Source of the DNA: Escherichia coli
Lineage (GTDB): Bacteria; Pseudomonadota; Gammaproteobacteria; Enterobacterales; Enterobacteriaceae
Assembly (NCBI RefSeq): GCF_051903065.1
Contig: NZ_CP178438.1
Length of the DNA stretch: 64,000 nucleotides
Reading direction: 5' to 3' (one strand)
Shown: in pieces, positions 1 through 64,000 of the stretch
Layout of the letters: every line of letters starts with the position of its first letter
Position numbering within the stretch: the stretch's first letter is position 1
Program-made: the position numbers and the translations under genes
Notes under the pieces: model-generated
Database searches by the model: none
The model's input: only the letters and a program-made list of their open reading frames with translations
Told to the model about the DNA's origin: nothing

Positions 1-693
1 CTGGCTGATCTGGCTAACCGCTATGTCGATGAACAGGCTCCGTGGGTGGTGGCGAAACAGGAAGGCCGCGATGCCGACCTGCAGGCAATTTGCTCAATGG
101 GCATAAACCTGTTCCGCGTGCTGATGACTTACCTGAAGCCGGTACTGCCGAAACTGACCGAGCGCGCAGAAGCATTCCTTAATACGGAACTGACCTGGGA
201 TGGTATCCAGCAACCGCTGCTGGGCCATAAAGTGAATCCGTTCAAGGCGCTGTATAACCGCATAGATATGAAGCAGGTTGAAGCACTGGTGGAAGCGTCT
301 AAAGAAGAAGTGAAAGCAGCTGCCGCGCCGGTAACTGGCCCGCTGGCAGATGATCCGATTCAGGAAACCATCACCTTTGACGACTTCGCTAAAGTTGACC
401 TGCGCGTGGCGCTGATTGAAAACGCAGAGTTTGTTGAAGGTTCTGACAAACTGCTGCGCCTGACGCTGGATCTCGGCGGTGAAAAACGCAATGTCTTCTC
501 TGGCATTCGTTCTGCTTACCCGGATCCGCAGGTACTGATTGGTCGTCACACCATTATGGTGGCTAACCTGGCACCACGTAAAATGCGCTTCGGTATCTCT
601 GAAGGCATGGTGATGGCTGCCGGTCCTGGCGGGAAAGATATTTTCCTGCTAAGCCCGGATGCCGGTGCTAAACCGGGTCATCAGGTGAAATAA
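1..693 (+). CDS. metG: Methionyl-tRNA synthetase, C-terminal part (5' end lies outside the window)
   Basis: Reading frame is open from base 1 (same frame as tracked ORF 46..693) to the stop at 691-693; C-terminal tRNA-binding-type domain; lies immediately upstream of the molR/yehI array as in E. coli. Confidence 0.85.
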
Positions 694-702
694 TCCCCCT
701 TC

Positions 703-733
703 AAGGCGCTGCATCGACAGCGCCTTTTCTTTA
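703..733 (+). terminator. Rho-independent terminator after metG
   Basis: 9-bp stem AAGGCGCTG / CAGCGCCTT with a 6-nt loop, followed by a T-rich run TTCTTTAT. Confidence 0.6.
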
Positions 734-833
734 TAAATTCCTAAAGTTGTTTTCTTGTTTGTTCAACGCTCTTAATTTTTTTCATTAACTGCTAGCATCC
801 GCTTATAACTGGATATAAATACAGGGAACGCGG

Positions 834-3800
834 ATGAAGAGTTATATCTATCAGGACGAAAAATCACATAAATTCTGGGCGGTGGAGCAGCAGGGAAACG
901 AGTTGCATATCAGCTGGGGAAAAGTTGGTACCCAAGGGCAAAGCCAGGTAAAAAATTTTGCTGATGTTGCAGCAGCGGAAAAAGCGAAACTGAAGCTTAT
1001 CGCGGAGAAAACGAAAAAAGGCTATGTGGAAAATGCTTCAGCAAACGTGCATATCCCCCCCATTACCAAAGCCACTCCTGAAGTTGAAACTTCCCCTGAG
1101 AGTAAAAACCAACGCCCCTGGCTGGCTGATGATGCGGTCATTCGGCTAACTGACGATATTAATCGATTTGCTTTTCCTCATCGCTCTCGCCCCAGAGAGA
1201 TCAATTATCTGCACAAAGATGGTCAAATATGGCAGCTCATCGCGAATAACACCAGAGCATATGATCCCGCCAACAATTACCGTTCTTATCCAGAAAACTG
1301 GCAGCAGGCTTTTGCTGAGTTACAAATGCGAGTTCAGGGTAATCAACAGACAGGGAGTGTGCAATCTGATGCAGCATTGCTCTGGAGTTTCTGGAACTCT
1401 TACTCTGCAGATGAACTGGTCGATGACTTAGTCATTCGCTGTGGTCTGGAAAGTGCCGTTGAAATTGCCCTTCTCGCTCTTCAACTTAGATATAAACCAG
1501 TAAAAGCCGACGTCACCACCATCATTCCCCCTGATCTCAAAGCAGAATCGCTACCGAACTGGCATCAACGTCTATGTCATCATCTTTCACTCGCTTCAGA
1601 AGATGAGTGGCAACGCTGTGTAGATAAGGTACTCGCGGCTATTCCCTCGCTATCCCCAGCACGGCAACCTTTTGCGGCGTTACTGATCCCTGAACGCCCG
1701 GATATCGCCAATGCTATGGCGCTACATTATGCAGATCAAAACGTTCCGGCGATGACCTGGTTAAGTATGATGGTAAGCGATGATGTTGCCCTGGCCATCC
1801 AGGAAAAATATGGTTTCCCACCGCTATATAATGATTTCCGCAAATATCTGGCTACGTTACTGGCAAATAATGGAATGCGTGGTGTAAGCCGGATTCTTCT
1901 CAAGCTACCTGTCGACTATCCCGTAAAATACACGGACCTTTTCACTCACATACACGCCAATGCTGAAAATCTTGTCAAATGGCTATGGAAAACGAATCAC
2001 CCGGATGCGATTCAAATTCTGATCCTCGGTGTAAATGGCAAGAAAAAGCACCTGGAATACTTAAGCAAAGCCTGCCAAAAACATCCCGCTGCGGCTATTG
2101 CCGCTTATGCTACTTTGCTGGCAATACATGAAAATAATGAGTGGCGTAAAGCGCTTGTCAAACTGATTACCGCCACGCCAGAGTTAGTATGCGAGGTCAT
2201 TCCCTGGGTTAATGCTAAGGCGGCAGGCATCTTATCTGAATGTCGTCCGCTGCCAATAGCTGAAGAATGTGAATATGCCACTGTGGATATGTTGCCGGAG
2301 CTGCTGGTCGCTCCACCGTGGGTAATAAATAAGAAAAAGAATGTCATACCCGTATTTGATTTACCGGTACTTCCCATTCCTGCCGTCACGGATATCACAC
2401 CAGGAATTACAGAGTTAATCAGTCATACTGACATATCCAGATTCAGTGAAATCGCGCAATATCAGGCATCACAGCAAACCTTATTTACCGACCTGCCACT
2501 AATTGAAAAAGAAAGCTGGGAGACATCTTTCATTCCTTTTACACCAGAACAACAAATTCTTTGGCAATTAGGTTTTAATGAATGGCTGCATTGCGAAAAT
2601 GACTTACATGAAAAAAAATATATACCGCAAAGCGCTGTTGATGCCTTGTTGCGCTTTGATTTTTCAGCACTAAAAGCTGAGTTTGCGAAATATCACAACA
2701 ATGCCAACAAAAGCTGGAATCTATCTGCGCTTTGTTACTTACCGGGACAACAGGCGATCTCATTTCTCAACCAAATAATCATTGAGGAGCGATATTCAGG
2801 TGAGAAAGAGATTCTGGCGGTTTTTGGTAGTACGGCCATTCCTGCGTTTATGACCTGCTTGCAACGAGATCATCAACGCCTGTGGATATTCACCCTTTTT
2901 ATTGGAGCCAGTGAACTAGCCTTACCAATGGCGCAGCGGTTACAGAAAAAAATAGCTTACAAGGATGCCGTTAATTGGCTGGCAAATAACCCGCGCCATG
3001 CCGCCGCCGGGCTACTGCCTTTGGCGCTGGGCAAACCGTGCCAAAATCGGGAATATGCCCGCCAGGCACTCCTCCTGCTAGTGAAATTAAACCAGCGAGA
3101 AACGATTGAGGAAATCGCCCAAGGATATAATCAACCTGATGTTTTAGCTGCGCTGGCAACATTATTTGATAGCGACCCACTGGAAGAATATCCTGCAAAA
3201 ATCGCCCCACTGCCCGGCTTTTATCAGTTCCCCTTATGGCGCAGACCTCGGCTTAAAAGTAACAACCTGCCTCTGCCAGATGACGCTATGCGCCACCTCG
3301 GCACAATGTTGAGCTTTCCACGCGACATTACCTCCTACGCTGGGCTGGCGATCATCAAAGAGACCTTCACCCGCGAATCACTGGCTGACTTTGGCTGGGA
3401 TCTCTACACGGCATGGACAGAAGCAGGCGCACCCGCAAAAGAGAACTGGGCATTTACCTCGCTGGGGATTCTAGGCAATGACGACACCGCGCGTAAACTA
3501 ACCCCGCTCATCCGCGCCTGGCCGGGTGAATCCCAGCATAAACGCGCGGTTTACGGGCTGGATGTGTTAGCCAGTATCGGTAGCGACATTGCGCTTATGT
3601 TGCTTAATGGCATTGCGCAAAAGATTAAATTCGTTGCATTACAGGAATATGCCAGCGACAGAATCAATATGGTCGCCGAAAATCGCGGACTGACAATGGC
3701 CGAACTGGAAGATCGCCTGGCACCGGATTTAGGGCTTGATAGCAGTGGCTCGCTAATATACTGGATTTCGGCCCCCGCAAATTCACCGTTGGTTTTGACG

Positions 3801-4636
3801 AAACCTTAAAACCTGTAGTGTGCGATGCAAACGGCAAAGTCCTGAAAGATTTACCTAAGACAAACCAGAGCGATGATAAAACACTGGCAACTGACGCAGT
3901 TAATCTCTTCAAACAGTTGAAAAAAGATGTTCGTGCTATCGCCAGCCAGCAAATTACCCGTCTGGAACAGGCTATGTGCCAGCGCAGACGCTGGACGGCA
4001 GAGCAGTTCCGCCTGTTTCTGGTGGAGCATCCGCTGGTACGTCACTTAACCCGACGGCTGTTATGGGGGGTTTATAACGATGAAAACGCCCTTATCATCT
4101 GTTTTCGCGTGGCAGAAGACAGCACTTACAGCGATGCGCAGGATGAGTTATTCACGCTGCCAGCAGGAAACATCGGTATACCGCATGTGCTGGAAATCCC
4201 CCCTGAATCCGCCGCTGCATTCAGGCAAATTTACGTTGATTACGAACTGCTTCCCCCTTTCCAACAGCTCGAACGTGGTAGTTACCACCTTGCTGATAAC
4301 GAACGTAATGTCCATGAATTGTCACGCTGGAACGGACGTCTCTGCCAGGCCGGACGCATTGTCGGGCTGGAACGCAGAGGCTGGCAACGTCTGGAAGAAA
4401 GCGGCAGCGTCTATGCGATGCGCAAATCTACCCCTTATGGTGCTCTCGAACTTGAAACAGAACCTTTTTCATTAATTTATGGCGAAACGGGGTATAGCGA
4501 CCTGCTGCCTGTCGAAAGCGTAAAAATCACCGCCCCTTATGATCGCTATGGTAAACAATCCTCACCCACTTTCTCCGTGCTCGACGACATCACCGCCAGC
4601 GAGCTGATTAACGACATTGAATCACTGTTTGATTAA
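834..4636 (+). pseudogene. molR: WGR-domain/DUF4132 protein (MolR-type), disrupted by a frameshift near 3750-3765
   Basis: ORFs 834..3809 (991 aa) and 3818..4636 (272 aa) together align colinearly with the intact 1249-aa paralog downstream; shifting frame at about 3757 restores the LDFG.RKFTV.FDETLKP motif seen in paralog 2; N-terminal WGR-like sequence MKSYIYQDEKSHKFWAVEQQ. Confidence 0.75.
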
Positions 4637-4648
4637 AAGGATTTAACA

Positions 4649-7600
4649 ATGAAAACCTATATTTATCAGGACGAAAAATCACATAAATTCTGGGCGGTGG
4701 AGCAGCAGAGAAACGAGCTGCATATCAACTGGGGCAAAGTCGGCACTAACGGGCAAAGTCAGGTAAAAAGCTTTGCTGATGCTGCGGCGGCAGAAAAAGC
4801 GGAACTGAAGCTGATTGCGGAGAAGGTGAAGAAGGGGTATGTGGAAGAATTATCTTCACCATCCCAACCCGCAATCAAAATAGAAACGATCGAAGTAGAT
4901 ACAGCTGACGTGGCAGAAACCAAAGTCGTATTTGACCAAAGTATGGTTGTTGAACCTGCTGAGACACCATGCCCGTGGCTGACAGATGATTCCACTATCC
5001 ATCTATCGGAGAAAAAGTCTCAGGGGGCCTTACCTTCCCGACGTTTTCCTGGGGATGCTGTAAGCGAACCACAAGACAGCCTCCTTATGAATTTAGGTCA
5101 GGATATTCATAATCTATCAGGAAAATTAACAACATACGATTTCAGTGCATGTTCTGCTAACTGGCAGCAGAATATCAATGAAGCTCTCGCTAATGGTCCA
5201 CTTTCTCCTGCTGCGTTGGCTGTACAGGTTGTTCTGGTTTCACGTAAATTCTGGGGCGAATGCCCTGAACTCATGGATGAAATTGTCTATGTCTACGGAC
5301 TAGAATTTGCCGTGGATATGTTTATTGCCATGCAATATATCTCGTTCGATTGCACTTATCACAGAACAAGCATACACATAACTTTTCAGCCATTATTAAT
5401 CCACGCACATTGTGTTACCCCCTTTGACGTTCGACTGCGTAAACATTTGGCTCTAGCAGAAGAAACTTTGTGGCAACGCTGTGTAGATAAATTCATTACA
5501 GCTTTGCCTGATATTCCTCCCGTTCAACAACCGATGGTAGCGCTAATGCTACCGGAACGCCCGGAGATTGCAGAAGAAGTCGCACGACGGTTACTGGAGC
5601 AGAAAAATGGCCACACTGTTGAATGGCTGAAACTTGTTGTACAAGAATCTTCCTTGCTCAAAGCACTGGAATCTTATTGCGCGTACGACCTTTTTAATGA
5701 CTATTACCATGGTTGCATCTGGAATGTCACCGTTTTGCAGGAGCAAGGGATTGCCGGAATCGCTCGCTTCGCCCCCTATGCTTATGCTGATCTTTGCGGA
5801 AGTATTCTCGCAGAGATCAATCACCCACAAGCATTAATGCTACTTATACGTGTGTCTGGCAAAACTAAACGCTGCCATGAACGAATGACTACGGCTTGCG
5901 CTGCGTTCCCACACGCAGCACTGGCAGCACTGGCGGAACTTCTAGTGCAAAAAGAAGAGAATAGTTGGCGCATTATGCTAATGACGATGCTTATCTCGCA
6001 ACCGACACTAGCAGAACAGGTCATTCCCTGGCTTTCGACACCCGCAGTTGCAGTGCTGAAATCATGCCAGCAACAACTGACACAGCCCTCAAACCATGCC
6101 TGCGTCGATCTACTGCCTGCCGTATTAGTCTCACCGCCCTGGCTTTCGAAAAAGAAAAAATCTGTAATGCCGGTATTGGATTTAACGCCATTACCGTTGG
6201 AGTCATGCTGTACATTGACCGAGACGGCAGAAAAAGAGATTCATGCAAGGCATCGCTGGCACGCACATCAAATAGACATCGGCCAAAAAGAGGATATTCA
6301 GAACTACCTGGCACGTCTGGGTTTCAATCGCTGGAATAATGGCCAGTATATGAAAGCGCCTGATGCTGCTATAGAGCTCTGGCAAAGGGGAGATTATTCC
6401 GCGCTGATCAGCGAATTTAAAACCTTCTGGCACTCCTATCAACGGGAATGGCAGCTTTACATGTTAGCCGCCCTGCCTATCGAAAAGACAGCGCAGGCGT
6501 GGAATGTCCTCAGTAAAGAGCCACACGTCGGTGTCGAGTTTGTCATGACGCACCTGCAACTCACTGGGTTACAGGGTTTTATTCACTCCTTTTCACGCTA
6601 CCCGCAAGAAGCTCTGCCTGTAGCACAATATTTTGCGGCTATCGAATTAGCGCCACTGATCGCCCGTGCCTTCAACAAACTCAAAACCCTACGACAAGAC
6701 GCCCGTAGCTGGCTGCTAAAATACCCGGAACACGCCATAACCGGCCTGCTGCCTTCGGCGCTCGGCAAAGCCGGTGAAGCACAGGATAACGCTCGCGCTG
6801 CCTTACGTATGCTTACCGAAAACGGTCATCAGCCATTACTGCAAGAAATCGCCCGGCGTTATAACCAGCCGGAAGTAACCGACGCGGTGAACGCTCTGCT
6901 TGCGCTCGATCCCTTAGATAATCACCCGACAAAAATCCCCACTCTTCCGGCCTTTTATCAGCCATCGCTCTGGACGCGCCCGGTATTAAATACAAACGCC
7001 CAATCACTGCCAGATAGCGCACTCCAGCACCTCGGTGAAATGCTCCGCTTCCCTCAGGAAGAGGCCCTGTATCCGGGATTATTGCAGGTGAAAGATGCCT
7101 GTACCGCCGACTCACTGGCTGAATTTGCCTGGGATCTGTTTACCGCCTGGTTGACTGCGGGCGCACCGTCGAAAGAGAGTTGGGCGTTCACTGCGTTAGG
7201 CGTTCTTGGTAACGATGACACCGCCCGCAAACTGACGCCATTAATACGCGCCTGGCCTGGTGAATCCCAGCATAAACGCGCCACCGTTGGGTTGGATATT
7301 CTCGCCGCTATCGGTAGTGATATCGCCCTGATGCAGCTTAACGGTATTGCCCAGAAACTGAAATTCAAAGCATTACAGGAGCGGGCAAAAGAAAAAATTG
7401 CCGACATTGCCGAAAGCCGCGAACTCACGGTGGCAGAGCTTGAAGATCGGTTAGCACCGGATCTCGGTCTGGATGATAACGGTTCGTTGCTGCTGGATTT
7501 CGGCTCACGCCAGTTCACCGTCAGCTTTGATGAAACCTTAAAACCGTTTGTGCGTGATGTTTCTGGCAGCCGTCTGAAAGACCTGCCCAAACCAAACAAA

Positions 7601-8398
7601 AGCGATGATGAATCACAGGCGAACGATGCTGTTAACCGCTACAAATTGCTGAAAAAAGATGCGCGTACCGTCGCCGCCCAGCAGGTAGCAAGGCTGGAAT
7701 CCGCCATGTGCCTGCGCCGCCGCTGGTCGCCGGAAAACTTCCAGCTCTTCCTGGTTGAGCATCCGTTGGTTCGCCACTTAACCCGCCGTCTGATTTGGGG
7801 TGTTTATAGCGCCGAAAACCAGCTACTGGCTTGCTTTCGCGTAGCGGAAGATAACAGCTACAGTACCGCTGACGATGATCTTTTCACCCTGCCGGAAGGC
7901 GATATCTCTATCGGCATTCCTCACGTTCTGGAAATATCACCAACGGATGCTGCCGCCTTTGGTCAGCTTTTTGCCGACTACGAACTGCTACCACCGTTCC
8001 GTCAGCTTGACCGTAACAGTTACGCCCTGACAGAAGCCGAGCGCAACGCCAGCGAACTGACCCGCTGGGCAGGCAGAAAATGCCCGAGCGGTCGGGTCAT
8101 GGGGCTGGCGAATAAAGGCTGGATAAAGGGCACCCCGCAGGATGGAGGCTGGATCGGCTGGATGATCAAACCTCTCGGTCGCTGGTCGTTAATCATGGAA
8201 ATCGATGAAGGTTTTGCGGTAGGCATGTCGCCAGCCGAACTGAGTGCCGAGCAGCTCTTAAGCAAGCTGTGGCTATGGGAAGGCAAAGCAGAAAGCTATG
8301 GCTGGGGGAGTAATTCAACACAGGAAGCGCAGCTCTCCGTACTCGATGCCATCACCGCCAGCGAGCTGATTAACGATATTGAAGCTCTGTTTGAATAA
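4649..8398 (+). CDS. WGR-domain/DUF4132 protein, intact paralog of molR (1249 aa)
   Basis: Tracked ORF; N-terminal about 65 aa nearly identical to copy 1; conserved C-terminal motif ASELINDIEALFE; start 12 bp after the end of copy 1. Confidence 0.8.
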   Translation: MKTYIYQDEKSHKFWAVEQQRNELHINWGKVGTNGQSQVKSFADAAAAEKAELKLIAEKVKKGYVEELSSPSQPAIKIETIEVDTADVAETKVVFDQSMVVEPAETPCPWLTDDSTIHLSEKKSQGALPSRRFPGDAVSEPQDSLLMNLGQDIHNLSGKLTTYDFSACSANWQQNINEALANGPLSPAALAVQVVLVSRKFWGECPELMDEIVYVYGLEFAVDMFIAMQYISFDCTYHRTSIHITFQPLLIHAHCVTPFDVRLRKHLALAEETLWQRCVDKFITALPDIPPVQQPMVALMLPERPEIAEEVARRLLEQKNGHTVEWLKLVVQESSLLKALESYCAYDLFNDYYHGCIWNVTVLQEQGIAGIARFAPYAYADLCGSILAEINHPQALMLLIRVSGKTKRCHERMTTACAAFPHAALAALAELLVQKEENSWRIMLMTMLISQPTLAEQVIPWLSTPAVAVLKSCQQQLTQPSNHACVDLLPAVLVSPPWLSKKKKSVMPVLDLTPLPLESCCTLTETAEKEIHARHRWHAHQIDIGQKEDIQNYLARLGFNRWNNGQYMKAPDAAIELWQRGDYSALISEFKTFWHSYQREWQLYMLAALPIEKTAQAWNVLSKEPHVGVEFVMTHLQLTGLQGFIHSFSRYPQEALPVAQYFAAIELAPLIARAFNKLKTLRQDARSWLLKYPEHAITGLLPSALGKAGEAQDNARAALRMLTENGHQPLLQEIARRYNQPEVTDAVNALLALDPLDNHPTKIPTLPAFYQPSLWTRPVLNTNAQSLPDSALQHLGEMLRFPQEEALYPGLLQVKDACTADSLAEFAWDLFTAWLTAGAPSKESWAFTALGVLGNDDTARKLTPLIRAWPGESQHKRATVGLDILAAIGSDIALMQLNGIAQKLKFKALQERAKEKIADIAESRELTVAELEDRLAPDLGLDDNGSLLLDFGSRQFTVSFDETLKPFVRDVSGSRLKDLPKPNKSDDESQANDAVNRYKLLKKDARTVAAQQVARLESAMCLRRRWSPENFQLFLVEHPLVRHLTRRLIWGVYSAENQLLACFRVAEDNSYSTADDDLFTLPEGDISIGIPHVLEISPTDAAAFGQLFADYELLPPFRQLDRNSYALTEAERNASELTRWAGRKCPSGRVMGLANKGWIKGTPQDGGWIGWMIKPLGRWSLIMEIDEGFAVGMSPAELSAEQLLSKLWLWEGKAESYGWGSNSTQEAQLSVLDAITASELINDIEALFE

Positions 8399-8407
8399 GG
8401 AAAGAGC

Positions 8408-11400
8408 ATGGACAAGGAATTACCGTGGCTGGCGGATAACGCCCAAGTGGAACTGAAATATAAAAAAGGCAAAACACCACTCAGCCATCGCAATTGGCCG
8501 GGCGAACCGGTGCCTGTTATCACTGAAAGCCTCATCCAGACACTGGGTGATGAATTGCTACAAAAAGCAGAGAAGAAAAAAAACATTGTCTGGCGTTATG
8601 AAAATTTTTCACTGGAGTGGCAGTCCGCCATTACGCAGGCCATCAACTTGATCGGCGAACACAAACCCTCAGTCCCGGCCCGCACAATGGCGGCGCTAGC
8701 CTGTATCGCGCAAAATGACAGCCAACAGTTGCTCGACGAAATCGTCCAACAAGAGGGGCTGGAATATGCGACTGAGGTGGTGATTGCACGCCAGTTTATT
8801 GCACGGTGTTATGAAAGTGATCCTCTGGTAGTCACATTGCAGTATCAGAACGAGGACTATGGCTATGGTTATCGCTCAGAAACCTATAACGAATTCGATC
8901 TCCGACTGCGTAAACACCTCTCTCTGGCAGAGGAAAGCTGCTGGCAGCGTTGCGCCGACAAACTCATTGCCGCACTGCCAGGAATAACCAAAGTTCGCCG
9001 TCCTTTTATTGCGCTGATCCTCCCGGAAAAGCCTGAAATAGCCAATGAACTCGCCAGTCTTGAAAGCTCCCGGTCAAGTCTCCATTCAAAGGAGTGGTTA
9101 AAGGTCGTTGCTACTGATAATACGGCGGTAAAAAAACTCGAACGATACTGGGGCCTGGACGTATTTAGCGATCGCGAAGCCAGCTACATGTCACAAAAAA
9201 ACCACTTCGGCTACGCGGCCTGCGCCGCCCTTTTGCGCGAACAAGGACTGGCAGCCATTCCGCGCCTCGCGATGTATGCCCATAAAGAAGATTGCGGCAG
9301 TCTGTTGGTACAAATTAACCATCCGCAGGTCATCCACACCTTGCTACTGGTGGCTGATAAAAACAAACCCAGCCTGCAACGTGTGGCTAAATACAGTAAA
9401 AACTTCCCCCACGCGACGCTCGCGGCACTGGCAGAACTGCTGGCGTTAAAAGAACCACCAGCCCGCCCTGGTTATCCAATCATCGAAGACAAAAAGCTGC
9501 CTGCCCAGCAAAAAGCACGCGATGAATACTGGCGTACGCTGTTACAAACGCTGATGGCATCGCAGCCACAACTGGTAGAAGAGGTGATGCAGTGGTTAAG
9601 TACTCAAGCCCGGGCAGTACTGAATAGTTATTTATTGGCACCGCCCAAACCGGTTATTGATGGCACCGATAACAGCAATCTGCCTGAAATCCTCGTTTCA
9701 CCACCGTGGCGTAGTAAGAAAAAAATGACAGCTCCACGTCTTGATTTGGCACCGCTCGAATTAACCCCGCAAGTTTACTGGCAACCAGGCGAACAAGAGA
9801 GGCTTGCCTCCACTGAGTCTGCCCGTTATTTCAGCACGGAATCTCTTGCGGAACGCATGGAACAAAAAAGTGGGCGAGTTGTATTACAGGAACTGGGTTT
9901 TGGGGATGATGTATGGCTGTTTCTGAATTATATACTCCCCGGAAAACTGGATGCTGCACGCAATTCACTCATTGTTCAGTGGCATTACTACCAGGGGCGG
10001 GTTGAAGAGATCCTGAATGGCTGGAACTCCCCGGAAGCACAATTAGCAGAACAGGCGCTCCGCAGCGGTCACATAGAAGCGTTAATTAACATATGGGAAA
10101 ATGACAACTACTCACGTTATCGTCCGGAAAAGAGTGTCTGGAACCTGTATTTATTGGCACAGTTGCCGCGTGAGATGGCTTTGACCTTCTGGCTGCGTAT
10201 CAATGAGAAAAAACATCTGTTCGCGGGTGAGGACTATTTTCTCAGTATCCTCGGATTGGATGCGCTACCAGGTCTGCTGTTGGCTTTTTTACATCGTCCA
10301 AAAGAAACATTTCCGTTAATTTTAAATTTTGGCGCAACAGAACTGGCCCTGCCCGTTGCCCGCGTCTGGCACCGTTTTGCGGGCCAGCGTAATCTGGCTC
10401 GCCAGTGGATTTTACAATGGCCGGAACATACGGCTACTGCACTTATCCCTCTTGTCTTTATCAAACCCAGCGATAATAGCGAAGCCGCATTACTTGCCCT
10501 GCGTTTACTGTACGAACAGGGACATGGCGAGTTGCTGCAAACCGTGGCAAACCGCTGGCAACGCGCTGATGTATGGCCTGCCCTGGAGCAGTTGCTTAAA
10601 CAGGGTCCAATGGACATTTACCCGGCACGCATTCCAAAAGCCCCTGATTTCTGGCATCCGCAAATGTGGTCCAGGCCGCGCCTTATCACTAATAATCAAC
10701 CTGTTACCGATGACGCTCTGGAAATTATCGGCGAAATGCTGCGCTTTACCCAGGGGGGACGTTTTTATAGCGGTCTGGAACAACTGAAAACGTTTTGCCA
10801 GCCACAAACGCTGGCCGCTTTTGCCTGGGATCTCTTCACTGCGTGGCAACAAGCTGGTGCCCCCGCAAAAGACAACTGGGCATTTCTGGCGTTAAGTCTC
10901 TTTGGTGACGAAAGCACGGCTCGGGATCTGACGACACAGATCCTCGCCTGGCCACAAGAAGGCAAATCTGCCCGTGCTGTCAGCGGCCTGAACATCCTTA
11001 CCCTGATGAATAATGATATGGCGCTGATGCAGCTGCATCATATATCGCAACGGGCTAAATCCCGCCCCTTACGTGATAACGCGGCGGAATTTCTTCAGGT
11101 GGTCGCAGAAAATCGCGGGCTAAGCCAGGAAGAGCTAGCGGACAGATTAGTCCCAATCCTGGGCCTTGATGATCCGCAGGCGTTGAGTTTTGATTTTGAT
11201 CCCCGGCAGTTTACCGTTCGCTTCGATGAAAACCTCAACCCGGTTATCTTTGATCAGCAAAACGTTCGCCAGAAAAGTGTTCCCCGGTTGCGTGCCGATG
11301 ACGATCAACTGAAAGCGCCCGAGGCACTGGCCCGACTAAAAGGGCTAAAAAAAGATGCTACTCAGGTGAGCAAAAACCTGCTCCCGCGTCTTGAAGCTGC

Positions 11401-12040
11401 CCTACGTACCACCCGACGCTGGTCGCTGGCAGATTTTCATTCTCTGTTTGTTAATCATCCCTTTACCCGCCTGGTTACCCAGCGATTAATATGGGGGGGT
11501 TATCCGGCAAATGAACCGCGTCGTTTACTCAACGCCTTTCGTGTGGCCGCAGAGGGGGAGTTCTGCAATGCGCAGGATGAGCCCATTGACCTTCCTGCGG
11601 ATGCTCTGATTGGCATTGCCCACCCGTTAGAAATGACAGCAGAAATGCGCAGTGAATTTGCACAGCTTTTTGCCGATTACGAAATTATGCCGCCTTTTCG
11701 CCAGTTGTCGCGCCGCACGGTGCTGCTCACACCTGACGAGTCAACCAGTAACAGCCTGACTCGCTGGGAAGGTAAATCCGCTACCGTTGGGCAACTTATG
11801 GGAATGCGATACAAAGGCTGGGAATCAGGCTATGAGGACGCATTTGTCTATGACCTGGGTGAGTACCGGCTGGTCCTTAAGTTTTCACCCGGTTTTAACC
11901 ACTACAATGTTGATAGCAAAGCGCTAATGAGCTTCCGTTCTCTTCGAGTGTACCGTGACAATAAATCCGTCACTTTTGCCGAACTTGATGTGTTTGATTT
12001 GAGAGAGGCGTTAAGCGCACCTGACGTCATTTTCCATTAA
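8408..12040 (+). CDS. yehI: DUF4132 protein, third paralog, lacking the N-terminal WGR module (1210 aa)
   Basis: Tracked ORF; begins at the PWLADNA motif that is about residue 95 of the other two paralogs; start 9 bp after the stop of paralog 2; shares the conserved central and C-terminal blocks (HPLVRHLTRRLIWG-like, DLFTAW..AGAP). Confidence 0.8.
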   Translation: MDKELPWLADNAQVELKYKKGKTPLSHRNWPGEPVPVITESLIQTLGDELLQKAEKKKNIVWRYENFSLEWQSAITQAINLIGEHKPSVPARTMAALACIAQNDSQQLLDEIVQQEGLEYATEVVIARQFIARCYESDPLVVTLQYQNEDYGYGYRSETYNEFDLRLRKHLSLAEESCWQRCADKLIAALPGITKVRRPFIALILPEKPEIANELASLESSRSSLHSKEWLKVVATDNTAVKKLERYWGLDVFSDREASYMSQKNHFGYAACAALLREQGLAAIPRLAMYAHKEDCGSLLVQINHPQVIHTLLLVADKNKPSLQRVAKYSKNFPHATLAALAELLALKEPPARPGYPIIEDKKLPAQQKARDEYWRTLLQTLMASQPQLVEEVMQWLSTQARAVLNSYLLAPPKPVIDGTDNSNLPEILVSPPWRSKKKMTAPRLDLAPLELTPQVYWQPGEQERLASTESARYFSTESLAERMEQKSGRVVLQELGFGDDVWLFLNYILPGKLDAARNSLIVQWHYYQGRVEEILNGWNSPEAQLAEQALRSGHIEALINIWENDNYSRYRPEKSVWNLYLLAQLPREMALTFWLRINEKKHLFAGEDYFLSILGLDALPGLLLAFLHRPKETFPLILNFGATELALPVARVWHRFAGQRNLARQWILQWPEHTATALIPLVFIKPSDNSEAALLALRLLYEQGHGELLQTVANRWQRADVWPALEQLLKQGPMDIYPARIPKAPDFWHPQMWSRPRLITNNQPVTDDALEIIGEMLRFTQGGRFYSGLEQLKTFCQPQTLAAFAWDLFTAWQQAGAPAKDNWAFLALSLFGDESTARDLTTQILAWPQEGKSARAVSGLNILTLMNNDMALMQLHHISQRAKSRPLRDNAAEFLQVVAENRGLSQEELADRLVPILGLDDPQALSFDFDPRQFTVRFDENLNPVIFDQQNVRQKSVPRLRADDDQLKAPEALARLKGLKKDATQVSKNLLPRLEAALRTTRRWSLADFHSLFVNHPFTRLVTQRLIWGGYPANEPRRLLNAFRVAAEGEFCNAQDEPIDLPADALIGIAHPLEMTAEMRSEFAQLFADYEIMPPFRQLSRRTVLLTPDESTSNSLTRWEGKSATVGQLMGMRYKGWESGYEDAFVYDLGEYRLVLKFSPGFNHYNVDSKALMSFRSLRVYRDNKSVTFAELDVFDLREALSAPDVIFH

Positions 12041-12100
12041 AACACAGCGGGCAGTGATGCAACTGCCTGTTATTAACACGACTTACCAGCGGGGAAAGCG

Positions 12101-12418
12101 ATGATCGTGCAAAAAGAGCTGGTTGCTATTTACGATTATGAGGTCCCTGTACCTGAAGATCCGTTTTCCTTCAGACTTGAGATCCATAAATGCTCTGAAT
12201 TATTTACAGGTTCCGTCTATCGACGGGAGCGATTCCGGCTACATCCAACATTTCATCAACGTGATCGAGAAGATGCTGACCCGCTAATAAATGATGCGTT
12301 GATTTATATAAGAGATGAGTGTATTGATGAGCGGAAATTACGAGGTAAATCACCTGAAACTGTAATAGCAATTTTTAATCGTGAACTACAGAATATATTC
12401 AACCAAGAAATAGAATAA
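12101..12418 (+). CDS. yehK: Small uncharacterised protein (105 aa)
   Basis: Tracked ORF in an AT-rich segment; position between yehI and yehL. Confidence 0.6.
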   Translation: MIVQKELVAIYDYEVPVPEDPFSFRLEIHKCSELFTGSVYRRERFRLHPTFHQRDREDADPLINDALIYIRDECIDERKLRGKSPETVIAIFNRELQNIFNQEIE

Positions 12419-12527
12419 TATACTCTAGATAATTCAAGTCGCAGCACATGCAACTTGAAGTATGACGAGTATAGCTTTATTAAAGGGGGAAGCGGTTTTC
12501 CCCCTTAGATGCGTTTCAATTTGCCCG

Positions 12528-12617
12528 TTACTTCAACAAATCAATCAACCGTAACAGAGCCACTAATAACTCCAGTACGGCAATGAGCACGATTAACTTT
12601 TGTGTCAGCGTGTCCAT
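12528..12617 (-). CDS. zorO: Type I toxin, 29-aa hydrophobic peptide MDTLTQKLIVLIAVLELLVALLRLIDLLK
   Basis: Hand translation of the minus strand: ATG at 12617-12615 preceded by AAGGAG Shine-Dalgarno, stop TAA at 12530-12528; matches the ZorO/ZorP peptide as I recall it; assignment of O versus P to copy 1 versus copy 2 is arbitrary. Confidence 0.75.
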   Translation of the reverse strand: MDTLTQKLIVLIAVLELLVALLRLIDLLK

Positions 12618-12798
12618 CCGCTCTCCTTATTAAGGAGCGCAACACCAGCACCTTACCCTTACACTGCCTGTCGATACTGGTTTACGTATGTTGGTACGAA
12701 ACGTTGCTCTCCGGATCAGGGCACCGCCTGCGGCACCACCCGTCCAGCAGCCAGGACTTAAAATTGGTCCGATCCGGCACAACCTCCCAACGGGCAGG

Positions 12799-12826
12799 AT
12801 TATAAATCTCATTCACTGAATTGCAA
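12799..12826 (-). promoter_or_regulatory. Predicted sigma70 promoter for the toxin mRNA (gives a 5' UTR of about 174 nt)
   Basis: Minus-strand -10 TATAAT (plus 12799-12804) and -35 TTGCAA (12821-12826) with 16-bp spacer; TSS predicted near 12791. Confidence 0.5.
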
Positions 12827-12849
12827 TGGAGTGTGGATATGGTTATAAT
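12821..12849 (+). promoter_or_regulatory. Predicted sigma70 promoter for the antitoxin sRNA
   Basis: -35 TTGCAA (12821-12826), 17-bp spacer, -10 TATAAT (12844-12849). Confidence 0.6.
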
Positions 12850-12855
12850 TTATTC

Positions 12856-12938
12856 GTTGGTACGAAATGTTGCACAATCAGCAAGTTAGCGTCACTGTAG
12901 TAAATAAAAGAACCTGCCTCACCAGCAGGTTTTTTTAT
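12856..12938 (+). ncRNA. orzO: Antitoxin small RNA (OrzO-like), about 80 nt
   Basis: Bounded by the consensus promoter and an intrinsic terminator; nt 12856-12873 (GTTGGTACGAAATGTTGC) can pair over 18 nt (one G-U) with the toxin 5' UTR encoded at 12689-12706. Confidence 0.7.
12912..12937 (+). terminator. Intrinsic terminator of the antitoxin sRNA
   Basis: Stem ACCTGC / GCAGGT, loop CTCACCA, followed by TTTTTTT. Confidence 0.75.
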
Positions 12939-13135
12939 TTTCTGCGATCTACTTTCCAGATATTTTTTGCCAATAGCCCACCATAAATATTCACATCCCG
13001 GTCAAATGGTGCGTTGAATATAAAATCGATGAACTTATAAATAAACATGAGTTATATGATGAATTAATAAAAACAGTAATCATTTTATTAAAGGGGGAAG
13101 CGGTTTTCCCCCTTAGATGCGTTTCAATTTGCCCG

Positions 13136-13225
13136 TTACTTCAACAAATCAATCAACCGTAACAGAGCTACTAATAGCTCCAGTACGGCAATGAGCACGG
13201 TTAACTTTTGTGTCAGCGTGTCCAT
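13136..13225 (-). CDS. zorP: Type I toxin, 29-aa hydrophobic peptide MDTLTQKLTVLIAVLELLVALLRLIDLLK
   Basis: Hand translation; ATG at 13225-13223, stop at 13138-13136; differs from copy 1 by one residue (T9 versus I9). Confidence 0.75.
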   Translation of the reverse strand: MDTLTQKLTVLIAVLELLVALLRLIDLLK

Positions 13226-13406
13226 CCGCTCTCCTTATTAAGGAGCGCAACACCAGCACCTTACCCTTACACTGCCTGTCGATACTGGTTTACGTATGTT
13301 GGACCACGATGTTGCACTCCGGATCAGGGCACCACCTGCAGCACCACCCGTCCGGTAGCCAGGACTTGAAATAGGTTCGATCCGGCGCAACGTCCCAACG
13401 GTCTGG

Positions 13407-13434
13407 ATTATAAATCTCATTATCTTAATTGCAA
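13407..13434 (-). promoter_or_regulatory. Predicted sigma70 promoter for the second toxin mRNA
   Basis: Same architecture as copy 1: minus-strand -10 TATAAT (plus 13407-13412), -35 TTGCAA (13429-13434). Confidence 0.5.
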
Positions 13435-13457
13435 CGGGGTCCAGCCGTGGTTATAAT
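13429..13457 (+). promoter_or_regulatory. Predicted sigma70 promoter for the second antitoxin sRNA
   Basis: -35 TTGCAA (13429-13434), 17-bp spacer, -10 TATAAT (13452-13457). Confidence 0.6.
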
Positions 13458-13463
13458 TCGTTC

Positions 13464-13546
13464 GTTGGAACACGATGTTGCACAGGCTGTGGTGTTAGGC
13501 CTGAAAATAGTAAATAAAAGAACCTGCCTCACCAGCAGGTTTTTTT
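13464..13546 (+). ncRNA. orzP: Antitoxin small RNA (OrzP-like), about 80 nt
   Basis: Promoter plus terminator; 13464-13483 (GTTGGAACACGATGTTGCAC) is complementary to the UTR segment encoded at 13298-13317 with one mismatch. Confidence 0.7.
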
Positions 13547-13547
13547 A
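13522..13547 (+). terminator. Intrinsic terminator of the second antitoxin sRNA
   Basis: Stem ACCTGC / GCAGGT followed by TTTTTTT. Confidence 0.75.
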
Positions 13548-13657
13548 TTTACTATGATCTGCTTTCCAGATATTTTTTGCTCAAACAACTAATGCGCCAA
13601 ACATTTATTGCGCGTAAAATATCGTTTATTTCATTAATACATTTCAGGGATGAATAT

Positions 13658-14746
13658 ATGTCACCGCAGAATAATCATCTGCAGCGTCCGCCTGCTGCTG
13701 TGTTATACGCCGATGAACTGGCAAAATTAAAACAAAATGATACCGCACCTTGCCCGCCCGGTTGGCAGTTAAGTTTGCCTGCGGCCCGTGCTTTTATCCT
13801 TGGCGATAGCGCGCAAAATATTAGCCGTAAAGTGGTGATTAGTCCCTCCGCTGTCGAACGTATGTTAGTCACTCTTGCCACCGGACGCGGTTTGATGTTG
13901 GTGGGGGAACCTGGCACCGCAAAATCTCTCCTGTCTGAATTACTGGCAACCGCTATTAGCGGCGATGCCGGGTTAACCATCCAGGGCGGTGCATCTACTA
14001 CCGAAGATCAAATCAAGTACGGCTGGAACTACGCCCTGCTTATCAATCATGGTCCATCAACGGAAGCGCTGGTCCCTGCCCCGCTTTACCAGGGAATGCG
14101 CGACGGCAAAATCGTCCGTTTTGAAGAGATAACGCGTACACCGCTGGAAGTGCAAGACTGTCTGTTAGGTATGCTTTCTGACAGGGTGATGACGGTGCCG
14201 GAACTCACTGGTGAAGCCAGTCAGCTCTATGCGCGAGAAGGCTTTAATATTATTGCCACTGCCAATACCCGCGATCGCGGCGTCAATGAAATGAGTGCTG
14301 CGCTAAAGCGTCGCTTCGATTTTGAAACTGTCTTTCCGATTATGGATTTCGCCCAGGAGCTGGAGCTTGTCGCCAGTGCTTCGGCGCGTTTGCTGGCCCA
14401 TAGCGGTATTCCGCATAAAGTGCCTGACGCGGTACTGGAGTTACTGGTCCGCACTTTCCGCGATCTGCGTGCCAACGGCGAAAAGAAAACGTCAATGGAT
14501 ACACTAACAGCGATTATGTCCACCGCTGAAGCCGTGAACGTGGCCCACGCTGTGGGCGTCCGCGCCTGGTTTTTGGCGAATCGCGCAGGTGAGCCAGCCG
14601 ATCTGGTGGACTGTATTGCCGGAACCATCGTTAAAGATAACGAAGAAGATCGCGCTCGTCTGCGCCGTTACTTCGAACAGCGTGTCGCCACACATAAAGA
14701 AGCTCACTGGCAGGCTTATTATCAAGCCCGCCACCGCCTGCCGTGA
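13658..14746 (+). CDS. yehL: MoxR-family AAA+ ATPase (362 aa)
   Basis: Walker A GEPGTAKS; start chosen at MSPQNNH within tracked ORF 13577..14746. Confidence 0.85.
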   Translation: MSPQNNHLQRPPAAVLYADELAKLKQNDTAPCPPGWQLSLPAARAFILGDSAQNISRKVVISPSAVERMLVTLATGRGLMLVGEPGTAKSLLSELLATAISGDAGLTIQGGASTTEDQIKYGWNYALLINHGPSTEALVPAPLYQGMRDGKIVRFEEITRTPLEVQDCLLGMLSDRVMTVPELTGEASQLYAREGFNIIATANTRDRGVNEMSAALKRRFDFETVFPIMDFAQELELVASASARLLAHSGIPHKVPDAVLELLVRTFRDLRANGEKKTSMDTLTAIMSTAEAVNVAHAVGVRAWFLANRAGEPADLVDCIAGTIVKDNEEDRARLRRYFEQRVATHKEAHWQAYYQARHRLP

Positions 14747-14756
14747 GGAAAGATGC

Positions 14757-17036
14757 ATGAGCGAGCCGTTAATTGTCGGCATCCGGCATCATAGTCCGGC
14801 CTGCGCCCGGCTGGTGAAATCGTTAATCGAAAGCCAGCGGCCACGATACGTGTTGATTGAAGGCCCGGCTGATTTTAATGACCGGGTAGACGAACTGTTT
14901 TTAGCCCACCAGCTTCCGGTAGCTATTTACAGTTATTGCCAGTATCAGGACGGTGCAGCCCCCGGGCGTGGTGCCTGGACGCCATTTGCTGAATTTTCGC
15001 CGGAGTGGCAGGCGCTACAAGCCGCTCGTCGTATTCAGGCACAAACTTACTTCATCGATTTGCCTTGCTGGGCACAGAGTGAAGAAGAGGACGATTCGCC
15101 TGATACGCAAGAGGAAAGCCAGACCTTGCTGCTGCGTGCCACCCGCATGGATAACAGCGATACCCTGTGGGATCACTTGTTCGAAGATGAAAGCCAGCAA
15201 ACTGCATTACCCTCTGCACTGGCGCACTATTTTGCCCAACTGCGGGGCGATTTCCCCGGCGATGCACTCAATCGTCAGCGCGAAGCCTTTATGGCTCGCT
15301 GGATTGGATGGGCGGTGCAGCAAAATAATGGCGACGTGTTAGTCGTCTGCGGTGGCTGGCACGCTCCGGCACTGGCAAAAATGTGGCGCGAATGCCCGCA
15401 GGACATTAACAAGCCAGAATTGCCCTCGCTGGCAGATGCCGTTACAGGTTGTTATCTCACACCCTACAGTGAAAAGCGCCTTGATGTGCTGGCAGGATAC
15501 CTTTCAGGAATGCCTGCCCCGGTCTGGCAAAGCTGGTGCTGGCAGTGGGGCTTACAGCAGGCGGGAGAACAACTGCTAAAAACGGTTCTTACCCGTTTGC
15601 GCCAACACCACTTGCCTGCTTCGACCGCGGATATGGCTGCCGCTCATCTGCATGCGATGGCGCTGGCACAGTTGCGCGGACATAAACTACCGTTACGCAC
15701 TGACTGGCTGGATGCCATAGCAGGCTCGCTGATTAAAGAAGCCCTGAACGCGCCGTTGCCGTGGAGCTATCGCGGAGTTATTCATCCCGACACCGATCCG
15801 ATTCTGCTAACGTTGATAGACACATTAGCGGGTGACGGATTCGGTAAACTTGCCCCTTCTACGCCACAACCGCCTCTGCCAAAAGATGTCACCTGCGAAC
15901 TGGAACGTACCGCAATCTCTCTTCCGGCGGAGCTTACCTTAAATCGCTTTAACCCCAATGGACTAGCGCAAAGTCAGGTGTTACATCGGCTGGCAATACT
16001 GGAGATCCCAGGGATTGTACGCCAGCAGGGAAGCACACTGACACTTGCAGGCAACGGTGAAGAACGCTGGAAATTAACCCGCCCGCTTAGCCAGCATGCG
16101 GCATTGATTGAGGCCGCCTGCTTTGGTGCCACACTCCAGGAAGCCGCACGCCATAAATTAGAAGCCGATATGCTGGACGCGGGTGGAATCGGCAGTATCA
16201 CCACATGTCTTAGCCAGGCGGCGTTAGCGGGTCTGGCGTCCTTCAGTCAACAATTACTGGAGCAACTCACATTATTAATCGCCCAGGAAAATCAATTTGC
16301 CGAAATGGGGCAGGCGCTGGAAGTCCTTTATGCCTTATGGCGGTTAGATGAAATCAGCGGTATGCAAGGCGCGCAGATATTGCAGACGACGTTATGTGCG
16401 GCTATCGATCGCACGCTCTGGCTGTGTGAATCCGACGGCAAACCGGATGAAAAGGAGTTTCACGCTCACCTGCATAGCTGGCAGGCGCTTTGCCATATCC
16501 TGCGCGATCTACATAGCGGCGTTAATTTACCCGGCGTTTCTCTTTCTGCGGCGGTGGCCTTACTGGAACGCCGCAGTCAGGCAATTCATGTCCCGGCGCT
16601 GGATCGCGGCGCGGCTCTTGGCGCACTGATGCGTCTGGAACATCCCAACGCCAGTGCCGAAGCGGCGCTGACAATGCTGGCGCAGTTATCCCCGGCACAA
16701 TCCGGCGAGGCGCTGCACGGTTTGCTGGCGCTCGCCCGTCATCAACTGGCCTGCCAGCCGGCATTTATCGCCGGTTTCAGCAGTCATTTAAATCAACTGA
16801 ATGACGACGATTTTATTAACGCCCTGCCCGATTTACGCGCGGCGATGGCCTGGCTACCACCACGAGAACGCGGGACGCTGGCGCATCAGGTGCTTGAGCA
16901 TTATCAACTGGCGCAACTTCCCGTTTCGGCGCTGCAAATGCCGTTGCATTGTCCACCACAAGCCATTGCACATCATCAACAACTCGAACAGCAGGCACTG
17001 GCATCGCTGCAAAACTGGGGAGTTTTCCATGTCTGA
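14757..17036 (+). CDS. yehM: Uncharacterised protein of the yehLMPQ operon (759 aa)
   Basis: Start MSEPLIVG 10 bp after the yehL stop; no domain I can name from sequence. Confidence 0.8.
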   Translation: MSEPLIVGIRHHSPACARLVKSLIESQRPRYVLIEGPADFNDRVDELFLAHQLPVAIYSYCQYQDGAAPGRGAWTPFAEFSPEWQALQAARRIQAQTYFIDLPCWAQSEEEDDSPDTQEESQTLLLRATRMDNSDTLWDHLFEDESQQTALPSALAHYFAQLRGDFPGDALNRQREAFMARWIGWAVQQNNGDVLVVCGGWHAPALAKMWRECPQDINKPELPSLADAVTGCYLTPYSEKRLDVLAGYLSGMPAPVWQSWCWQWGLQQAGEQLLKTVLTRLRQHHLPASTADMAAAHLHAMALAQLRGHKLPLRTDWLDAIAGSLIKEALNAPLPWSYRGVIHPDTDPILLTLIDTLAGDGFGKLAPSTPQPPLPKDVTCELERTAISLPAELTLNRFNPNGLAQSQVLHRLAILEIPGIVRQQGSTLTLAGNGEERWKLTRPLSQHAALIEAACFGATLQEAARHKLEADMLDAGGIGSITTCLSQAALAGLASFSQQLLEQLTLLIAQENQFAEMGQALEVLYALWRLDEISGMQGAQILQTTLCAAIDRTLWLCESDGKPDEKEFHAHLHSWQALCHILRDLHSGVNLPGVSLSAAVALLERRSQAIHVPALDRGAALGALMRLEHPNASAEAALTMLAQLSPAQSGEALHGLLALARHQLACQPAFIAGFSSHLNQLNDDDFINALPDLRAAMAWLPPRERGTLAHQVLEHYQLAQLPVSALQMPLHCPPQAIAHHQQLEQQALASLQNWGVFHV

Positions 17037-18165
17037 ACTGAACGATCTTCTGACCAACCGTGAGCTACAACGCTGGCGATTAATTCTTGGCGAAGCGGCA
17101 GAAACGACGCTTTGTGGGCTGGATGACAACGCCCGGCAGATAGACCACGCGCTGGAGTGGCTGTATGGGCGCGATCCTGAACGGCTCCAGCGTGGTGAAC
17201 GTTCCGGTGGATTAGGTAGCTCAAATCTCACCACCCCTGAGTGGATCAACAGTATTCACACGCTGTTTCCGCAACAGGTGATTGAGCGGCTGGAAAGCGA
17301 TGCCGTACTGCGCTACGGCATTGAAGATGTGGTGACGAATCTCGACGTGCTGGAACGTATGCAGCCTTCTGAAAGCCTGCTACGCGCCGTTTTGCACACC
17401 AAACATCTGATGAACCCCGAAGTACTGGCTGCCGCCCGCCGGATAGTGCGCCAGGTTGTTGAAGAAATTATGGCTCGACTGGCAAAGGAAGTTCGTCAGG
17501 CTTTTTCTGGTGTCCGCGATCGCCGTCGCCGCTCATCTATTCCACTGGCGCGAAACTTTGATTTCAAAAGTACTCTTCGCGCCAATCTGCAACACTGGCA
17601 CCCGCAACACGGCAAGTTGTATATCGAATCCCCCCGCTTTAACAGCCGCATTAAACGCCACAGTGAACAATGGCAACTGGTCTTACTGGTTGATCAAAGC
17701 GGATCGATGGTGGACTCGGTGATCCACTCTGCGGTGATGGCGGCCTGTTTGTGGCAGTTACCCGGCATTCGTACCCATCTGGTGGCGTTTGACACCAGCG
17801 TGGTTGATCTCACGGCAGACGTTGCCGATCCGGTAGAGTTATTAATGAAAGTGCAATTAGGCGGCGGAACCAATATCGCCAGTGCCGTGGAATATAGTCG
17901 GCAACTTATTGAACAACCAGCGAAAAGCGTCATTATCCTCGTGAGCGATTTTTACGAAGGGGGTTCATCATCATTACTGACGCATCAGGTGAAAAAGTGT
18001 GTCCAGAGCGGCATCAAAGTGCTGGGATTGGCAGCGCTCGATAGCACAGCTACGCCTTGCTATGACCGCGATACGACCCAGGCGCTGGTTAATGTCGGCG
18101 CACAAATAGCCGCCATGACGCCGGGCGAGCTGGCATCATGGCTTGCGGAGAATCTTCAGTCATGA
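17029..18165 (+). CDS. yehP: von Willebrand factor A (VWA) domain protein (378 aa)
   Basis: MIDAS-type motif DQSGSM; start MSELNDLL overlaps the yehM stop by 8 bp. Confidence 0.85.
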   Translation: MSELNDLLTNRELQRWRLILGEAAETTLCGLDDNARQIDHALEWLYGRDPERLQRGERSGGLGSSNLTTPEWINSIHTLFPQQVIERLESDAVLRYGIEDVVTNLDVLERMQPSESLLRAVLHTKHLMNPEVLAAARRIVRQVVEEIMARLAKEVRQAFSGVRDRRRRSSIPLARNFDFKSTLRANLQHWHPQHGKLYIESPRFNSRIKRHSEQWQLVLLVDQSGSMVDSVIHSAVMAACLWQLPGIRTHLVAFDTSVVDLTADVADPVELLMKVQLGGGTNIASAVEYSRQLIEQPAKSVIILVSDFYEGGSSSLLTHQVKKCVQSGIKVLGLAALDSTATPCYDRDTTQALVNVGAQIAAMTPGELASWLAENLQS

Positions 18166-20165
18166 ATTCACTACGTCCGGAATTATTAGAACTGACACCG
18201 CAGGCACTGACGGCGTTAAGCAATGCCGGTTTTGTTAAGCGCAGCCTTAAGGAACTGGAAAATGGCAACGTCCCGGAAATCAGCCATGAGAACGGCGCTT
18301 TAATCGCCACCTTCAGTGACGGTGTCCGTACCCAGCTGGCGAACGGTCAGGCACTGAAAGAGGCTCAGTGCACCTGCGGGGCTAGCGGCATGTGCCGTCA
18401 TCGCGTGATGCTGGTGTTAAGTTATCAGCGACTTTGTGCCACCACCCGGCCCACGGAAAAAGAAGAAGAGTGGCAGCCTGCAATCTGGCTGGAAGAACTG
18501 GCTACCCTGCCCGATGCCACCCGCAAACGTGCACAGGTGCTGGTCGCTAAAGGCATCACCATTGAGTTGTTCTGTGCGCCTGGCGAAATTCCCTCAGCCC
18601 GCTTACCGATGAGCGATGTGCGTTTTTATTCCCGCAGCAGTATTCGTTTCGCCCGCTGTGATTGTATTGAAGGCACACTTTGCGAACATGTCGTACTGGC
18701 TGTGCAGGCCTTCGTCGAGGCCAAAACTCAGCAAGCGGAATTTACTCATTTAATCTGGCAGATGCGCAGCGAACACGTCACATCATCTGACGACCCGTTT
18801 GCCAGCGAAGAAGGCAACGCGTGTCGTCAATATGTTCAGCAATTAAGCCAGGCATTATGGCTTGGCGGCATCAGCCAGCCGCTTATTCACTACGAGGCCG
18901 CTTTCAGCCGCGCGCAGCAAGCGGCGGAACGCTGCAACTGGCGCTGGGTGAGTGAATCGCTACGGCAACTGCGCGCCAGCGTTGATGCCTTCCACGCCCG
19001 CGCCAGCCACTATCATGCAGGAGAATGCTTACGTCAGCTTGCGGCATTAAACAGTCGATTAAATTGCGCACAAGAGATGGCCCGGCGCGACAGTGTTGGT
19101 GAAGTTCCTCCTGTGCCGTGGCGCACGGTCGTTGGCTCTGGCATTGCCGGAGAAGCAAAGCTTGATCATCTGCGGCTGGTGTCTTTAGGTATGCGTTGCT
19201 GGCAGGATATTGAGCATTATGGTTTACGCATCTGGTTTACCGATCCCGACACCGGCAGTATTTTGCACCTTTCGCGCAGTTGGCCGCGAAGTGAACAGGA
19301 AAACTCACCGGCAGCTACGCGTCGGCTGTTTAGTTTTCAGGCTGGCGCACTGGCGGGTGGGCAAATTGTTTCACAAGCAGCAAAACGCAGTGCCGATGGC
19401 GAGCTGCTGTTAGCTACCCGCAACCGCTTAAGCAGCGTTGTGCCGCTGTCGCCTGATGCCTGGCGAATGTTGAGCGCGCCGTTACGCCAGCCGGGCATTG
19501 TGGCTTTGCGGGAATATTTACGCCAGCGTCCCCCCTCCTGCATACGGCCTCTTAATCAGGTCGATAACTTATTTATTCTGCCGGTCGCTGAGTGTATTTC
19601 GCTCGGTTGGGATAGCAGCCGCCAGACGCTGGATGCGCAGGTAATCAGCGGCGAAGGTGAAGATAATCTGCTGACGTTATCACTGCCAGCCTCAGCCAGC
19701 GCGCCTTATGCCGTTGAACGCATGGCGGCGCTTTTGCAACAAACAGACGACCCCGTGTGTCTGGTTTCTGGCTTTGTCAGTTTTGTTGATGGGCAATTGA
19801 CACTGGAACCACAGGTAATGATGACAAAGACTCGTGCCTGGGCGCTGGACGCAGAAACTGCGCCTGTGGTGGCATCACTACCTTCTGCCAGCGTTCTGCC
19901 TGTGCCGTCTACTGCTCATCAGTTGCTGATGCGCTGCCAGGCATTACTTATTCAACTGCTCCATAACGGCTGGCGCTATCAGGAACAGAGTGCTATTGGT
20001 CAGGCAGAGTTGCTGGCGAATGACCTCACCGCGGTGGGTTTTTATCGGCTGGCACATGTATTGGGACAATTTCGTAATACAGAAAGCGAGGCACGGGTAG
20101 AAGCAATGAATAACGGTGTTTTGCTGTGCGAACAATTATTCCCCATGCTTCAGCAACAAGGATGA
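18162..20165 (+). CDS. yehQ: SWIM zinc-finger protein
   Basis: Two CxCx5CxH motifs (CTCGASGMCRH and CDCIEGTLCEH); ATG overlaps the yehP TGA (ATGA); exact start uncertain. Confidence 0.75.
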   Translation: MNSLRPELLELTPQALTALSNAGFVKRSLKELENGNVPEISHENGALIATFSDGVRTQLANGQALKEAQCTCGASGMCRHRVMLVLSYQRLCATTRPTEKEEEWQPAIWLEELATLPDATRKRAQVLVAKGITIELFCAPGEIPSARLPMSDVRFYSRSSIRFARCDCIEGTLCEHVVLAVQAFVEAKTQQAEFTHLIWQMRSEHVTSSDDPFASEEGNACRQYVQQLSQALWLGGISQPLIHYEAAFSRAQQAAERCNWRWVSESLRQLRASVDAFHARASHYHAGECLRQLAALNSRLNCAQEMARRDSVGEVPPVPWRTVVGSGIAGEAKLDHLRLVSLGMRCWQDIEHYGLRIWFTDPDTGSILHLSRSWPRSEQENSPAATRRLFSFQAGALAGGQIVSQAAKRSADGELLLATRNRLSSVVPLSPDAWRMLSAPLRQPGIVALREYLRQRPPSCIRPLNQVDNLFILPVAECISLGWDSSRQTLDAQVISGEGEDNLLTLSLPASASAPYAVERMAALLQQTDDPVCLVSGFVSFVDGQLTLEPQVMMTKTRAWALDAETAPVVASLPSASVLPVPSTAHQLLMRCQALLIQLLHNGWRYQEQSAIGQAELLANDLTAVGFYRLAHVLGQFRNTESEARVEAMNNGVLLCEQLFPMLQQQG

Positions 20166-20289
20166 AATAGTGCTTTTTACTAAGAGTTCTACTCCAGTTC
20201 CGGACTGCTCACGCCACGGTATTAGGCATATCCTATATAGCCCCTGGTGAGAGTCACCAGTTCCTTGATTAAATAAAATGGAGTTTTAC

Positions 20290-20751
20290 ATGAAGGCTTT
20301 CAATAAGCTGTTTTCCCTTGTTGTTGCATCTGTTCTGGTTTTCTCTCTTGCTGGCTGCGGTGACAAAGAAGAATCGAAGAAATTCAGCGCCAATCTGAAC
20401 GGCACTGAAATTGCCATTACCTATGTCTACAAAGGTGACAAGGTGCTTAAGCAATCTTCTGAAACCAAAATTCAATTTGCCTCCATTGGTGCTACCACCA
20501 AAGAAGATGCTGCCAAGACACTTGAGCCGTTAAGCGCCAAATACAAAAACATCGCGGGTGTTGAAGAAAAATTAACCTATACCGATACCTACGCGCAGGA
20601 AAACGTGACTATCGATATGGAAAAAGTGGATTTTAAAGCCCTGCAGGGTATTTCAGGAATCAACGTTTCTGCTGAAGATGCCAAAAAAGGTATCACTATG
20701 GCGCAAATGGAACTGGTGATGAAAGCCGCTGGTTTTAAAGAAGTGAAATAA
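20290..20751 (+). CDS. yehR: Lipoprotein YehR (153 aa)
   Basis: Signal peptide with lipobox LAGC (MKAFNKLFSLVVASVLVFSLAGCGDK). Confidence 0.8.
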   Translation: MKAFNKLFSLVVASVLVFSLAGCGDKEESKKFSANLNGTEIAITYVYKGDKVLKQSSETKIQFASIGATTKEDAAKTLEPLSAKYKNIAGVEEKLTYTDTYAQENVTIDMEKVDFKALQGISGINVSAEDAKKGITMAQMELVMKAAGFKEVK

Positions 20752-20757
20752 TCTGTC

Positions 20758-20783
20758 GGCGGCCATGTTTGCGCATGGCCGCC
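20758..20783. terminator. Bidirectional hairpin between convergent yehR and yehS
   Basis: 10-bp stem GGCGGCCATG / CATGGCCGCC with loop TTTGCG. Confidence 0.55.
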
Positions 20784-20792
20784 ATACCCGTC

Positions 20793-21263
20793 TTAGCTTT
20801 TCTTCACATGCTGGCGCGCTGCCAGTCCACGCAGAAAATAACGTAAAAATTGATCGCCGCATTCGCGGAAGTTTTTATGATCCGGTGCGCGCATCATCGC
20901 TGTAATTTCCGGCATCGAAACGCGGAACTGCTGTTCGGTGAGGATCGCCAGAATGTCATCGGTTTTCAGCGAAAACGCGATGCGTAATTTTTTCAGCACG
21001 ATGTTGTTATTAATGCGACGTTCCGGCTCCAGTGCCGGAGCAGACTCATCCTTGCCGCGTTTTTCATAAATCAGGCCATTGAGGAATGACGACAAAACAA
21101 TGTCCGGACAACGCTGAAAACCCTCTTCGTCTTCTTTACGTAGCCAGACGGCGATCTGTTCCGCGGTGGCTTCGACATTACCCAGCGCCAGAATACGCAC
21201 CAGGTCATTATTATTGGCTTTCAAAATGTAGCGCACGCTGCGCAGAATATCGTTACTTAGCAT
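20793..21263 (-). CDS. yehS: DUF1456-family protein (about 156 aa)
   Basis: Tracked ORF; start chosen at the internal Met (MLSNDILRS); synteny. Confidence 0.7.
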   Translation of the reverse strand: MLSNDILRSVRYILKANNNDLVRILALGNVEATAEQIAVWLRKEDEEGFQRCPDIVLSSFLNGLIYEKRGKDESAPALEPERRINNNIVLKKLRIAFSLKTDDILAILTEQQFRVSMPEITAMMRAPDHKNFRECGDQFLRYFLRGLAARQHVKKS

Positions 21264-21309
21264 GAGGCCTTCAGGTGTTGATGAGGCAAAAAGCCATTTT
21301 AGCAGTCTT

Positions 21310-22029
21310 TTACAGACCAATCGCCTCTTTTAAGCTTTTCAGATAACGGCGGCTGACCGGCACGGTTAAGCCATTACGCAAAATCAACTCGGCCTGGCCG
21401 TTATCTTCCAGACGAATCTCCTGTAAATGCGCGAGGTTAACCAGATACTGACGATGGCAGCGCAGTAGTGGTGTACGACTTTCCAGGGTACGTAATGTCA
21501 ATTCGGTAAAGCCCTCTTTCCCTTCGTGGCTGGTAACGTAGACACCGCTCATCCGACTGCTGACAAATGCCACATCTTTCATTTGCAGCAAATAAATCCG
21601 ACTATGCCCCGTACAAGGGATAAATTTCAGCGCCTGTTGATTTTCCGGTAACAGCGAAACATCCTGCTTGCTGCGTTCCTGACGCAAACGCGTCAGCGTT
21701 TTCTCCAGTCGCGCTTCATCAATTGGCTTCAGCAGATAGTCAAAGGCATGTTCTTCAAAGGCTTTAATAGCGTATTCGTCAAACGCGGTGAGAAAAACAA
21801 TATACGGACGATGTTCCGGGTCGAGCATCCCCACCATTTCCAGACCACTGATGCGCGGCATCTGGATATCGAGAAACAGCACATCCGGGCGCAGTTTATG
21901 CACCGCGCCGATCCCTTCCACGGCGTTTGAACACTCACCAACGATTTCAATATCGCTCTGCTCCTGCAAAAATACGCGCAGGTTCTCCCGTGCTAACGGT
22001 TCATCATCGACAATTAAGACTTTAATCAT
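21310..22029 (-). CDS. btsR: LytTR-family response regulator of the pyruvate-sensing two-component system (239 aa)
   Basis: Receiver domain [18 protein letters not shown]; overlaps the btsS stop; synteny. Confidence 0.85.
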
Positions 22030-23711
22030 GCCTCGTCCCTCCATGGTAGTCGTAACGTTATTCGGGTGTAACTATCAGGCTCACAGGCGACGCTTATCCC
22101 ATAGTCATCGCCAAACCGTTCACGTAAACGCTTATCCACCAGATTCATCCCCAGCCCACTGGCATTGGTTACCGGTTGATACAAACCGGCATTGTCTTCG
22201 ATCTCCAGCATCAAATGTTGCCCCTCACGTCGGGCGCTGATTGCCACTCGCCCTGTATCCAGCAGTTGTGATGTCCCATGTTTAATGGCGTTTTCCACTA
22301 TCGGTTGCAGGGTAAACGCGGGCAATTGCTGCTGGGATAATTCTTGCGGAATAGCAATGTTGACCTGCAACCGCGACTGGAAGCGCGCCTTTTCAATTTG
22401 CAGATAAGCGTTCACATGTTCAATTTCGTCGGCGAGAGTAACAAACTCCGAAGGCCGCTTTAAGTTTTTGCGGAAAAAAGTGGAAAGATACTGCACCAGC
22501 TGGCTGGCCTGTTCGCTGTCGCGGCGGATCACCGCTTTAATGGTGTTAAGCGCATTAAACAAAAAATGGGGATTCACCTGGGCGTGAAGCAGTTTGATCT
22601 CTGACTGGGTGAGCATCGCTTTTTGCCGCTCATATTGCCCGGCAAGGATCTGCGCCGAAAGCAATTGCGCAATCCCCTCACCCAACGTGCGGTTGATTGA
22701 ACTGAACAAACGGTTTTTGGCTTCATACAATTTGATGGTGCCCATCACCCGCTGATTTTCACCACGCAACGGAATTACCAGCGTCGACCCCAGTTTGCAT
22801 TGCGGATGCAAAGAGCAACGGTAAGGTACTTCGTTGCCATCAGCGTAGACCACTTCACCGGTTTCAATCGCTTTTAAAGTATAAGTTGAAGAAATCGGTT
22901 TGCCGGGTAAATGGTGGTCGTCACCAATTCCGGTAAAGGCCAGCAATTTCTCTCGATCGGTAATCGCGACTGCACCAATATCCAGCTCCTGATACAGCAC
23001 CTGAGCCACTTTCATGCTGTTCACTTCGTTAAACCCCTGTCGCAAAATGCCTTCCGTCGAGGCTGCCACTTTCAGCGCAGTGGCAGAAAAAGCCGAAGTG
23101 TATTTTTCAAACATCGCGCGTTTATCGAGCAATATACGCATAAACAGCGCCGCGCCGACGGTATTGGTGACCATCATTGGCGCAGCAATATTACTCACCA
23201 GACGCACCGCATCTTCATAAGGTCGGGCGATCGCCAGGATGATCAACATTTGCACCATTTCAGCGACGAACGTGACGGCACCGGCGGTAATGGGGTTAAA
23301 GACTTTATCAGTGCGCCCGCGGCGGATCAGGATGCTGTGTACCAGGCCACCGAGCAATCCTTCAACGATGGTCGAGATCATGCAACTTAGCGCGGTCATG
23401 CCCCCCATCGAATATCGATGTAACCCGCCGGTCAGGCCAACCAGCCCACCGACGACCGGACCGCCGAGTAAGCCGCCCATTACCGCGCCTATCGCACGGG
23501 TATTGGCAATAGAATCGTCAATGTGCAACCCAAACCAGGTGCCCATGATGCAGAAGATGGAAAAGACGATGTAGCAGAGAAATTTATGCGGCAGACGAAC
23601 CGTGACCTGCATTAACGGTATGAATAATGGCGTTTTACTCATTAACCATGCAATGACTAAAAAAACGCACATCTGCTGAAGCAGCAGCAACACCAGATTA
23701 AAATCGTACAT
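22026..23711 (-). CDS. btsS: LytS-type sensor histidine kinase (561 aa)
   Basis: N-terminal multi-TM domain, C-terminal kinase region; start [11 protein letters not shown]; synteny. Confidence 0.85.
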
Positions 23712-23932
23712 ACCCGCAAACCACACTTCCCTTTAAAACGCGTAACATACATTGCCTGCGTTTAACTTTCTTTGAACTCTTGCAGAAAAATGAGAATTCG
23801 TGAGTACGATCACTCAAAATCGCCAGGCAAAAATAAAATCACCCTATAGATGCACAAAAAACGGGTAAAACTACCTGGTTCGCAAAACTGCGTCTAAAGT
23901 TAAACCGGGACCTCGCGAGCAAGGGTGAGACG

Positions 23933-24664
23933 ATGGCGCTTTACACAATTGGTGAAGTGGCGTTGCTTTGTGATATTAACCCTGTCACGTTACGCGCGTG
24001 GCAGAGGCGTTACGGATTGCTGAAACCGCAACGGACAGACGGCGGTCATCGGCTGTTCAACGATGCCGATATTGACCGGATCCGCGAGATCAAACGCTGG
24101 ATCGACAACGGCGTGCAGGTCAGCAAAGTTAAAATGCTGCTCAGTAATGAAAATGTTGATGTGCAGAACGGCTGGCGCGATCAGCAAGAAACATTACTGA
24201 CTTACTTGCAAAGCGGCAATCTGCATAGCCTGCGAACGTGGATCAAAGAGCGCGGTCAGGATTACCCCGCCCAGACGCTCACCACGCATCTGTTTATTCC
24301 TCTGCGCCGACGGCTTCAGTGCCAACAACCAACTCTCCAGGCGCTGCTGGCGATCCTCGACGGCGTACTGATCAACTACATCGCCATCTGTCTGGCTTCG
24401 GCACGTAAAAAACAGGGTAAAGATGCGCTGGTGGTTGGCTGGAATATTCACGATACCACCCGTCTGTGGCTGGAGGGCTGGATTGCCAGTCAACAAGGAT
24501 GGCGCATTGATGTCCTCGCCCACTCGCTCAATCAACTACGCCCTGAACTGTTCGAAGGCCGTACATTGCTGGTGTGGTGCGGTGAAAATCGAACCTCCGC
24601 CCAACAACAGCAACTCACCAGTTGGCAAGAACAAGGCTATGATATTTTCCCACTCGGCATTTAA
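23933..24664 (+). CDS. mlrA: MerR-family transcriptional regulator (curli regulator MlrA, 243 aa)
   Basis: N-terminal MerR HTH YTIGEVALLCDINPVTLRAWQRRYGLL; synteny. Confidence 0.85.
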   Translation: MALYTIGEVALLCDINPVTLRAWQRRYGLLKPQRTDGGHRLFNDADIDRIREIKRWIDNGVQVSKVKMLLSNENVDVQNGWRDQQETLLTYLQSGNLHSLRTWIKERGQDYPAQTLTTHLFIPLRRRLQCQQPTLQALLAILDGVLINYIAICLASARKKQGKDALVVGWNIHDTTRLWLEGWIASQQGWRIDVLAHSLNQLRPELFEGRTLLVWCGENRTSAQQQQLTSWQEQGYDIFPLGI

Positions 24665-24723
24665 TGATTCGTTAACAAATGCGCTTTACTGTACAATCCT
24701 TTCGTTAACATAAGGAGTGCATT

Positions 24724-24831
24724 ATGCGCATAGCTAAAATTGGGGTCATCGCCCTGTTCCTGTTTATGGCGTTAGGCGGAATTGGTGGCGTCATGCTCGC
24801 AGGTTATACCTTTATTTTGCGTGCTGGCTAA
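24724..24831 (+). CDS. yohO: Small membrane protein (35 aa, [35 protein letters not shown])
   Basis: Hand translation; below the length cut-off of the ORF track; position after mlrA. Confidence 0.6.
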
Positions 24832-25543
24832 GCGCCTGCACCAGCCTTTCAAACAGGCGGTCTGCGATGATCGCCGCCAGTGCCACCAGTAACGCCCCCT
24901 GGATCACATACGCGGTATTAAATCCGCTAAGCCCGATGATGATGGGCGTACCCAGCGTGCTGGCCCCTACCGTTGAGGCGATCGTCGCCGTACCAATGTT
25001 GATAATCACCGAAGTTCGCACGCCCGCCAGAATCACCGGAGCCGCCAGCGGTAGCTCGACCTTACGCAGTCGCTGACCACGACTCATTCCCATACCTTTC
25101 GCAACTTCTGTCACACTGGCATCAATCGCTCCCAGCCCGGCAAGTGTCGCCTGCAGGACGGGCAGCACACCGTAAAGGATCAAGGCGATAATCGCTGGTT
25201 GCAGACCAAAGCCTATCACCGGAACGGCGATCGCCAGCACCGCGACGGGCGGAAAAGTCTGTCCAACGGCGGCAATAGTTTCCACCAGTGGGCGAAATTC
25301 CGCGCCCCACGGGCGAGTGACAGCAATTCCGGCACCAGTACCAATGATCACCGCAAACAAACTCGAAATTCCCACCAGCCAGAAATGAGCCAGCGCCAGG
25401 GCCGCAAAACTTTCTTGCTGATAAACGGGTCTCGGCAGTTGTGGGAACAAGGCAGCAAACAGCGGCTGGCTGTAAGGCAGCCAGAAAATCAGCGCCACAA
25501 AAAGAGCAATGAGCCAGAACAGCGGATCGCGCAACATCTTCAT
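24812..25543 (-). CDS. yehW: ABC transporter permease (osmoprotectant uptake)
   Basis: Tracked ORF, polytopic membrane protein; operon context yehZYXW. Confidence 0.85.
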
Positions 25544-25547
25544 ACGC

Positions 25548-26474
25548 TTACGCCTCCACCAGCAGATCCTGAAAATGCAGCGTGCCGCTAGGCTGGCCCT
25601 GCGTGTTCACCACCGGCAGCACCTCGCATCCCCGCGCGACAAACAGAGAGAGCGCATCGCGTAGCGTCATCTCTTCTGCCAGTGCCTCACCTTCTGCTCG
25701 TTCTTCGCGACGCACGTAATCCGCCACACTACGTAACGAAAGCAGGCGCACACCCAGTTCACTACGTCCAAAAAACTGGCGGACAAAATCATTCGCCGGA
25801 CGAGTCAGCATCGTCAGCGGATTCCCCTGCTGCACCACTTCACCGTGATCCATCAATACCAGATGTTCTGCCAGCCGTAGCGCCTCATCAATATCATGAG
25901 TGACCAGCACAATGGTACGCCCCAGCAAACGGTGAATGCGCGTCATCTCTTGTTGCAACGCGCCGCGCGTTACCGGGTCCAGTGCGCCAAAAGGTTCATC
26001 CATCAGTAAGACTTGCGGATCGGCAGCCAGTGCGCGCGCTACTCCCACACGTTGCTGCTGACCACCGGAAAGCTGATGCGGATAACGCTCACGTAAATTT
26101 GACTCCAGCCCCAGTAGCGCCATTAATTCGTCGATACGATCGTCAATCCTCGCCCGCGACCATTTTTGTAATTGCGGCACGGTGGCAATGTTTTGTGCCA
26201 CGCTCCAGTGGGGAAACAGGCCAATAGATTGAATGGCATAGCCCATCCGGCGGCGCAACTCCAGTACTGGCAGCGAGCGAATTTCTTCTCCGGCAAAGCG
26301 GATCTCTCCGCTGTCATGCTCCACCAGGCGGTTAATCATTTTCAGGGTGGTGGATTTACCGGAGCCAGATGTGCCAATCAGCACCGAAAAACTCCCTTTC
26401 TGAAAATTGAGATTGAGATCGTTAACGGCTTTTTGTGCGCCGAACAGTTTGCTGACATGGCTAAATTCAATCAT
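25548..26474 (-). CDS. yehX: ABC transporter ATP-binding protein
   Basis: Walker [10 protein letters not shown] and ABC signature LSGGQQQRV. Confidence 0.9.
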
Positions 26475-27624
26475 TACGTTTCACCTTCAGCAGTGCGATA
26501 AGCAAATCGAACAGCGCGTCGGTAAGCACCGCCAGAACAATTACCGGGATCACCCCCAGCAACACTAAATCAATGGCGCTGCTTAGCAGCCCCTGGAAAA
26601 CCAGCGCACCAAAACCGCCTGCGCCGATTAACGCCGCAATCACCGCCATGCCTACAGTTTGCACCATCACCACCCGCAGGCTGCGCAGAAATACCGGTAA
26701 CGCCAGCGGTAACTGAACATGCAGGAATCGCTGCGCCCCGCTCATCCCCATCGCTCTGGCGCTCTCCAGCACATCGCGCGGGATCTGGTTCAAGCCTACT
26801 ACCACGCCGCGCACCAGCGGCAGCAAGGCATAGAGCACCAGCGCAATCAGTGCGGGTGTCATTCCGGTTCCTGCTATGCCGAACTTCCCCAGCCACGGAA
26901 AGGCCGTAACCAGTCCGGCAAGCGGCGCAATCAGCAGGCCAAAGAGCGCCACCGAAGGCACGGTCTGAATGACATTGAGCAGAGAAAAAATTGCCCCCTG
27001 CCGCGCAGTGGAAAAGTAGCACCAGATGCCCAACGGCACACCAATCACTAACGCAGGCAGCACCGCACCAAACAGCAACGTCAGATGTTGTGCCAGCGCG
27101 TCGTCAAACACATCCTGACGGTTGGCGTATTCTTTCATTAGTGAGAGATCGTTAAGCGTGCCGGAGTACAGCAACCACAGCGGAATAATGGCAATCTGCA
27201 TATGCAACAACCAGCGCCACAGCGGATGCGTGGAGATTCGGCGGATGGCATCGCTACAGGCCAGCAATGCCAGCGCCGCAGCCAGCCAGAAACCACTGCC
27301 GAGGCTGGTACGCGCCAGCGCACTGCCATTTTGCGCCAGTTGGGTCGCCGCCTTTCCTGCTCCCCACACCAGCAATACGAAGACGAATTGCGCCAGAATG
27401 AGTGCAAAAATGCTGCCTTTTTTAGCGGGAATAAAACAGGCTGTCAGCCAGGCGCAACCAACGCCCACCAGCATCCAAATCGTTTGCGGCCACAGCTGCC
27501 AGAGATGTCGCCCTTCACCCGAGACTAAACGATTAGGCGCGTAGCTGATAAACGGCAGCGCCGCTGCGATTGCCGTCAGCAACAGCAGCAGCGCCAGAAC
27601 AGGATTGATACGTAGATAAGTCAC
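26467..27624 (-). CDS. yehY: ABC transporter permease
   Basis: Tracked ORF, membrane protein; overlaps the yehX start. Confidence 0.85.
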
Positions 27625-27630
27625 GGGAAA

Positions 27631-28548
27631 TTACTTCGTCCACCCTTTTTGTTTCAGGTAGTCGGCAGCCACTTTTTTGGCATCCAGTCCTTCAACTGCA
27701 ATGCTGGCATTCAGTTGCTGCAATGTTTTTTCATCGAGGCTGGCGAAGACTGGCTGTAGCCACTGTGCCATTTGCGGATACTCCTTCAACACCGATTCAC
27801 GCACCACTGGTGCAGGCGCGTAGATAGGTTGCACGCCTTGCGGATCGCTTAAGGTTTGCAGCCCCAGCGCCGCGACCGGACCGTCAGTGCCGTAAGCCAT
27901 TGCGGCATTAACGCCAGAAGTTTGTTGGGCAGCGGCTTTAATCGTTACCGCCGTGTCGCCGCCAGCCAGTGACAGTAACTGATCCTGATCGAGTTTAAAG
28001 TCGTAGGCTTTTTCAAACGCGGGTAACGCATCGGCGCGTTCGATAAACTCTGCCGAGGCTGCCAGTTTGAAGGTGCCACCCTCTTGCAGATAACGACTCA
28101 GGTCAGCAAGCGAAGTGAGTTTGTTTTTCTCTGCCACATCCTGACGCACGGCGATGGTCCAGGTGTTATTTGCAGGTGCGGGCGTCAGCCAGATTAACTT
28201 GTTTTGCTCTGCATCGAGTTTTTTGACTTTCTCGTAACCTTGCTGCGCGTTTTTCCACGCTGCATCGTTTTCATCTTTAAAGAAAAACGCGCCATTGCCG
28301 GTATATTCCGGATAGATATCCAGTTCACCGGAAGTAATCGCCCCGCGCACCACAGGAGTCGTTCCGAGTTGCACTTTATTGACCGTCGGTACGCCGTGGC
28401 TTTCCAGTACCTGCAAAATGATATTGCCGAGCAGCGCGCCTTCAGTATCGATTTTTGAACCGACTTTAACGGGAGAAGCTGCCTGTAGCGGCAGGCTCAC
28501 GGCTGCCAACATAACCAGTGAACCTGCCCAGACCTTTGAGAGTGGCAT
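27631..28548 (-). CDS. osmF: Periplasmic glycine-betaine-type substrate-binding protein
   Basis: Signal peptide MPLSKVWAGSLVMLAAVSLPLQA; first gene of the yehZYXW operon. Confidence 0.85.
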   Translation of the reverse strand: MPLSKVWAGSLVMLAAVSLPLQAASPVKVGSKIDTEGALLGNIILQVLESHGVPTVNKVQLGTTPVVRGAITSGELDIYPEYTGNGAFFFKDENDAAWKNAQQGYEKVKKLDAEQNKLIWLTPAPANNTWTIAVRQDVAEKNKLTSLADLSRYLQEGGTFKLAASAEFIERADALPAFEKAYDFKLDQDQLLSLAGGDTAVTIKAAAQQTSGVNAAMAYGTDGPVAALGLQTLSDPQGVQPIYAPAPVVRESVLKEYPQMAQWLQPVFASLDEKTLQQLNASIAVEGLDAKKVAADYLKQKGWTK

Positions 28549-28690
28549 GATGCTTTCCTCATTCTTTTACTGTTGTTTTCAGCGAATTAAGAGAAAAGCA
28601 TAGTTGATAATGACAGGGTTAGCCTGAGCGGACGGATTCAGTTGCAGAATCAGATAAATACTTAAGAGGCATATTTGGTCCGGCGTTTCC

Positions 28691-28726
28691 TGCCGGATGC
28701 GGCGCGAGCGCCTTATCCGGCCTACA
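28691..28726. repeat. REP element
   Basis: TGCCGGATGCGGCGCGAGCGCCTTATCCGGCCTACA. Confidence 0.8.
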
Positions 28727-28799
28727 AAGGGCGAAAATTCAGCAAGTTAAGATATGAACATCAGGCAAAGGGCGCAAACATCGCGCCCTTGCTAAAGCA

Positions 28800-31097
28800 T
28801 TACAGCAACTCAAACTCGCCTTTCTTAACGCGTGCGGAATCAGTGCCGATAAAGACATTGAACTTGCCAGGCTCGGCGTCATATTTCATCTGTTGATTCC
28901 AGAACTTCAGCGCCTCGATATCAATCGGGAAGCTGACGGTCTGAGTTTCGCCCGGCTTCAGGGTGATTTTCTCAAAGCCTTTCAGCTGCTTCACTGGACG
29001 GCTCATGGAAGCCGTCACATCCTGCAAGTACATCTGCACTACCGTGGCTCCTTCGCGTTTACCGGTGTTCGTCACCTGCACGCTGGCCGTCACTTTGCCG
29101 TCACGCTTCATGGTAGGCGCAGAAAGTTTCACATCAGAGACGGTGAAAGTGGTATAGCTCAGACCATAGCCGAACGGATACAGCGCCCCGTTAGCTTCAT
29201 CAAAATAACGCGAAGTGTATTTGTTCGGCTTGTCGGCATTATACGGACGACCGGTGTTCAGATGGCTGTAGTACACCGGGATCTGCCCGACAGAACGCGG
29301 GAAGGACATCGGCAGCTTGCCGGACGGGTTGTAATCGCCAAACAATACATCGGCAATTGCATTACCTCCTTCAGTCCCCGCAAACCAGGTTTCCAGAATC
29401 GCATCAGCCTGCTGATCTTCTTTCACCAGCGCCAGCGGACGCCCGTTCATCAGCACCAGCACCAGCGGTTTACCGGTCGCTTTCAGCGCCGCAATCAAGT
29501 CACGTTGGCTTTGCGGAATAGTAATATCGGTACGGCTGGAGGCCTCGTGCGCCATCCCCTGTGCTTCACCGACCACAGCCACCACCACATCAGATTGTTT
29601 CGCAGTCTGCACCGCTTCATCAATCATCTCTTGCGGCGAGCGCGGATCGACTTTGACCGCTTCTTCATACTGATTCAGGAAATCGATAATGCCTTTGTCA
29701 CTGGTAACGTTCGCCCCTTTGGCATACAGCACTTTACCGTTTTCACCGACGGCATTTTTAATCCCGGTCAGCACGGTCACGGATTGATCTGCAACACCTG
29801 CCGCCGACCAGCTTCCCATCACGTCACGCTTGCTGTCTGCCAGCGGGCCAACCACCGCAATGGTTGCGGATTTTTTCAGCGGTAACGTTTCGAGACGGTT
29901 TTTCAGCAACACCAGGCTTTCACGCGCCACTTCACGCGCTTCTTTGCGGTGCAAGCGGCTTTCGGCATTGGTATCCACCGGGTCAGACTCTTTCGGACCG
30001 AGATGGCTGTATGGGTCGTTAAACAACCCCATATCATATTTAACGTTCAGTACATGGCGGGCAGCATCGTCCAGCTCTGCCATCGTCACTTTACCGGATT
30101 TAATCAACCCAGGCAGATACTTCGAGTAGTACTCGTCGCTCATGCTCATGTTGATTCCGGATTTCAACGCCACGCGCACCGCATCTTCCGGATCTGCCGC
30201 CGTGCCATGTTTAATCAGCTCTTTGATTGCACCGTGATCGGAAACGGTGATGCCTTTAAAACCCCACTGGTCGCGCAGAACATCTTTCAGCAGCCAGGAA
30301 TCGGAGGTGGCTGGCGTGCCGTTCAGCGAGTTCAGCGCCACCATCACCGCGCCGCTGCCTGCGTCCAGCCCCGCTTTGTACGGCGGCATATAATCATTAA
30401 ACAGGCGCTGCGGACTCATATCGACGGTGTTGTACTCTTTACCGCCTTCTACCGCACCGTATGCGGCAAAGTGTTTGACGCTGGTCATCACTGAGTAGCG
30501 ATCTGCCGGGCTTTTACCCTGCATCGCTTCCACCATGGTTTTACCCATTATTGAGGTGAGATACGTATCTTCGCCAAAACCTTCGGAAGCACGTCCCCAG
30601 CGCGGATCGCGCGAGACATCGACCATCGGTGCCCAGGTCATATTCAGGCCATCATCTGCCGCTTCATAAGCAGAGACACGTCCGACCGTTTTTACTGCAT
30701 CGAGGTTAAAAGACGAGGCCAGACCGAGGCTAATCGGGAACACCGTGCGCTGACCGTGCAGCACGTCGTAAGCAAAGAAAAGAGGAATTTTCAGGCGGCT
30801 TAATTCCATCACCTGATCCTGCATGGCGCGGATATCCTGACGGGTTACGGTGTTGAAAATCGCCCCAACCTGACCGTCTTTGATCATCTCGCGGATCGCC
30901 TCTTTCGGGTTATCCGGGCCGACGCTGATTAAGCGCAGCTGACCAATTTTCTCATCAACTGTCATTTTCTTAAGCAGTTCGGTGACGAACGCATCCCGCG
31001 CTTCAGGCGTTAATGGATGGTTACCGAATAAATCATCCGCCAGTGCTGGCTGCAGGGCCAGACTCACCGCGATTCCTACTGAACATAGCCATTTCAT
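28800..31097 (-). CDS. bglX: Periplasmic beta-glucosidase, glycoside hydrolase family 3 (765 aa)
   Basis: Signal peptide MKWLCSVGIAVSLALQPALA; start chosen at the internal Met of tracked ORF 28800..31169. Confidence 0.85.
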   Translation of the reverse strand: MKWLCSVGIAVSLALQPALADDLFGNHPLTPEARDAFVTELLKKMTVDEKIGQLRLISVGPDNPKEAIREMIKDGQVGAIFNTVTRQDIRAMQDQVMELSRLKIPLFFAYDVLHGQRTVFPISLGLASSFNLDAVKTVGRVSAYEAADDGLNMTWAPMVDVSRDPRWGRASEGFGEDTYLTSIMGKTMVEAMQGKSPADRYSVMTSVKHFAAYGAVEGGKEYNTVDMSPQRLFNDYMPPYKAGLDAGSGAVMVALNSLNGTPATSDSWLLKDVLRDQWGFKGITVSDHGAIKELIKHGTAADPEDAVRVALKSGINMSMSDEYYSKYLPGLIKSGKVTMAELDDAARHVLNVKYDMGLFNDPYSHLGPKESDPVDTNAESRLHRKEAREVARESLVLLKNRLETLPLKKSATIAVVGPLADSKRDVMGSWSAAGVADQSVTVLTGIKNAVGENGKVLYAKGANVTSDKGIIDFLNQYEEAVKVDPRSPQEMIDEAVQTAKQSDVVVAVVGEAQGMAHEASSRTDITIPQSQRDLIAALKATGKPLVLVLMNGRPLALVKEDQQADAILETWFAGTEGGNAIADVLFGDYNPSGKLPMSFPRSVGQIPVYYSHLNTGRPYNADKPNKYTSRYFDEANGALYPFGYGLSYTTFTVSDVKLSAPTMKRDGKVTASVQVTNTGKREGATVVQMYLQDVTASMSRPVKQLKGFEKITLKPGETQTVSFPIDIEALKFWNQQMKYDAEPGKFNVFIGTDSARVKKGEFELL

Positions 31098-31292
31098 ATG
31101 GATTTTTCTTCCTTTGTTGCCCGACGTGGCAGCGAAAATGGTGCAAAAACCGTAGTTTGCCATAAGCATGATGGAGAGAGAAAAAGAATGCTCAGTTTAT
31201 TGTCTGAATTTTCAAAATATTCACTCGCTGAATTGTCATACAAGGCGCTATTCTAGTTTGTGATATTTTTTCGCCACCACAAGGAGTGGAAA

Positions 31293-33008
31293 ATGTCTTC
31301 CATGACAACAACTGATAATAAAGCCTTTTTGAATGAACTTGCCCGTCTGGTCGGTCATTCACACCTGCTCACCGATCCCGCAAAAACGGCCCGCTATCGC
31401 AAGGGCTTCCGTTCTGGTCAGGGCGACGCGCTGGCTGTCGTTTTCCCTGGCTCACTACTGGAATTGTGGCGGGTGCTGAAAGCCTGCGTCACCGCCGACA
31501 AAATTATTCTGATGCAGGCTGCCAATACAGGCCTGACCGAAGGATCGACGCCAAACGGTAACGATTATGATCGCGATATCGTGATCATCAGCACCCTGCG
31601 TCTCGACAAGCTGCACGTTCTCGGCAAGGGCGAACAGGTGCTGGCCTATCCGGGCACCACGCTTTATTCGCTGGAAAAAGCCCTCAAACCGCTGGGACGC
31701 GAACCGCACTCGGTGATTGGTTCATCGTGCATTGGCGCATCGGTCATCGGCGGTATTTGTAACAACTCAGGCGGCTCGCTGGTGCAACGTGGCCCGGCGT
31801 ATACCGAAATGTCGTTATTCGCACGCATAGATGAAAACGGCAAGCTGACGTTGGTTAACCACCTGGGGATTGATCTGGGCGAAACGCCGGAGCAGATCCT
31901 TAGCAAGCTGGATGACGATCGCATCAAAGATGACGATGTGCGTCACGATGGTCGTCACGCCCACGATTATGACTATGTCCACCGCGTTCGTGATATTGAA
32001 GCCGACACGCCCGCACGTTATAACGCCGATCCGGATCGGTTATTTGAATCTTCTGGTTGCGCCGGGAAGCTGGCCGTCTTTGCAGTACGTCTTGATACCT
32101 TCGAAGCGGAAAAAAATCAGCAGGTGTTTTATATCGGCACCAACCAGCCGGAAGTGCTGACCGAAATCCGCCGTCATATTCTGGCTAACTTCGAAAATCT
32201 GCCGGTTGCCGGGGAATATATGCACCGGGATATCTACGATATTGCGGAAAAATACGGCAAAGACACCTTCCTGATGATTGATAAGTTAGGCACCGATAAG
32301 ATGCCGTTCTTCTTTAATCTCAAGGGACGCACCGATGCGATACTGGAGAAAGTGAAATTCTTCCGTCCGCATTTTACTGACCGTGCGATGCAAAAATTCG
32401 GTCACCTGTTCCCCAGCCATTTACCGCCGCGCATGAAAAACTGGCGCGATAAATACGAGCATCATCTGCTGTTAAAAATGGCGGGCGATGGCGTGGGCGA
32501 AGCCAAATCGTGGCTGGTGGATTATTTCAAACAGGCCGAAGGCGATTTCTTTGTCTGTACGCCGGAGGAAGGCAGCAAAGCGTTTTTACACCGTTTCGCC
32601 GCTGCGGGCGCAGCAATTCGTTATCAGGCGGTGCATTCCGATGAAGTCGAAGACATTCTGGCGCTGGATATCGCTCTGCGGCGTAACGACACCGAATGGT
32701 ATGAGCATTTACCGCCGGAGATCGACAGCCAGCTGGTGCACAAGCTCTATTACGGCCATTTTATGTGCTATGTCTTCCATCAGGATTACATCGTTAAAAA
32801 AGGCGTGGATGTGCATGCGTTGAAAGAACAGATGCTGGAACTGCTGCAGCAGCGTGGCGCGCAATATCCTGCCGAACATAACGTCGGTCATTTGTATAAA
32901 GCACCGGAGACGTTGCAGAAGTTTTATCGCGAGAACGATCCGACCAACAGTATGAATCCGGGGATCGGTAAAACCAGTAAGCGGAAAAACTGGCAGGAAG
33001 TGGAGTAA
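31293..33008 (+). CDS. dld: FAD-dependent D-lactate dehydrogenase (571 aa)
   Basis: Tracked ORF with start chosen at MSSMTTTDNK; synteny. Confidence 0.85.
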   Translation: MSSMTTTDNKAFLNELARLVGHSHLLTDPAKTARYRKGFRSGQGDALAVVFPGSLLELWRVLKACVTADKIILMQAANTGLTEGSTPNGNDYDRDIVIISTLRLDKLHVLGKGEQVLAYPGTTLYSLEKALKPLGREPHSVIGSSCIGASVIGGICNNSGGSLVQRGPAYTEMSLFARIDENGKLTLVNHLGIDLGETPEQILSKLDDDRIKDDDVRHDGRHAHDYDYVHRVRDIEADTPARYNADPDRLFESSGCAGKLAVFAVRLDTFEAEKNQQVFYIGTNQPEVLTEIRRHILANFENLPVAGEYMHRDIYDIAEKYGKDTFLMIDKLGTDKMPFFFNLKGRTDAILEKVKFFRPHFTDRAMQKFGHLFPSHLPPRMKNWRDKYEHHLLLKMAGDGVGEAKSWLVDYFKQAEGDFFVCTPEEGSKAFLHRFAAAGAAIRYQAVHSDEVEDILALDIALRRNDTEWYEHLPPEIDSQLVHKLYYGHFMCYVFHQDYIVKKGVDVHALKEQMLELLQQRGAQYPAEHNVGHLYKAPETLQKFYRENDPTNSMNPGIGKTSKRKNWQEVE

Positions 33009-33011
33009 AAA

Positions 33012-33041
33012 TTACGGATGGCAGAGTATCGCCATCCGTAA
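33012..33041. terminator. Bidirectional terminator hairpin between convergent dld and pbpG
   Basis: 11-bp stem TTACGGATGGC / GCCATCCGTAA with an 8-nt loop. Confidence 0.65.
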
Positions 33042-33046
33042 TTCAC

Positions 33047-33979
33047 TTAATCGTTCTGTGCCGTCTGCCCCGCCGCCGCCATTTGGGCGGCTTTTTGTTT
33101 TTTATAGCTCAACGCTGCTGCCGGAACAGGCATCACTTTACCGGTTTCAATCCAGGTACGCAGGCGACTGGCATCGGCAAAATGGGTATATTTGCCAAAC
33201 GCATCCATCACTACCAGCGCCACCGGTTTATTATTGATAACCGTACGCATCACCAGACAATGGCCCGCCGCATTGGTAAAGCCGGTTTTGGTTAGCTGGA
33301 TATTCCAGTTATCGCGATACACCAGATGATTAGTATTGCGGAACGGCAGCGTATACGTCGGGTTAGAGAAGGTTGCCATATCTTCCCGGGTAGTACTTAA
33401 CTGCCCGATCAACGGATATTGTTTGCTGGCAATGAGCAGTTTGGTTAAGTCACGGGCGGTTGAAACGTTATGCACCGACAATCCGGTTGGTTCAACAAAG
33501 CGCGTATTGTTCATTCCGAGTGATTTCGCTTTCGCATTCATCGCCTTAATAAAGGCTTTGTAACCACCGGGATAATGGTGCGCAAGGCTTGCCGCCGCGC
33601 GGTTTTCTGAAGACATCAGCGCCAGCAACAGCATATCTTTACGGCTGATTTCGCTGTTCAGTCGTACGCGCGAATAGACCCCTTTCATCTCCGGCGTCTG
33701 GCTGATATCCACTTTTAGTTTTTCATCCAGCGGCAGTCGTGCATCCAGCACGACCATCGCAGTCATTAATTTGCTGATAGACGCAATCGGACGCACCAGA
33801 TCCGGGTGGTTCGAATAGATCACTTTGTTGGTATTCAGATCAACAATCATCGCGCTACCGGAGGCAATTTCCGGTTGTGAAGCGGTGGTAGCGGCTGCCG
33901 TTTTCGCAACGGCCTGCGGTGCAAAAGGCACAGCCAGCATCAGGGCCAGGCTAAATAAAGAAACTCGAAATTTCGGCAT
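33047..33979 (-). CDS. pbpG: D-alanyl-D-alanine endopeptidase, penicillin-binding protein 7 (310 aa)
   Basis: Signal peptide and SxxK active-site motif SISKLMT. Confidence 0.85.
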
Positions 33980-34152
33980 GATGAGCATTCAGATAGTGGT
34001 TCACGCGCACGGGTTGCGCACCGCCGGAGTAAGGATTTACTGAGGCTAGCGACGCCATCATAACGAGCAAAAAGTGCGATCGTCAAAGGAGAATCGTGTG
34101 GAAATGCTGCATTGCTGACATTTATGCCAGCAATGCAACGTCAAAGAACTTT

Positions 34153-34740
34153 CTAGAACAAACGATAACCGTAGCCCCATAGTATAACGGTAAGGGCGAG
34201 CAGCACTTCCAGTACCAGCACGCCAATCGCCAGCGTCGAACTGGAGAAGCTAAGGCCTTCCTCTTTGTTGATATTCAGGAAGCTCGGAATACCAAGGTAA
34301 AGCAGGTAACCGGTGTAAAACAGTGCCACCGTGCCGACCAGCGCACACAACCAGACCAGCGGATAAAGCGCCACCAGACCGCTTAAAAACAGCGGAGTTG
34401 CAACGTAGCCCGCGAAGACCATGCAGTGCGCAAGTGACGGACGCTGCGGGTAATTGCGCGCCATCCACCAGATGACCCGCCCCATCACCGCAACCCCAGC
34501 CAGCATAACGCCGTAAAACAAGACAGCCAGCGCCAGTCCGGTAAACCAGGATAACTTCAGGATAGTGCCATCGCCAAAATTCCAGCCAATCTGTGTAGTG
34601 CCAATGAAGGCGCAAATCACCGGAATCGCCGCCATCAGCAAAACGTGGTGGGTGTAATGGTGAGAAATCGTTTCGTTTTCGCGATTAATCACCTGCATTT
34701 CACGATCGGGATGGGAAAACAGTCCCCAGACATGGCTCAT
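34153..34740 (-). CDS. yohC: Inner membrane protein (195 aa)
   Basis: Tracked ORF, multi-TM; start chosen at MSHVWGLF. Confidence 0.75.
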   Translation of the reverse strand: MSHVWGLFSHPDREMQVINRENETISHHYTHHVLLMAAIPVICAFIGTTQIGWNFGDGTILKLSWFTGLALAVLFYGVMLAGVAVMGRVIWWMARNYPQRPSLAHCMVFAGYVATPLFLSGLVALYPLVWLCALVGTVALFYTGYLLYLGIPSFLNINKEEGLSFSSSTLAIGVLVLEVLLALTVILWGYGYRLF

Positions 34741-34909
34741 ACCGCCCCCTTGTTGTGAGTTCATGAACCTGACAGTTCAAGTATAAGTCAGCTTGTGATT
34801 ATTTTTTGTTCGCTCATGTAATTTGCACCGTCTGATGTACGTCCTTTTTCAGCGTGAATGATTCACAGGGTGTATGCTTACAGGCAACCAAAGGGAGACA
34901 GACTGGCCT

Positions 34910-35488
34910 ATGGATCTCAATACACTCATCTCACAATATGGTTATGCCGCGCTGGTTATCGGTAGCCTGGCGGAAGGTGAAACCGTGACTTTGCTGGGAG
35001 GCGTTGCGGCACATCAGGGGCTATTAAAGTTCCCGCTGGTGGTACTTTCTGTAGCGCTTGGCGGCATGATTGGCGACCAGGTGCTCTATCTGTGCGGGCG
35101 GCGATTTGGCGGCAAGCTGTTACGCCGTTTCTCGAAACATCAGGATAAAATAGAGCGGGCGCAGAAACTGATCCAACGCCATCCATATCTGTTTGTCATT
35201 GGTACGCGTTTTATGTATGGCTTTCGGGTGATTGGCCCGACGCTGATTGGTGCCAGCCAGCTGCCGCCGAAAATCTTTCTGCCACTGAATATCCTCGGCG
35301 CATTTGCCTGGGCGTTGATTTTTACCACTATCGGTTACGCTGGTGGTCAGGTGATTGCGCCGTGGTTGCACAATCTCGATCAGCATTTGAAGCACTGGGT
35401 CTGGTTGATTCTGGTCGTGGTTCTGGTGGTAGGCGTGCGCTGGTGGCTGAAACGGCGCGGGAAGAAAAAGCCGGATAATCAGGCGTAA
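34910..35488 (+). CDS. yohD: DedA-family inner membrane protein (192 aa)
   Basis: Tracked ORF; start chosen at MDLNTLISQYGYAALVIGSL. Confidence 0.8.
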   Translation: MDLNTLISQYGYAALVIGSLAEGETVTLLGGVAAHQGLLKFPLVVLSVALGGMIGDQVLYLCGRRFGGKLLRRFSKHQDKIERAQKLIQRHPYLFVIGTRFMYGFRVIGPTLIGASQLPPKIFLPLNILGAFAWALIFTTIGYAGGQVIAPWLHNLDQHLKHWVWLILVVVLVVGVRWWLKRRGKKKPDNQA

Positions 35489-35606
35489 AGCAGTTGCCAC
35501 AGATAAGCATTCACACCACATCCGGCACCGGGTGTTCCATGCCTGATGCGACGCTGGCGTGTCTTATCTGGCCTAACCCATTGAAATAACCACGCACCTC
35601 ACTGCG

Positions 35607-36368
35607 CTATTCTGGGTTGAACTGCGGATTCGCCAACATAAAGCCGCCATCCACTATCAACGACTGCCCGGTGGTGTAATTTGCACCCTCCGAACAAAGC
35701 CACGCCACCAGGCTGGCAATCTCATGCGTTGCGCCAAAACGCCGCAGAGGAATCGAAGGCTCCGCGTCGGGCTTCACGTCGCTATCATCCATGCCGTTCA
35801 TTGGCGTAGCGATCGCCCCAGGTGCGACTGCGTTCACCAAAATCTTATGCCTGACCAACTCCAGCGCCATTGCTTTGGTTAACCCGCCGAGCGCATGTTT
35901 AGCGGCTGTGTAGGCGCTGGCATCCGGCAGCGGCGTATGTTCATGTACCGACGTAATGTTGATGATGCGACCACCCTGCCCTTGTTTCACCATCTGGCGG
36001 GCCGCAATTTGCGAGCATAAAAATGCACCATCGACATCAACGGTAAAAATCTTGCGCCACTCATCGAAAGCCATATCAAGAAACGGCGCTTTGGTCATTG
36101 CGCCCGCATTATTCACCAGCACATCAATACGCCCCAGCCGTTGAATGAGTTTCTCCAGCGCCTGCGCACCTTCTGGCAGATTGCCGAGATCCAGTTGCAC
36201 GATCTCCGCACGTACGCCGTGGCTAACCACCTCACGCGCGGTATCTTTTGCCCCTTCTTCATCAGAGTGCCAGGTAATGCCAATATCAAACCCCTGCTGC
36301 GCCAGTAATAATGCGCACTCTTTGCCGATCCCCGAATCGGAGGCGGTAATTATCGCGACCTGTGCCAT
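35607..36368 (-). CDS. yohF: Short-chain dehydrogenase/reductase (253 aa)
   Basis: Nucleotide-binding motif TASDSGIGK near the N-terminus. Confidence 0.8.
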   Translation of the reverse strand: MAQVAIITASDSGIGKECALLLAQQGFDIGITWHSDEEGAKDTAREVVSHGVRAEIVQLDLGNLPEGAQALEKLIQRLGRIDVLVNNAGAMTKAPFLDMAFDEWRKIFTVDVDGAFLCSQIAARQMVKQGQGGRIINITSVHEHTPLPDASAYTAAKHALGGLTKAMALELVRHKILVNAVAPGAIATPMNGMDDSDVKPDAEPSIPLRRFGATHEIASLVAWLCSEGANYTTGQSLIVDGGFMLANPQFNPE

Positions 36369-36420
36369 CGAGTTCTCCACTTAACGCTGAATAAACGTTA
36401 AGTATAGAAGGCGCATATCA

Positions 36421-37857
36421 TCAGCGTTTGTAACCCCCGCCCAACGCACCAGTGAGTTGAATGGAGGCATCCAGCCACTGCCCTTGCAATAACAGGCCAT
36501 TGGCCCGCTCACGCAGCGCGGGGATTCTGGCTTCGCTGACGCGGGAACCAGCAATGATGCCCGCGTTAAAGCGCGCCTGCGCAAGACCTACCACACGCAA
36601 GGCATCGCGCTCAATTTGCGCCTGATGCTGGTTTTTCTCCGCCAGTGTCTGAACCTGACTGGCTGCCCGCGCCACGTCATTCACCGCTTCAACCACCGCT
36701 TTGTTGTAGCTGGCGATAGACAAGTTGCTTTCGGCTTTTGCGATATCGAGATTGGCGTTAAGACGACCACTATCGAAAATGGGTAGCGTCAGGCCTGCCG
36801 TAACGCCCATTTGCTGCGCGGAATGACGGAACAGATCGCTTAAGTGCAACGCATCCTGTTGCAGGAAGGCCATCAGGTTGATGTCAGGATAAAATGCCGC
36901 TTTTGCCGCATCAATGGTGCTTAGCGATGACTCAACGTACCAGTGCGCCGCCTGCAAATCTGCCCGCCGGGCCAGTAAGGAGTACCCCAGTTCATCAGGA
37001 AGCTGGCTTGCCACTTTCGGCAACGCGACCGGTTTAAGCTTCAATGACTTTGTCTGGTGATTTGTAAGTGCGCTTAACCGTGCCTCAATAATTTTCATTT
37101 TCCCCGCGACATCGTTGAGCTGCTGCCGGGTTTTGCTGGCATTAATATCGGTTTCCACACCTTCAACTGAAGAAGTAATCCCGTTCTGATATAGCTGGCG
37201 ATCGGTCGCGATAATGGTGTTCTGCTCTTTTTCTATTTGCTGCAAGACCGTGTTTAACGCCGCCTGGGTTTGCCACTCCCAGTACAGGCGGGCTACGCTG
37301 CCAGCCAGCAATTGGCGGGTTTGCTCGCGTTCCGCCGCCCGTGCTTTAACCGTACCCAGGCGGGCAGTAACCTCCGCCCGATTCTTTCCCCAGATATCGA
37401 GATGCCAGCCCGCCGTTAAGCCAAAAGTTCCGTTGGTGTACCACGGACCGGTCGTACCTGCGGCCGGATCGTTCAGAGCAAACGGCCCCATTAAGCCTTC
37501 TGCCGACATTTTTTGCCGCTCCATATCCGCAGAAAAGTCGATCTGCGGACCATCCTGAGTAGCAACTGCCTTCGCCTGGGCTTCAGCTAGCTGAATGCGC
37601 TGTTCAGCCACCTGCATATCCGGTGCGTTCTGTAGTGCATTGTTAATTAATGAAGTGAGTTGATTATCGTGATACTCCAGCCACCATTGGCTGTCTGGCC
37701 AACCATTTTTCAGCGCCGTGGGTAATGCGGTGTCAACTTGTGCAGCGGGCGTTTGCTGGCTTAACGCCTGGCGGGTTTCATGCATAGGCGCACACCCGGC
37801 CAGCATCAGTAACAGCGGAAAACAGGCGATGGCTGGATAAAAGGAATCACGATTCAT
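36421..37857 (-). CDS. mdtQ: Outer-membrane efflux lipoprotein, NodT/OprM-like, apparently intact here
   Basis: Lipobox LLMLAGC after start MNRDSFYP; continuous 478-codon frame. Confidence 0.75.
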   Translation of the reverse strand: MNRDSFYPAIACFPLLLMLAGCAPMHETRQALSQQTPAAQVDTALPTALKNGWPDSQWWLEYHDNQLTSLINNALQNAPDMQVAEQRIQLAEAQAKAVATQDGPQIDFSADMERQKMSAEGLMGPFALNDPAAGTTGPWYTNGTFGLTAGWHLDIWGKNRAEVTARLGTVKARAAEREQTRQLLAGSVARLYWEWQTQAALNTVLQQIEKEQNTIIATDRQLYQNGITSSVEGVETDINASKTRQQLNDVAGKMKIIEARLSALTNHQTKSLKLKPVALPKVASQLPDELGYSLLARRADLQAAHWYVESSLSTIDAAKAAFYPDINLMAFLQQDALHLSDLFRHSAQQMGVTAGLTLPIFDSGRLNANLDIAKAESNLSIASYNKAVVEAVNDVARAASQVQTLAEKNQHQAQIERDALRVVGLAQARFNAGIIAGSRVSEARIPALRERANGLLLQGQWLDASIQLTGALGGGYKR

Positions 37858-38080
37858 GGGGGAATAATCAGGTAAGAAAAGGTGCGCGGAGATTACCGTG
37901 TGTTGCGATATATTTTTTAGTTTCGCGTGGCAATACATCAGTAGCAATAAAACGACATATCCAGAAAAATATACACTAAGTGAATGATATTCTCCGATTT
38001 ATCTTAATCGTTTATGGATAACGGCAAAGGGCTTCGTTTTTTCCTATACTTATTCAGCACTCACAAATAAAGGAACGCCA

Positions 38081-38164
38081 ATGAAAATTATACTCTGGGC
38101 TGTATTGATTATTTTCCTGATTGGGCTACTGGTGGTGACTGGCGTATTTAAGATGATATTTTAA
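38081..38164 (+). CDS. yohP: Small membrane protein (27 aa, MKIILWAVLIIFLIGLLVVTGVFKMIF)
   Basis: Hand translation; below the ORF-track cut-off; GGA-containing ribosome-binding region upstream. Confidence 0.6.
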   Translation: MKIILWAVLIIFLIGLLVVTGVFKMIF

Positions 38165-38229
38165 AAATCAGATATGGCATATAAGTTGTCAGGTCAGGAA
38201 CTAGATATTTTGTGTACTTGATTTGCAAA

Positions 38230-38510
38230 CAGCTCCGGTGTTGGTGGCGTCAAAATCGCTGAAGCGTTCCCCGAAGGCCGGGGCAGCCCACATGGATGTG
38301 GGCTGAGGGCGCGTCTTACAAGGACGTTACCTCGCGCCCGACCCGGTAGCCGAAGGGGATAAGCTGAAGGTACCGCGCAGCGGCGATTTTGTTCGCCAGA
38401 GCCCGGGGGTGCAGGGGGAGGAGGCGATTGTCCTCCCCCTGCGCGCTCCTTGCGCCAGTGGCAATATGTGGCTTAGCTCATGAAAGGAGCGCAACAAGAT
38501 GATGAAGCTG
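38230..38510. other. GC-rich, hairpin-rich intergenic element of unknown identity
   Basis: Perfect inverted repeats CAGCCCACAT/ATGTGGGCTG (about 38296-38317) and CAGGGGGAGGA/TCCTCCCCCTG (about 38411-38440); no convincing ORF. Confidence 0.4.
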
Positions 38511-38551
38511 AATAAGCGATTCATTGTCTCTGATAAACTGCGATTCCACTA

Positions 38552-39502
38552 TTATCGCAGCTTATCGATATCAATTGCCTGAATAGCCCTTGCAATATCA
38601 TGGGAATTATTCAACACCCGAACATGCTGAAATAATTCCGTTGCTTCATCGTATTCTTTACGCAAATAACTCAACCACTGTTTAATCCGCGCTACGTGAT
38701 ATAACCCGGTATCGCCCTGCTTTTCCAGACGGGTATATTTTTGCAGCAAAGCAACCACCTCCGGCCACGGCATTCGCGGTTCGTTATATTTTACTACCCG
38801 GCTCAGGTTGGGAATATTGAGCGCCCCGCGACCAATCATCACTGCGTCGCAGCCGCTGATCGCCATGCATTGTTGCGCACTCTGCCAGTCCCAGATTTCA
38901 CCGTTGGCAATCACCGGAATATTCAGCTGCTGGCGAATCTCGCCAATCGCCTGCCAGTCAATATGCTCCGCGCGGTAACCCTGCTCTTTTGTCCGCCCAT
39001 GCACCACCAGCTCCGTAGCGCCAGCCTGTTGAACCGCATCGGCGATTTCAAATTTCTTCTCACCGCTGTCCCAGCCCAGACGCACTTTCACGCTGACGGG
39101 CAAATGCGCCGGTACAGCTTCACGCATCGCTTTTGCACCCTGGTAGATGAGTTCAGGATCTTTGAGTAACGTCGCCCCACCACCGCTACCGTTGACCGTT
39201 TTCGACGGGCAGCCGCAATTGAGATCCACGCCCCAGGAACCTAATTCCACCGCACGGGCGGCGTTCTCTGCCAGCCATTGTGGGAACTGACCTAACAACT
39301 GAACGCGCACCAGCGTACCGGATGGTGTCCGGCTGGCGTTTTGTAACTCAGGGCAAATGCGATGAAAGACTTTTACCGGCAGCAGTTGATCCACCACGCG
39401 GACAAACTCGGTGATGCACAGATCGTAGTCGTTAACTTCGGTCAGCAATTCACGCACCAGAGAGTCAAGCACTCCCTCCATCGGTGCCAGTAACACACGC
39501 AT
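38552..39502 (-). CDS. dusC: tRNA-dihydrouridine synthase C
   Basis: Tracked ORF; start chosen at [11 protein letters not shown] (Dus family N-terminus). Confidence 0.85.
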
Positions 39503-39661
39503 ATCATCACCCGCAAAAAAATGAGGCGCTATGTTAGCGCCTCCTGTGTTTGCAGACAAACTGACTTACTGATTAATTCGGGCAAGATTTTTACCCTCAC
39601 CCTAACCCTCTCCCGAAGGGGCGAGGGGACCGCCCGTGCGCCTGATTGGGTGAAGAAGTGC

Positions 39662-40855
39662 TCAGCGTGGTTGCAAACAGTTATCTTCTTTCCAGCCGTA
39701 CAACCACTCCATGCCGCGATAAAATTCTGCCTGCGATTTCCCTTTCCACAGCAGATTACGTACCTGGCGTTCTACCCCTGCGGCGTGGTAAACCCGCCCC
39801 ATTTCACGGGTCGACCAGACGATGCGCGCGGTGCGCGGAATTCGTACCGACTCATACAGCGCAAAGGCCTGCGCCGCATCACCCTCACACTGCGCCAGCG
39901 CCTTACCCAGCGTTACTGCATCTTCCAGCGCCATACAGGCTCCCTGCGCCATATATTGCGCCACCGGATGGGCCGAATCGCCCACAAGCGTTATGCGCTT
40001 CGTTCCCCACTTCGCCACCGGTTCACGGTCAGCGGTTGACCAGCGTCGCCATGAAGTCGGTTTATCCAACATCTGGCGCGGACGGGGGTGAATCCCTTCA
40101 AAGTAAGAGAGCACTTCCTCTTTACTACCATCCTTCACGCCCCACTCTTCCTGCTGGCGGCTGTGGAATGTTACCACCAGGTTATACTGCTTGCCGCCGC
40201 GCAAAGGGTAATGCACCAAGTGACAATGCGGCCCCGCCCACAGTACCGGTGCGTTAATGCGCAAATCTTCCGGCATATCGGCACGATCGATAACCGCACG
40301 GTAGACAACATGTCCGGTGACACGCGGCGCATCGCCCAATAAGCTCTGGCGCACCACTGACTTCACGCCGTCACAGCCAATCAGAATATCGCCGGTCCAG
40401 CTATTGCCGCGATCGTCAAACACGGTGACATCGTCTTCCGTCTCGCGAATATCCACGACGTTGGTGGAGGTGTGATATTCCACGTCCGGATGCGTCAGTA
40501 CCGCTTCCCACACCGAGGCGTGAATATCAACCCGGTGGATCACCGCGTAAGGGCCGCCGAAATGGTCACGAAAGGCCTGCCCGGTTTCAATGCACACCAC
40601 TTCTTCGGCGTTCACCGCATCCATCATGGTAATGTGATCGGTAAACACCGCGCGCTGGCGGGCAACTTCGCCGACGCCGAGGCTGTCCAGCGCCGAAAAC
40701 GCATTTGGCCCCAACTGGATGCCCGCGCCAATCTCACCGATCTCATGCGCCTTTTCCAGCAGCACCACTTTGATCCCCAGGCGGGCCAGTGACAGCGCAG
40801 TTGCCGCACCGCCGATCCCGCCTCCCACAATTACTGCGCGTGTCACTTTCGTCAT
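39662..40855 (-). CDS. mhbM: FAD-dependent aromatic monooxygenase, probable 3-hydroxybenzoate 6-hydroxylase
   Basis: FAD-binding GxGxxG motif VIVGGGIGGAATALSL; last gene of a gentisate-pathway cluster. Confidence 0.7.
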   Translation of the reverse strand: MTKVTRAVIVGGGIGGAATALSLARLGIKVVLLEKAHEIGEIGAGIQLGPNAFSALDSLGVGEVARQRAVFTDHITMMDAVNAEEVVCIETGQAFRDHFGGPYAVIHRVDIHASVWEAVLTHPDVEYHTSTNVVDIRETEDDVTVFDDRGNSWTGDILIGCDGVKSVVRQSLLGDAPRVTGHVVYRAVIDRADMPEDLRINAPVLWAGPHCHLVHYPLRGGKQYNLVVTFHSRQQEEWGVKDGSKEEVLSYFEGIHPRPRQMLDKPTSWRRWSTADREPVAKWGTKRITLVGDSAHPVAQYMAQGACMALEDAVTLGKALAQCEGDAAQAFALYESVRIPRTARIVWSTREMGRVYHAAGVERQVRNLLWKGKSQAEFYRGMEWLYGWKEDNCLQPR

Positions 40856-40869
40856 TATAGTTCTCCTGG

Positions 40870-41517
40870 TCAGGCTGAAATTTTATCTTGTTGATTTTCT
40901 GGCGCTGCGGCAATGAACGCTGGCAGCTGTGTGCAGGCGTCGTACACCGCTTTGCAGCGTGGATACCCGCTCAAATCGCAGTTCATGCGTAGCGCGTTCG
41001 CCCACTGCGGGACAAGGCAGCAATCTGCCAGCGTCGGCGTCTCGCCCACACAAAATTGCCCCGACTGGTTCTGGCGCAACAGTTGTTCCACCGCGCTTAA
41101 CCCTTGCTGGATCCAGTGCGCATACCAACGTTTTTTTTCTTCTTCACTGACGTTCAGTTCTTCGGTCAGGTAGCGCAGCACGCGCAAGTTATTCAATGGA
41201 TGAATATCACAAGCAATGGCATAGACAATTTCCAGCACCTTGTTGCGGGCCGGCTCTTCCTGCGGCACCAGCGGAACTTGCGGGTAGTGCCTCTCCAGCC
41301 AGTCAATAATCGCCAGCGATTGTCCGAGTGATTCGCCCTCGTCAGTCAGCAGCGTCGGCACCAGCCCGACCGGATTCATCCGCCGATAGGCCAGTTCATT
41401 TTGCTGACCAATACGGATATTCACCCCTTCGGTCTGGTAATTAATGCCTTTCAGCGCCAGCGCAATGCGTACCCGGTACGACGCTGAACTATTAAAAAAA
41501 CTGTACAGCTTCATCAT
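40870..41517 (-). CDS. mhbI: Maleylpyruvate isomerase (zeta-class glutathione S-transferase fold)
   Basis: GST-like N-terminus MKLYSFFNSSASYRVRIALALKG; cluster context. Confidence 0.65.
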   Translation of the reverse strand: MMKLYSFFNSSASYRVRIALALKGINYQTEGVNIRIGQQNELAYRRMNPVGLVPTLLTDEGESLGQSLAIIDWLERHYPQVPLVPQEEPARNKVLEIVYAIACDIHPLNNLRVLRYLTEELNVSEEEKKRWYAHWIQQGLSAVEQLLRQNQSGQFCVGETPTLADCCLVPQWANALRMNCDLSGYPRCKAVYDACTQLPAFIAAAPENQQDKISA

Positions 41518-41522
41518 GCACC

Positions 41523-42224
41523 TCAGACAATCTTCACCGCGATAGGCGTTAAGCCCTCGACGTTGCCTGTGATCACATCACCTTTCACTACCGGGCCAAC
41601 CCCTTCCGGCGTACCGGTGAAGATCAGATCGCCCGGTTGCAGCTCAAAGAAGCCTGACAGATAGCTGATGGTTTCATTCACCGACCAGATGAGATGGCGA
41701 ATATCGCTGCGCTGATGATCTTCGCCGTTAACCTGTAACCAGATTGGCGCATTATCAATACCGCCAATATCGCGGGCTTTGTGCAGCGGCGCGATGGGCG
41801 CTGAGAGATCAAACGCTTTACCGATTTCCCACGGGCGGCCCATCTGGCGCATTTCCATTTGACGGTCACGCCGAGTCATATCAAGACCCGTGGCATAACC
41901 CCAGACATATTCATGGGCGTGTTCCAGCGGGATATCGCTGCCTTTTTTACCAATCGCCACCACCAGTTCAATTTCGTAATGGTAGTTATCGGTCTGTGCC
42001 GGATACGGCAGCGCCAGCGTTTCACCAGCGGCAACCGGAACAACGGCATCCGCCGGTTTGCAGAAGAAGAATGGCGGTTCACGATCCGGATCAAAGCCCA
42101 TTTCGCGGGCGTGAGCGGCATAGTTACGTCCGACGCAGTAAACGCGGCGCACGGGGAATTGTTCATCACTGCCAACAACCGGTACGGTAACGGGCGCTTG
42201 CGGTTCGAATACGTATTGAGTCAT
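41523..42224 (-). CDS. mhbH: Fumarylpyruvate hydrolase (fumarylacetoacetate hydrolase family)
   Basis: FAH-family sequence; cluster context. Confidence 0.65.
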
Positions 42225-42238
42225 TTTTCTCTCCTAAA

Positions 42239-43267
42239 TTAATAACGCGCTTCGCGGAACAGCCCCAGGGCTTCTTGTACCGGTCTGTCCGAAAAACTAA
42301 ATAAAACGGAATCTTGCGTGGTCTGGAACGACACGCCATGCCAGGTCGGCACCACGAAGATATCTTTTGCACTAAAGCTGAAGGTTTCATTGCCGATGAT
42401 GACCTGCCCGCTACCTTCCACCACATGGTAGATGGTGCTGTCAGTGGTACGCGCAACGCGTGAGGCAAACCCTTTCGGCAGCAGTTGCAGGAAAGCGCCC
42501 ATCGACGGCATCGGATAGCCGCCGGTGACCGGGTTGACGTAGCGCATTTTGTAGCCATCCCACTCGTCGGCATCGCCCAGTCGGGTTAAATCGTGCAGCA
42601 CTTCGCGGCTGCGGTCATAACGATAGTTAAAGATCGGCGAGGAGTTCCCCGTCTGATGCCGCAGCGGCAACATATTGGCAGCGTAACGCGGCAGATAATC
42701 TCCCTCTTTACGCGTTACCGGTTGTTGCTCTTCCGGATAATCTTCGGCAAAACCGCAGCCCAGAATATTCACTAATGGCAGATCCAGCCCATCGAGCCAG
42801 ATAACCGGTTCGTCGCCAGGGTTACCGTGATCGTGCCAGCGCCACTGCGGGGTCAGGATAAAATCGCCTTCATTCATTGGCGTGCGTTCGCCATCAACGG
42901 CGGTAAATGCCCCTTTGCCTTCAACAATAAAACGCAGCGCCGACTGATTATGACGATGACTCGGTGCCACTTCGCCCGGCATGATCAGTTGCAAACCGGC
43001 ATATAAAGTCGCGGTAATGGAAGACTGCCCGCGCAGCGCCGGGTTTTCCAGCACCAGCACGCGGCGCACGGCCTCTTTCGCACCAATCAGGCCGCCGCTC
43101 TCCAGTAGCAGCGGGCGGATCTCCTGATAATTCCAGTACGCTGGCGCACAGTTAGCGTTGGGCGTTTTCGGCACCAGATGGTGCAGTGACTCCCACAGCG
43201 GGGTCAGGTTTTGCCCGGAAATATGCTGATAAAATTGCTCGCGGCTATTTTGATTGTTATCAGTCAT
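42239..43267 (-). CDS. mhbD: Gentisate 1,2-dioxygenase (bicupin)
   Basis: Cupin metal-binding region [14 protein letters not shown]; size 342 aa. Confidence 0.75.
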
Positions 43268-43278
43268 TGGGATGCTCC

Positions 43279-44637
43279 TTATTCGTTCACAACGCCTGCG
43301 CGAGGCAGTGAGTCAGGGACAGAGGTCGACTGGCGAACCACGGTAATCAGCAGGGTTAACATCACCGCACTGATCGCCGCAGGCACAGCGATAATGAAAA
43401 ACAGGGTGTCGAAAGAGAAATTCATCGCCATCATCACGCCGCCAGACAGCGAACCAACAATCGCGCCGCAGCGGCCGATAGCATTTGACCAGCTCACGCC
43501 CGTGGCGCGACTTTGTGTTGGATAAAGTGTTGCGGTCAGCGCATTCAGCCCCACCTGCGATCCGCTAATGCCAATGCCAGTGCCGAAAATCGCCAGCGCC
43601 ATCAACCATAATCCATCCTGGCTTAAGCCAATCATCACGATGCATATAGCGCCTATGGCATAGCTCAGCGCCAGCACGCGGAAAGGATTGAACTTATCCA
43701 TCAGCACACCCAGCGCCAGCGCGCCTAACGTACCACCAATCTGGAACGCGGCGGTGACCCAGGACGCGTGTTGCAGGTCGATGCCGCGATGGTTCAGTAG
43801 CGTCGGCATCCAGCTTGAGAGCAGGTAAATAATCAGCAGGCTCATAAAGAACACTACCCACAGCATCAACGTGATGGGTAACTGACGTCCCATAAACAGT
43901 TGACGAATGCTGCCTTTTGTAACGGAGGCTGATTCAATGAGATAAAAGTGGGTATCGACATAACGCTCGCGGGTGATGGCGCTGACGGTTTTCGCAATCA
44001 CCGCCTGCGGTAGCTGGCGGCGCACCTGCCAGCGTGGCGATTCCGGCAGAACTACCAGCAGTGCGACAAACAGCATCAGCGGTAACACGCCCCCCAACAC
44101 CAGAATGCCGTGCCAGCCAATCACCGGCACCAGCTGCGCACTGACAATCCCGCCAAACGCCGAACCCAGCGTAAAGCCGCAAAACATCAGCGTCACCAGC
44201 GCGCCGCGGCGGCGGGCAGGCAGATACTCCGAGGTCATGGTGATGGTGTTCGGCATCGCGCCGCCCAGACCCAGGCCGGTGAGAAAGCGCAGGAAGACCA
44301 GCGTTTGCAGATCCGGTGAGAAAGCCGAGGCGAGGCTTAACGCGCCAAACAAAAAGACGCACAGCTCAATCACCCGCTTGCGACCAAAGCGATCGGACAA
44401 CGGGCCACAAAGCAGTGCGCCTGCGGTTAATCCTAGCAGACCCGCGCCAAAAAGCGGGGCGAGATCGCCTGCGGTGAGTTGCCAGTGAGTGCGAATATCA
44501 GGGGCGATAAATCCGATAGCCGCGGTGTCAAAACCATCGAGCATTACCACCAGAAAACAGCAGATGATAACGCGCCACTGCATCTTGCCGACCGGAGCAG
44601 CATCGATAAGTGCTTGTAAATCACGTCGTTGAGTCAT
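43279..44637 (-). CDS. mhbT: MFS transporter, probable 3-hydroxybenzoate/aromatic acid importer
   Basis: Twelve-helix MFS-like hydrophobic profile; cluster context. Confidence 0.65.
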
Positions 44638-44763
44638 AGTAAATGCCTCAGTGCAGGTAAGGTAGATGTTTCTTTTGTTTTGTATATGTTGCGATATTGT
44701 GATTAAAGAGATGAGATGTACAATGGCATTTCGGGCAGAGAGATAACCTGGAGGTTATGGCAA

Positions 44764-45672
44764 ATGGCGAACTGGGCGCAAAAATTAAAACTACATCACC
44801 TTGAAATGCTGGTGGCGCTGGGTGAACAGGGCAATCTAACCCATGTCGCACGAATGATGAATATCACCCAACCTGCGCTTTCGAAATGGTTGTCACAACT
44901 CGAAGATGAGATTGGAATCACACTTTTTGAGCGGCACAGCAAAGGATTACGTCCGACTGAAGGCGGCAAATTGTTATTGCAACATGCCCAACGGTTAATC
45001 AATGACATGGAGCGATCGCAACATGAACTGGCCCGTTTTAAACAAGGTGGACTGGTCGGCAGTCTGAAAATTGGCTGTTCTCCCGTCGCCACTGACTGCG
45101 TATCCCAGGCGATTTTGCATTTGCTTACGAAGATGCCAACTCTACACCTGAATATCGAAGAGAAGGTGATGACCCCATTGCTGCAAGATCTATTGGCAGG
45201 TTCTGTCGATGTGGTCGTTGGGCGAATTGGCGGTCGCGCATTGCAGCTGCCACTGAATTATCAGGTGCTGTACACCGAGCCAGTATGCTTTGTCGCCCGC
45301 CCTGAGCACCCACTGGCGAAATACGCCACCCTCAGCTGGAATGATCTTGCCAACTGGCGCTGGATCGTCTGGCCGACGGGTACCCCCATTCGCATTAGTA
45401 TTGATAATGCGCTGGTAGACCACGGCGTAATGCTGCCAGAAAACACGATTGAGTCGGCGTCGATGAACGTCAGTACCAACCTGTTACAAAGCAGCGATAT
45501 GATCTCTATTTTGTCATTACGCCTGGCGCAACGTTATGCCAGCCAGGGACAACTGGTGATACTCAACCTGCCAAAGATAGAACAGAAAGGTAGCGTCGGT
45601 GTGTTCTGGCGCAATAACGAAACGCCTTCTTATGCTTTAAGTCAGTTTCTGCACTTTTTACAGCAGAATTAG
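44764..45672 (+). CDS. mhbR: LysR-family transcriptional regulator, divergent from the catabolic operon
   Basis: N-terminal HTH LEMLVALGEQGNLTHVARMMNITQPALSKWL; GGAGG Shine-Dalgarno 9 nt before the ATG. Confidence 0.7.
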   Translation: MANWAQKLKLHHLEMLVALGEQGNLTHVARMMNITQPALSKWLSQLEDEIGITLFERHSKGLRPTEGGKLLLQHAQRLINDMERSQHELARFKQGGLVGSLKIGCSPVATDCVSQAILHLLTKMPTLHLNIEEKVMTPLLQDLLAGSVDVVVGRIGGRALQLPLNYQVLYTEPVCFVARPEHPLAKYATLSWNDLANWRWIVWPTGTPIRISIDNALVDHGVMLPENTIESASMNVSTNLLQSSDMISILSLRLAQRYASQGQLVILNLPKIEQKGSVGVFWRNNETPSYALSQFLHFLQQN

Positions 45673-45766
45673 TGTGCTGAACGGGGCGCTCGCCCGAGGT
45701 TACCTCCCTAAAATTCAACTATGCTGAGAATTCTTAATGTGATCGGTAGCACGTTTTACGAATTAA

Positions 45767-46893
<1,127 letters not shown>

Positions 46894-46897
46894 AATT

Positions 46898-46913
46898 TGC
46901 GATGCGTCGCGCA
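46898..46913 (+). promoter_or_regulatory. CRP binding site (distal, cdd CRP-2 position)
   Basis: TGCGA-N6-GCGCA half-site pattern about 50 bp upstream of the proximal site. Confidence 0.5.
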
Positions 46914-46947
46914 TTTTTGATGTAAGTTTCACGCGTTGCATAATTAA

Positions 46948-46963
46948 TGAGATTCAGATCACA
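46948..46963 (+). promoter_or_regulatory. CRP binding site (proximal, about -41 of the cdd promoter)
   Basis: TGAGATTCAGATCACA, close match to TGTGA-N6-TCACA; a TAAACT -10-like hexamer lies about 20 bp downstream. Confidence 0.6.
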
Positions 46964-47022
46964 TATAAAGCCATAACGGGTTCGTAAACTGTTATCCCAT
47001 TACATGATTATGAGGCAACGCC

Positions 47023-49018
<1,996 letters not shown>

Positions 49019-49211
49019 TATTTTCTCTTTTCTGTTAATTATTGAGAATAATTATTACTTCACTCAATAAGCTGCGGATATAACATTCTGAACCGCAGCT
49101 ATTTGTGAATCCTTTCACAGTTTAAATTTCCCCACGCGCATAGCCTTAATATCAGCACGCAATATTTATTTAGCGTTCGCCTTAATTACTCATAGCATTA
49201 AGGAAGATCAC

Positions 49212-50450
49212 ATGCCGCAACAAAATTATCTGGATGAACTCACTCCGGCTTTTACGCCGTTACTGGCGATTAAAGAAGCCTCTCGCTGTTTATTATGTCA
49301 CGACGCTCCCTGTAGTCAGGCTTGCCCGGCACAGACCGATCCGGGGAAATTTATTCGCTCAATCTACTTTCGTAATTTTAAAGGCGCTGCCGAGACAATT
49401 CGCGAAAATAATGCCCTCGGTGCCGTTTGTGCCAGAGTGTGCCCGACGGAGAAATTATGCCAAAGCGGTTGTACCCGTGCCGGTGTTGATGCTCCCATTG
49501 ATATCGGCCGCTTACAGCGTTTTGTTACTGATTTTGAACAACAAACCGGGATGGAAATTTATCAGCCCGGTACTAAAACGCTCGGCAAAGTCGCGATTAT
49601 TGGCGCAGGTCCTGCCGGATTGCAGGCCAGTGTGACACTGACAAACCAGGGTTATGACGTCACGATTTATGAGAAAGAAGCGCACCCCGGTGGCTGGTTG
49701 CGTAACGGTATTCCGCAATTCCGGTTACCGCAATCAGTGCTGGATGCAGAGATCGCCCGTATTGAAAAAATGGGCGTGACCATTAAGTGCAATAACGAAA
49801 TCGGTAAAACACTCACCCTGGAGCAACTGAAAGCGGAAAACCGCGCGGTACTGGTCACCGTGGGGTTATCAAGCGGTTCCGGGCTACCGCTGTTTGAGCA
49901 TAGCGACGTTGAGATTGCCGTCGACTTCCTGCAACGTGCACGACAGGCGCAAGGCGATATCAGCATTCCACAAAGCGCATTAATTATCGGCGGCGGTGAT
50001 GTCGCGATGGACGTAGCCAGCACGCTGAAAGTTCTCGGCTGTCAGGCGGTAACTTGCGTAGCGCGTGAAGAGTTAGATGAGTTTCCGGCAAGCGAAAAAG
50101 AGTTTGCCAGCGCCCGGGAGCTGGGCGTTTCGATCATCGATGGATTCACGCCAGTAGCCGTGGAAGGCAATAAAGTCACGTTTAAGCATGTACGGTTATC
50201 GGGCGAACTGACGATGGCGGCAGATAAAATTATTCTCGCCGTCGGTCAGCATGCCAGACTGGATGTCTTTGCGGAGTTAGAGCCGCAGCGTAACACCATC
50301 AAAACACAAAATTATCAGACCCGCGATCCGCAAGTCTTTGCTGCTGGCGATATTGTAGAGGGTGACAAAACCGTGGTCTATGCCGTGAAAACCGGGAAAG
50401 AAGCCGCCGAGGCGATTCATCACTATTTAGAGGGAGCTTGCTCATGTTAA
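49212..50450 (+). CDS. preT: NAD-dependent dihydropyrimidine dehydrogenase subunit PreT
   Basis: Dinucleotide-binding motif [11 protein letters not shown]; overlaps the preA start. Confidence 0.85.
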
Positions 50451-51679
50451 CGAAAGATCTTTCGATTACTTTTTGCGGCGTGAAGTTTCCCAACCCGTTC
50501 TGCCTCTCTTCTTCGCCGGTAGGCAACTGCTATGAGATGTGTGCCAAAGCCTACGACACAGGTTGGGGCGGTGTGGTGTTTAAAACGATCGGCTTTTTTA
50601 TCGCCAACGAAGTCTCGCCGCGTTTTGATCATCTGGTGAAAGAAGATACCGGTTTTATCGGCTTCAAAAATATGGAGCAGATTGCCGAGCATCCGTTGGA
50701 AGAGAATCTGGCCGCCCTGCGTCGGCTGAAGGAAGATTACCCGGACAAAGTATTGATCGCTTCGATCATGGGGGAAAATGAGCAGCAATGGGAGGAGCTG
50801 GCGCGCCTGGTGCAAGAAGCTGGCGCGGATATGATCGAGTGTAACTTCTCCTGTCCGCAAATGACTTCTCATGCGATGGGTAGCGATGTCGGGCAAAGCC
50901 CGGAGCTGGTAGAAAAATATTGTCGGGCAGTGAAACGGGGTGCCACGCTGCCAATGCTGGCGAAGATGACGCCGAATATCGGTGATATGTGCGAAGTGGC
51001 GCTGGCGGCGAAGCGCGGCGGCGCAGATGGCATTGCGGCGATTAACACCGTTAAATCCATCACCAATATCGATCTTAATCAGAAAATCGGTATGCCGATC
51101 GTTAACGGAAAATCGAGTATTTCCGGATATTCCGGTAAAGCGGTAAAACCGATCGCCCTGCGCTTCATTCAGCAAATGCGCACCCATCCAGAACTGCGCG
51201 ATTTCCCAATCAGCGGTATCGGCGGCATTGAAACCTGGGAGGATGCGGCGGAGTTTTTATTGCTCGGCGCAGCAACGTTACAGGTCACCACCGGCATTAT
51301 GCAGTACGGCTATCGCATCGTAGAAGATATGGCGAGCGGGTTATCGCATTATCTCGCCGATCAGGGATTTGATTCGTTGCAGGAGATGGTAGGTCTGGCG
51401 AATAACAATATTGTCCCGGCGGAAGATTTAGACCGCAGTTATATTGTCTATCCCCGTATCAATCTTGATAAATGTGTTGGCTGTGGACGCTGTTATATTT
51501 CCTGTTACGACGGCGGTCACCAGGCGATGGAATGGAGCGAGAAAACCCGCACACCGCATTGTAATACCGAGAAATGTGTGGGTTGTCTGCTTTGTGGTCA
51601 CGTCTGCCCGGTGGGTTGTATTGATCTCGGAGAAGTGAAGTTTAAGAAGGGAGAGAAAGAACACCCGGTAACGTTGTAA
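50444..51679 (+). CDS. preA: NAD-dependent dihydropyrimidine dehydrogenase subunit PreA
   Basis: C-terminal 4Fe-4S cysteine clusters CVGCGRC and [12 protein letters not shown]; start [12 protein letters not shown]. Confidence 0.85.
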
Positions 51680-51689
51680 AACCAGAGAC

Positions 51690-51866
51690 GCATCCGGCAT
51701 TTGGCACCGATTGCCGGATGCGGCTTGAACGCCTTATCCGGCCTACAAAACCATACAAATCAGTATGTTGAGCTCATTGTAGGCCGGATAAAACGCGCCA
51801 GCGTTGCATCCGGCATTTGGCTCCTGTCGCCGGATGCGGCGTGAACGCCTTATCCGGCCTACAAAA
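51690..51866. repeat. Cluster of REP elements (BIME)
   Basis: Repeated GCCGGATGCGGC...GCCTTATCCGGCCTACA units in alternating orientation between preA and mglC. Confidence 0.8.
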
Positions 51867-51921
51867 CCACACAGATCATGATGTTATGTGCGTTTATGAC
51901 CGAATGCGGACCACAATCACA

Positions 51922-52932
51922 TCACTTCTTACGCGCGTATTTCAGTGAATCCAGCGCTACGGCGAAGATAATAATCGCCCCTTTGATGATGTACTGCCAG
52001 TATGGGTTTACGCCGATATACGTCAGGCCATAGTTGATGACGGTAAAAATAATTACCCCGGTCACCACGCCAATCACCGTCCCCACACCGCCGCTGAACG
52101 ATACACCGCCTACCACGCACGCCGCGATAGCATCCAGTTCATACATAAAGCCGAGGTTGTTGGTGGCAGAACCGATACGTCCGGCTTCTAACATCCCGCC
52201 GAAGGCATAGAACACACCAGACAACGCGTAGATCATCAGCAGGTTCAGGCCGACGTTGACACCAGATACTTTTGCCGCTTCCGGGTTACCGCCAATGGCA
52301 AAAATGTTCTTACCGAAGCGGGTTTTGTTCCACAACACCCAGACGAACGCCACCGCAATCAACGCGTAGAAGGTGATGTAAGAGAGACGGAAATTCCCCA
52401 GCGCGACAAAGCCCTGAGCAAAGGTAGAGAAGCCACTGTCAAAACCAGAAATTGGCGACGCCCCGACAAAGTCGTAATAGAGCGAGTTGATGCCATAGAC
52501 GATGATCATCGTGCCGAGCGTGGTAATGAACGGCGTCACGTTGAGATAAGCGATAATCAGACCGTTGATCAAACCGATCACCGCACCAATGGCACAGACA
52601 ATCAGAATAACCAGCGCAATCGGCATCGTCGCCATTTCCGGGAACACTTTGTTGGCGTTATCCATGGACTGCAATAACGTCGCCGCTACTACTGCCGCCA
52701 GCCCCACCTGGCGACCTGCAGAAAGGTCGGTCCCCTGGGTGACAATTAACCCTGCCACACCGAGCGCGATAATAATACGCACCGATGACTGGGTGAGAAT
52801 ATTACTTAAGTTCAACAGACTTAAAAATGTTGGGTCCTGGAAAATAATAATCGCCAGCAAAACTAAAAGAACGACGTAAATACCGCCCTCTTTCAGGTAA
52901 GTAAGAAAACTTTTCTTATTTAACGCACTCAT
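51922..52932 (-). CDS. mglC: Galactose/methyl-galactoside ABC transporter permease
   Basis: Tracked ORF, membrane protein; mglBAC operon order. Confidence 0.9.
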   Translation of the reverse strand: MSALNKKSFLTYLKEGGIYVVLLVLLAIIIFQDPTFLSLLNLSNILTQSSVRIIIALGVAGLIVTQGTDLSAGRQVGLAAVVAATLLQSMDNANKVFPEMATMPIALVILIVCAIGAVIGLINGLIIAYLNVTPFITTLGTMIIVYGINSLYYDFVGASPISGFDSGFSTFAQGFVALGNFRLSYITFYALIAVAFVWVLWNKTRFGKNIFAIGGNPEAAKVSGVNVGLNLLMIYALSGVFYAFGGMLEAGRIGSATNNLGFMYELDAIAACVVGGVSFSGGVGTVIGVVTGVIIFTVINYGLTYIGVNPYWQYIIKGAIIIFAVALDSLKYARKK

Positions 52933-52947
52933 GGGAAGCCCCTAATC

Positions 52948-54468
52948 TTAAAGGTGCAAAGACGCAAGACGCAGAATTTCGTTTTGCGTTGTTGTTTTTG
53001 TATCGACAATTCCGGAAACGAGACCATTGCTCATGACCAGAATACGGTCTGTTATCCCTAACAACTCAGGCATTTCAGAGGAGATAATAATAATCCCCTT
53101 GCCTTTCTTCGCCAGTTCGGCAATTAACTGATAGATCTCAAACTTCGCCCCGACATCAATACCGCGCGTCGGTTCATCGAGCATTAATATTTCCGGTTGC
53201 GTTAGTAGCCAGCGCCCAATAATCACCTTTTGCTGATTACCACCTGAGAGCGAACCAATTTGCGTCCGATGCCCCGGTGTTTTTACCCGCATCGAATCAA
53301 TCACCCACTGGGTATCGCTTTTCATCCGCGAGTTATCCAGTAAACCAACTTTATTTTTGTAGTTGCGAATATTGGAAATTAACGAGTTAAAACCAATATC
53401 CAGATAGGCATAAATTCCTGTTGAGCGGCGCTCCTCAGTTACCAGTGCAAATCCGTGGTTTATGGCTTCGTTGGCATTATAGTTATTGATCTTTTTGCCG
53501 TGCAACGTAATGGTGCCAGCCGATTTCTCGCGAATACCAAATAACGTCTCAACAATATCGGTACGTTTCGCCCCCACCAGACCGGCAATACCGAGGATCT
53601 CCCCTTTATGCAGATCAAACGAGACATCACGGATCGACGGCTGGCGCAGTGACGTCAGGTTACGCACCTCGAGGATGACTTCGCCCGGCTTGTTTTCTTT
53701 GTCAGGGAAACGCTGGTTAAGAGAACGCCCAACCATCATGGCGATGATCTTATCCATCGTCAGTCCTGCCAGCGGTTCGGTGGCGATCCACTGACCGTCG
53801 CGCAATACGGTAACTTCATCACATAACTGGAAGATTTCTTCCATTTTATGCGAGATATAAACAATACCGCAGCCGCGCTCTTTTAATTTACGAATAATAG
53901 TGAACAGATGATTGACCTCTTTTTCGGTTAACGAAGAAGTCGGTTCATCCATAATCACAATTTTCGCGTTATAGGAAAACGCTTTGGCGATTTCGATCAT
54001 CTGCATTTGCGAAACAGATAATGTGCCGACGCGCGCACGCGGATCGATATCAATATCCAGTTCATCAAAAATCGCTTTGGTTTCGCGGTACATTTTGTCC
54101 TGATCGACAAACATGCCTTTGGTGGGATATCGCCCCAGCCACATGTTATCCATCACCGAACGTTGTAATACCAGGTTTAACTCCTGGTGTACCATCGAAA
54201 TACCATTTTCCAGGGCTTCTTTTGCAGAATGGAAATCGATCTCTTTACCCTGGAATAAAATGGTGCCGGAGTCTTTTTGATAAATACCAAACAGGCATTT
54301 TAATAATGTCGATTTTCCTGCACCGTTTTCCCCCATTAATGCATGGATAGAATGTGGCCGGACTTTTAAATTAACGTTATCAAGTGCCTTAACACCAGGA
54401 AAGGACTTGTTGATACCGCTCATTTCCAACAAGTATTCCCCGGAGGACGGAGTCGTTGAGCTGACCAT
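52948..54468 (-). CDS. mglA: Galactose/methyl-galactoside ABC transporter ATP-binding protein (two ABC domains)
   Basis: Walker [10 protein letters not shown]; 506 aa. Confidence 0.9.
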
Positions 54469-54528
54469 ATAATTTTACCTTGTTGGTCATACAATAAGGG
54501 CGCAGTAATAGACTGCGCCCAATCAGTC

Positions 54529-55527
54529 TTATTTCTTGCTGAATTCAGCCAGGTTGTCTTTATCTACGCCAACATAAGGTACGCGGACCACTTTGTTGTC
54601 GATTTTCCAGTTGGTGCCATCAGCCGCACCTTTGCCATCGGCCAGGTTTTTCGCCAGATCAAAGGTCGCTTTCGCCTGGTTGTTAGCATCGTTCAGTACG
54701 GTGCCCGCCAGTGCACCGGATTTCACCAGCGCCAGCGCTTCTGGCAGCGCATCAACGCCAAACACCGGAATGCTGGACTTGTTGTGTGCTTTCAGCGCTT
54801 CAACCGCGCCCATTGCCATCGCATCGTTGTTGGCGATAACCACTTCGATTTTGTTGGCGTTCGGGCCAGACAGCCAGGCGTCCATCTTATCTTTCGCCTG
54901 AGCGGTATCCCACATAGCGGTATCTAACTGTAACTGTTCAGTTTTAATGCCTTTGTCGTTCAGCTCTTTAATCACGTAAGTGGTACGTGCTTCTGCATCC
55001 GGATGGCCCGGTTCACCTTTCAGCAGTACGAATTGAATCTGACCGTCTTTATTCAGATCCCAACCCTGATTCGCCGCCCAGTGTTTAGCAATCAAATCGC
55101 CCTGAATAATGCCGGACTCTTTGGAGTCAGTGCCAACGTAGTAGGCTTTGTCGTAGCTATCCAGCGCCTTACGAGACGGTTCTTTGTTGAAGAAAACCAC
55201 CGGCACGTTTTGCCCACGCGCTTTCTCAATCACCGTACCCGCAGCTGCCGGGTCAACCAGGTTGATTGCCAGTGCCTTCACCCCTTTCGCCAGCAATACG
55301 TCAATCTGATCGTTCTGCTTGGACTGGTCATTCTGAGAATCATTCATCAGCAGCTGAACATCTGGCGCGGCTTTCGCATCTTGCTCAATAGCCTTGCGCA
55401 CTACAGACATAAAGTTATCGTCGTACTTATAGATTGTTACACCAATGCGAGTATCAGCAGCGTGTGCAGCGGCACCGAATAACATGCTGGCCATCACAGC
55501 AGACAGGGTTAACACCTTCTTATTCAT
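54529..55527 (-). CDS. mglB: Periplasmic D-galactose/D-glucose-binding protein
   Basis: Signal peptide [23 protein letters not shown]; 332 aa. Confidence 0.9.
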
Positions 55528-55778
55528 GGTATCTCCGGTTTTTCTTATGCAGGGTAGTGCTTGAGATAAATGCTCGGCGGGGCAGTAAAGTTAATGAAGT
55601 GTTACTGAACGCCGAAGCTCACTTTTTAAAATTCGTTCTTCCATGCCCGGTAACGCTCCAGAAAACGGCTTTAATTGTTGTTATGACGCTATTACCTCGG
55701 TGAAAGTGATTATTCACTGTTACATACGGGTTACAACGTTAAAACGGTGCAATCATAGCTATCACATTGTTAAGATAC

Positions 55779-55794
55779 TGTGAAATCACTCACA
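55779..55794 (-). promoter_or_regulatory. CRP binding site upstream of mglB
   Basis: TGTGAAATCACTCACA matches TGTGA-N6-TCACA exactly; minus-strand -10-like TATGAT at plus 55753-55758 fits a class II arrangement. Confidence 0.6.
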
Positions 55795-55806
55795 GATTGA
55801 AAGCGG

Positions 55807-56847
55807 TTACATCGCCTGATTTGTTGAGTTAGTGATCGCCGCCGCATTCTGGCGCGTTGCGACAGAATGGCGACGCACTAACGTCGGCATAAAACAGTGG
55901 CTGGCACGAGGATCAATATTGCCTGCTGCACCCTGCAAGGCCAGTTCGGTGGCTAATTTAGCCATTGAAGCAATGGGATAACGCACGGTCGTTAATTGCG
56001 GGTCGGTGTAACGGGCGATGGGAATATCATCGAAACCGATGATTGAGAGATGTAACGGAATCGCAATGCCATTATCTTTTAATGCTGTCAGTGCGCCAGC
56101 GGCCATATTGTCGTTATAAGCAAATACAGCGGTAAGTTGTAGATTGCGCCCCAGCAGTTCAACCATCGCCGCCTCACCGCCCGGCATGTCCGGCGTGCCA
56201 GTGCCAATCCAGCTTTCCGGCGGAATAATATCCTGCTCTTTCAACGCACTCATCCAGCCTGCTTTACGCATGGCGTCATCTTCAATGCCGTGACTGGAAG
56301 AAAGATAACCAATACGTTGATGACCGTTATTCAGCAACATGCGCGTTGCCATTCGGGCACCGCTGAGATTATCCAGGCAAACGCAACGATGGGCGTACCC
56401 CGGTACAACGCGGTTGATTAACACCATACCGGGAATGTTATCCATAAATTGTGCCAGTTCATCGTCACTCAATGCTTTTGAGTGAACAATCAACGCATTA
56501 CAACGCTGGTGAATTAACACCTCAATGGCGTGACGCTCTTTTTCCGCTTCATGATAGCTATTGCCGATTAGCACGTATTTCTGATGCTGCTGAGCGACCA
56601 GATCCACCGCTTTTACCAGCGCGCCGAAAAACGCATCAGAAACGTCCATCACCACCACGCCAATGGTGTCGCTAACCTGAGTTGCCAGCGCCTGGGCATT
56701 GGCGTTTGGCCGATAATCCAGCTCACTCACGGCTTTCATTACTGCTTCACGCGTGTCGGCACTGACCAGCGTGCTGTTATTGAGCACCCGGGAAACCGTT
56801 GCCACAGAGACGCCAGCCTGACGCGCTACATCACGAATGGTGATCAT
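55807..56847 (-). CDS. galS: LacI-family repressor GalS (346 aa)
   Basis: N-terminal [27 protein letters not shown]. Confidence 0.85.
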
Positions 56848-56923
56848 ATTCACTACCTGTTATGAGATTGCAGTAAATGACTGCTTGCTGCCGGCTATTT
56901 TGTCAGCACTGAATACAGGACTT

Positions 56924-56939
56924 CGTGAATCGAGTCACA
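56924..56939 (-). promoter_or_regulatory. CRP binding site in the galS promoter
   Basis: CGTGAATCGAGTCACA, one mismatch to TGTGA-N6-TCACA. Confidence 0.5.
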
Positions 56940-56942
56940 GCA

Positions 56943-56958
56943 ATGGAAACGGTTACAG
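56943..56958 (-). promoter_or_regulatory. GalR/GalS operator-like site
   Basis: ATGGAAACGGTTACAG resembles the gal operator pattern (GTGNAANCGNTTNCAC); centred about 60 bp upstream of the TSS inferred from the CRP site. Confidence 0.45.
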
Positions 56959-56988
56959 CCGTTTTGTTAACGAATGTGATCCAGATCG

Positions 56989-58146
56989 TTATCTTGATGT
57001 TTTAGATATTGCCGGTCCGGCAGCACGCAAAGTTAACTGACGCCAGAGCCATTCCACCGGCCCCTGGCGGAAGTAACGCAGCCAGATAACAGAGAAGAGG
57101 ATATTCGCCAGCCATACCGGAATAACAAACGCCAGCAATTCCAGACGGTCAAACTGCATAAACAAACCGAGGTGATAAAAAAGCGTGGTACAAATCAGCG
57201 TTTGCAATAGATAGTTGGTCAGCGCCATCCGTCCGACGCAGGCGATCGCAACCACCAGCTTAAAGCGGCTCAATTGCGGCCAGAAGCCATAAAACAGCGA
57301 CGCATAGCCAATCGCCTGAAACGGCGCACTCAGTTCCCGCGGTATCTGAAGTAAGAAGGCACACCAGCGATATGTCCAGTCCAGCTGCCATTGCAGGGCG
57401 ATGGCAGGAAGGTTAATGGTCACCCCAATCGCCACCAGCACAAAACCAGTACGACGATAGTGACGTAAGCTGAACTGCCCTTTCAGCCAGCCGCTGCGTA
57501 TCAGCGCCGCACCAATGAGCATCATCCCTGCCAGTTGCCAGCCATACTGTGCGCCCAGTGCCAGTAAACTGTTGCCAACACCATCGGCACGATTACTGAT
57601 CGCTTCAACGCCGCCGTGAAGCTTCCAGTATTTTTCATACAAAATAGCCGATGCATCCGGCGTCCAGGCGCGGCTGGTCTGGCTGTCGGAAATCAACCCC
57701 AATAACAGCAAAACGCCAAGCCCCACCAGATAAAGCATGACGCCGGTATTAAACAGGCTTTTTACCGATGGCGCATCGCGCACCAGCCGCCAGCAGATTA
57801 AGCCCACCAGCCCGTAAGCCAGCAGAATATCGCCGTCCCAGAACAGTAAACCGTGAATAAAGCCCAGCAAGACTAACAGCGTTAACCGCGACTGGATCCA
57901 GCGTCTGCCACGGGGCAGCAACATTTGCAGGCCAGCACCAAACAGCAGCGCAAAAAGCGTGAGGAATTTCACCTGGCCGATGAGATCGAGAAATGCCCAG
58001 GTCCATGCATCCTGCGGCGTAATAGCACCGTACCAGGCGGGATTGAGATAAGCCGCCTTTGGTAGCCCAAAGGCGCTGATGTTTAATAGCAGGATCCCCA
58101 GAATGGCGACGCCGCGAACAAAATCGAGCGTGACGTTGCGCTCCAT
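56989..58146 (-). CDS. yeiB: DUF418-family inner membrane protein
   Basis: Tracked ORF, polytopic; synteny. Confidence 0.8.
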   Translation of the reverse strand: MERNVTLDFVRGVAILGILLLNISAFGLPKAAYLNPAWYGAITPQDAWTWAFLDLIGQVKFLTLFALLFGAGLQMLLPRGRRWIQSRLTLLVLLGFIHGLLFWDGDILLAYGLVGLICWRLVRDAPSVKSLFNTGVMLYLVGLGVLLLLGLISDSQTSRAWTPDASAILYEKYWKLHGGVEAISNRADGVGNSLLALGAQYGWQLAGMMLIGAALIRSGWLKGQFSLRHYRRTGFVLVAIGVTINLPAIALQWQLDWTYRWCAFLLQIPRELSAPFQAIGYASLFYGFWPQLSRFKLVVAIACVGRMALTNYLLQTLICTTLFYHLGLFMQFDRLELLAFVIPVWLANILFSVIWLRYFRQGPVEWLWRQLTLRAAGPAISKTSR

Positions 58147-58162
58147 GGTTCCTGCCTTTTAA

Positions 58163-58831
58163 TCAGTTGTGATGACGCACAGCGCGCAGAAACTCGTGGC
58201 GCGTATTCTGACTGGATTTGAACAATCCACCAAGAGAGGTCGTTGTCGTGGCACTGGTTGCATCGCGGATGCCACGCGCCTTCACGCAGTAATGCACCGC
58301 GTCGATAGAGACAGCCACGTTATTGGTGCCCAGCAGCGTTTGTAGCGCAATGAGAATTTGCTGCGTCAGACGTTCCTGCACCTGCGGACGCTGGGCAAAG
58401 AACTGCACGATACGGTTAATTTTTGACAGACCGATCACCGAATCTTTCGGGATATAAGCCACCGTCGCTTTGCCATCGATGGTAACAAAATGGTGTTCAC
58501 AGGTACTGGTCAGAGTGATATCGCGCACGGTGACCATTTCATCGACCTTCATTTTGTTTTCAATGAGGGTGATTTTCGGGAAGTTGGCGTAATCCAGACC
58601 GGAGAAAATTTCATCGACATACATTTTAGCGATGCGATGCGGCGTTTCCATCAAACTGTCATCAGCCAGGTCGAGATTCAGCAGCTGCATAATTTCGGTC
58701 ATATGACCAGCAATAAGGCTTTTGCGCGTTTCGTTATCCATTTCATGCACGGGCGGGCGCAGCGGTGTTTCCAGTCCTCGCGCAACTAACGCTTCATGAA
58801 CCAGGGCCGCTTCTTTACTGAGTGATGGCAT
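58163..58831 (-). CDS. folE: GTP cyclohydrolase I
   Basis: Tracked ORF of 222 aa; FolE-like sequence ending RHHN; synteny. Confidence 0.9.
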
Positions 58832-59055
58832 TTATGATTTCTCCTGCAGGTGTGACGCCTCCGCCCTACGTGGGGGCAAAGTTATTAAGCTGATTTACAG
58901 CCTGATTATTGTGCGTGAGGCGGCGCACATAATCCAGTATTCACAGCGATAATTATTGTAATTGCCGCTGCCTTTCATCAGCAGATGTTAAAACATCGTT
59001 ATGCAAATACGGAAGTGAAAGTTACTCACAGCACATTGAATAAACGGTATGATGA

Positions 59056-59925
<870 letters not shown>

Positions 59926-59930
59926 AAGTC

Positions 59931-59946
59931 CGCCCGGTTCGCCGGG
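59931..59946. terminator. Hairpin between convergent yeiG and cirA
   Basis: GCCCGG-TTCG-CCGGGC perfect stem-loop. Confidence 0.5.
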
Positions 59947-59956
59947 CATCTTCTCA

Positions 59957-61936
59957 TCAGAAGCGATAATCCACTGCCATAAAGTAACGACGTCCGTCTT
60001 CGTTATAGCTGTAGTCGTCACGACTGAGATCCTTGTCGCCAAGGTTCAGCACGCCTGCGCGCAGTTTGACGTCTTTAGTCACCTGCCAGGCCGCGCCGGT
60101 ATTCCAGATGGTATAACCGCCCGGTGTTTTAGCCGTCGCGCTGTCGGCTCGTTTCTGCCCGGTATAGTGACCAGAAACATAGAATGACCAGTCTTCCAGC
60201 GCCAGCGGTTTCCAGTCCAGCGTACCGTTAGCGGTATGGAACGGCAGATCGGATAGCGGTTTGTTTTCGCCGTTGCTGACATCACGACCATCGTTGTAGG
60301 TGTAGTTGAGTGACAGTTTCCATTCATCGTTGAACGGAATTTTCAGCTCGGTTTCCACGCCCTGAATACGTGCTTTGTTAACGTTGTAGTAGCTAAATAC
60401 CGGCACACCGTTCGCTGTAAAACCAACAAAGTTTTGGTAGCCCGGTGCAGCATTGACGTCAGACGTACGGCTGATGCTGATACGATCTTTCACATCGTTA
60501 CGGAAAACGGTAACGCTGGATTCAACCCCTTCCAGCCAGCCTTCTTCACCCATGTAGTAAAGCCCCAGCTCCCAACTTTCGCTGGTTTCTGGTTTCAGAT
60601 CCGGGCTACCCACAATCTTACATGCGCCACGGCAGGAATTGCTCGTCCAGTCAGGGCTAAGTTGCAACAGAGAAGGTGCTTTAAATGCCGTCGCCCAGCC
60701 CCCTTTCACCGTTACGGTGTCGGTGGCGTTATAAACCAAGTAGGCACGCGGACTCCAGTGTTCACCGTAGGTTTCGTGATCGTCCATACGCACGCCGGTC
60801 GTCAGCGCCAGCGGCTCGAAGATCCGCCATTCATCTTCCACAAACAGCGCGTACTGGCTGGCAGACGTTTTGGAGCTGGTTCCCCCGGTCAGGTTCACCG
60901 CATCGCTAAGTTTGTCGTGACGCCATTCACCGCCAACCGTGAGAAACTGATTAATCGCCGTCAGCGGCAACGTGTATTTGCCGTCGACCGTATTGCTTTC
61001 GGAAGTTATCGGGCTGCTGTTGCCAGGGTTTTTGTTCTCGACTTTCTCACCGTAGTATTTCAGTTCGCTGGTGCCGTAATCCCAACGCCCATTATGGCTG
61101 ACGGAGTAGTTCTGGCGTTCCAGGCGGTTTTTGTCCAGCGAGTCGGAATCACGATCCTGACGGTCGAAACCGTATCCGGCAGTAAAATCGTGATTTTGAT
61201 TCGGTGTCCAGGCAAATTCGACATTGCCGTCGCGGCTGGAGAATCCTTCAATACGCGGCGTTTCTCCGGTATCGGTGGTCGTTGAGTTTTGCGGGTCATC
61301 CTTTTCACGTTTTGCCAGGCTGCCGTAAGCTTTCATTCCCAGCACACCATCAATTAATGGTCCACTGGTAAAGAACTGACCGTTATAGGTATCACCGCGA
61401 TCGCGATGTTCCTGAATGGTGGTATCGACGGTAACGGTACCCGACCATTTCTGACCGATTTTTTTGGTGATGATATTCACTACACCGCCGAGCGCATCGG
61501 AACCGTACAGCGACGACATCGGGCCACGGACCACTTCAATACGTTCGATGGAATCGACCGGGATCCAGTTCAGATCGAAATCATTGTGGCGGAAGACGGC
61601 ATTGCGGGAGTTAACGCGTTTACCGTCGACAAGAATCAGGGTGTAGCTGCTGTCCAGACCACGAATACTAACGCCCTTACGGTTATCCCCTTCGTTCGTC
61701 AGTTGTACGCCAGGCACTTCTTTGAGGACATCCTTCAGATTCTGTACCGGTTTTCGCTGCAGGTCTTCCTGGGTAATGACGCTGATACTGGCGGGTGCAT
61801 CTTTAAGGTTTTGTTCAACGGAAGATGCAGTGACAACCATCGTTTCGCCATCATCATCGACCGCTAACACAGGCCATGCACAAGAAATAGCGGACAAACA
61901 CAGCCCGACCCGTACGAAAGGGTTCAACCTAAACAT
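59957..61936 (-). CDS. cirA: TonB-dependent outer-membrane receptor for catecholate siderophores/colicin I
   Basis: Signal peptide, TonB-dependent receptor C-terminal aromatic residue (…VDYRF); synteny. Confidence 0.85.
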
Positions 61937-62105
61937 TCCATATCTCCATGAGGTAACTACGAAAATAAAATGGGTTATCGCTCACATCTTCTTCACGTCC
62001 CCTTGCGTACGGCAGCATCGCGGTGGACTTATTTGTATGCAGGTGATCATCCCAGAAAGCCGGACCAGCCTCTGATTTGTCAGCCTTTTTTGATTGCGGC
62101 GCAAC

Positions 62106-62130
62106 GATAATGCAAACGATAACAATTATC
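62106..62130. promoter_or_regulatory. Fur box upstream of cirA
   Basis: GATAATGCAAACGATAACAATTATC contains the GATAAC-N-ATTATC core of the Fur consensus. Confidence 0.55.
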
Positions 62131-62180
62131 AATCCAAATGTTAAATTTTATATCCGCATGATTTGTCAGGGAAATGGAAT

Positions 62181-62209
62181 TGAAAAAGCCCTCTCGGTTG
62201 AGAGGGCTT
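62181..62209 (-). terminator. Rho-independent terminator of lysP
   Basis: On the minus strand, stem AGCCCTCTC / GAGAGGGCT with a 4-nt loop followed by a T-run. Confidence 0.65.
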
Positions 62210-62227
62210 AGCAAGGAAGGGAGAAAC

Positions 62228-63697
62228 TTATTTCTTATCGTTCTGCGGGAACTTCATTTCGCTGTAGCGTACGAAGTGGGTTCCTTTAATCAGCTTGTAG
62301 CCGAACCAAATAATCAGGAACAGCGGGATACCAATATACGTTGCCGCTACGCCGCCCCAGTCAATGGTATCTTTCAGGAATGCTTCGTAGTTCTGGCCCA
62401 AAGTGATAATCAGACACAGAATGAATGCGAAGATCGGACCCAGTGGGAAGAAACCTGAACGGTACGGCAGATCGTTAATGTCGTGTCCCTGCAATACGTA
62501 ACCGCGACGGAAGCGATAGTGGCTAATGGCAATCCCCAGCCAGGCGATAAAACCGGTCATCCCGGAGGTGTTCAGCAGCCACAGGTATACCGTCTGGTTG
62601 CCAAACATGGAGGTCAGGAAGCACAGACCGGCAATCACCGTCGTCGCATACAGCGCATTACGCGGCACGCCACCACGCGACAGTTTAGCGAAAATGCGCG
62701 GCGCTTTACCGTCACACGCCAGGGTGTACAGCATACGAGTAGACGCATACATACCGGAGTTACCCGCTGACAGCACCGCCGTCAGAATAACTGCGTTCAT
62801 CACCGCCGCCGCAGAGAGCAGACCCGCGTGCTGGAACACCAGGGTGAACGGACTAACGCTGATGTCTTTAACATCGTTACGTAGCAGGCTTGGATCGGTG
62901 TACGGAATAATCAGGCTGATAATCAGGATCGCGAACACATAGAACAACAGGATTCGCCAGAACACCTGACGTACCGCGCGTGGAATGTTTTTCCCCGGAT
63001 CTTCGGACTCGCCTGCAGCAATACCGATCAGCTCGGTTCCCTGGAAAGAGAAGCCGACAATCATAGCTACGCCGATCATCGCCGCAAAACCACCAGCAAA
63101 CGGCGCTTCGCCGATTGTCCAGTTGCTCCAGCCCGCAGGCTGCGCGCCTTTGAAGATACCGATAATCATCAGCACGCCAACGATGATAAAGACAATAACT
63201 GTCGTGACTTTGATCAGTGAGAACCAGTATTCCGCTTCACCAAAGCCGCGAACAGAGATGTAGTTCAGCAGGAAGATAACGCCGAGGAACAACGCACTCC
63301 AGATCCAGCCCGGTGTATCCGGGAACCACCAGCTCATGACCAGCTGAGCTGCAACCAGGTCAACGGCAATAGTCACCGCCCAGTTGTACCAGTAGTTCCA
63401 GCCCAGCGCGAAGCCAAAGCCTTCTTCAACATAGTTCTGACCGTAAGTGGCAAACGAACCGGAAACCGGCATATATGCAGCCAGTTCACCGAGACTGGTC
63501 ATCAGGAAGTAAACCATCAGGCCAATCAGCATATACGAGAGCAATGCCCCGCCCGGACCTGCCTGAGAAATCGTTGCGCCAGAGGCAACAAAAAGACCTG
63601 TACCGATGGAACCGCCAATGGCAATCATCGTCAGGTGACGCGCCTTTAATTCACGGCGTAAGCCCGGCGCTTCTGTGGTTTTAGTTTCGGAAACCAT
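62228..63697 (-). CDS. lysP: Lysine-specific permease (APC family)
   Basis: Tracked ORF of 489 aa with twelve hydrophobic segments; synteny. Confidence 0.9.
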   Translation of the reverse strand: MVSETKTTEAPGLRRELKARHLTMIAIGGSIGTGLFVASGATISQAGPGGALLSYMLIGLMVYFLMTSLGELAAYMPVSGSFATYGQNYVEEGFGFALGWNYWYNWAVTIAVDLVAAQLVMSWWFPDTPGWIWSALFLGVIFLLNYISVRGFGEAEYWFSLIKVTTVIVFIIVGVLMIIGIFKGAQPAGWSNWTIGEAPFAGGFAAMIGVAMIVGFSFQGTELIGIAAGESEDPGKNIPRAVRQVFWRILLFYVFAILIISLIIPYTDPSLLRNDVKDISVSPFTLVFQHAGLLSAAAVMNAVILTAVLSAGNSGMYASTRMLYTLACDGKAPRIFAKLSRGGVPRNALYATTVIAGLCFLTSMFGNQTVYLWLLNTSGMTGFIAWLGIAISHYRFRRGYVLQGHDINDLPYRSGFFPLGPIFAFILCLIITLGQNYEAFLKDTIDWGGVAATYIGIPLFLIIWFGYKLIKGTHFVRYSEMKFPQNDKK

Positions 63698-63859
63698 ACA
63701 AAAATGCTATCCATCTAAAAAATGAGGCGCGATTGTAGCAGACGATTGGCAATCCTTCCGGCAGAAATACACGGTTATAAGACACCTTCATGATCGCCCA
63801 GGGATTATAAGTAAAGCAGCCAATCTCTTTTCTGGCGAATGCATGCTGAAGGCGCTGCG

Positions 63860-64000
63860 TCACGAAATCGACACAGCACCAGCATGTTCTTGTACAGCAA
63901 CTAACGCGGCACATTTGCGGGATCGCAATAGTCCAGAAAGCGCCGTAGCGCGTTGGAAAGGTGTTTTTGCCGATGATGTATACGCCACAACGTACGCATC
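63860..64000 (-). CDS. 3' end of a gene running off the right edge, possibly the LysR-type regulator yeiE
   Basis: Minus-strand frame open from the window edge to a TGA at 63862-63860 (…[18 protein letters not shown]); identity based only on expected position. Confidence 0.35.

Follow-up and report, generated by a model that had tools for sequence, protein, structure and literature searches.

The molR-yehI region of Escherichia coli: an ancient tandem triplication within a conserved five-gene cassette

Chaperone pairs of a MoxR AAA+ ATPase and a VWA protein with a MIDAS include RavA-ViaA, CoxD-CoxE, NorQ-NorD, and CbbQ-CbbO, and CoxE, the namesake of the VWA family to which YehP belongs, acts in the maturation of a Mo-Cu enzyme. 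RavA-ViaA is described as a MoxR AAA+/VWA pair (PMC3893208). For the molR gene of E. coli K-12, control by LexA and by BglJ-RcsB is described in the literature, and a list of genes under LexA control includes molR, for which an SOS box is known (PMC6590174). The molR-yehI genes are already known, and the evolutionary processes at work on them are ordinary. Here, we describe the molR(yehH)-yehI region of a three-copy E. coli strain (positions 834 to 12,040 of the window, i.e., of the whole 64-kb stretch of DNA that was analyzed), in which the first gene of a cassette that also encodes a MoxR-class ATPase and a VWA protein was triplicated in tandem long ago.

Layout of the locus and its three copies

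As the preliminary description of this DNA had stated, three tandem paralogs lie on one strand and occupy exactly positions 834 to 12,040. The features of the locus are the following.

807 to 826, unstranded: LexA-box-like palindrome AACTGGATATAAATACAGGG, ending 8 nt ahead of the start codon of copy 1
834 to 4636, + strand: copy 1 (WGR, helical region, and DUF4132), a pseudogene in this strain (open reading frame list, translations, RefSeq "frameshifted")
834 to 1031, + strand: WGR-coding 5' block of copy 1, the substrate for recombination/conversion (85% nucleotide identity to the copy-2 block)
3756 to 3760, + strand: frameshift site, reading ATATA instead of the ATA of intact alleles, a short way ahead of the DUF4132 domain
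4649 to 8398, + strand: copy 2, intact, 1249 amino acids, ortholog of K-12 molR/yehH (Pfam WGR at residues 7 to 67, DUF4132 at 973 to 1158)
4649 to 4846, + strand: WGR-coding 5' block of copy 2
8408 to 12040, + strand: yehI, 1210 amino acids, DUF4132 without WGR (Pfam DUF4132 at residues 954 to 1138)
12101 to 12418, + strand: yehK, 105 amino acids, Escherichia-specific, last gene of the array (RefSeq annotation, tblastn)
13658 to 14746, + strand: yehL, MoxR-class AAA+ ATPase (Pfam AAA_5, E = 2.6e-34)
14757 to 17036, + strand: yehM, DUF5682 protein (RefSeq annotation; homolog at locus L017 with PF18934; cassette co-occurrence)
17029 to 18165, + strand: yehP, VWA_CoxE protein whose MIDAS motif (DQSGS, residues 222 to 226) is intact (Pfam VWA_CoxE, E = 1.5e-71)
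18162 to 20165, + strand: yehQ, SWIM zinc-finger protein; CxCxnCxH occurs twice, at residues 70 to 80 and 166 to 176 (Pfam SWIM, E = 0.0013, borderline)

In BLASTP comparisons, copies 1 and 2 were 44% identical over their full length, copy 2 and YehI 37%, and copy 1 and YehI 32% (all E ≤ 1e-167). The WGR domain (PF05406) was identified by a profile match together with the WGR fold, and a Pfam search of YehI gave no WGR match; DUF4132 (PF13569), matched over its full profile near the C terminus, was identified in YehI (E = 1.9e-46) as in copy 2 (E = 1.1e-51), which is intact, as had been noted. Direct reading of the spacer places the yehI start 9 bp past the copy-2 stop codon, at a PWLADN motif that copies 1 and 2 have after their WGR linker. 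Its alignment begins at about residue 95 of copy 1 and about residue 109 of copy 2, so that the earlier account of this copy as starting at about residue 95 of the others and devoid of WGR holds.

The protein ends had been called near-identical, and the N termini of copies 1 and 2 are indeed conserved, but with 8 differences in 66 amino acids (88% identity) the wording is generous. The middles are divergent as described, with 15 to 45% amino acid identity, and the C-terminal third is conserved between copies 1 and 2 (60 to 86%). A terminal motif, ASELINDIE.LF., had been attributed to all three proteins; copies 1 and 2 do end in ITASELINDIE[S/A]LF[D/E], but YehI ends in DVFDLREALSAPDVIFH, a degenerate form in which the invariant Glu and a few other positions remain. 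Across the family, distant genera included, the motif LDxIxASELxxDxExL is conserved.

The palindrome AACTGGATATAAATACAGGG matches the LexA consensus at 15 of 20 positions, includes both the CTG and the CAG arm of a promoter box of the CTGT-N8-ACAG type, and is the sole CTG-N10-CAG site in the window with at least 15 of 20 matches. Some version of the box was present at every one of the 13 E. coli loci sampled, as well as in K. oxytoca; no LexA box was found outside Escherichia and Klebsiella (2 of 69 upstream regions). Because the box precedes the array in these two genera, the array is probably induced by DNA damage. Copy 2, yehI, and yehK may be co-transcribed, given spacers of 12 and 9 nt and no strong terminators on the + strand. 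No tblastn matches to yehK were obtained outside Escherichia loci. A type I toxin-antitoxin pair adjoins the array.

Age of the triplication and exchange, loss, and diversity of the copies

Each of the three copies has an ortholog in Klebsiella; the third one there likewise lacks WGR and begins, like YehI, at the PPWLADD motif. In a neighbor-joining tree, copy 1, copy 2, and YehI each pair with their Klebsiella counterpart. The ancestral state in Escherichia is therefore three copies with a WGR-less third. Synonymous divergence (dS) between copies 1 and 2 is saturated except in nucleotides 1 to 300, and on such sequence comparisons the triplication is ancient. Of the three fates that had been assigned to the copies, the lack of WGR in YehI stands, but not as recent decay, since the architecture is old, is common to Klebsiella, and recurs in Duganella and Massilia arrays.

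Copy 1 is frameshifted, as described: it is split into an open reading frame at 834 to 3809 (991 amino acids) and a frame from a GTG at 3818 to 4636 (272 amino acids) in which the DUF4132 domain is complete (Pfam E = 1.4e-50), and the identical gene of strain 23CRST027 carries the RefSeq label "frameshifted." Compared with the intact copy-1 alleles of strains AF34 and OV24, the lesion is a 2-bp TA duplication (ATA to ATATA) at 3756 to 3760, a site that is undisrupted in the O157 copy-1 allele. An 81-mer spanning the duplication was found exactly in 3 of 5,426 complete E. coli genomes; among the 27 matches listed, the other genomes align over 79 of the 81 bases and are thus 2 nt shorter. The frameshift is very recent and private to three sequenced genomes. 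The lesion does not look like that of a phase-variable contingency gene, there being no repeat tract at the site and the variant being confined to those three genomes. Sporadic frameshift or nonsense alleles strike any of the three copies and differ by strain: K-12 molR has its own frameshift and stop, and in O157 copies 1 and 2 are broken. Judged by the pseudogene flags of 14 sampled RefSeq records, in which some "frameshifts" may be assembly errors, 6 genomes have a broken copy and 8 have all copies intact. The idea of a decaying copy is not supported, the lesion being a single rare insertion and any of the three copies being liable to disruption elsewhere.

The middle of copy 1 was detected in 1,643 of the 5,426 genomes, and about 70%, K-12 included, lack copy 1; the set is biased to clinical lineages, and 30% and 70% are not population frequencies. 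In all six two-copy genomes sampled, again including K-12, molR is a chimera of a copy-1 5' end and a copy-2 body, with the changeover of diagnostic sites from copy-1 to copy-2 type falling within alignment columns 15 to 168; aligned along its full length, K-12 molR shares 92% identity with the copy-2 allele of AF34. A 3.8-kb deletion by crossover in the conserved WGR-coding 5' blocks removes copy 1 and leaves the chimera that is K-12 molR. The 5' blocks of two-copy genomes resemble different copy-1 alleles, with at least two crossover positions; the look of several independent deletions could also come from a single ancient one with later recombination between alleles.

Between 8 copy-1 and 7 copy-2 alleles, whose alignment is uncertain in the divergent middles, we counted 12 shared polymorphisms versus 2 fixed differences in nucleotides 1 to 150 (the WGR block) and 25 versus 177 in the conserved C-terminal third (Fisher p = 8e-9 against the 5' block). 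Exchange between the paralogs is confined to the first ∼150 nt. Exchange of the kind proposed earlier as gene conversion is seen in the 5' block but not in the C-terminal third; because synonymous sites there are saturated and the terminal motif occurs in distant genera, conservation of this third reflects purifying selection on a family-wide core rather than conversion.

Mean nucleotide identity among five strains was 89.3% for copy 1, 82.4% for copy 2, and 93.9% for yehI, compared with 97.5% for apbC and 96.3% for metG, which flank the array. Within Escherichia, the protein alleles of copy 2 share between 73% and 97% identity; diversity peaks in the helical N-terminal half, and the allele classes are deep and mosaic. 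In 300-nt windows (Nei-Gojobori), omega was 0.2 to 0.6 in the N-terminal half and 0.04 to 0.2 in the C-terminal third, and no window had a dN/dS above 1 (omega 0.04 to 0.64) except one with a dS of 0.02 and almost no substitutions. The diversity looks like a matter of deep mosaic allele classes more than of demonstrable positive selection.

These results bear on the model of the preliminary description, in which diversifying selection, repeated conversion, or both keep the termini alike while the cores diversify and one copy decays. Polymorphism is far greater in these genes than in their neighbors, the cores diverge strongly among paralogs and among alleles between conserved ends, omega in the N-terminal half exceeds that in the C-terminal third, and paralogs do exchange in the 5' block; the model is possible in part, yet we consider it doubtful as a whole, since C-terminal conservation is constraint, no window with meaningful counts exceeds a dN/dS of 1, the "decay" is one 2-bp insertion, and the ASELINDIE motif is absent from YehI.

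The yehLMPQ cassette and a proposed role

The DUF4132 gene is a member of a conserved, widespread five-gene cassette, [WGR-helical-DUF4132]-YehL-YehM-YehP-YehQ. Among 59 loci from other species, each of at least 15 kb, a yehL homolog is next to the DUF4132 gene in 45, and the full L, M, P, and Q set lies beside it on the same strand in 41; 14 loci, mostly Massilia arrays or orphan copies, have no YehL within 10 kb. The cassette ranges over Gamma- and Betaproteobacteria, Mycolicibacterium, Trichlorobacter, and Holophagales, and myxobacterial loci have the DUF4132 gene without the full cassette. One 35%-identical homolog is encoded in an operon of overlapping open reading frames with AAA_5, DUF5682, and VWA_CoxE genes. 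The family comprises 2,667 clusters at E ≤ 1e-30, with tandem expansions in Massilia of up to 8 copies. With an AAA_5 gene beside a VWA gene with a MIDAS, the cassette has the gene layout of MoxR-VWA systems, this adjacency being kept in 41 to 45 of the 59 loci. No client enzyme gene is encoded near the cassette.

The AlphaFold model of copy 2 consists of WGR, a disordered linker (residues 70 to 102), a helical region, and an alpha/beta C-terminal part. The models are confident and well folded (pLDDT, 94.7 and 85.4). The WGR fold matches that of PARP1/PARP3, the remainder gave weak ARM/HEAT-like matches only, and a fold search of the models found no catalytic fold or recognizable effector domain. 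DUF4132 proteins might be pictured as noncatalytic scaffolds in which a nucleic-acid-binding WGR head, a flexible linker, an ARM/HEAT-like solenoid, and the DUF4132 alpha/beta domain would be completed by the conserved acidic C-terminal motif. Gene neighborhood, domain content, and likeness to MoxR-VWA pairs suggest that they serve the YehL/YehP AAA+-MIDAS machine as adaptors or are its clients; the copies would act as alternatives, docking to it through the conserved C-terminal half, with specificity set by the fast-evolving N-terminal half. The conserved Ser-Glu of the C-terminal motif may be the MIDAS ligand. Taken together, we consider it likely that the locus is explained by an old triplication in a five-gene cassette, 5'-block exchange with deletion of copy 1, an adaptor role, and a LexA box.

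Alternatively, the cassette could be a conflict system (anti-phage or anti-mobile-element) whose DUF4132 paralogs are hypervariable sensors under fluctuating or balancing selection. The diversity is local and extreme relative to the flanks, deep allele classes occur inside one species, copy number varies up to the 8 copies of Massilia, a copy is broken in 6 of the 14 genomes sampled, and the array is SOS linked and adjoins a type I toxin-antitoxin pair. We nevertheless regard this as unlikely: PADLOC-DB 2.0 gave none of the eight full-length cassette proteins a significant match (a marginal WGR_XIII match for copy 1, E = 0.005, with no stretch passing, and nothing for copy 2, YehI, YehK, or YehL/M/P/Q), the models have no recognizable effector domain, dN/dS is below 1, and the locus, present in 5,421 of 5,426 E. 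coli genomes, keeps a fixed place on the chromosome, is absent from phages, and is rare on plasmids.

That the genes are functionless relics drifting to loss, with diversity and pseudogenes arising from relaxed constraint, is very improbable. It would accommodate the broken alleles of K-12 and O157, the tolerance of a transposon in the region by ST131 sublineage L1a, and the lack of a reported function for yehI in the literature, but not a dN/dS of 0.04 to 0.2 in the C-terminal third and below 0.65 elsewhere, intact copies throughout in 8 of 14 sampled genomes, a family and five-gene context conserved across phyla, or the well-folded models. The historical annotation of MolR as a transcriptional regulator of molybdate metabolism, kept in names such as "molybdate metabolism regulator" and "MolR family transcriptional regulator" in some sources and echoed by the CoxE-type VWA family of YehP, is hardly credible, since Pfam and fold searches find no DNA-binding regulator domain (helix-turn-helix or other), the K-12 gene behind the name is a pseudogene, and the conserved neighborhood has no molybdate genes.

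Comparison with described systems

The K-12 molR/yehI locus lies at the same place, between metG and yehK, with a yehI of about 95% nucleotide identity, a molR that is the copy-2 ortholog over most of its length, and the LexA-box-like site upstream. It differs in having two genes instead of three and a molR with a copy-1-type first ∼165 nt and an N-terminal half that belongs to another allele class than copy 2 here. As in other tandem-paralog copy-number polymorphisms produced by unequal recombination and conversion, one short common block carries both the shared polymorphisms and the deletion junction that gives rise to a chimera. In contrast to the general case, the homology here spans only ∼150 to 200 nt at 82 to 88% identity inside saturated paralogs, and exchange is therefore limited to one protein module.

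Compared with PARP1/2/3, the proteins described here lack the PARP catalytic domain, the E. coli copies have W-G-K in place of the W-G-R motif, and the WGR domain sits on a disordered linker before a helical scaffold and is dispensable in YehI-type paralogs. Like the MoxR/VWA pairs, yehL (AAA_5, MoxR class) shares an operon with yehP (VWA_CoxE, intact MIDAS). Unlike them, the cassette has three extra conserved partners, namely, the DUF5682 protein, the SWIM protein, and the ∼1,250-amino-acid WGR-solenoid-DUF4132 protein, and the last of these is multiplied and hypervariable.

Three paralogs between metG and yehK

The interval from 834 to 12040, which was 100% identical to the corresponding DNA of E. 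coli strain 23CRST027, contains three adjacent genes; the gene order in and around it is as follows:

metG
834-4636, copy 1, a 991-aa ORF followed by a shifted frame giving a 272-aa product
4649-8398, copy 2, the ortholog of K-12 molR (yehH), intact, 1249 aa, with Pfam WGR at residues 7-67 and DUF4132 at 973-1158
8408-12040, yehI, the third copy, 1210 aa, with Pfam DUF4132 at residues 954-1138
12101-12418, yehK
12419-13657, a 1.2-kb intergenic region
yehL, yehM, yehP, and yehQ

By sequence comparison these are clear paralogs (BLASTP identities of 44% over the full length for copies 1 and 2, 37% for copy 2 and YehI, and 32% for copy 1 and YehI, all with E ≤ 1e-167). Pfam found no WGR domain in YehI; its ATG lies 9 nt downstream of the copy-2 stop codon, and its alignment begins at residue ∼95 of copy 1 and ∼109 of copy 2. 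The preliminary description of the three genes proved real except in one respect: the C-terminal motif ASELINDIE, said to be common to all three, was found in copies 1 and 2, and YehI ends in ...DLREALSAPDVIFH.

The triplet of two WGR-containing genes and one WGR-less gene was also found in E. whittamii, in other Escherichia species, in Klebsiella oxytoca, and in K. spallanzanii, and every E. coli copy paired with its Klebsiella counterpart in a distance tree; the triplication is ancient. The Klebsiella third copies begin, as YehI does, at a PPWLADD motif, which argues that the WGR-less form of YehI is old and maintained, not a product of decay. Gene arrays of Duganella and Massilia (up to eight genes) likewise include WGR-less copies starting at this motif. 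Eight such loci (L049, L053, L066, L067, L074, L084, L085, and L090) carry tandem arrays of 4 to 8 DUF4132 genes, mostly without WGR and sometimes with yehLMPQ at the end, and the same genomes hold several more orphan DUF4132 copies elsewhere.

Copy 1 is labelled "frameshifted" in RefSeq. At the lesion the window reads GGCTCGCTAATATACTGG, and intact copy-1 alleles have GGCTCGCT(G)ATACTGG, which makes the change a 2-bp TA duplication (3756-3760) directly preceding the DUF4132 domain; the 272-aa downstream product is a complete DUF4132 domain. An exact 81-mer spanning the lesion occurred in 3 of 5,426 complete E. coli genomes, and among the other matches listed, the 81-base query aligned over 79 bases, that is, 2 nt shorter. 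Since the site has no repeat tract, both programmed frameshifting and phase variation were ruled out, the latter also by the presence of the variant in only these three genomes. The window thus carries a private allele of recent origin, either null or hypomorphic.

The idea of one decaying copy was not supported, because this frameshift is private and the disrupted copy varies among strains. At least one disrupted copy was present in 6 of the 14 RefSeq records sampled (copy 1 in 2, copy 2 in 3, and yehI in 2, a total of seven because two copies are disrupted in the single O157 genome); since the broken copy differs by record, the identity of the "decaying" copy changes from strain to strain. 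All three copies are intact in, for example, strains OV24 and AF34. In 184 isolates of ST131 sublineage L1a, the blaCTX-M-15 transposon TnMB1860 has inserted into the metG/DUF4132/yeh region (PMC9334617), so a successful clinical clone tolerates disruption here.

Sporadic lesions were also annotated in neighboring genes. RefSeq records a frameshifted yehL in strain AF34 and a frameshifted yehK in OV24, S87, and TUM13881, and some of these lesions may be assembly errors (neighbor-gene lesion sites in the retrieved loci: L003, 13693-14236; L004, 12767-13083; L010, 7781-8020; L013, 20512-20828). Upstream of the window, the fimbrial usher gene yehB of strain 23CRST027 (L001, 2116-6437) is broken by IS903B-like and IS1A insertions.

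Exchange in the WGR block and how K-12 molR arose

Between copies 1 and 2, amino acid identity was 88% over the first 50 codons (third-codon-position identity, 0.74), 15 to 45% in the middle (lower, about 0.14 to 0.54), and 60 to 86% in the C-terminal third (0.3 to 0.6), and Nei-Gojobori dS between the paralogs was saturated throughout except at nt 1 to 300. When eight copy-1 and seven copy-2 alleles, all from strains with three copies, were compared, nt 1 to 150 showed 12 shared polymorphisms and 2 fixed differences, versus 25 and 177, respectively, in the conserved 3′ third (nt 2701 to 3600; Fisher P = 8e-9). These counts indicate that exchange between the paralogs is real and restricted to the WGR-coding 5′ block (834-1031 in copy 1 and 4649-4846 in copy 2), so that gene conversion, proposed earlier for the family, stands for this block and fails elsewhere. 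For the conserved C-terminal third this explanation was ruled out: synonymous sites there are saturated, fixed differences predominate, and the terminal motif LDxIxASELxxDxExL is family-wide, being kept together with the C-terminal core in homologs from other genera at 40 to 60% identity. The conservation of this third is ordinary constraint.

The molR-yehI locus was found in 5,421 of 5,426 E. coli genomes and the middle of copy 1 in 1,643 (30%), with allele classes of 83% to 100% identity. K-12 has two genes, the molR pseudogene and yehI, and its molR was 92% identical over the full length to a copy-2 allele. In all six genomes without copy 1 that were sampled, the first ∼110 to 165 nt were of copy-1 type (MRHFIYQ...) and the remainder of copy-2 type. 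This switch argues that the common two-gene arrangement is a 3.8-kb deletion that arose when the two WGR blocks recombined and that "molR" is a chimera with a copy-1 5′ end on a copy-2 remainder; most strains have lost copy 1 through recombination. In some of the two-copy genomes the first ∼110 to 150 nt exactly matched copy-1 alleles from specific three-copy strains, and the switch fell at no fewer than two different positions among those sampled. Besides several independent deletions, a single old deletion with later allelic recombination could account for this pattern. Recombination between two ancestral paralogs now explains the K-12 molR pseudogene.

Among five three-copy strains, mean nucleotide identity was 89.3% for copy 1, 82.4% for copy 2, and 93.9% for yehI, and 97.5% for apbC, 96.3% for metG, and ∼97% for yehC and yehD, placing the locus among the more polymorphic parts of the core chromosome of E. 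coli. Copy-2 proteins within Escherichia (1233 to 1264 aa) fell into classes of 97%, 90%, 83%, 80%, and 73 to 76% identity, and the N-terminal halves of copy 2 gave no blastn alignment between allele classes. Allelic dS was 0.1 to 0.5 and saturated in mosaic segments; omega was 0.2 to 0.6 in the N-terminal half and 0.04 to 0.2 in the C-terminal third. Windowed dN/dS revealed no positive selection, with omega never above 1 at meaningful counts. The diversity is thus deep mosaic allelic variation under relaxed but real constraint, not demonstrated positive selection. The molR/yehI genes are already annotated, and the evolutionary processes here (ancient duplication, private frameshift, and unequal recombination) are ordinary.

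Regulatory features of the locus

The following features were located upstream of copy 1 and between yehK and yehL:

807-826, LexA-box-like palindrome AACTGGATATAAATACAGGG, 8 nt upstream of the copy-1 ATG
12528-12617, minus strand, zorO/zorP-type type I toxin ORF
12863-12936, plus strand, OrzO-P antitoxin sRNA (Rfam RF02083)
13136-13225, minus strand, second zorO/zorP-type toxin ORF
13471-13546, plus strand, second OrzO-P antitoxin sRNA (RF02083)

The palindrome was the only site of such quality within the window and matched the consensus at 15 of 20 positions, versus 13 of 20 for the K-12-type variant AACTGGATAAAATTACAGGG of 13 other sampled strains; each of the 13 E. coli loci sampled had a LexA-box-like variant, as did K. 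oxytoca. No LexA-like site was found upstream of homologs in other taxa, and LexA control as a family-wide trait was ruled out (of 69 upstream regions from outside E. coli, 2 had such a site, both in Escherichia/Klebsiella). A list of LexA-regulated genes that have a known SOS box includes molR (PMC6590174), and BglJ-RcsB activates the molR promoter (PMC3950696). In the window, copy 1 departs from most strains over its first 11 nt (MKSY... versus MRHF...).

The 12- and 9-nt spacers carry Shine-Dalgarno-like sequences, and strong plus-strand terminators are absent, suggesting that copy 1, copy 2, and yehI may share a single transcript. The intergenic region between yehK and yehL (12419-13657) is occupied by the tandem toxin-antitoxin module, whose toxins are 29 aa long (MDTLTQKL[I/T]VLIAVLELLVALLRLIDLLK); the zor/orz module is known in O157:H7 and missing in K-12, where the spacer is 0.3 kb. 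Two further Rfam matches, at 51782-51859 and 33984-34064 (both minus strand), passed the gathering threshold: naRNA4 (RF02564) and the Peptidase-S11 RNA motif (RF03039).

A five-gene cassette and its possible function

The DUF4132 family comprised 2,667 clusters at 50% identity (E ≤ 1e-30). A scan with one genome per species gave 73 loci, and the neighborhood counts used the 59 whose sequence reached 15 kb or more. A YehL homolog adjoined the DUF4132 gene in 45 of the 59, and YehL, YehM (DUF5682), YehP, and YehQ were all present on the same strand in 41, from Gamma- and Betaproteobacteria, Mycolicibacterium, Trichlorobacter, and Holophagales. Most of these loci had a single WGR-DUF4132 gene, and the myxobacterial loci from the scan had a DUF4132 gene without the full cassette. 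A metagenomic homolog (35% identity) lay in an operon of overlapping ORFs with AAA_5, DUF5682, and VWA_CoxE genes. In the window, YehL matched AAA_5 (E = 2.6e-34), YehP matched VWA_CoxE (E = 1.5e-71) with the MIDAS motif DQSGS (which includes D222, S224, and S226), and YehQ has two SWIM CxCxnCxH motifs. These results tie molR/yehI and yehLMPQ together as one conserved five-gene cassette across several phyla, with probable SOS control in E. coli. A mobile origin was ruled out by record searches (none of 50,697 phage records and 31 of 72,556 plasmid records matched, the latter mostly megaplasmids or mislabelled chromosomes); the system is chromosomal. NCBIfam gave only weak WGR, GvpN, and chelatase-like matches, all below cut-off. 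Literature searches on DUF4132, DUF5682, yehI, and yehL with MoxR yielded the ST131 transposon site, a zor/orz toxin-antitoxin paper, the SOS gene list, and the BglJ-RcsB work, and no functional study.

Copy 2 was modeled with AlphaFold in two halves (residues 1-660, pLDDT 85.4; residues 631-1249, pLDDT 94.7). The models show a disordered linker (residues 70-102), a long helical region whose ARM/HEAT-like matches are only weak, and an alpha/beta C-terminal part without a solved relative, with the conserved motif on the terminal helix; no catalytic fold was recognizable. The invariant C-terminal Ser-Glu pair is S1238/E1239 in copy 2. Family-wide, the N-terminal half is fast evolving (16 to 54% identity to copy 2, versus 41 to 95% for the C-terminal half). 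Both DUF components of the cassette are without a solved structure.

A role of the cassette as a conflict system seems unlikely, as PADLOC defense models match no component and the structural models show no visible effector; assignment to a known defense system was ruled out, there being no real PADLOC match. We would also regard as rather doubtful a broader proposal, in which a DNA-damage-inducible MoxR-VWA-SWIM machine acting on nucleic-acid-associated targets takes its specificity from the WGR-solenoid-DUF4132 proteins, fast-evolving subunits that could replace one another as sensors or adaptors. The cassette would then be a new immunity or genome surveillance system, with tandem paralogs, deep allele classes, and recurrent copy gain and loss kept by balancing or fluctuating selection.

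The five-gene cassette, with its hypervariable, multiplied component, gives a concrete, testable entry into a large uncharacterized MoxR-VWA system (2,667 clusters). We infer its mechanism from analogous MoxR-VWA pairs: the ATPase YehL and the MIDAS protein YehP would remodel or load a partner, and the DUF4132 proteins, because of their conserved C-terminal half and invariant acidic terminal motif, are the best candidates for adaptors or clients docking to this machine. In this model, specificity would come from the variable N-terminal solenoid, and a tether to nucleic acid from the WGR head, where present.

Follow-up and report, generated by a model that had tools for sequence, protein, structure and literature searches.

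The duplicated type I toxin–antitoxin module between yehK and yehL of an Escherichia coli chromosome is almost certainly the zor-orz locus

Introduction

What does the interval between yehK and yehL encode in this E. coli chromosome, and do the two similar units that fill it still look like working genes? The stretch of DNA analyzed here (the window, 64,000 nucleotides) had been read beforehand from its letters, and this sequence-only reading proposed a tandemly duplicated type I toxin–antitoxin module with the architecture of the Zor-Orz systems of E. coli O157:H7.

The zor-orz system was reportedly predicted in 2010 and validated in 2013–14, its mechanism is said to have been addressed in 2016–17 and again in 2019–22, and 2,212 E. 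coli genomes were reportedly surveyed in 2024. Four dedicated experimental papers (PMC3919570, PMC5397157, PMC6669753, PMC9860968) and a pan-E. coli survey (PMC11264685) deal with it. Overproduction of ZorO is toxic, and OrzO rescues the cells via its first 18 nt in an RNase III-dependent, Hfq-independent manner (PMC3919570). The full-length zorO 5' untranslated region (UTR) is translated poorly, and the form lacking its first 28 nt (Δ28) is active through the EAP/standby region, which OrzO blocks (PMC5397157). The ZorO peptide resides in the inner membrane, depolarizes it, and depletes ATP (PMC6669753, PMC9860968). Aminoglycoside tolerance was observed with the locus on a multicopy plasmid, but not with a single copy (PMC9860968). 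The system is thus already known and well characterized, and its identification in the window is correct; we regard positions 12476–13580 as almost certainly the chromosomal E. coli zor-orz locus, a tandemly duplicated type I toxin–antitoxin module.

Results

Two tandem units lie between yehK and yehL

The sequence-only reading had placed two units of about 495 bp, 608 bp apart, between yehK and yehL. Measurement of 12476–13580 agreed with that estimate: the two units, arranged in tandem, are 495 and 497 bp long, and their starts are 608 bp apart. A direct-repeat search returned a 300-nt repeat (12476–12775 and 13084–13383, 94% identical) and a second repeat of 73 nt (12898–12970 and 13508–13580, 95% identical), with a start-to-start spacing of 608–610 bp. 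In the full alignment of unit 1 (12476–12970) with unit 2 (13084–13580), 439 of the 497 columns were identical (88.3%). The flanking genes had been named correctly: the annotation of a RefSeq record that is 100% identical places yehK at 12101–12418 and the ATG of yehL at 13658, and Sakai has the same neighbors.

The region from yehK to yehL proved to be collinear with that of O157:H7 Sakai and about 98% identical to it, which bears out the proposed similarity to the published zor-orz locus. The intergenic DNA aligned end to end with its Sakai counterpart (~98% over 1.23 kb, with ~20 substitutions and one 1-nt indel). The EDL933/Sakai system (PMC3919570, PMC5397157; RF02083) shares the same yehK–yehL site and the same two-unit tandem layout, and it is identical to the locus described here in promoter boxes, ribosome-binding sites (RBS), UTR length, pairing segments, V1 triplets, and terminators. 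The only allelic differences from EDL933/Sakai are T9I in ZorO of unit 1 and T3 in unit 2, where ZorP has S3; ~20 further SNPs and a 1-nt indel relative to Sakai all lie outside the functional motifs. Because the yehK-proximal open reading frame (ORF) of Sakai is ZorO and the yehL-proximal one is ZorP, we assign unit 1 as zorO-orzO and unit 2 as zorP-orzP on the basis of sequence and position.

Conservation between the two units was uneven. The toxin ORF (87/90), the RBS-proximal UTR (72/72), and the terminators (52/52 and 35/36) are nearly invariant, whereas the pairing segments (13/20 and 16/20) and the middle of the Orz RNAs (16/32) diverge. Conserved ORF, RBS, and terminators set against divergent pairing segments form the pattern that would be expected of selection for insulated pairs.

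Each unit carries a 29-codon ORF for a hydrophobic peptide

A minus-strand ORF of 29 codons for a strongly hydrophobic peptide had been proposed for each unit, and both were recovered. The zorO ORF occupies 12528–12617 on the minus strand (29 codons plus stop, MDTLTQKLIVLIAVLELLVALLRLIDLLK) and was placed with the ORF list, the Sakai ORFs, and the ZorO sequence of PMC6669753. The ORF in the zorP position occupies 13136–13225 on the minus strand (29 codons plus stop, MDTLTQKLTVLIAVLELLVALLRLIDLLK), as given by the ORF list and the UniProt entry ZORO_ECO57. GRAVY values were 1.58 for the unit 1 peptide and 1.40 for the unit 2 peptide. An AAGGAG stands 5 nt upstream of both ATGs (CTCCTT at 12623 and 13231 on the plus strand), so that the Shine–Dalgarno sequences described earlier as good are indeed so.

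An NCBIfam scan of both peptides matched no family; the peptides were therefore identified by exact look-up and from the literature. UniProt names the two proteins ZORO_ECO57 and ZORP_ECO57. The peptide of unit 2 matches ZORO_ECO57 ('Small toxic protein ZorO') exactly, as it does the synthesized ZorO peptide of PMC6669753. Its residue 3 is T, compared with S3 in the EDL933/Sakai ZorP (MDS...); ZorP has been defined as ZorO with T3S (PMC11264685). The peptide of unit 1 departs from ZorO at one residue, T9I, codon 9 being ATC (A at 12592 on the plus strand) compared with ACC in Sakai.

The zor and orz promoters of each unit share a palindromic −35 hexamer

A promoter scan of 12400–13700 found only four promoter-like sites, one per strand per unit, each with TTGCAA/TATAAT boxes at 10/12. 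The near-consensus promoter ascribed to the divergent RNA of each unit is thus present, and the −35 TTGCAA and −10 TATAAT boxes equal the published ones at all four (PMC11264685). TTGCAA serves as the −35 element for zor and orz alike and is kept in >99% of loci (PMC11264685 Table 3). Being palindromic, the hexamer at 12821–12826 is shared by the zorO and orzO promoters and was reported on both strands; the one at 13429–13434 is its unit 2 counterpart, shared by zorP and orzP. On the minus strand, the zorO promoter comprises TTGCAA at 12826–12821 and TATAAT at 12804–12799, and the zorP promoter comprises TTGCAA at 13434–13429, a 16-nt spacer, and TATAAT at 13412–13407. On the plus strand, the orzO promoter comprises TTGCAA at 12821–12826, a 17-nt spacer, and TATAAT at 12844–12849, and the orzP promoter comprises TTGCAA at 13429–13434, a 17-nt spacer, and TATAAT at 13452–13457.

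Transcription starts were inferred from these boxes together with published landmarks, which for zor are a 174-nt 5' UTR, an RBS at +164 to +169, and the EAP region at +73 to +102 (PMC5397157). We placed the zorO +1 at 12791 because the UTR, RBS, and EAP landmarks all fit only there. The predicted zorO mRNA would then span 12481–12791 on the minus strand, with a 174-nt 5' UTR at 12618–12791, the RBS AAGGAG at 12623–12628 (+164 to +169), and the EAP region at 12690–12719 (+73 to +102). The predicted site for OrzO pairing (12690–12707, +85 to +102) lies inside the EAP region, ~60 nt upstream of the RBS. The 3' end was drawn from a GGGGGAA/TTCCCCC hairpin, which gives a putative minus-strand terminator at ~12481–12506. 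By homology with unit 1, the zorP mRNA would span 13089–13399 on the minus strand, with its +1 at 13399, a 174-nt 5' UTR at 13226–13399, the RBS at 13231–13236 (+164 to +169 from this +1), and the OrzP pairing site at 13298–13317. The zorP mRNA is ~98% identical to that of Sakai, and its RBS-proximal UTR equals that of unit 1 at 72 of 72 positions. With these predicted starts, the long zor 5' UTR that had been described is 174 nt in both units.

In the predicted folds, the RBS kept a pairing probability of 0.86–0.94, whereas the Δ28 truncation lowered that of the Orz site, in zorO from 0.64 to 0.40 and in zorP from 0.69 to 0.56. This loosening agrees in direction with published structure probing (PMC5397157). 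In the predicted full-length fold, the 5' end of the mRNA (GUUGGGA...GUUG) sits on the site targeted by Orz.

Both divergent RNAs belong to the OrzO-P family

A divergent plus-strand RNA of about 80 nt with an intrinsic terminator had been anticipated in each unit. Both candidates are matches to the Rfam OrzO-P family (RF02083, OrzO-P RNA antitoxin; gathering score 60 bits), and their predicted lengths of ~80–88 nt are in line with the expectation. The orzO sRNA is placed at 12856–12941 on the plus strand with its +1 at G12856 (Rfam match 12863–12936, 88.8 bits), and the orzP sRNA at 13464–13551 on the plus strand with its +1 at G13464 (Rfam match 13471–13546, 99.9 bits). Both matches span the full model (1–76) and recurred in a scan of the whole window. 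The predicted +1 is 7 nt past the −10 box in both units. The V1 triplet (+9 to +11) reads GAA in orzO (12864–12866) and ACG in orzP (13472–13474), as published for OrzO and OrzP, respectively (PMC3919570).

Each Orz RNA is predicted to end in a hairpin of 12–17 bp followed by a U-run; folds and the Rfam alignment place these terminator hairpins at ~12902–12940 for orzO and ~13511–13551 for orzP, both on the plus strand. Fold z-scores against shuffled sequences were −4.5 for OrzO and −3.6 for OrzP. In a terminator scan, only the minus strand yielded calls for the Orz hairpins, the hairpin being symmetric with T-runs on either side; the plus-strand terminator is backed by the Rfam alignment and the folds. 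Sub-threshold Rfam matches to STnc370, the Thr and Trp leaders, and CrcZ were rejected as products of the palindromic terminator hairpin with its A/T-run flanks, as was a sub-threshold OrzO-P match on the reverse strand (13516–13626), which reflects the same hairpin.

Cognate pairs are predicted to be insulated from each other

The first 18 nt of OrzO (12856–12873) are complementary to the zorO 5' UTR. RNAduplex gave −31.3 kcal/mol for OrzO:zorO, with 18 contiguous pairs including one G-U, and −34.8 kcal/mol for OrzP:zorP, with 19 of 20 positions paired (6 + 13 pairs around one A/G mismatch). Cross pairs between the units reached −24.4 and −20.2 kcal/mol, so that the cognate duplexes are 7–15 kcal/mol more stable. 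An experimental rule calls for 15 or more pairs in a continuous duplex or 17 or more in a discontinuous one (PMC11264685), and OrzO:zorO and OrzP:zorP each comply with it. The G-U pair of OrzO:zorO is at OrzO +13; Sakai, which is identical there, has it too.

Within their first 20 nt, OrzO and OrzP differ at four positions (6, 9, 10, and 11), and at each of them the cognate zor site differs correspondingly; the differences are therefore compensatory. In published experiments, OrzP does not repress zorO, owing to V1 (PMC3919570). [quoted passage not shown] Position, peptide, Rfam family, promoter and RBS, UTR length, pairing region, and V1 triplets all agree with the proposed Zor-Orz architecture, and no sequence feature in 12476–13580 contradicts this identity.

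The locus is variable but common in E. coli

The sequence-only reading had described the system as absent from K-12. This holds for the toxin genes only: K-12 keeps an intact orzP plus ~28 nt of the zorP 5' UTR. Its yehK–yehL spacer measures 306 bp and corresponds to the yehL-proximal end of unit 2, to which it is nearly identical; both unit 2 promoters and the complete orzP are retained. The toxin ORFs, the pairing sites, unit 1, and an ERIC-like element are missing from K-12, whereas the window holds the complete two-copy locus. Positions 13464–13483 and the body of orzP are identical to both Sakai and the K-12 orphan orzP. The orphan was published in 2024 as OrzPmg and was seen by northern blot (PMC11264685).

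In the survey of E. coli genomes, 42% had two copies, 25% had one copy, 30% had orz only, and 3% had none (PMC11264685). Of 5426 complete E. coli genomes, 3382 (62%) matched a 60-nt probe of the zor ORF. In a sampled match listing, two-copy, one-copy, and orz-only loci each made up about one third, a rough estimate that is compatible with the published 42/25/30%. A count of 3389 genomes at ≥80% coverage was rejected as a two-copy count, since it also included single-copy loci; IHE3034, a single-copy example, matches the locus in two pieces over ~594 bp. The earlier description of the locus as accessory content holds weakly, in that the locus is variable, but the zor ORF in ~62% of complete genomes makes it common. 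Since 3382 of the 5426 complete genomes match this ORF, zor-orz is variable but common, and not O157-specific.

Discussion

The steps of the zor-orz mechanism were shown for the EDL933 alleles, and near-identity carries them to the present locus. A sigma-70 promoter would drive each minus-strand zor gene, yielding an mRNA that begins with a 174-nt 5' UTR. The fold of the full-length UTR would sequester the RBS and keep the EAP region (+73 to +102) closed, giving poor translation; once the first 28 nt are removed, the EAP region, which may act as a standby site for ribosomes, would open, and the 29-aa peptide could be made. This hydrophobic, helical peptide would enter the inner membrane, causing depolarization and ATP depletion. 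Through its first 18–20 nt, the divergent Orz sRNA would pair with a stretch ~60 nt upstream of the RBS that forms the 3' part of the EAP region, thereby blocking standby loading and leading to RNase III-dependent decay, with no need for Hfq. Compensatory differences in the pairing segments, with V1 GAA in one unit and ACG in the other, would insulate the units. In the unit 2 peptide and in the pairing segments of both sRNAs, the locus does not differ from the experimentally tested EDL933 alleles. We infer that both units are functional in this strain and that the T9I change of unit 1 does not affect toxicity.

Could the 29-codon ORFs be chance products of a duplicated non-coding repeat, of a REP- or ERIC-like kind or an sRNA gene pair, with no peptide made? 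A lone ORF of this length carries no weight, because 76 ORFs of 20 aa or more can be counted across the 4.5-kb stretch, and the peptide has neither an NCBIfam model nor an annotated gene here in the inspected RefSeq records. However, the ORF is identical at 87 of 90 positions between units while the neighboring segments diverge, and its length and an AAGGAG at optimal spacing are kept in Sakai, IHE3034, and 2013C_3277; in published experiments the peptide was translated, could be detected in the inner membrane with a FLAG tag, and proved toxic (PMC3919570, PMC6669753, PMC9860968). The duplication, the Rfam matches, and the identity with the reference locus therefore exclude chance, an explanation that we consider vanishingly improbable; a reading of the locus as a non-functional relic was rejected along with it. 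It is also very unlikely that the locus is zor-orz by descent but that T9I leaves unit 1 altered or inactive, with unit 2 as the only working pair. T9I is a minority allele: its exact 60-mer occurs in 53 of the 3384 matching records, and the peptide is found on 74 contigs, labeled merely 'hypothetical protein', against at least 1000 contigs for canonical ZorO; UMNF18 and isolates of O169:H41 are among its carriers. However, the change is conservative and toward greater hydrophobicity (GRAVY 1.58 compared with 1.40), and the promoter, RBS, UTR, and OrzO of unit 1 equal those of Sakai in all functional motifs. ZorO lacking its N-terminal 13 residues is still toxic, and the ALLRL motif (positions 20–24) is essential (PMC6669753). 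Because residue 9 falls within this dispensable segment, T9I is unlikely to matter for toxicity; ALLRL is unchanged in both peptides.

An unlikely alternative, though the least improbable of those weighed here, holds that the Orz sRNAs mainly regulate other targets in trans and that the zor genes are a dispensable add-on. K-12 and ~30% of E. coli do keep an intact, expressed orzP with neither zor nor a pairing site (PMC11264685), and the K-12 orphan matches the orzP of the window across promoter, body, and terminator. Yet both Orz RNAs of the present locus still have their cognate target intact, the pairing segments co-vary in a compensatory way, and the repression of zorO by OrzO has been shown experimentally (PMC3919570), while other targets are without any report. 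Such a role would add to the toxin–antitoxin explanation, not replace it. The zor-orz module with two insulated pairs is the reading that we retain.

With zor-orz, tisB-istR1 and shoB-ohsC share a divergent, non-overlapping antitoxin sRNA with a 5' pairing segment of 18–21 nt, a long structured toxin 5' UTR that becomes active only once processing at the 5' end has opened a standby site, and a membrane toxin peptide of ~29 aa; the likeness drawn here is one of architecture. Unlike the LexA-controlled tisB, zor has a constitutive-looking sigma-70 promoter, and unlike both systems, zor-orz is tandemly duplicated with insulated pairs.

Annotation of zorO, zorP, orzO, or orzP was found in none of the RefSeq records inspected. 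With neither an NCBIfam model nor a RefSeq annotation, pipelines therefore leave an 'empty' intergenic region of 1.2 kb that in truth holds four genes, and the practical value of the finding is one of annotation. It also illustrates that a sequence-only reading can correctly recover a type I toxin–antitoxin architecture. Beyond this, ZorO(T9I) might not behave as canonical ZorO does, for instance in its potency or in the way it inserts into the membrane, or the Orz sRNAs might have additional trans targets, as the wide occurrence of the orphan orzP suggests; we think it rather improbable that either is the case. If T9I does differ, the two toxins of this strain would be distinct in function, each controlled by its own insulated sRNA.

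Annotation and surroundings of the zor-orz locus

The zorO, zorP, orzO, and orzP genes were not annotated in any of the inspected RefSeq comparison records (L001–L005, O157:H7 Sakai included), and an NCBIfam scan revealed no model for the Zor peptide; UniProt carries names for ZorO and ZorP. In the flanking region, yehI and yehK appear as intact ORFs in the ORF list of the window. yehI, yehK, and yehM are annotated as frameshifted pseudogenes in IHE3034, as is yehM in 2013C_3277 and Sakai.

Immediately 3' of the yehK stop codon, an element of ~55 bp (12419-12473) was observed, which occurs once within the 64-kb window and at several further chromosomal sites in E. coli genomes. Genome comparison put the median number of occurrences at 5 per genome, with some genomes matching query positions 1-54 only. 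At the equivalent spot in IHE3034, a version ~150 bp longer is found, with the core GTGAATCCCCAGGAGCTTAC...GGGGTGA. The element gave a weak, sub-threshold match to isrH in Rfam. It may be an ERIC/IRU element, of which the window would carry a short form. Outside the zor-orz locus, two further Rfam matches in the window, both on the minus strand, scored above the gathering score: naRNA4/CssrE (51782-51859; 85.8 bits) and a Peptidase-S11 cis-regulatory RNA (33984-34064; 72.8 bits).

An orphan orzP in K-12

Alignment of positions 1487-1792 of the K-12 ER2796 record (L001) with window positions 13371-13657 showed that K-12 ER2796 retains orzP with an intact promoter and terminator, together with ~28 nt of the zorP 5' UTR; it has neither a toxin ORF nor a pairing site. 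An older statement that MG1655 is without the locus is contradicted by this orphan gene, which has already been described in the literature as OrzPmg (PMC11264685).

A shared -35 box and an Orz-like zor mRNA 5' end

A promoter scan revealed a single palindromic TTGCAA in each unit (12821-12826 in unit 1 and 13429-13434 in unit 2), which, read on both strands, acts as -35 box for the two divergent promoters; the spacer measures 16 nt on the zor side and 17 nt on the orz side. As one TTGCAA serves both promoters, RNA polymerase binding for toxin and for antitoxin transcription may be mutually exclusive on one template.

The zor mRNA begins with a sequence (GUUGGGA..GUUG) similar to the 5' end of Orz (GUUGG..GUUGC). 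In the predicted fold of the full-length zor UTR, the mRNA 5' end is paired with the same site that Orz targets, which in zorO corresponds to +85 to +102 (12690-12707, minus strand). Such self-mimicry by the zor 5' end is consistent with the published EAP model, in which an explicit statement of zor/Orz mimicry was not found. Delta-28 processing removes +1 to +28 of the zorO mRNA (12764-12791, minus strand) and, with them, the zor self-mimic of Orz.

Follow-up and report, generated by a model that had tools for sequence, protein, structure and literature searches.

The region between positions 12476 and 13580 of the analysed stretch of Escherichia coli DNA (64,000 nucleotides of contig NZ_CP178438.1, hereafter the window) is, as judged from its sequence, the tandem type I toxin-antitoxin locus zorO-orzO/zorP-orzP. 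[quoted passage not shown] In the proposed mechanism, each copy would encode a 29-aa membrane toxin on the minus strand, expressed from an mRNA with a 174-nt 5′ UTR, and a divergent sRNA of ~80 nt on the plus strand, whose first 18-20 nt would pair with positions +83/85 to +102 of the toxin UTR; this pairing would block translation and trigger RNase III-dependent decay. The variable core, essentially the V1 triplet (+9 to +11) plus position +6, would have changed jointly in the sRNA and the UTR of each copy, so that OrzO would recognise zorO and OrzP would recognise zorP. Several components of this scheme have been shown experimentally, namely the repression of zorO by OrzO and not by OrzP, the V1 swap, the involvement of RNase III and the translation block; that OrzP represses zorP, and that OrzO does not, is what the nucleotide sequences and the thermodynamic models would predict.

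The interval is filled by two tandem copies of a module of ~608 bp, with 94% identity between copies 1 and 2 over their first 300 nt and 95% identity over the 73-nt sRNA-terminator stretch. According to the annotation of identical and near-identical genomes, the locus lies between yehK and yehL. The locus stretch was found to be 100% identical to that of E. coli 23CRST027, at the same yehK-yehL site, and 98.6% identical to that of an O157-like cattle strain in which all four pairing segments are conserved without change; the RefSeq annotation of the yehK-yehL gap is empty in these two genomes. Both sRNAs were matched over the full model (positions 1-76) by Rfam family RF02083 (OrzO-P), for which membership was set at a covariance-model score of at least the curated gathering score of 60 bits. 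The sequence features expected of zor-orz systems were all present: a 29-aa hydrophobic Zor toxin ORF on the minus strand of each copy, an sRNA gene divergent from the toxin gene and with its 5′ end complementary to the toxin 5′ UTR, TTGCAA/TATAAT promoters for both genes, and the yehK-yehL location. The RF02083 matches, the ORFs, the location and the identity with the O157-like strain together identify the region as the zorO-orzO/zorP-orzP locus of Fozo and colleagues.

Sub-threshold matches retrieved from the region under lenient Rfam conditions (STnc370, Thr and Trp leaders, isrH, CrcZ) were discarded, as they are explained by the terminator hairpins. Elsewhere in the window, Rfam scores above the gathering score were obtained for naRNA4/CssrE (51782-51859, minus strand, 85.8 bits) and for the Peptidase-S11 cis-regulatory RNA (33984-34064, minus strand, 72.8 bits). 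The left edge of the zor-orz array is formed by the 56 nt directly downstream of yehK (12425-12480). This segment, with a hairpin (TTCAAGT...ACTTGAA), is a dispersed repeat that occurs at 5 places in the median E. coli genome and only once in the window. The genes zorO, orzO and zorP are missing from the yehK-yehL gap of E. coli K-12 MG1655, aligned to window positions 13360-13660. What is left there is an intact orzP, whose promoter, pairing region and terminator match copy 2 exactly, together with the first ~30 nt of the zorP UTR. This orphan antitoxin of K-12 is OrzPmg (PMC11264685).

The list of open reading frames contained the 29-aa zorO toxin ORF (12528..12617, minus strand; MDTLTQKLIVLIAVLELLVALLRLIDLLK) and the 29-aa zorP toxin ORF (13136..13225, minus strand). 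Compared with the published ZorO sequence (MDTLTQKLTVLIAVLELLVALLRLIDLLK; PMC6669753), the copy-1 toxin is a T9I variant (codon 9, window position 12592) and the copy-2 toxin is identical letter for letter; the latter does not have the T3S substitution (codon 3, position 13219; strain 143 alignment) that is carried by EDL933 ZorP (PMC11264685). The toxin details are swapped relative to EDL933, with ZorO T9I in copy 1 and canonical ZorO in copy 2. A search of NCBIfam with both 29-aa peptides gave zero curated family matches, a null result that is due to a missing model and does not count against the zor identity.

The 5′ UTR of zorO extends over 174 nt (12618..12791, minus strand), with +1 at 12791, located 7 nt downstream of the -10 box in the -10/-35 scan. 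UTR length, position of the ribosome binding site (RBS) and processing by removal of 28 nt (delta-28) were taken from PMC5397157, and the published UTR length and RBS map exactly onto the window sequence. On the minus strand, this mapping places the RBS (AAGGAG) at 12623-12628 (+164..+169) and the first 28 nt of the mRNA, removed by processing, at 12764-12791. For zorP, a 174-nt 5′ UTR (13226..13399, minus strand, +1 at 13399) was assigned by homology from the two-copy alignment and the promoter scan. The scan placed a TTGCAA -35 element on both strands at 12821..12826 (zorO/orzO, palindromic, 10/12 matches on each strand) and at 13429..13434 (zorP/orzP), with TATAAT -10 boxes 16 and 17 nt away, one on either side, at 12799-12804 (zorO, minus), 12844-12849 (orzO, plus), 13407-13412 (zorP, minus) and 13452-13457 (orzP, plus); the same hexamers are also given in Table 3 of PMC11264685. 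In each module one palindromic TTGCAA is common to the divergent toxin and antitoxin promoters, and two RNA polymerases would therefore compete for one hexamer.

The start of OrzO was placed from the V1 numbering of PMC3919570 and the position of the -10 box. This sRNA of ~81 nt (12856..12936, plus strand) matched RF02083 at 12863-12936 with 88.8 bits, and comprises the pairing region +1..+18 (GTTGGTACGAAATGTTGC, 12856-12873), the V1 specificity triplet GAA (12864-12866) and a terminator hairpin (12908-12936), all on the plus strand; with +1 at 12856, V1 falls at +9..+11, the positions it has in the published numbering. OrzP, of ~83 nt (13464..13546, plus strand), matched RF02083 at 13471-13546 with 99.9 bits; on the same strand, its pairing region +1..+20 (GTTGGAACACGATGTTGCAC) lies at 13464-13483 and its V1 triplet, ACG as defined in PMC3919570, at 13472-13474.

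The targets of both sRNAs were located on the minus strand as direct repeats of the sRNA segments. The OrzO target in the zorO mRNA (+85..+102) corresponds to 12690..12707 (GTTGGTACGAAACGTTGC), an assignment based on the direct repeat, duplex prediction and the EAP region of PMC5397157, and the OrzP target in the zorP mRNA (+83..+102) to 13298..13317 (GTTGGACCACGATGTTGCAC). The original prediction had placed the copy-1 UTR segment at 12689-12706, off by one; its coordinates for the other three segments (12856-12873, 13464-13483 and 13298-13317) were exact. The sRNA and UTR segments are direct repeats 166 nt apart on opposite transcription units. With the toxin mRNA encoded on the minus strand, such direct DNA repeats become complementary as RNA. 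OrzO +1..+18 pairs with zorO +102..+85 in 18 bp with one G.U, as had been proposed from the sequence, and this G.U falls at sRNA position +13 (window 12868/12702). OrzP +1..+20 pairs with zorP +102..+83 at 19/20 positions (-32.7 kcal/mol), the exception being an A.G mismatch at sRNA +7 (window 13470/13304), and even with this mismatch the duplex still reaches the published minimum of 17 discontinuous pairs. The repeat identity of 17/18 in copy 1 is far above chance, the best of 5000 UTR shuffles reaching 13/18. The OrzO site lies 61 nt upstream of the RBS at +164, and members of the family are characterised by 18-19 nt of complementarity ~60 nt upstream of the toxin RBS. It also forms the 3′ end of the published EAP region (+73..+102), where protection was observed in lead probing (PMC5397157).

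The arrangement of these segments as direct DNA repeats 166 nt apart, together with the extension of the similarity a few bases upstream of the sRNA start (CGTWYGTTGG), could also be read as a sign that the 18-20 nt repeats act at the DNA level, for instance as protein-binding or recombination sites. This reading is hardly tenable, given that pairing at the RNA level has been documented by compensatory mutations, chimeras with 18 nt of OrzO, lead-probing protection and inhibition of translation in vitro (PMC3919570, PMC5397157); the published compensatory-mutation and in vitro data already refute it.

The 5′ end of the toxin mRNA, GUUGG, consists of the same five bases as the sRNA start (12787-12791 vs 12690-12694 in copy 1, 13395-13399 vs 13298-13302 in copy 2). 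Folding of the full-length mRNA predicts pairing of these five bases with CCAAC (+98..+102) and of positions +9..+13 with +85..+89. By this prediction the toxin mRNA would cover the constant flanks of the sRNA site with its own 5′ end for as long as the first 28 nt are in place, which fits the published closing of the EAP region.

Pairing between sRNA and UTR was then set against the divergence of the two copies, which differ in 58 of 497 aligned columns. Eleven of these differences are inside the two 20-nt pairing segments and 47 are elsewhere, and thus the claim that the copies differ in the pairing segment alone did not hold: the sRNA middle (12876-12897) differs in 16/24 columns (67%), the orz promoter spacer in 9/28, and the distal UTR and zor promoter by 9-17%. 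Within the pairing core (+6..+13), 10 of 16 columns differ (hypergeometric P ~1e-6). These data indicate that the pairing core is one divergence hot spot among several. The sRNA middle (+21..+46) was considered as a second cognate-specific recognition site and rejected, as it gave zero diagonal preference in a 3x3 matrix; this null result agrees with the finding, obtained with chimeric sRNAs, that the first 18 nt of OrzO suffice (PMC3919570). By its sequence, the sRNA middle appears to behave as a weakly constrained spacer that has no cognate-specific UTR complementarity.

To compare the four sRNA-mRNA combinations, interactions were evaluated as thermodynamic-model energies (all in kcal/mol) by three procedures: the short-site duplex energy, the same energy with opening energies added, and RNAcofold on the full-length and delta-28 mRNAs. 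RNAduplex on full-length molecules, which ignores intramolecular structure, was dropped because it returned meaningless long duplexes. The predicted short-site, full-length cofold and delta-28 cofold energies were -31.3, -17.0 and -23.9 for OrzO:zorO, and -32.7, -17.8 and -24.5 for OrzP:zorP; the corresponding values for the cross pairs were -23.1, -11.9 and -14.4 for OrzO:zorP, and -18.9, -5.7 and -10.2 for OrzP:zorO. Once opening energies were included, the cognate short-site values fell between -16 and -20 and the non-cognate ones between -4 and -11. The cognate pairs were therefore strongest in both short-site duplexes and RNAcofold, as anticipated in the original prediction, being lower than non-cognate pairs by 8-14 kcal/mol in the short duplex and by 5-14 kcal/mol in the cofold. 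In register, OrzP:zorO pairs at 15/18 positions, and OrzO:zorP forms 9 contiguous plus 5 bp with four mismatches; the latter is the less disfavoured of the two cross pairs by both duplex and cofold. The proposal that each antitoxin RNA should repress only its own toxin fits these predictions and, for the direction of OrzP on zorO, agrees also with experiment (PMC3919570).

Published experiments bear directly on this specificity. For zorO of EDL933, overexpression is toxic, OrzO represses the toxin gene and rescues the cells, and OrzP does not (Wen, Won & Fozo, PMC3919570). Changing V1 of OrzO from GAA to ACG abolished repression, the reciprocal change of V1 in OrzP from ACG to GAA conferred repression of zorO, and compensatory mutations in zorO restored it (PMC3919570). 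The 15/18 pairs of OrzP:zorO were insufficient for repression in that study, exactly the figure obtained here, and the requirement has been formulated as 15 continuous pairs or 17 discontinuous pairs with one mismatch (PMC3919570, PMC11264685). With regard to mechanism, the full-length zorO UTR sequesters the RBS and the EAP region, and once the first 28 nt are gone, the EAP region, which is a putative ribosome standby site, becomes accessible and translation rises (PMC5397157). [quoted passage not shown] The specificity interpretation is already known, from experiment in 2013 (PMC3919570) and from a survey of E. coli in 2024, which put forward that variability of the pairing segment may prevent crosstalk (PMC11264685); the share of modules with pairing potential is given there as 99.8%.

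Natural variation was examined in other strains and species. The sRNA cores of eleven E. coli loci fall into four types (O, P, Q and a Q variant) and the UTR cores into three, and sRNA and UTR cores change together in all eleven. The modules occur in the combinations O+P, Q+P, Q+O, single P and single Q variant, and the Q-type pairs, with co-changed sRNA and UTR cores, were identified in strains CI5, A_5 and RM14721 and in the APEC and FDAARGOS strains. In the matrix of 4 sRNAs by 3 UTRs, predicted energies ranged from -31 to -33 kcal/mol on the diagonal and from -16 to -27 kcal/mol off it. A scan of GTDB genomes (one per species) for an exact 22-mer of the orz terminator, a search that can miss diverged homologues, returned three non-coli Escherichia genomes: E. 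whittamii with O+P, Escherichia sp. E1V33 with O and Escherichia sp. MOD1-EC7003 with P, so that zor-orz modules are present in named non-coli Escherichia species. Between orthologues from these three genomes the pairing segments differ at 0 of 160 positions and the whole locus at 87 of 1843; between paralogs, 11 of 40 columns of the pairing segments differ. Divergence between paralogs combined with complete conservation between orthologues is what a specificity determinant would be expected to show.

The abundance of differences outside the pairing segments (47/58), with a sRNA middle that has diverged even more, would also be accounted for if the differences in the pairing segments were neutral drift after duplication and had not been selected for specificity. 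We consider this explanation very improbable. The changes in sRNA and UTR are coordinated in each of the four types, drift in one partner alone would de-repress the toxin, and the pairing segments show no change between species vs ~4.7% for the rest of the locus; the sRNA middle, on the contrary, varies at 2-3 of 22 positions between orthologues, as for a weakly constrained spacer.

A further alternative is that orthogonality is partial or one-directional, with OrzO keeping some ability to repress zorP, or some Q-type sRNAs repressing it, and the two modules then incompletely insulated. In the model energies OrzO:zorP is only moderately disfavoured (-23.1 vs -18.9 kcal/mol for OrzP:zorO; cofold -11.9/-14.4 vs -5.7/-10.2), and one-way leakage is possible for this reason; in addition, the OrzQ2 sRNA (APEC type) pairs with zorP at 18/20 positions with -26.8 kcal/mol. 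The cross-test in PMC3919570 covers the direction of OrzP on zorO only, and no published test of OrzP or OrzO on zorP, or of reciprocal cross-talk, was found in the searchable literature. However, the four in-register mismatches of OrzO:zorP leave a longest run of 9 bp, far under the published pairing requirement, and one mismatched base at the first V1 position is enough to abolish repression of zorO (PMC3919570). On balance, we regard partial orthogonality as unlikely, and insulation of both modules remains the preferred reading.

Each cognate pair retains one imperfection in the duplex. To the G.U of the O type and the A.G of the P type are added an A.A mismatch at sRNA +7 in the Q type and a G.A at +7 in the Q variant, and E. 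whittamii and the two other Escherichia species show the same imperfections in the O and P types. These imperfections could tune duplex strength or RNase III cleavage; their conservation may be meaningless or may reflect such tuning of the interaction. That they are selected features rather than accidents is doubtful, as is an asymmetric orthogonality with OrzO partly active on zorP.

The locus represents a textbook-style case of duplicated RNA-regulated toxin modules insulated by a few co-varying nucleotides. Beyond the confirmation of published work, the significance of this analysis is small: it adds supporting details, namely further co-varying Q-type pairs and O and P segments frozen across Escherichia, along with OrzO on zorP as the predicted leakier direction.

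The closest known system is the zorO-orzO/zorP-orzP locus of E. coli O157:H7 EDL933 (Fozo et al. 2010; Wen, Won & Fozo, PMC3919570; Wen, Harp & Fozo, PMC5397157; PMC11264685), which is the same locus, with the same yehK-yehL site, gene order and promoters. The pairing segments of sRNAs and UTRs are identical to those described here, including V1 GAA vs ACG, as are the UTR length and the position of the target within the EAP region; the differences amount to strain-level polymorphism only, with ~1.4% scattered substitutions. Among other type I systems, tisB, shoB and dinQ share with zor-orz the divergent toxin and sRNA genes and a long toxin 5′ UTR activated by 5′ processing (PMC5397157), along with an sRNA that binds through its 5′ end to a (putative) standby site located far upstream of the RBS. 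They differ in that PMC5397157 does not describe them as tandem copies with diverged specificity cores, and the full-length zorO mRNA is still translatable, whereas that of tisB is not (PMC5397157). Their toxins and sRNA sequences are unrelated to those of zor-orz.

In the ibs-Sib systems of E. coli, short variable recognition sequences allow each antitoxin to tell its own toxin mRNA from the others. Like zor-orz, ibs-Sib comprises several paralogous toxin/antisense pairs per genome (in part from PMC3919570). Each Sib RNA is a cis-antisense RNA with full overlap and two recognition domains, whereas the Orz sRNAs are trans-encoded from a divergent gene and carry a single recognition domain of 18-20 nt (PMC3919570).

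Follow-up and report, generated by a model that had tools for sequence, protein, structure and literature searches.

The locus studied here raises a simple question: when a toxin mRNA and its antitoxin small RNA (sRNA) start back-to-back, and one hexamer is the -35 element of both promoters, can transcription of the one restrain that of the other? The question bears on how a chromosomal type I toxin is switched on; the regulation of this family, zor-orz, "remains to be deciphered" according to a 2025 review. We analysed 64 kb of Escherichia coli DNA (contig NZ_CP178438.1 of assembly GCF_051903065.1), referred to as the window, meaning that entire stretch. If the two promoters compete, toxin and antitoxin synthesis would be anticorrelated for each chromosome copy without a protein regulator, and the work on bidirectional promoters with a shared -10 would be extended to a shared -35 geometry. 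If they do not compete, the locus would carry a compact, evolutionarily locked promoter pair.

A preliminary description of this DNA had proposed a toxin mRNA paired with an sRNA antitoxin, and this proposal was borne out. Both sRNAs score above the gathering threshold of 60 for RF02083, the OrzO-P family of Rfam, and each is divergent from a minus-strand reading frame for a hydrophobic Zor peptide of 29 residues, MDTLTQKL(I/T)VLIAVLELLVALLRLIDLLK. In E. coli genomes, yehK and yehL flank the homologous loci, where the annotation reads yehI-yehK ... yehL. The Rfam matches, the Zor reading frames and this gene context identify the locus as the zorO-orzO/zorP-orzP type I toxin-antitoxin system of E. 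coli O157:H7 (EDL933). Its discovery was reported by Fozo et al. 2010 (PMC2887945), and its characterisation followed in Wen et al. 2014 and 2017 (PMC3919570, PMC5397157). It is the same locus as that of EDL933 in these papers and in Shore et al. 2024, with no sequence difference: the yehK-yehL position, the 29-residue ZorO and ZorP, the 18-nt pairing region, the 174-nt UTR and the TTGCAA/TATAAT hexamers all recur.

Approximately 18 nt at the 5' end of the sRNA are complementary to the toxin UTR, with predicted duplex energies of -31 to -34 kcal/mol at +85..+102. In published work OrzO pairs through its first 18 nt and is abundant during exponential growth, no ZorO protein can be detected from a single copy, and both the toxicity of Zor and its rescue by Orz have been shown by experiment (PMC3919570). 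The coordinates of all features are collected in Table 1. In the consensus scan the Orz terminator hairpin (12911-12931; 13521-13541) was also scored as terminator-like on the minus strand, where it is followed by CTTTTATTTA, and it could act bidirectionally. Other Rfam matches in the window were naRNA4, a REP-derived nucleoid-associated RNA, at 51782-51859(-) with 85.8 bits, and the Peptidase-S11 cis-regulatory RNA motif at 33984-34064(-) with 72.8 bits.

Table 1. Features of the two zor-orz copies in the window, and the IS481-family element of other E. coli genomes (last line).
Feature	Position	Strand	Remarks
Shared palindromic -35 TTGCAA, copy 1 (zorO/orzO)	12821-12826	both	invariant in 26/26 Orz-anchored modules; -35 of zor and orz in PMC11264685, Table 3
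P_zorO -10 TATAAT	12799-12804	-	16-bp spacer to -35
P_orzO -10 TATAAT	12844-12849	+	17-bp spacer to -35
Shared palindromic -35 TTGCAA, copy 2 (zorP/orzP)	13429-13434	both	sequence and consensus scan
P_zorP -10	13407-13412	-	16-bp spacer
P_orzP -10	13452-13457	+	17-bp spacer
zorO start, +1 G	12791	-	7-nt GC-rich discriminator
OrzO start, +1 G	12856	+	6-nt AT-rich discriminator
zorP start, inferred	13399	-	homology to copy 1
OrzP start	13464	+	primer EF541
OrzO sRNA antitoxin, ~82 nt	12856-12937	+	Rfam RF02083, 88.8 bits over 12863-12936
OrzO terminator hairpin, T run after	12911-12931	+	
OrzP sRNA antitoxin	13464-13547	+	Rfam RF02083, 99.9 bits over 13471-13546
zorO ORF, 29 aa, MDTLTQKLIVLIAVLELLVALLRLIDLLK	12528-12617	-	
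zorP ORF, 29 aa	13136-13225	-	
zorO 5' UTR, 174 nt	12618-12791	-	nt 1-22 pair with +74..+102 in predicted fold
OrzO target in zorO UTR (+85..+102), inside EAP region	12690-12707	-	predicted duplex -31.3 kcal/mol; PMC3919570, PMC5397157
IS481-family element	L040 1537-2628 (NZ_CP157110.1, UTME-9)		also in L041; hits H41-H45

Read directly, positions 12799-12849 have the structure ATTATA-N16-TTGCAA-N17-TATAAT, which is repeated at 13407-13457. A consensus scan of 12400-13700 reported four promoter-like sites and no others, each matching the consensus at 10 of 12 positions. Sequence reading and scan agree and so confirm, in both copies, the arrangement given in the preliminary description: one palindromic TTGCAA, 17 bp from a plus-strand TATAAT and 16 bp from a minus-strand one. 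Alternative -35 registers reach at most 3/6 matches for either promoter, and the extended TGn motif is absent at both -10 hexamers in the scan; TTGCAA is the only plausible -35 for each promoter. Nowhere else in the 64-kb window does one hexamer serve as -35 for promoter-like sites on both strands that each match at 9/12 or better. At that threshold on both strands, 200 first-order Markov simulations gave a chance expectation of 0.015 such sites per 64 kb (mean), and 10/12 on both strands was never reached in the 200 simulations of the window. The shared -35 arrangement is far from chance.

Primer extension by Fozo et al. [quoted passage not shown] The 5' UTR of zorO is 174 nt long with its RBS at +164..+169 (PMC5397157), which together with the RBS AAGGAG at 12628..12623 puts the zorO +1 at 12791(-), 7 nt below the -10. 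For OrzO, the cloning primer EF537 (PMC3919570 supplement) identifies +1 as the G of GTTGGTACG, and the primers EF537 and EF790 join the vector start to GTTGGTACG; combined with the 18-nt pairing region at the OrzO 5' end, this puts the OrzO +1 at 12856(+), 6 nt below the -10. The positions predicted beforehand, near 12856 plus and 12791 minus, match these published primer-extension, UTR and primer coordinates.

At the orz-only locus of MG1655 (NC_000913.3) the predicted starts are 2,204,402(+) and 2,204,337(-), and no matching coordinates were found in the supplements of the ROSE in vitro transcription and Cappable-seq studies. The Adams 2021 supplement gives Orz 3' ends only, on the plus strand, at 2,204,446 and 2,204,485, and a text search of that supplement for coordinates 2,204,270-2,204,329 returned nothing. 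In the MG1655 homologue, Term-seq places the Orz 3' end where the T run ends.

This anatomy can be read from the literature. Shore et al. 2024 (PMC11264685, Table 3) give the -35 (TTGCAA) and the -10 (TATAAT) for Zor and Orz alike, and as a single TTGCAA lies between the two starts, their annotation necessarily refers to one hexamer for both promoters. The -35 conservation that they report is also the same for both genes, 99.4/99.4% among the 2,439 full loci and 99.7/99.7% among the 656 loci with orz alone. The promoter anatomy is therefore already known, being implicit in published work. The words "shared" and "palindromic" were not found for this -35 in the searchable full texts of the zor-orz papers, no promoter-competition experiment or "switch" statement on zor-orz was found in the searchable literature, and literature searches for divergent promoters with a "shared -35" gave nothing specific; the mechanistic idea of competition appears to be unpublished. 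New here are the comparative conservation, the chance estimate, the hexamer ranking, the mirror-symmetric starts and the promoters split by insertion sequences.

For the comparative analysis, modules were gathered via the Orz terminator anchor alone, so that the promoter was not presupposed. The material searched was the window itself, 10 genomes of E. coli drawn from different identity bands, three further Escherichia species and 25 metagenome contigs. ATTATA, TTGCAA and TATAAT are present in each of the 26 distinct Orz modules obtained. In the 25 standard modules the zor spacer is always 16 nt long and the orz spacer 17 nt, and variable columns number 0 of 18 in the hexamers versus 33 of 47 in the spacers and discriminators (Fisher p about 9e-8). 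Variation is particularly high in the spacer on the orz side (TGGAGTGTGGATATGGT, CGGGGTCCAGCCGTGGT, CACTGTCCAGAGGTGGT, CGGGGGACGGAGGTGGT and others). Selection on the hexamers and their spacing, with the intervening DNA free to change, would be expected to give such a pattern. The conservation of TTGCAA establishes a need by at least one promoter and cannot show a need by both.

Why the hexamer should be TTGCAA can be addressed by full enumeration. Among all 4096 hexamers it ranks first in the worse-of-two-strands match to TTGACA (4/6 on each strand), in a ranking whose base-frequency weights are approximate, and it is the only palindrome with a TTG core on both strands. Any change of the -35 that improves one promoter damages the other, and this alone can explain the invariance; TTGCAA would then be kept as the sole hexamer giving a TTG core to both strands.

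An RNA polymerase bound at a promoter has a footprint of roughly -55 to +20. The two -55..+20 footprints overlap here by ~46 bp (about 12801-12846), and a single 6-bp element is the -35 of both promoters. Two polymerases would each have to place sigma region 4 on this element, so docked complexes cannot coexist. The preliminary description had proposed that, if both promoters are used, a polymerase bound at one would exclude the other, a built-in switch between toxin and antitoxin transcription; we infer the mutual exclusion of docked polymerases from the geometry and the established structure of RNA polymerase.

Given this, the best explanation, to which we assign a probability of about 0.6, is that zor-orz is driven by a 65-bp back-to-back pair of sigma-70 promoters which share TTGCAA and compete in cis, with the antitoxin side favoured. 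Sigma region 4 of just one RNA polymerase would occupy TTGCAA, making initiation complexes exclusive, and fixed asymmetries would bias the outcome: the optimal 17-bp spacer and AT-rich discriminator of the antitoxin promoter against the 16-bp spacer and GC-rich discriminator of the toxin promoter. P_orz would be the dominant promoter during growth and, when occupied, would act as a modest transcriptional brake on the toxin, with a strength that scales with P_orz activity. P_orz may be active enough for competition, considering its perfect -10, optimal spacer and abundant sRNA. Because the circuit has no feedback, a tuning effect or graded brake is expected rather than a true bistable switch. 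RNA levels also reflect stability and OrzO-triggered RNase III cleavage, and abundance does not isolate a promoter effect. A practical consequence is that deletion of the orzO promoter or mutation of its -35, made in order to study the toxin, alters the toxin promoter too.

The asymmetry is a constant property of the standard modules. In the antitoxin promoter the spacer is always 17 bp and the 6-nt discriminator AT-rich (1-3 G+C); in the toxin promoter the spacer is always 16 bp and the 7-nt discriminator GC-rich (4-6 G+C). A 17-bp spacer and an AT-rich discriminator favour the antitoxin side, and GC-rich discriminators go with promoters that are sensitive to supercoiling and ppGpp. This composition suggests less stable open complexes at the toxin promoter, with sensitivity to ppGpp and supercoiling. 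In the spacers the bias is reversed, AT-rich in P_zor and GC-rich in P_orz, and this could counterbalance the advantage of 17 over 16 bp; the relative strength of the two promoters is a matter of interpretation and is not readable from the sequence.

The two sides are in another respect symmetric. The starts lie exactly 33 nt to each side of the TTG|CAA centre and 65 bp apart, and they are equidistant from the dyad because 16+7 = 17+6. Both RNAs begin in a CGTTGG region (GUUGG at the RNA 5' start), and the same is seen in copy 2. In the predicted folds of the zorO and zorP mRNAs, leader nucleotides 1-22 pair with +74..+102, the published EAP region including the Orz target at +85..+102. In every variant the first ~15 nt of the leader and the first ~20 nt of Orz are predicted to pair with the same UTR site. 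The toxin leader would in this way mimic the antitoxin 5' end in cis, which is the probable reason for the symmetric start regions.

Alignment of the arms in mirror orientation gives 20/45 and 17/45 ungapped matches, and identity is found at functional elements alone, namely one half of the -35, the CGTTGG of the start regions and, shifted by 1 nt, the -10. As identity is confined to functional elements, common origin is indistinguishable from common function. An origin of the unit by inverted duplication, with no arm similarity beyond functional elements, is possible but unsupported. The look-alike segments are 12769-12791(-) versus 12690-12718(-), and 12856-12875(+), and likewise in copy 2.

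Other readings of the shared hexamer must be weighed against competition. We regard it as possible, at roughly half the weight of competition, that the two promoters fire independently, with TTGCAA shared by compaction or history, occupancy low, clashes negligible, and the arrangement kept as a local optimum or as a relic of the origin of the sRNA gene. The closest evidence comes from five E. coli promoters with a shared -10 (Warman et al. 2026, PMC12825309). All five lacked competition at basal activity, where killing one direction was no help to the other, and steric competition was shown only once one direction was strongly activated. By analogy with these promoters, the switch effect in zor-orz is possibly weak. 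Variants uncoupled by an insertion sequence (see below) are viable, post-transcriptional control by OrzO and the zorO leader already accounts for toxin repression, and the pseudo-palindromic unit, with 33 nt on each side and CGTTGG on both, is compatible with inverted duplication. That history is, however, unsupported, the arms being alike at functional elements alone, and with its perfect -10s, near-optimal spacing and abundant OrzO, P_orz may exceed the "basal" promoters of PMC12825309. We are more doubtful still of an extended form of competition, in which antitoxin transcription is a direct cis brake on toxin transcription without RNA pairing, and in which the inverted duplication is included. 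A busy P_orz would then physically block P_zor, and when P_orz falls, e.g. in stationary phase with OrzO declining, P_zor would be freed on the same DNA molecule. The mirror symmetry (equidistant starts, GUUGG, common UTR site) would derive from an antitoxin gene that arose by inverted duplication of the toxin promoter together with its self-inhibitory leader.

Co-stimulation instead of exclusion would result if the negative supercoils of an escaping polymerase open the other promoter 65 bp away, a twin-domain mechanism reportedly described for ilvY-ilvC. The divergent geometry, the very short separation and the GC-rich P_zor discriminator found in every variant (4-6 of 7) would suit such a coupling. 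OrzO is only ~82 nt long, though, so the polymerase travels a short distance and little torsional stress would build up, and docked complexes would still be unable to coexist; we judge this improbable. Least probable of all, and rejected, is an operator at the symmetric centre by which a dimeric regulator would control both promoters jointly. In copy 1, positions 12814-12833 (CACTGAATTGCAATGGAGTG) do form an imperfect palindrome of 20 bp, 83% complementary and centred on the -35, but this extended palindrome is specific to copy 1 in the window, being missing from copy 2, and it is also missing from most variants. What is conserved is TTGCAA plus one flanking A, with flanks that vary freely; six bp is too short for a typical dimeric operator, and no regulator of zor-orz is known, in line with the verdict of the 2025 review cited above.

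Among known systems, the bidirectional promoters of Warman and Grainger (PMC12825309) resemble zor-orz in that a symmetric element is read both ways and two polymerases cannot bind together. This class differs in that its shared element is a pseudo-symmetric -10 with starts typically 10, 18 or 23 bp apart, whereas zor-orz shares a -35, has two separate -10s (12799-12804, 12844-12849) and starts 65 bp apart. The authors of PMC12825309 state explicitly that "separate promoters that are divergent" do not belong to it. The type I loci tisB-istR-1 and shoB-ohsC (also dinQ-agrB and timP-timR) are alike in having a small membrane toxin, a long processed 5' UTR and a divergent adjacent sRNA whose 5' end pairs with the toxin UTR. 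In the table of Shore et al. (PMC11264685), which covers three loci, only zor/orz has the same -35 hexamer for both genes. The published -35s of shoB/ohsC differ (GTGACC versus TTGTAA or TTGTAC), and so do the toxin and antitoxin -35 hexamers of tis/istR.

Tn10 tetA/tetR and phage P22 Pant/Pmnt are also back-to-back overlapping promoters, in which weakening one raises the other, and they are governed by the repressors TetR, Mnt and Arc. They resemble zor-orz in this overlap, and unlike it they are repressor-governed, whereas no zor-orz regulator is known.

Natural variants in which the two promoters are separated were found in five complete E. coli genomes. In these, a 1.09-kb IS481-family element (profile match NF033577, scoring 221.5 bits where the curated cut-off is 224) sits directly left of TTGCAA (12820|12821), between the zor spacer and the -35, with a target duplication of CTGAA. 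The toxin -10 and its 16-nt spacer abut the end of the element and the toxin -35 becomes TACACA, while the antitoxin side keeps TTGCAA and the zor reading frame is intact. The metagenome contig L017 has a 20-bp insertion at the same point, equal to the first 20 nt of the element, in a different zor-orz allele, and its sister contig L037 has the normal arrangement. The insertion in L017 had been considered as a natural uncoupling mutation, which was rejected because it consists of the terminal 20 nt of the IS481-family element; it is apparently a scar of recombination between the TTGCAAT borne by the element and the native TTGCAAT. The split genomes together with the scar mean that the sharing of the -35 is not indispensable. 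In every observed split case TTGCAA is retained by the antitoxin promoter. The inverted repeats of the element themselves contain ATATTGCAAT, and the palindromic -35 region may for this reason be a preferred target.

Two metagenome contigs, L021 (around 680) and L030 (around 461), have non-cognate zor and orz types sharing a promoter. Their predicted duplexes are -21 to -22 kcal/mol, against -31 to -34 kcal/mol in most cognate pairs and -25.8 kcal/mol in one O-type variant. The apparent breakpoint is within the conserved promoter core, and these contigs are the result of either recombination between tandem copies or chimeric assembly.

Orz-only strains (L003, L009, L039), including K-12, keep the zor leader +1..+28 and an intact toxin promoter (MG1655 about 2,204,310-2,204,337). 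The endpoint of the deletion in these strains coincides with the natural delta-28 processing site of the zorO mRNA. The remnant toxin promoter would transcribe antisense into yehK.

Follow-up and report, generated by a model that had tools for sequence, protein, structure and literature searches.

The yehLMPQ locus and its upstream array

The analysed stretch (the window, 64,000 nucleotides of Escherichia coli contig NZ_CP178438.1) carries the four-gene operon yehLMPQ downstream of an array of large DUF4132 paralogs. The features are as follows.

809–824, plus strand: LexA (SOS) box CTGGATATAAATACAG, 10 bp ahead of the first DUF4132 paralog's start codon
834–4636, plus strand: molR-like WGR and DUF4132 paralog, a frameshifted pseudogene in this strain (RefSeq annotation; frames checked)
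4649–8398, plus strand: yehH-type paralog, 1249 aa, with WGR (WGK variant), helical body and C-terminal DUF4132; component D
8408–12040, plus strand: yehI, a 1210-aa DUF4132 paralog without WGR
12101–12418, plus strand: yehK, 105 aa, in the E. coli locus only and outside the conserved cassette
12528–12617 and 13136–13225, minus strand: two zorO-type 29-aa ORFs, in repeat units 89% identical
13658–14746, plus strand: yehL, MoxR-class AAA+ ATPase (AAA_5); component L, homologue of Deinococcus DdrV
14757–17036, plus strand: yehM, DUF5682; component M, homologue of DdrW
17029–18165, plus strand: yehP, CoxE-type VWA protein with complete MIDAS; component P, homologue of DdrX
18162–20165, plus strand: yehQ, SWIM zinc-finger protein; component Q

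The four operon genes share a strand; their successive junctions are a gap of 10 bp, an overlap of 8 bp and an ATGA overlap of 4 bp, exactly as the first-pass annotation had read them. That annotation had also given the locus the character of a variable island. For the operon this is contradicted by its presence in 5354 of 5426 complete E. coli genomes, at 95–99% identity. What varies within E. coli is the paralog array and the yehK–yehL spacer: the three-copy array is covered to at least 80% in only 927 of 5421 genomes, where identity is mostly 90–95%.

Within the array, the molR-like gene is frameshifted near 3743–3806, frame 0 running to 3806 and the +2 frame from 3743. Its N-terminal WGR module aligns with homologues carrying Pfam WGR, and yehH also begins with WGR; the earlier count of three WGR paralogs holds for these two genes and fails for YehI. 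YehI is 37% identical to YehH (pairwise BLASTP), matches DUF4132 alone in Pfam (residues 954–1138) and starts at a position corresponding to that past the WGR and linker of its paralogs. For yehK we found no family match and, by phmmer, no homologue in the 80 foreign loci scanned. The neighbouring toxin–antitoxin duplication is as first noted, with the two zorO-type ORFs in tandem repeat units; Fozo et al. 2010 described this locus.

Domains of the cassette proteins

YehL is indeed a MoxR-type AAA+ ATPase (AAA_5, Pfam E = 2.6e-34), whose Walker A motif GEPGTAKS, together with VRFEEITR, IATANTRDRG and ALKRRF, is at least 95% conserved among 81 homologues. It is the founder of the YehL subfamily, one of seven recognised MoxR subfamilies (PMC3893208). 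YehP, as annotated, is a VWA protein with a MIDAS (DQSGSM...GGGT...DFYEG) and belongs to the CoxE branch (Pfam VWA_CoxE, E = 1.5e-71). The motifs DQSGSM, GGGT and DFyEG are conserved in 79 homologues, the N-terminal region is conserved and helical, and predicted fusion proteins of the YehM–YehP type occur.

An AAA_5 MoxR gene beside a VWA gene with an intact MIDAS is also the arrangement of CbbQ–CbbO, NorQ–NorD, CoxD–CoxE and RavA–ViaA. The MoxR–VWA maturases include CoxD/CoxE for the Mo–Cu centre of CO dehydrogenase, NorQ/NorD for FeB and CbbQ/CbbO for Rubisco.

YehQ has both CxCx5CxH motifs attributed to it at first pass (CTCGASGMCRH and CDCIEGTLCEH), but family-wide conservation extends to the first only. 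C70, C72, C78 and H80 of that motif are the sole invariant residues across the family, and the second motif is confined to the E. coli lineage. The Pfam SWIM scores are borderline (E = 0.0013 and 0.21), and the remainder of the protein comprises helical bundles plus a pair of beta-rich domains whose matches to OB-like folds are weak. The CxCxnCxH finger resembles that of eukaryotic SWIM proteins (SWS1/Shu2, ZSWIM8), and the small WGR module that heads MolR and YehH resembles the PARP-type WGR; in eukaryotes, WGR and SWIM domains are found in DNA-break sensing and recombination-mediator proteins. The yeh proteins differ from PARP and SWS1 in having neither a PARP catalytic domain nor a Rad51-paralog partner, and are otherwise unrelated to them in sequence. 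From these domain types (WGR, SWIM, OB-like folds) we infer that nucleic-acid sensing, as first proposed, may be part of the function.

The sole Pfam match of YehM is DUF5682 (E = 6.5e-99). Its N terminus (residues ~1–240) adopts a TIKI/TraB/ChaN/EreA-like fold and forms a putative hydrolase domain; the middle of the protein is alpha/beta and its C terminus a helical repeat. The candidate active-site residues do not vary among E. coli, Deinococcus, Bacillus and Hymenobacter, and the signature residues are retained in DdrW. Sequence similarity to the TIKI/TraB superfamily barely registers: a single one of 46 members matches (E = 5.5e-3). The YehM domain also differs from the TIKI/TraB-PrgY/GumN/ChaN/erythromycin-esterase superfamily in being fused to a ~500-residue helical scaffold and in its MoxR–VWA context.

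Haem-binding ChaN is the top structural neighbour of this domain, and MoxR ATPases such as YehL are a class known for cofactor-insertion roles. Together with the CoxE-branch VWA of YehP and the origin of the name molR in a molybdate-utilisation phenotype, this would suit a chaperone devoted to inserting a metal or cofactor into some enzyme, in which the ChaN-like domain binds a metal or tetrapyrrole and molR reflects a true molybdenum link. We regard this as quite improbable. The client enzymes of other MoxR–VWA pairs are known or encoded next door, and the known maturases adjoin theirs, whereas the yeh cassette has no linked client gene and no candidate for one appeared in the ~90 loci described below. 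Unlike those pairs, the cassette has three further large obligatory partners (DUF5682, SWIM and DUF4132/WGR), and no cofactor-insertion role is known for WGR or SWIM modules. Its regulation also sets it apart in pointing to DNA damage, and damage-regulon wiring in three lineages would be unexpected for a metallochaperone.

Five genes inherited together across at least four phyla

The conserved unit is a five-component cassette of a DUF4132 giant (D, usually with a WGR head), a MoxR AAA+ ATPase (L), DUF5682 (M), a CoxE-type VWA protein (P) and a SWIM protein (Q). These components travel together in ~90 loci (80 genome loci and 9 others) of Pseudomonadota, Myxococcota, Actinomycetota and Bacillota, with one to five DUF4132 paralogs. 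Co-occurrence of WGR/DUF4132 genes with yehLMPQ outside E. coli had been set in advance as a test, and a DUF4132 gene is adjacent in about 73 of the 84 loci tallied for architecture. The order is DLMPQ in 35 loci, DDDLMPQ in 17 and DDLMPQ in 10. LMPQD variants also occur, as do L-M-D-P-Q in Sinorhizobium, L-M-P-Q-D in one actinobacterium and a changed order in Burkholderia; the Bacillus mycoides cassette keeps the order of E. coli. Flanks differ, and no sixth partner gene recurs across the ~90 loci beyond within-genus synteny. The five genes have been inherited as a set in at least four phyla, although order and flanks shift, and a variant with the L-M-P core is present in Deinococcota and Bacteroidota.

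A MoxR and vWA couple in a multi-gene cassette with large partners recalls the vWA–MoxR–VMAP ternary conflict systems, reportedly described by Kaur, Burroughs, Iyer and Aravind in 2020. An anti-phage or conflict role was one half of the first-pass proposal. In such a role the MoxR–VWA pair would be a thresholding switch like that of the ternary systems, WGR/SWIM sensors would detect foreign or degraded DNA and release the YehM hydrolase as effector, and the link to damage regulons would stem from coupling to prophage induction. Like diversifying sensors, the DUF4132 paralogs are tandem, copy-number-variable and faster-evolving. The cassette is self-contained, its flanks vary by lineage and it is occasionally plasmid-borne, once on a conjugative plasmid. 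YehL weakly matches Pfam bpMoxR (E = 0.0021), which is the MoxR component of the ternary systems, HopBA1, an immunity-triggering effector, is one structural neighbour of the YehM domain, and PDDEXK nuclease genes adjoin the cassette in two loci.

Yet none of the six proteins matched any of 5027 PADLOC models. Among 50,697 phage records there was one doubtful match, and 72,556 plasmid records gave 38–44, for the most part megaplasmids or chromosomes wrongly labelled as plasmids. No defence-type neighbours recur around the cassette loci, and the cassette is chromosomal and core rather than island-like, with the E. coli operon fixed in position. The conserved genes differ from the ternary systems in encoding no recognised VMAP, effector-associated or death-type domains, and a recognisable toxic effector domain, whether nuclease, TIR, caspase-like or pore-forming, is absent from the set. 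We therefore judge a conflict role unlikely.

Damage regulators and a proposed role

The LexA box at 809–824 is the only CTG-N10-CAG with an AT-rich spacer in promoter position in the region searched, and molR is listed in the LexA regulon with an established SOS box (PMC6590174). This site serves the array of paralogs, which opens with the molR-like pseudogene. No LexA box was found in the region for yehLMPQ itself, which lies 1.2 kb downstream, behind the toxin–antitoxin spacer, and is reported to be silenced by H-NS/StpA (PMC3686432). Nor was a LexA-type box found upstream of the cassette in other proteobacterial loci, so damage control is lineage-specific rather than universal.

Exact matches to TGTCRGTG-N8-TAnnnT, searched on both strands, occur six times in the 84 loci, and all six lie on the coding strand immediately 5′ of the first cassette gene, in Actinomycetota. 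At up to one mismatch, this RecA-NDp motif, the consensus of which we take to be that of Gamulin et al. 2004, gives 8 matches in 24 kb of upstream sequence versus 24 in 3.2 Mb elsewhere. Such PafBC-type sites stand 1–127 nt before the first cassette ORF in 12 actinobacterial cassettes; about half of the assessable actinobacterial loci have no good match.

In Deinococcus, the five-gene operon ddrTUVWX belongs to the radiation/desiccation response regulon (Blanchard et al. 2017); it is preceded by an RDRM and induced >5–10-fold by radiation in an IrrE/DdrO-dependent manner (PMC5552922; PMC6300522). Full-length similarity joins DdrV to YehL (E = 1.9e-74), DdrW to YehM (E = 3.7e-37) and DdrX to YehP (E = 3.3e-64). 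Both operons contain SWIM, MoxR AAA+, DUF5682 and CoxE-type VWA genes, the D. taeanensis copy being ordered SWIM-DUF5691-AAA-DUF5682-VWA. They differ in that a short SWIM protein, DdrT, and the DUF5691 protein DdrU replace YehQ and the DUF4132 giant; neither was detected by the DUF4132 or YehQ profiles. Hymenobacter has a ddr-type variant in which SWIM and DUF5691 are fused. The radiation induction of ddrTUVWX is experimental, whereas E. coli yehLMPQ is not known to be radiation-induced. D. radiodurans lacks ddrTUVWX, but its DUF4132 gene DRA0166 and WGR gene DR2173 are mitomycin C-induced DdrO targets; Deinococcus molybdenum-cofactor genes are not co-responsive with the DUF4132 and WGR genes (PMC8533742), which further disfavours a cofactor chaperone.

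Expression of the cassette or of its DUF4132 arm is under the local damage regulator by three unrelated routes, through LexA in E. coli, through a RecA-NDp promoter of the PafBC type in Actinomycetota and through IrrE/DdrO in Deinococcus. The stress half of the first-pass proposal is thereby supported and narrowed to DNA damage. Because of this wiring and the ddrVWX homology, we propose, with moderate confidence, that yehLMPQ and its DUF4132 partners probably form a machine of the DNA-damage response, not an anti-phage system. Induction is no proof of a repair role, since damage-induced regulons also hold toxins, mobile elements and restriction enzymes; we found no functional study of the cassette proteins in the open-access literature.

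Tight operon control (BglJ–RcsB, LexA, H-NS), and the treatment of MolR-like proteins as WGR-domain transcription factors in comparative genomics (PMC7824862), could alternatively indicate a regulatory module, in which WGR/DUF4132 proteins bind DNA as transcription factors and the MoxR–VWA–SWIM set controls their activity or turnover. Proteins of 1200–1400 aa in one to five tandem copies are, however, atypical of transcription factors, and the WGR head is missing from YehI and apparently from several actinobacterial paralogs (the WGR profile being proteobacterial). The invariant candidate catalytic residues of YehM point to chemistry, not regulation alone, and we give this possibility very little credence.

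A DNA-damage response machine of this composition could be a damage-induced, ATP-driven remodelling and hydrolase complex working at DNA. Damage would lead to assembly of the cassette proteins, with the WGR-headed DUF4132 protein and YehQ, through its SWIM and OB-like domains, docking the complex at DNA that is broken, gapped or occupied by protein, or at a nucleoprotein target. The MIDAS of YehP would grip an acidic residue of the target and couple the target to a YehL hexamer, as modelled on CbbO for CbbQ and NorD for NorQ, and ATP hydrolysis by YehL would remodel or extract it. A hydrolytic step would fall to the TIKI/TraB/EreA-like domain of YehM, perhaps cutting a protein that is trapped or cross-linked, perhaps removing an adduct. 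The DUF4132 paralogs, being tandem and faster-evolving, may serve as alternative adaptors.

Organization and variation of the E. coli locus

The window spans metG to the yoh genes on the E. coli chromosome, and its 6.5-kb yehLMPQ interval is 100% identical to that of strain 23CRST027. RefSeq labels yehL as an ATP-binding protein, yehM as DUF5682, yehP as VWA and yehQ as a SWIM zinc finger. The four open reading frames and their junctions (10-bp gap, 8-bp overlap and ATGA overlap), as described in the first-pass annotation, were borne out. Upstream lies an array of three large DUF4132-type paralogs: a molR-like gene, yehH and yehI.

Features of the locus (window coordinates)
809-824: LexA box CTGGATATAAATACAG, 10 bp before the molR start codon
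834-4636: molR-like gene, frameshifted
3743-3806: single frameshift of the molR-like first paralog (frame 0 to 3806, +2 frame from 3743)
4649-8398: yehH
8408-12040: yehI
between yehI and the 1.2-kb spacer: yehK
12528-12617 and 13136-13225, minus strand: tandem zorO-type toxin ORFs of 29 aa, within the spacer at 12419-13657
13658-20165: yehLMPQ

The frameshift splits the first paralog; this strain, like K-12, thus has a pseudogene immediately downstream of the LexA box. A WGR module had been assigned to all three paralogs. Alignment with homologs bearing a Pfam WGR annotation, together with a local profile, placed this N-terminal module of ~65 residues in YehH and the molR-like pseudogene; YehI, in which Pfam detects no WGR, starts directly after the WGR head and contains DUF4132 only. 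WGR also went undetected in several actinobacterial paralogs with this profile, which was made from proteobacterial sequences. YehH and YehI share 37% identity, and the duplication that gave rise to them is therefore old.

The toxin-antitoxin duplication noted earlier corresponds to two zorO-type type I toxin genes inside the 1.2-kb spacer that stands between the DUF4132 array and yehLMPQ. The encoded peptide reads MDTLTQKL[I/T]VLIAVLELLVALLRLIDLLK, and the repeat units of ~500 bp are 89% identical, each ending in a terminator-like stem and T-run. This toxin locus of O157:H7 (zorO-orzO/zorP-orzP), absent from MG1655, had been reported before (Fozo et al. 2010). The spacer between yehK and yehL varies in length, from 0.3 kb in MG1655 to 1.2 kb in O157:H7. 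The G+C content is 54.9% in yehLMPQ, 51.6% in the whole window, 49.8% in the paralog array and 43.2% in the spacer. In hns/stpA mutants, yehL and yehM are reported to be up-regulated, with H-NS binding in the intergenic region (PMC3686432). These features may reflect an old horizontal acquisition.

Description of the locus as a variable island does not hold for yehLMPQ, which is present in 5354 of 5426 complete E. coli genomes at 95-99% identity. Only the DUF4132 array varies in copy number. Most genomes carry about two copies, covering ~56% of the three-copy query (834-12040), and at least 80% of the query is covered in only 927 of 5421 genomes. The array is also more divergent, mostly at 90-95% identity versus 95-99% for yehLMPQ. 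In ST131 sublineage L1a, the blaCTX-M-15 transposon TnMB1860 is inserted in the array region (PMC9334617).

A co-inherited five-component cassette

The co-occurrence test proposed in the first-pass annotation came out positive: WGR/DUF4132 genes accompany yehLMPQ outside E. coli. The DUF5682 family is large, with 2276 representatives (50% identity) at E up to 0.001. From genomes representative of their species we retrieved 80 loci with a YehM profile, for which at least 583 matching stretches were confirmed, and scanned each locus for homologs of all E. coli proteins. Writing D for the DUF4132 giants and L, M, P and Q for the YehL to YehQ families, one to five D genes followed by L, M, P and Q occur in Gamma- and Betaproteobacteria, Myxococcota-type deltaproteobacteria and many Actinomycetota; the E. 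coli order also recurs in Bacillus mycoides. DLMPQ was found 35 times, DDLMPQ 10 times and DDDLMPQ 17 times, with exceptions mostly at contig ends, and these architectures agree with independent gene calls bearing Pfam labels. A Sinorhizobium plasmid has L-M-D-P-Q, and Burkholderia and one actinobacterium have L-M-P-Q-D; the content of the cassette thus survives rearrangement of its gene order. The VWA gene yehP lies two genes downstream of yehL, and this linkage is retained in essentially all loci uncut by contig ends. In three YehM-family representatives of ~1120-1180 aa from metagenomic or genomic sources (P0174, P0231 and P0258), a full DUF5682 and a full VWA_CoxE domain occupy one predicted polypeptide, which suggests that M and P interact physically; alternatively, gene calling across overlapping genes could have joined the two artificially.

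When 3667 flanking ORFs were clustered all against all, no sixth partner or client gene emerged: no cluster occurred in more than 10 loci. The clusters that were found mirror within-genus synteny, the flanks of the cassette differ everywhere, and YehK had no counterpart outside the E. coli locus among the loci scanned. The absence of a linked client gene weakens the idea that the cassette is a CoxDE- or NorQD-like metallochaperone, which we regard as quite improbable. Two individual neighbourhoods stand apart. In an actinobacterial locus (L089, 1-17608, GCA_037572395.1), L-M-P-Q-D adjoins genes for Pup ligase, Pup and the proteasomal ATPase, followed by a PDDEXK_1 nuclease gene; in a Hymenobacter locus (L087), a PDDEXK nuclease gene abuts the VWA gene. 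Both are anecdotes, neither type of neighbour recurring in the 80-locus clustering.

The first-pass annotation had also read the locus as a possible conflict system. The DUF4132 paralogs are tandem and faster evolving, the cassette is portable and self-contained, and YehL has a weak Pfam match to bpMoxR, all of which fit a conflict system, perhaps one linked to prophage induction. However, YehL, YehM, YehP, YehQ, YehI and YehK have no match in PADLOC-DB 2.0 at E up to 0.01, and the locus belongs to the E. coli core genome. The distribution is likewise not that of a patchy, island- or mobile-borne system: a YehM homolog was found in one doubtful phage record and in 38-44 of 72,556 plasmid records, most of them megaplasmids or chromosomes labelled wrongly. 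We therefore consider a conflict role unlikely; were it true, the cassette would stand out among defence systems as unusually ancient and core.

Links to DNA-damage regulators and the Deinococcus operon

The cassette is linked to DNA damage in three instances, each with a different regulator. In E. coli, molR is listed in the LexA regulon with a known SOS box (PMC6590174); BglJ-RcsB activates the molR promoter too. The LexA box precedes the paralog array, and no CTG-N10-CAG was found between yehK and yehL. Outside E. coli, scans of ~80 loci for CTGT-N8-ACAG, CTG-N10-CAG, the actinobacterial GAAC-N4-GTTC and a Xanthomonadales pattern gave no convincing LexA-type site upstream of the cassette. 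As no such site was detected in the other proteobacterial loci, damage control is recurrent rather than universal. A recurrent CTGGGAAGTGGAGCAG, considered as an operator, was rejected because it is coding sequence for FWEVEQ of the WGR domain.

The second instance concerns Actinomycetota, where PafBC activates a LexA-independent damage response through the RecA-NDp promoter. We applied TGTCRGTG-N8-TAnnnT, which we take to be its consensus and which reportedly originates from Gamulin et al. 2004. Searching both strands of 84 loci yielded six exact occurrences, all on the coding strand and just upstream of the first cassette gene. Allowing up to one mismatch, there were 8 matches in 24 kb of upstream sequence versus 24 in the other 3.2 Mb. 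In 12 cases a site precedes the first ORF of the cassette by 1-127 nt, and one site is found directly before L in a locus without D. A position weight matrix scan was partly circular, being trained on the sites found and compared with null windows that contain true sites; we therefore rely on the exact-consensus count and the one-mismatch enrichment.

The third instance is ddrTUVWX of Deinococcus, a five-gene operon that starts with a SWIM protein and ends with a CoxE-like VWA protein, with an RDRM in front (PMC5552922). Its transcripts are among the most strongly radiation-induced, in an IrrE/DdrO-dependent manner (PMC5552922; PMC6300522). The copy in D. taeanensis has the order SWIM, DUF5691, AAA, a 78-aa ORF, DUF5682 and VWA. 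DdrV, DdrW and DdrX match YehL, YehM and YehP over their full length (E values of 1.9e-74, 3.7e-37 and 3.3e-64), so that in both systems a SWIM protein is encoded in the same operon as homologous MoxR, DUF5682 and VWA proteins. By contrast, the DUF5691 protein DdrU and the short SWIM protein DdrT belong to ddrTUVWX, and in the E. coli type YehQ and DUF4132 proteins stand in their place; profile searches of DdrT and DdrU against YehQ and DUF4132 found no relation beyond the SWIM motif. Judged from these protein comparisons, the E. coli cassette is a sister architecture to ddrTUVWX, of another operon type. D. radiodurans lacks ddrTUVWX; there, mitomycin C induces two DdrO targets, DRA0166 (a DUF4132 protein) and DR2173 (a WGR protein) (PMC8533742).

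On the D. taeanensis plasmid (locus L091, 4700-4760), ddrT is preceded at a distance of ~25 nt by TTACGCCAGAAACATAA. This sequence agrees with the half-sites of TTAYG-N7-CRTAA, which we presume to be the radiation/desiccation response motif, in keeping with the RDRM published for the upstream regions of ddrT homologs. That the cassette is itself a purely regulatory module seems to us very improbable.

Subunit features and proposed activity

The best-supported reading, to which we give an even chance, is a damage-induced complex. The DUF4132/WGR and SWIM subunits (D and Q) would bind DNA or nucleoprotein as the target, the MIDAS protein YehP would couple this target to a MoxR hexamer of YehL, by analogy with CbbQO and NorQD, and the YehM domain would carry out a hydrolytic step. 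Co-inheritance, the homology with ddrVWX and the regulatory motifs were demonstrated; complex assembly, DNA binding, ATPase-driven remodelling and hydrolysis are inferred steps. A more novel proposal, which we consider unlikely, is a previously unrecognized, phylum-spanning repair or damage-tolerance machine of the AAA+-plus-protease type for DNA-protein cross-links or other blocking complexes. Here the MoxR motor and MIDAS adaptor would extract a DNA-bound or cross-linked protein, or another blocking lesion complex; WGR/DUF4132 and SWIM/OB-like subunits would recognize it, with tandem DUF4132 paralogs serving as interchangeable substrate adaptors, and the TIKI/TraB-like YehM would cleave it. 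Such a machine would be a bacterial functional analogue of eukaryotic p97 with SPRTN/Wss1 in DNA-protein cross-link repair. Should the repair reading prove true, bacterial DNA-damage machinery would gain a new class, and MoxR-VWA motors a client of a new type.

The object itself is not new: its genes carry annotations, the YehL subfamily of MoxR AAA+ proteins takes its name from YehL (PMC3893208, with the naming cited to 2006), and the name ddrTUVWX dates from 2017. In the searchable literature we did not find the five-component definition, the equivalence of yehLMP and ddrVWX, the PafBC-type promoters of the cassette or the TIKI/TraB-like domain of DUF5682, a term that appears in none of the papers listed by our full-text search. 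The E. coli y-genes, LexA-regulated 'molR' and Deinococcus ddrTUVWX form three unconnected literatures in searchable papers. Joining them, together with the predicted PafBC control, leads to a specific hypothesis, that of a damage-induced AAA+/MIDAS/hydrolase complex, testable in genetically tractable organisms. This hypothesis is well posed and experimentally tractable, and it concerns a large core gene block: yehLMPQ with yehH and yehI is among the largest in E. coli without an assigned function. E. coli has only two MoxR ATPases, YehL being one. The Walker A motif, the MIDAS and the invariant residues of YehM are ready targets for point mutants.

YehL matches Pfam AAA_5 (E 2.6e-34, residues 79-220) and carries Walker A (GEPGTAKS), Walker B, sensor-1 and arginine-finger motifs; across 81 homologs, GEPGTAKS, VRFEEITR, IATANTRDRG and ALKRRF show conservation of at least 95%. 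YehP is of the CoxE type (VWA_CoxE, E 1.5e-71) with a full MIDAS (DxSxS, T, D), and its DQSGSM, GGGT and DFyEG motifs show conservation across 79 homologs. An NCBIfam search gave only generic sub-threshold matches, of YehL to GvpN, MadB and McrB and of YehP to cobaltochelatase. Two CxCx5CxH SWIM fingers had been proposed for YehQ. Both exist in E. coli, but only the first is a family feature: C70, C72, C78 and H80 are invariant in 38 homologs, while the second (C167...H176) is not conserved. The Pfam SWIM match of the first motif is borderline (E 0.0013).

The sole Pfam match of YehM is DUF5682. Structure-based annotation assigns its N-terminal domain the alpha/beta fold of the TIKI/TraB/ChaN/EreA superfamily, and at the sequence level one of 46 YehM members weakly matches Pfam Cofac_haem_bdg (ChaN, Tiki superfamily; E 5.5e-3). 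Sequence searches found no relatives of solved structure for YehM (by profile), YehQ or YehI. Invariant residues of YehM concentrate in the N-terminal domain (R10, H11, E35, S81, P82, E83, D101, R163, R175, E176, G199, G200 and H202), with G8/H11, E35 and G199/H202 invariant in 46 sequences. This pattern resembles GxxH...E...GxxH, which we take to be the catalytic signature of the superfamily, the match being one of sequence pattern rather than of structure-based residue superposition. Homologs from Deinococcus, Bacillus and Hymenobacter retain the invariant histidines, acidic residues and arginines, H11, E35 and H202 among them, which argues for a conserved active site. In a Foldseek search, the top match of the YehM model was human ZSWIM8 in its CUL3 complex, a non-significant match (E 0.011, TM about 0.1) that probably reflects just helical-repeat similarity; it is curious in that the partner of YehM is a SWIM protein.

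Follow-up and report, generated by a model that had tools for sequence, protein, structure and literature searches.

The window analyzed here, a stretch of 64,000 nucleotides from the Escherichia coli contig NZ_CP178438.1, carries the gene order btsS (minus strand), mlrA (plus), yohO (plus), yehW (minus), yehX (minus), and yehY (minus). On the plus strand, mlrA (23933–24664), which encodes a MerR-type regulator, lies upstream of yohO (24724–24831), which starts with ATG and encodes a single-helix membrane protein of 35 residues with a GGIGG core; on the minus strand, yehW (24812–25543) encodes 243 residues and is further identified by a profile match. The 3′-terminal codons of yohO and yehW share a doubly coding stretch of 20 bp (24812–24831, both strands), which reads FILRAG-stop for YohO and SQHAK-stop for YehW, and in which the codon positions face each other as 1:1, 2:3, and 3:2, that is, in phase 1. 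The ORF list and the RefSeq/PGAP annotation, which agree on all three coding sequences, bear out the original prediction that a 35-codon plus-strand yohO ending at 24831 overlaps tail to tail, over 20 bp, with a minus-strand yehW ending at 24812. Since a stop codon fixes where an ORF ends, this overlap is independent of which start codon is chosen. RefSeq/PGAP gives the same layout in a 100% identical E. coli strain (yohO at 3825–3932 on the plus strand, yehW at 3913–4644 on the minus strand), and the 1.7-kb region is found at 95% identity or more in 5,422 of 5,426 complete E. coli genomes. As two genuine opposite-strand genes that share 3′-terminal codons over a length of 2 modulo 3, yohO and yehW form a tail-to-tail pair of a type that is in itself not unusual in E. 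coli, in which a census counts 75 convergent overlapping CDS pairs; what goes beyond chance is its conservation.

YehW has a complete BPD_transp_1 domain, which reaches residue 239 of 243, and yehW is the last gene of the osmF(yehZ)–yehY–yehX–yehW operon, in which it encodes the permease of a glycine betaine ABC transporter. The assertion that both this operon and mlrA are regulated in stationary phase agrees with the literature, which links the two to RpoS: osmF/yehZYXW are core RpoS genes, a data set from 2023 shows RpoS dependence for both yehW and mlrA, and in the curli cascade MlrA stands below RpoS.

On the other side of the overlap, yohO is a genuine protein-coding gene under purifying selection. 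Its product matches the NCBIfam equivalog NF010225/PRK13681 over residues 1–35 of 35 with 80.1 bits, for a curated cut-off of 57 bits, and a profile search assigned it to no Pfam family. Over the 28–29 nonoverlapping codons of 77 distinct orthologues, the entropy at codon positions 1, 2, and 3 amounts to 0.52, 0.18, and 1.23 bits, and dN/dS lies between 0.09 and 0.27. That yohO translation is detectable, on which the original prediction depended, is documented by a published in-frame Ribo-seq signal and by top-down mass spectrometry (PMC12529367), and Hemm 2008, as cited, stands for YohO as a membrane-bound small protein and for its tagging. The peptide is a single-helix membrane protein with an invariant core of 11 residues, and its distribution is narrow: an exhaustive phmmer search returned 17 representatives only, several of them frameshift artefacts, and this search and a scan of one genome per species both place it within enterobacteria, where the scan finds yohO to be single-copy and vertically inherited across the family. 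In these respects, YohO resembles the E. coli small membrane proteins described by Hemm, Storz, and Rudd, such as YohP, AcrZ, MgtS, and CydX, which likewise have fewer than 50 residues and a single transmembrane helix, have likewise been validated by tagging, Ribo-seq, or mass spectrometry, and are likewise narrowly enterobacterial.

The region between mlrA and yohO (24661–24723) is itself highly conserved: across about 20 genera, the spacer measures 58–60 nt and is conserved like a gene. Immediately before yohO lies a Shine–Dalgarno sequence, AAGGAG (24712–24717, plus strand), which reads AAGGAG or CAGGAG in 74 of 76 loci, and further upstream a −10-like hexamer, TACAAT (24692–24697, plus strand), which presumably belongs to a yohO promoter, given its conserved letters and spacing: a TAnAnT hexamer stands 31–33 nt before the yohO ATG in 75 of 76 enterobacterial loci (TATAAT in 48, TACAAT in 20). 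A conserved TTAACA (24672–24677, plus strand) precedes this hexamer by 14 nt, a spacing found in 55 of the 76 loci, and is for that reason too close to it for a canonical sigma-70 −35 element. Another GTTAACA is seen directly before the Shine–Dalgarno sequence. Over the mlrA stop codon lies a palindrome, TTAATG-ATT-CGTTAA (24661–24675), present in 42 of 76 loci, with the consensus TTAATG-GTT-CATTAA in other species and the general form TTAAKG-N3-CRTTAA; to judge from conservation, this palindrome and the other conserved elements of the spacer may form an unrecognized operator. Read on the other strand, TAACA corresponds to the ArcA half-site. In Shigella, yohO is reported to change by −2.96 log2 anaerobically, that is, to go down about 8-fold; we nevertheless set aside ArcA as a regulator acting through the TTAACA repeats, for which the literature search returned no support and which would be speculation.

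A terminator scan flagged no terminator-like site between mlrA and yohO. At the start of mlrA, the same scan flagged a hairpin with a T-run (23937–23959), and the 3′ end that published Term-seq data place 38 nt within the mlrA ORF (MG1655 2214904, window 23971) falls just downstream of this hairpin, which together suggests premature termination or attenuation inside mlrA.

The evolutionary dynamics of the overlap were followed in the one-genome-per-species scan, for which 80 yohO loci are listed of 159 confirmed. In 74 of the 80 listed, which span about 20 enterobacterial genera, a complete yehW converges on yohO, and in all 74 of these the yehW stop lies at exactly position +88 from the yohO start. 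Only the length of the overlap differs: 33 listed loci, including those of Escherichia, Salmonella, Citrobacter, and Shimwellia, have a 35-residue YohO and an overlap of 20 bp, 40 listed loci, including those of Klebsiella, Raoultella, Kosakonia, Pluralibacter, and Leclercia, have a 37-residue YohO ending in RGGVG and an overlap of 26 bp, and one listed locus has an overlap of 17 bp. All three lengths are 2 modulo 3, hence phase 1, which is reported as the commonest phase, with close to half of the convergent overlaps that remain when those of 4 nt are left aside (preprint summarizing earlier surveys, bioRxiv 10.1101/2025.11.07.687268). What separates the two main classes is a 6-nt indel within the overlap, which in one event extends YohO from 35 to 37 residues and YehW from 243 to 245 (window 24812–24850; columns 58–86 of alignment A2). 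Variability across the whole alignment is highest immediately beside the overlap, at about residues 7–11 counted back from the YehW C-terminus.

Within the overlap, the two proteins are not constrained to the same extent. The C-terminus of YohO is nearly invariant there, when the last 5–7 residues of YehW vary (SQHAK, TRHVK, SRHRREQ, and others). At doubly coding positions, 22 distinct variants are silent in yohO and change YehW, against three of the reverse kind and three that change both, when 33, 26, and 43 single changes, respectively, are possible in these classes; the binomial p of this asymmetry is 6.5e-4, a value that carries no correction for phylogeny or transition bias. The reading that best fits these patterns is that selection inside the overlap would protect YohO, and that the short basic tail of YehW would take what the antisense strand allows. 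The tail stays basic, as it is in the YehW orthologues of Yersinia and Azospirillum, which were taken from a plasmid collection as outgroups, the relatives listed by a protein search with YehW being all at 78% identity or more. Since these orthologues, which have no yohO beside them, carry tails that are as long or longer, YehW has not been specially extended into yohO. At the same time, the overlap was never resolved in any of the 74 species, though one new stop codon in the variable tail of YehW could suffice, and this could point to selection for the arrangement.

Compared with the short phase-1 tail-to-tail overlaps described by Huvet and Stumpf (2014, PMC4161906), the pair likewise has stops embedded in the last codons of the partner, and as in prokaryotic phase-1 overlaps generally its length is 2 modulo 3; it is one of about 75 convergent pairs in E. 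coli. Unlike typical representatives, however, one partner has only 35 codons, about a fifth of which is covered by the overlap, and a whole bacterial family shares one register, with a 6-nt indel that lengthens both proteins.

The tie to yehW is not universal. In four Erwinia species among the listed loci (L029, at 3940–4240, L081, L042, and L046), yohO is found with neither mlrA nor yehW nearby and encodes a 34-residue protein ending in FIVRS. There, a sigma-S-like GCTATACTT motif stands upstream of yohO within an inverted repeat, a GC-rich hairpin follows its stop codon, and the gene for a 492-residue MFS transporter lies about 130 nt downstream on the same strand, so that yohO adjoins a transporter gene in both contexts, yehW in Enterobacteriaceae and the MFS gene in Erwinia. 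The MFS neighbor was considered as a ProP-like osmoprotectant transporter, which would have given a second link to betaine, and was discarded, as it matches no ProP model and falls below all curated cut-offs. In Escherichia sp. MOD1-EC7003 (L004, 4092–6838), only the last 46 codons of yehW are left (63% identity), and yohO and mlrA are intact; a minus-strand ORF of 787 residues replaces the rest of the yeh operon in this genome. With its own conserved −10-like hexamer and Shine–Dalgarno sequence, its solitary presence in Erwinia, and its retention beside a yehW remnant, yohO is, as far as these comparisons indicate, an autonomous gene.

The transcripts also overlap, and over a longer distance than the coding sequences. 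Indeed, a published Term-seq data set lists, in three entries, a plus-strand 3′ end at MG1655 2215813, classed as primary for yohO and antisense to yehW (Adams et al. 2021, eLife, PMC7815308). With an offset of 2190933 between the window and MG1655 (MG1655 = window + 2190933), anchored on the mlrA start and the published value of 38 nt internal to mlrA and controlled by the identity between the window and the flanking sequence printed with the Term-seq end, this end maps to window 24880, 49 nt beyond the yohO stop codon and 69 nt into the coding sequence of yehW. The yohO 3′ UTR (24832–24880, plus strand) is therefore antisense to yehW codons, and the two mRNAs must overlap whenever both are made. 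On the minus strand, Adams et al. 2021 (PMC7815308) list no 3′ end for yehW. ExcludonFinder moreover counts the pair among the 165 convergent excludons of E. coli that it detects in half or more of 58 RNA-seq samples from MG1655 (Sanmartin et al., NAR 2025, PMC12288877). Published 3′ end mapping and this listing thus support the overlap of the two transcripts, which the original prediction required of any coupling at the RNA level.

How the yohO transcript comes to an end can also be read from published data. A terminator scan of 24790–24900 returned no intrinsic terminator on either strand, and a shared bidirectional intrinsic terminator was rejected as a candidate, the local hairpin at 24820–24845 having its U-run on the wrong side. 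Further downstream, bicyclomycin data place a plus-strand Rho termination region at MG1655 2215995, antisense to yehW, with a Rho score of 5.64 and a p-value of 9.4e-16 (PMC7815308). In the window, this region of the yohO-sense transcript spans 24881–25140 (plus strand), with its peak at 25062, and its RNA is C-rich and G-poor: the C/G ratio is 1.3–1.6 past the yohO stop and rises to 2.9 near 25060–25137. Rho-dependent transcripts are known to be trimmed back to a protective stem that lacks a U-tract (Dar and Sorek 2018, PMC6061677). The yohO transcript shows the features of a Rho-dependent terminator with a protective stem–loop, Rho dependence itself being taken from the published data: as in the 3′ ends of Dar and Sorek, its end is sharp, stands right after a stem without a U-run, and is followed by C-rich RNA and a bicyclomycin-sensitive region. 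Unlike in that type, both arms of the yohO stem are coding, one for yohO and the other antisense to yehW. A genomic SELEX study of minor sigma factors lists a weak peak within a gene (type D, intensity 4.0) between yohO and yehX, at the old K-12 coordinate 2214150 (PMC5493296), which lies inside yehW at about window 25190.

The stem in question was examined by folding the last 105 nt of the mapped yohO transcript. The terminal stem–loop (24783–24879, plus strand) has a free energy of −41.9 kcal/mol and a z-score of −2.35, and its outer stem pairs 24783–24793 with 24868–24879 around the stop-codon region, with the mapped 3′ end just after it and no U-run. It is somewhat stabler than shuffled sequence (4 of 200 shuffles fold equally well), when the junction folds of the two strands are unremarkable (z −1.0 and −1.2). 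Across the 74-sequence alignment of the overlap and the 3′ UTR, however, RNAalifold gives a consensus of −5.8 kcal/mol with a covariation term of −0.68; the pairs of the E. coli terminal stem are formed in 76% of cells, with a double, compensatory change in 1 of 13 pairs, and the structure as a whole is 65% paired against 56% when the partners are slid by one codon. The pairing of the stem is what would be expected from two conserved coding sequences alone, namely GGCGGCG, which encodes GIGGV in YohO, and CGCCGCC, antisense to AAI in YehW. A conserved RNA structure across the overlap and the 3′ UTR is accordingly not retained, since there is almost no covariation and coding conservation explains the E. 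coli stem, which, lacking covariation support, may be fortuitous. Rfam returned two chance-level matches, neither of them in the overlap or in the yohO 3′ UTR, and on the whole the fold and alignment tests of these two stretches revealed no RNA structure that points to a selected RNA-level mechanism.

From a regulatory perspective, the original prediction held that convergent overlap can couple the expression of the two genes through transcriptional interference or antisense pairing of their 3′ ends. As a statement about this pair, such coupling is a generic possibility only. As opposite-strand neighbors with overlapping transcripts (the Term-seq end inside yehW; Table 1 of ExcludonFinder), yohO and yehW qualify as an excludon, and they fit the profile of the ExcludonFinder pairs, which are more syntenic than other neighbors and enriched for stress and transport genes (PMC12288877). 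They also resemble its worked example, relBE–ydfV (PMC12288877), in being opposite neighbors whose transcripts overlap at their 3′ ends, but opposing expression was shown for relBE–ydfV, when only the overlap of transcripts is on record for yohO–yehW. Conversely, the coding sequences themselves overlap in yohO–yehW, and not the UTRs alone.

On the basis of these likenesses, the pair could be thought to act as a functional excludon, in which yohO transcription, alone or with RpoS-dependent read-through from mlrA, would enter the yehW 3′ end and lower or shape yehZYXW expression, and conversely, through polymerases that meet head-on and/or through cleavage by RNase III of a duplex of at least 69 bp, so that YohO and the betaine transporter would be expressed reciprocally. 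The overlapping transcripts, the lack of a terminator that would insulate yohO from yehW, an arrangement perfectly conserved in 74 species among the loci listed, stress-regulated neighbors, the anaerobic decrease of yohO itself in Shigella, and the higher synteny of excludon pairs as a class (PMC12288877) are all consistent with such a circuit. Yet the literature that names both genes contains no study of the pair or of its reciprocal expression, and offers no dsRNA or RNase III evidence for it; in this regard, it should be said that p19-based dsRNA validation is reported not to have been feasible for convergent pairs in general (PMC12288877). Moreover, only the final 69 nt of yehW, itself the last of the four genes in its operon, lie in the overlap, and cleavage there would therefore remove little; no structural or sequence element is conserved beyond coding needs; the constraint on the YohO C-terminus explains the conservation; and yohO persists without yehW in Erwinia and without an intact yehW in Escherichia sp. 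MOD1-EC7003. We therefore hold a functional excludon to be rather unlikely, if still worth weighing.

The juxtaposition could alternatively reflect a functional tie between proteins, YohO then being a subunit with an accessory or regulatory role in a membrane transporter, in this case YehZYXW, in the manner of AcrZ, KdpF, or MgtS. Its nature as a single-helix membrane peptide with an invariant core would suit such a role, as would its position beside a transporter gene both here and in Erwinia; but the convergent orientation and the separate promoter mean that yohO and yehW are not co-expressed, the two neighboring transporters are unrelated (ABC against MFS, the Erwinia one not being ProP-like), and yohO survives where most of the yeh operon has been lost, all of which makes this tie very unlikely. 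More improbable still, to the point where we would hardly entertain it, is that yohO is a type I toxin-like gene whose mRNA is checked by antisense pairing with the yehW transcript. YohO is indeed short, hydrophobic, and membrane-bound, and the 3′ part of its mRNA is complementary to another transcript, but the RNA on the antisense side is here the coding end of an mRNA for a housekeeping-type permease and not a dedicated sRNA, and Rfam offers no matching family; the strong Shine–Dalgarno sequence, the conserved −10-like hexamer, and the ready detection of YohO at native levels also speak against a toxin, as do the single copy, the vertical inheritance, and the presence of yohO without the partner in Erwinia. 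On these grounds, we do not assign the pair to the type I toxin–antitoxin systems.

What the observations favor, and what we consider probable, is an ordinary convergent CDS overlap that has become evolutionarily locked in, rather than a dedicated regulatory device, with a Rho-terminated yohO transcript that reads antisense into yehW. yohO itself is best read as a gene in its own right for a small membrane protein, squeezed in where mlrA and the end of the yehZYXW operon face each other. It would be transcribed from its own promoter-like motif (the TACAAT at 24692–24697), to which conservation points, and probably also by read-through from mlrA, and would be translated from its strong Shine–Dalgarno sequence, in keeping with the translation shown in the literature. 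As the scans find no room for, or sign of, an intrinsic terminator, RNA polymerase would run on antisense into yehW, where the untranslated C-rich RNA would let Rho terminate transcription within a few hundred nucleotides, at about 25062, in line with the published bicyclomycin data and the matching composition. The transcript would then be trimmed back to a stable stem, as expected from Dar and Sorek 2018, and so acquire the sharp 3′ end that Term-seq shows at 24880. Since the yehZYXW mRNA must reach its own stop codon at 24812, geometry implies that the two RNAs should be complementary over at least 69 nt. The overlap itself would be an old juxtaposition, locked in by the constraint on the YohO C-terminus together with a tolerant YehW tail, and any cross-talk, whether from colliding polymerases or from cleavage of the duplex, would come as a side effect and probably a modest one. 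To deny the overlap a dedicated function is an absence-of-evidence position.

Overall, yohO–yehW combines three known things, namely a phase-1 convergent overlap, a listed excludon (in the sense of transcript overlap only), and a Rho-dependent, stem-protected 3′ end, and the overlap, which every RefSeq annotation of E. coli contains, the YohO protein, the transcript 3′ end, the Rho dependence, and the excludon listing are all already on record. What is added here is a register fixed over about 20 genera, selection that appears to favor a 35-residue protein over the tail of a transporter, and a conserved promoter-like motif for yohO. As it stands, the overlap matters little; the comparative results underline strong selection on YohO, and the pair offers a clean and simple test case for the regulatory costs and benefits of a conserved convergent CDS overlap. 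It is a long shot that the overlap has been kept because yohO transcription, driven by an oxygen-responsive promoter of its own and by RpoS-dependent read-through from mlrA, would tune the stability or completion of the yehZYXW mRNA 3′ end, or because YohO acts on the betaine transporter. If either were true, the gene of a 35-residue protein and a transporter operon would make up one regulatory unit.
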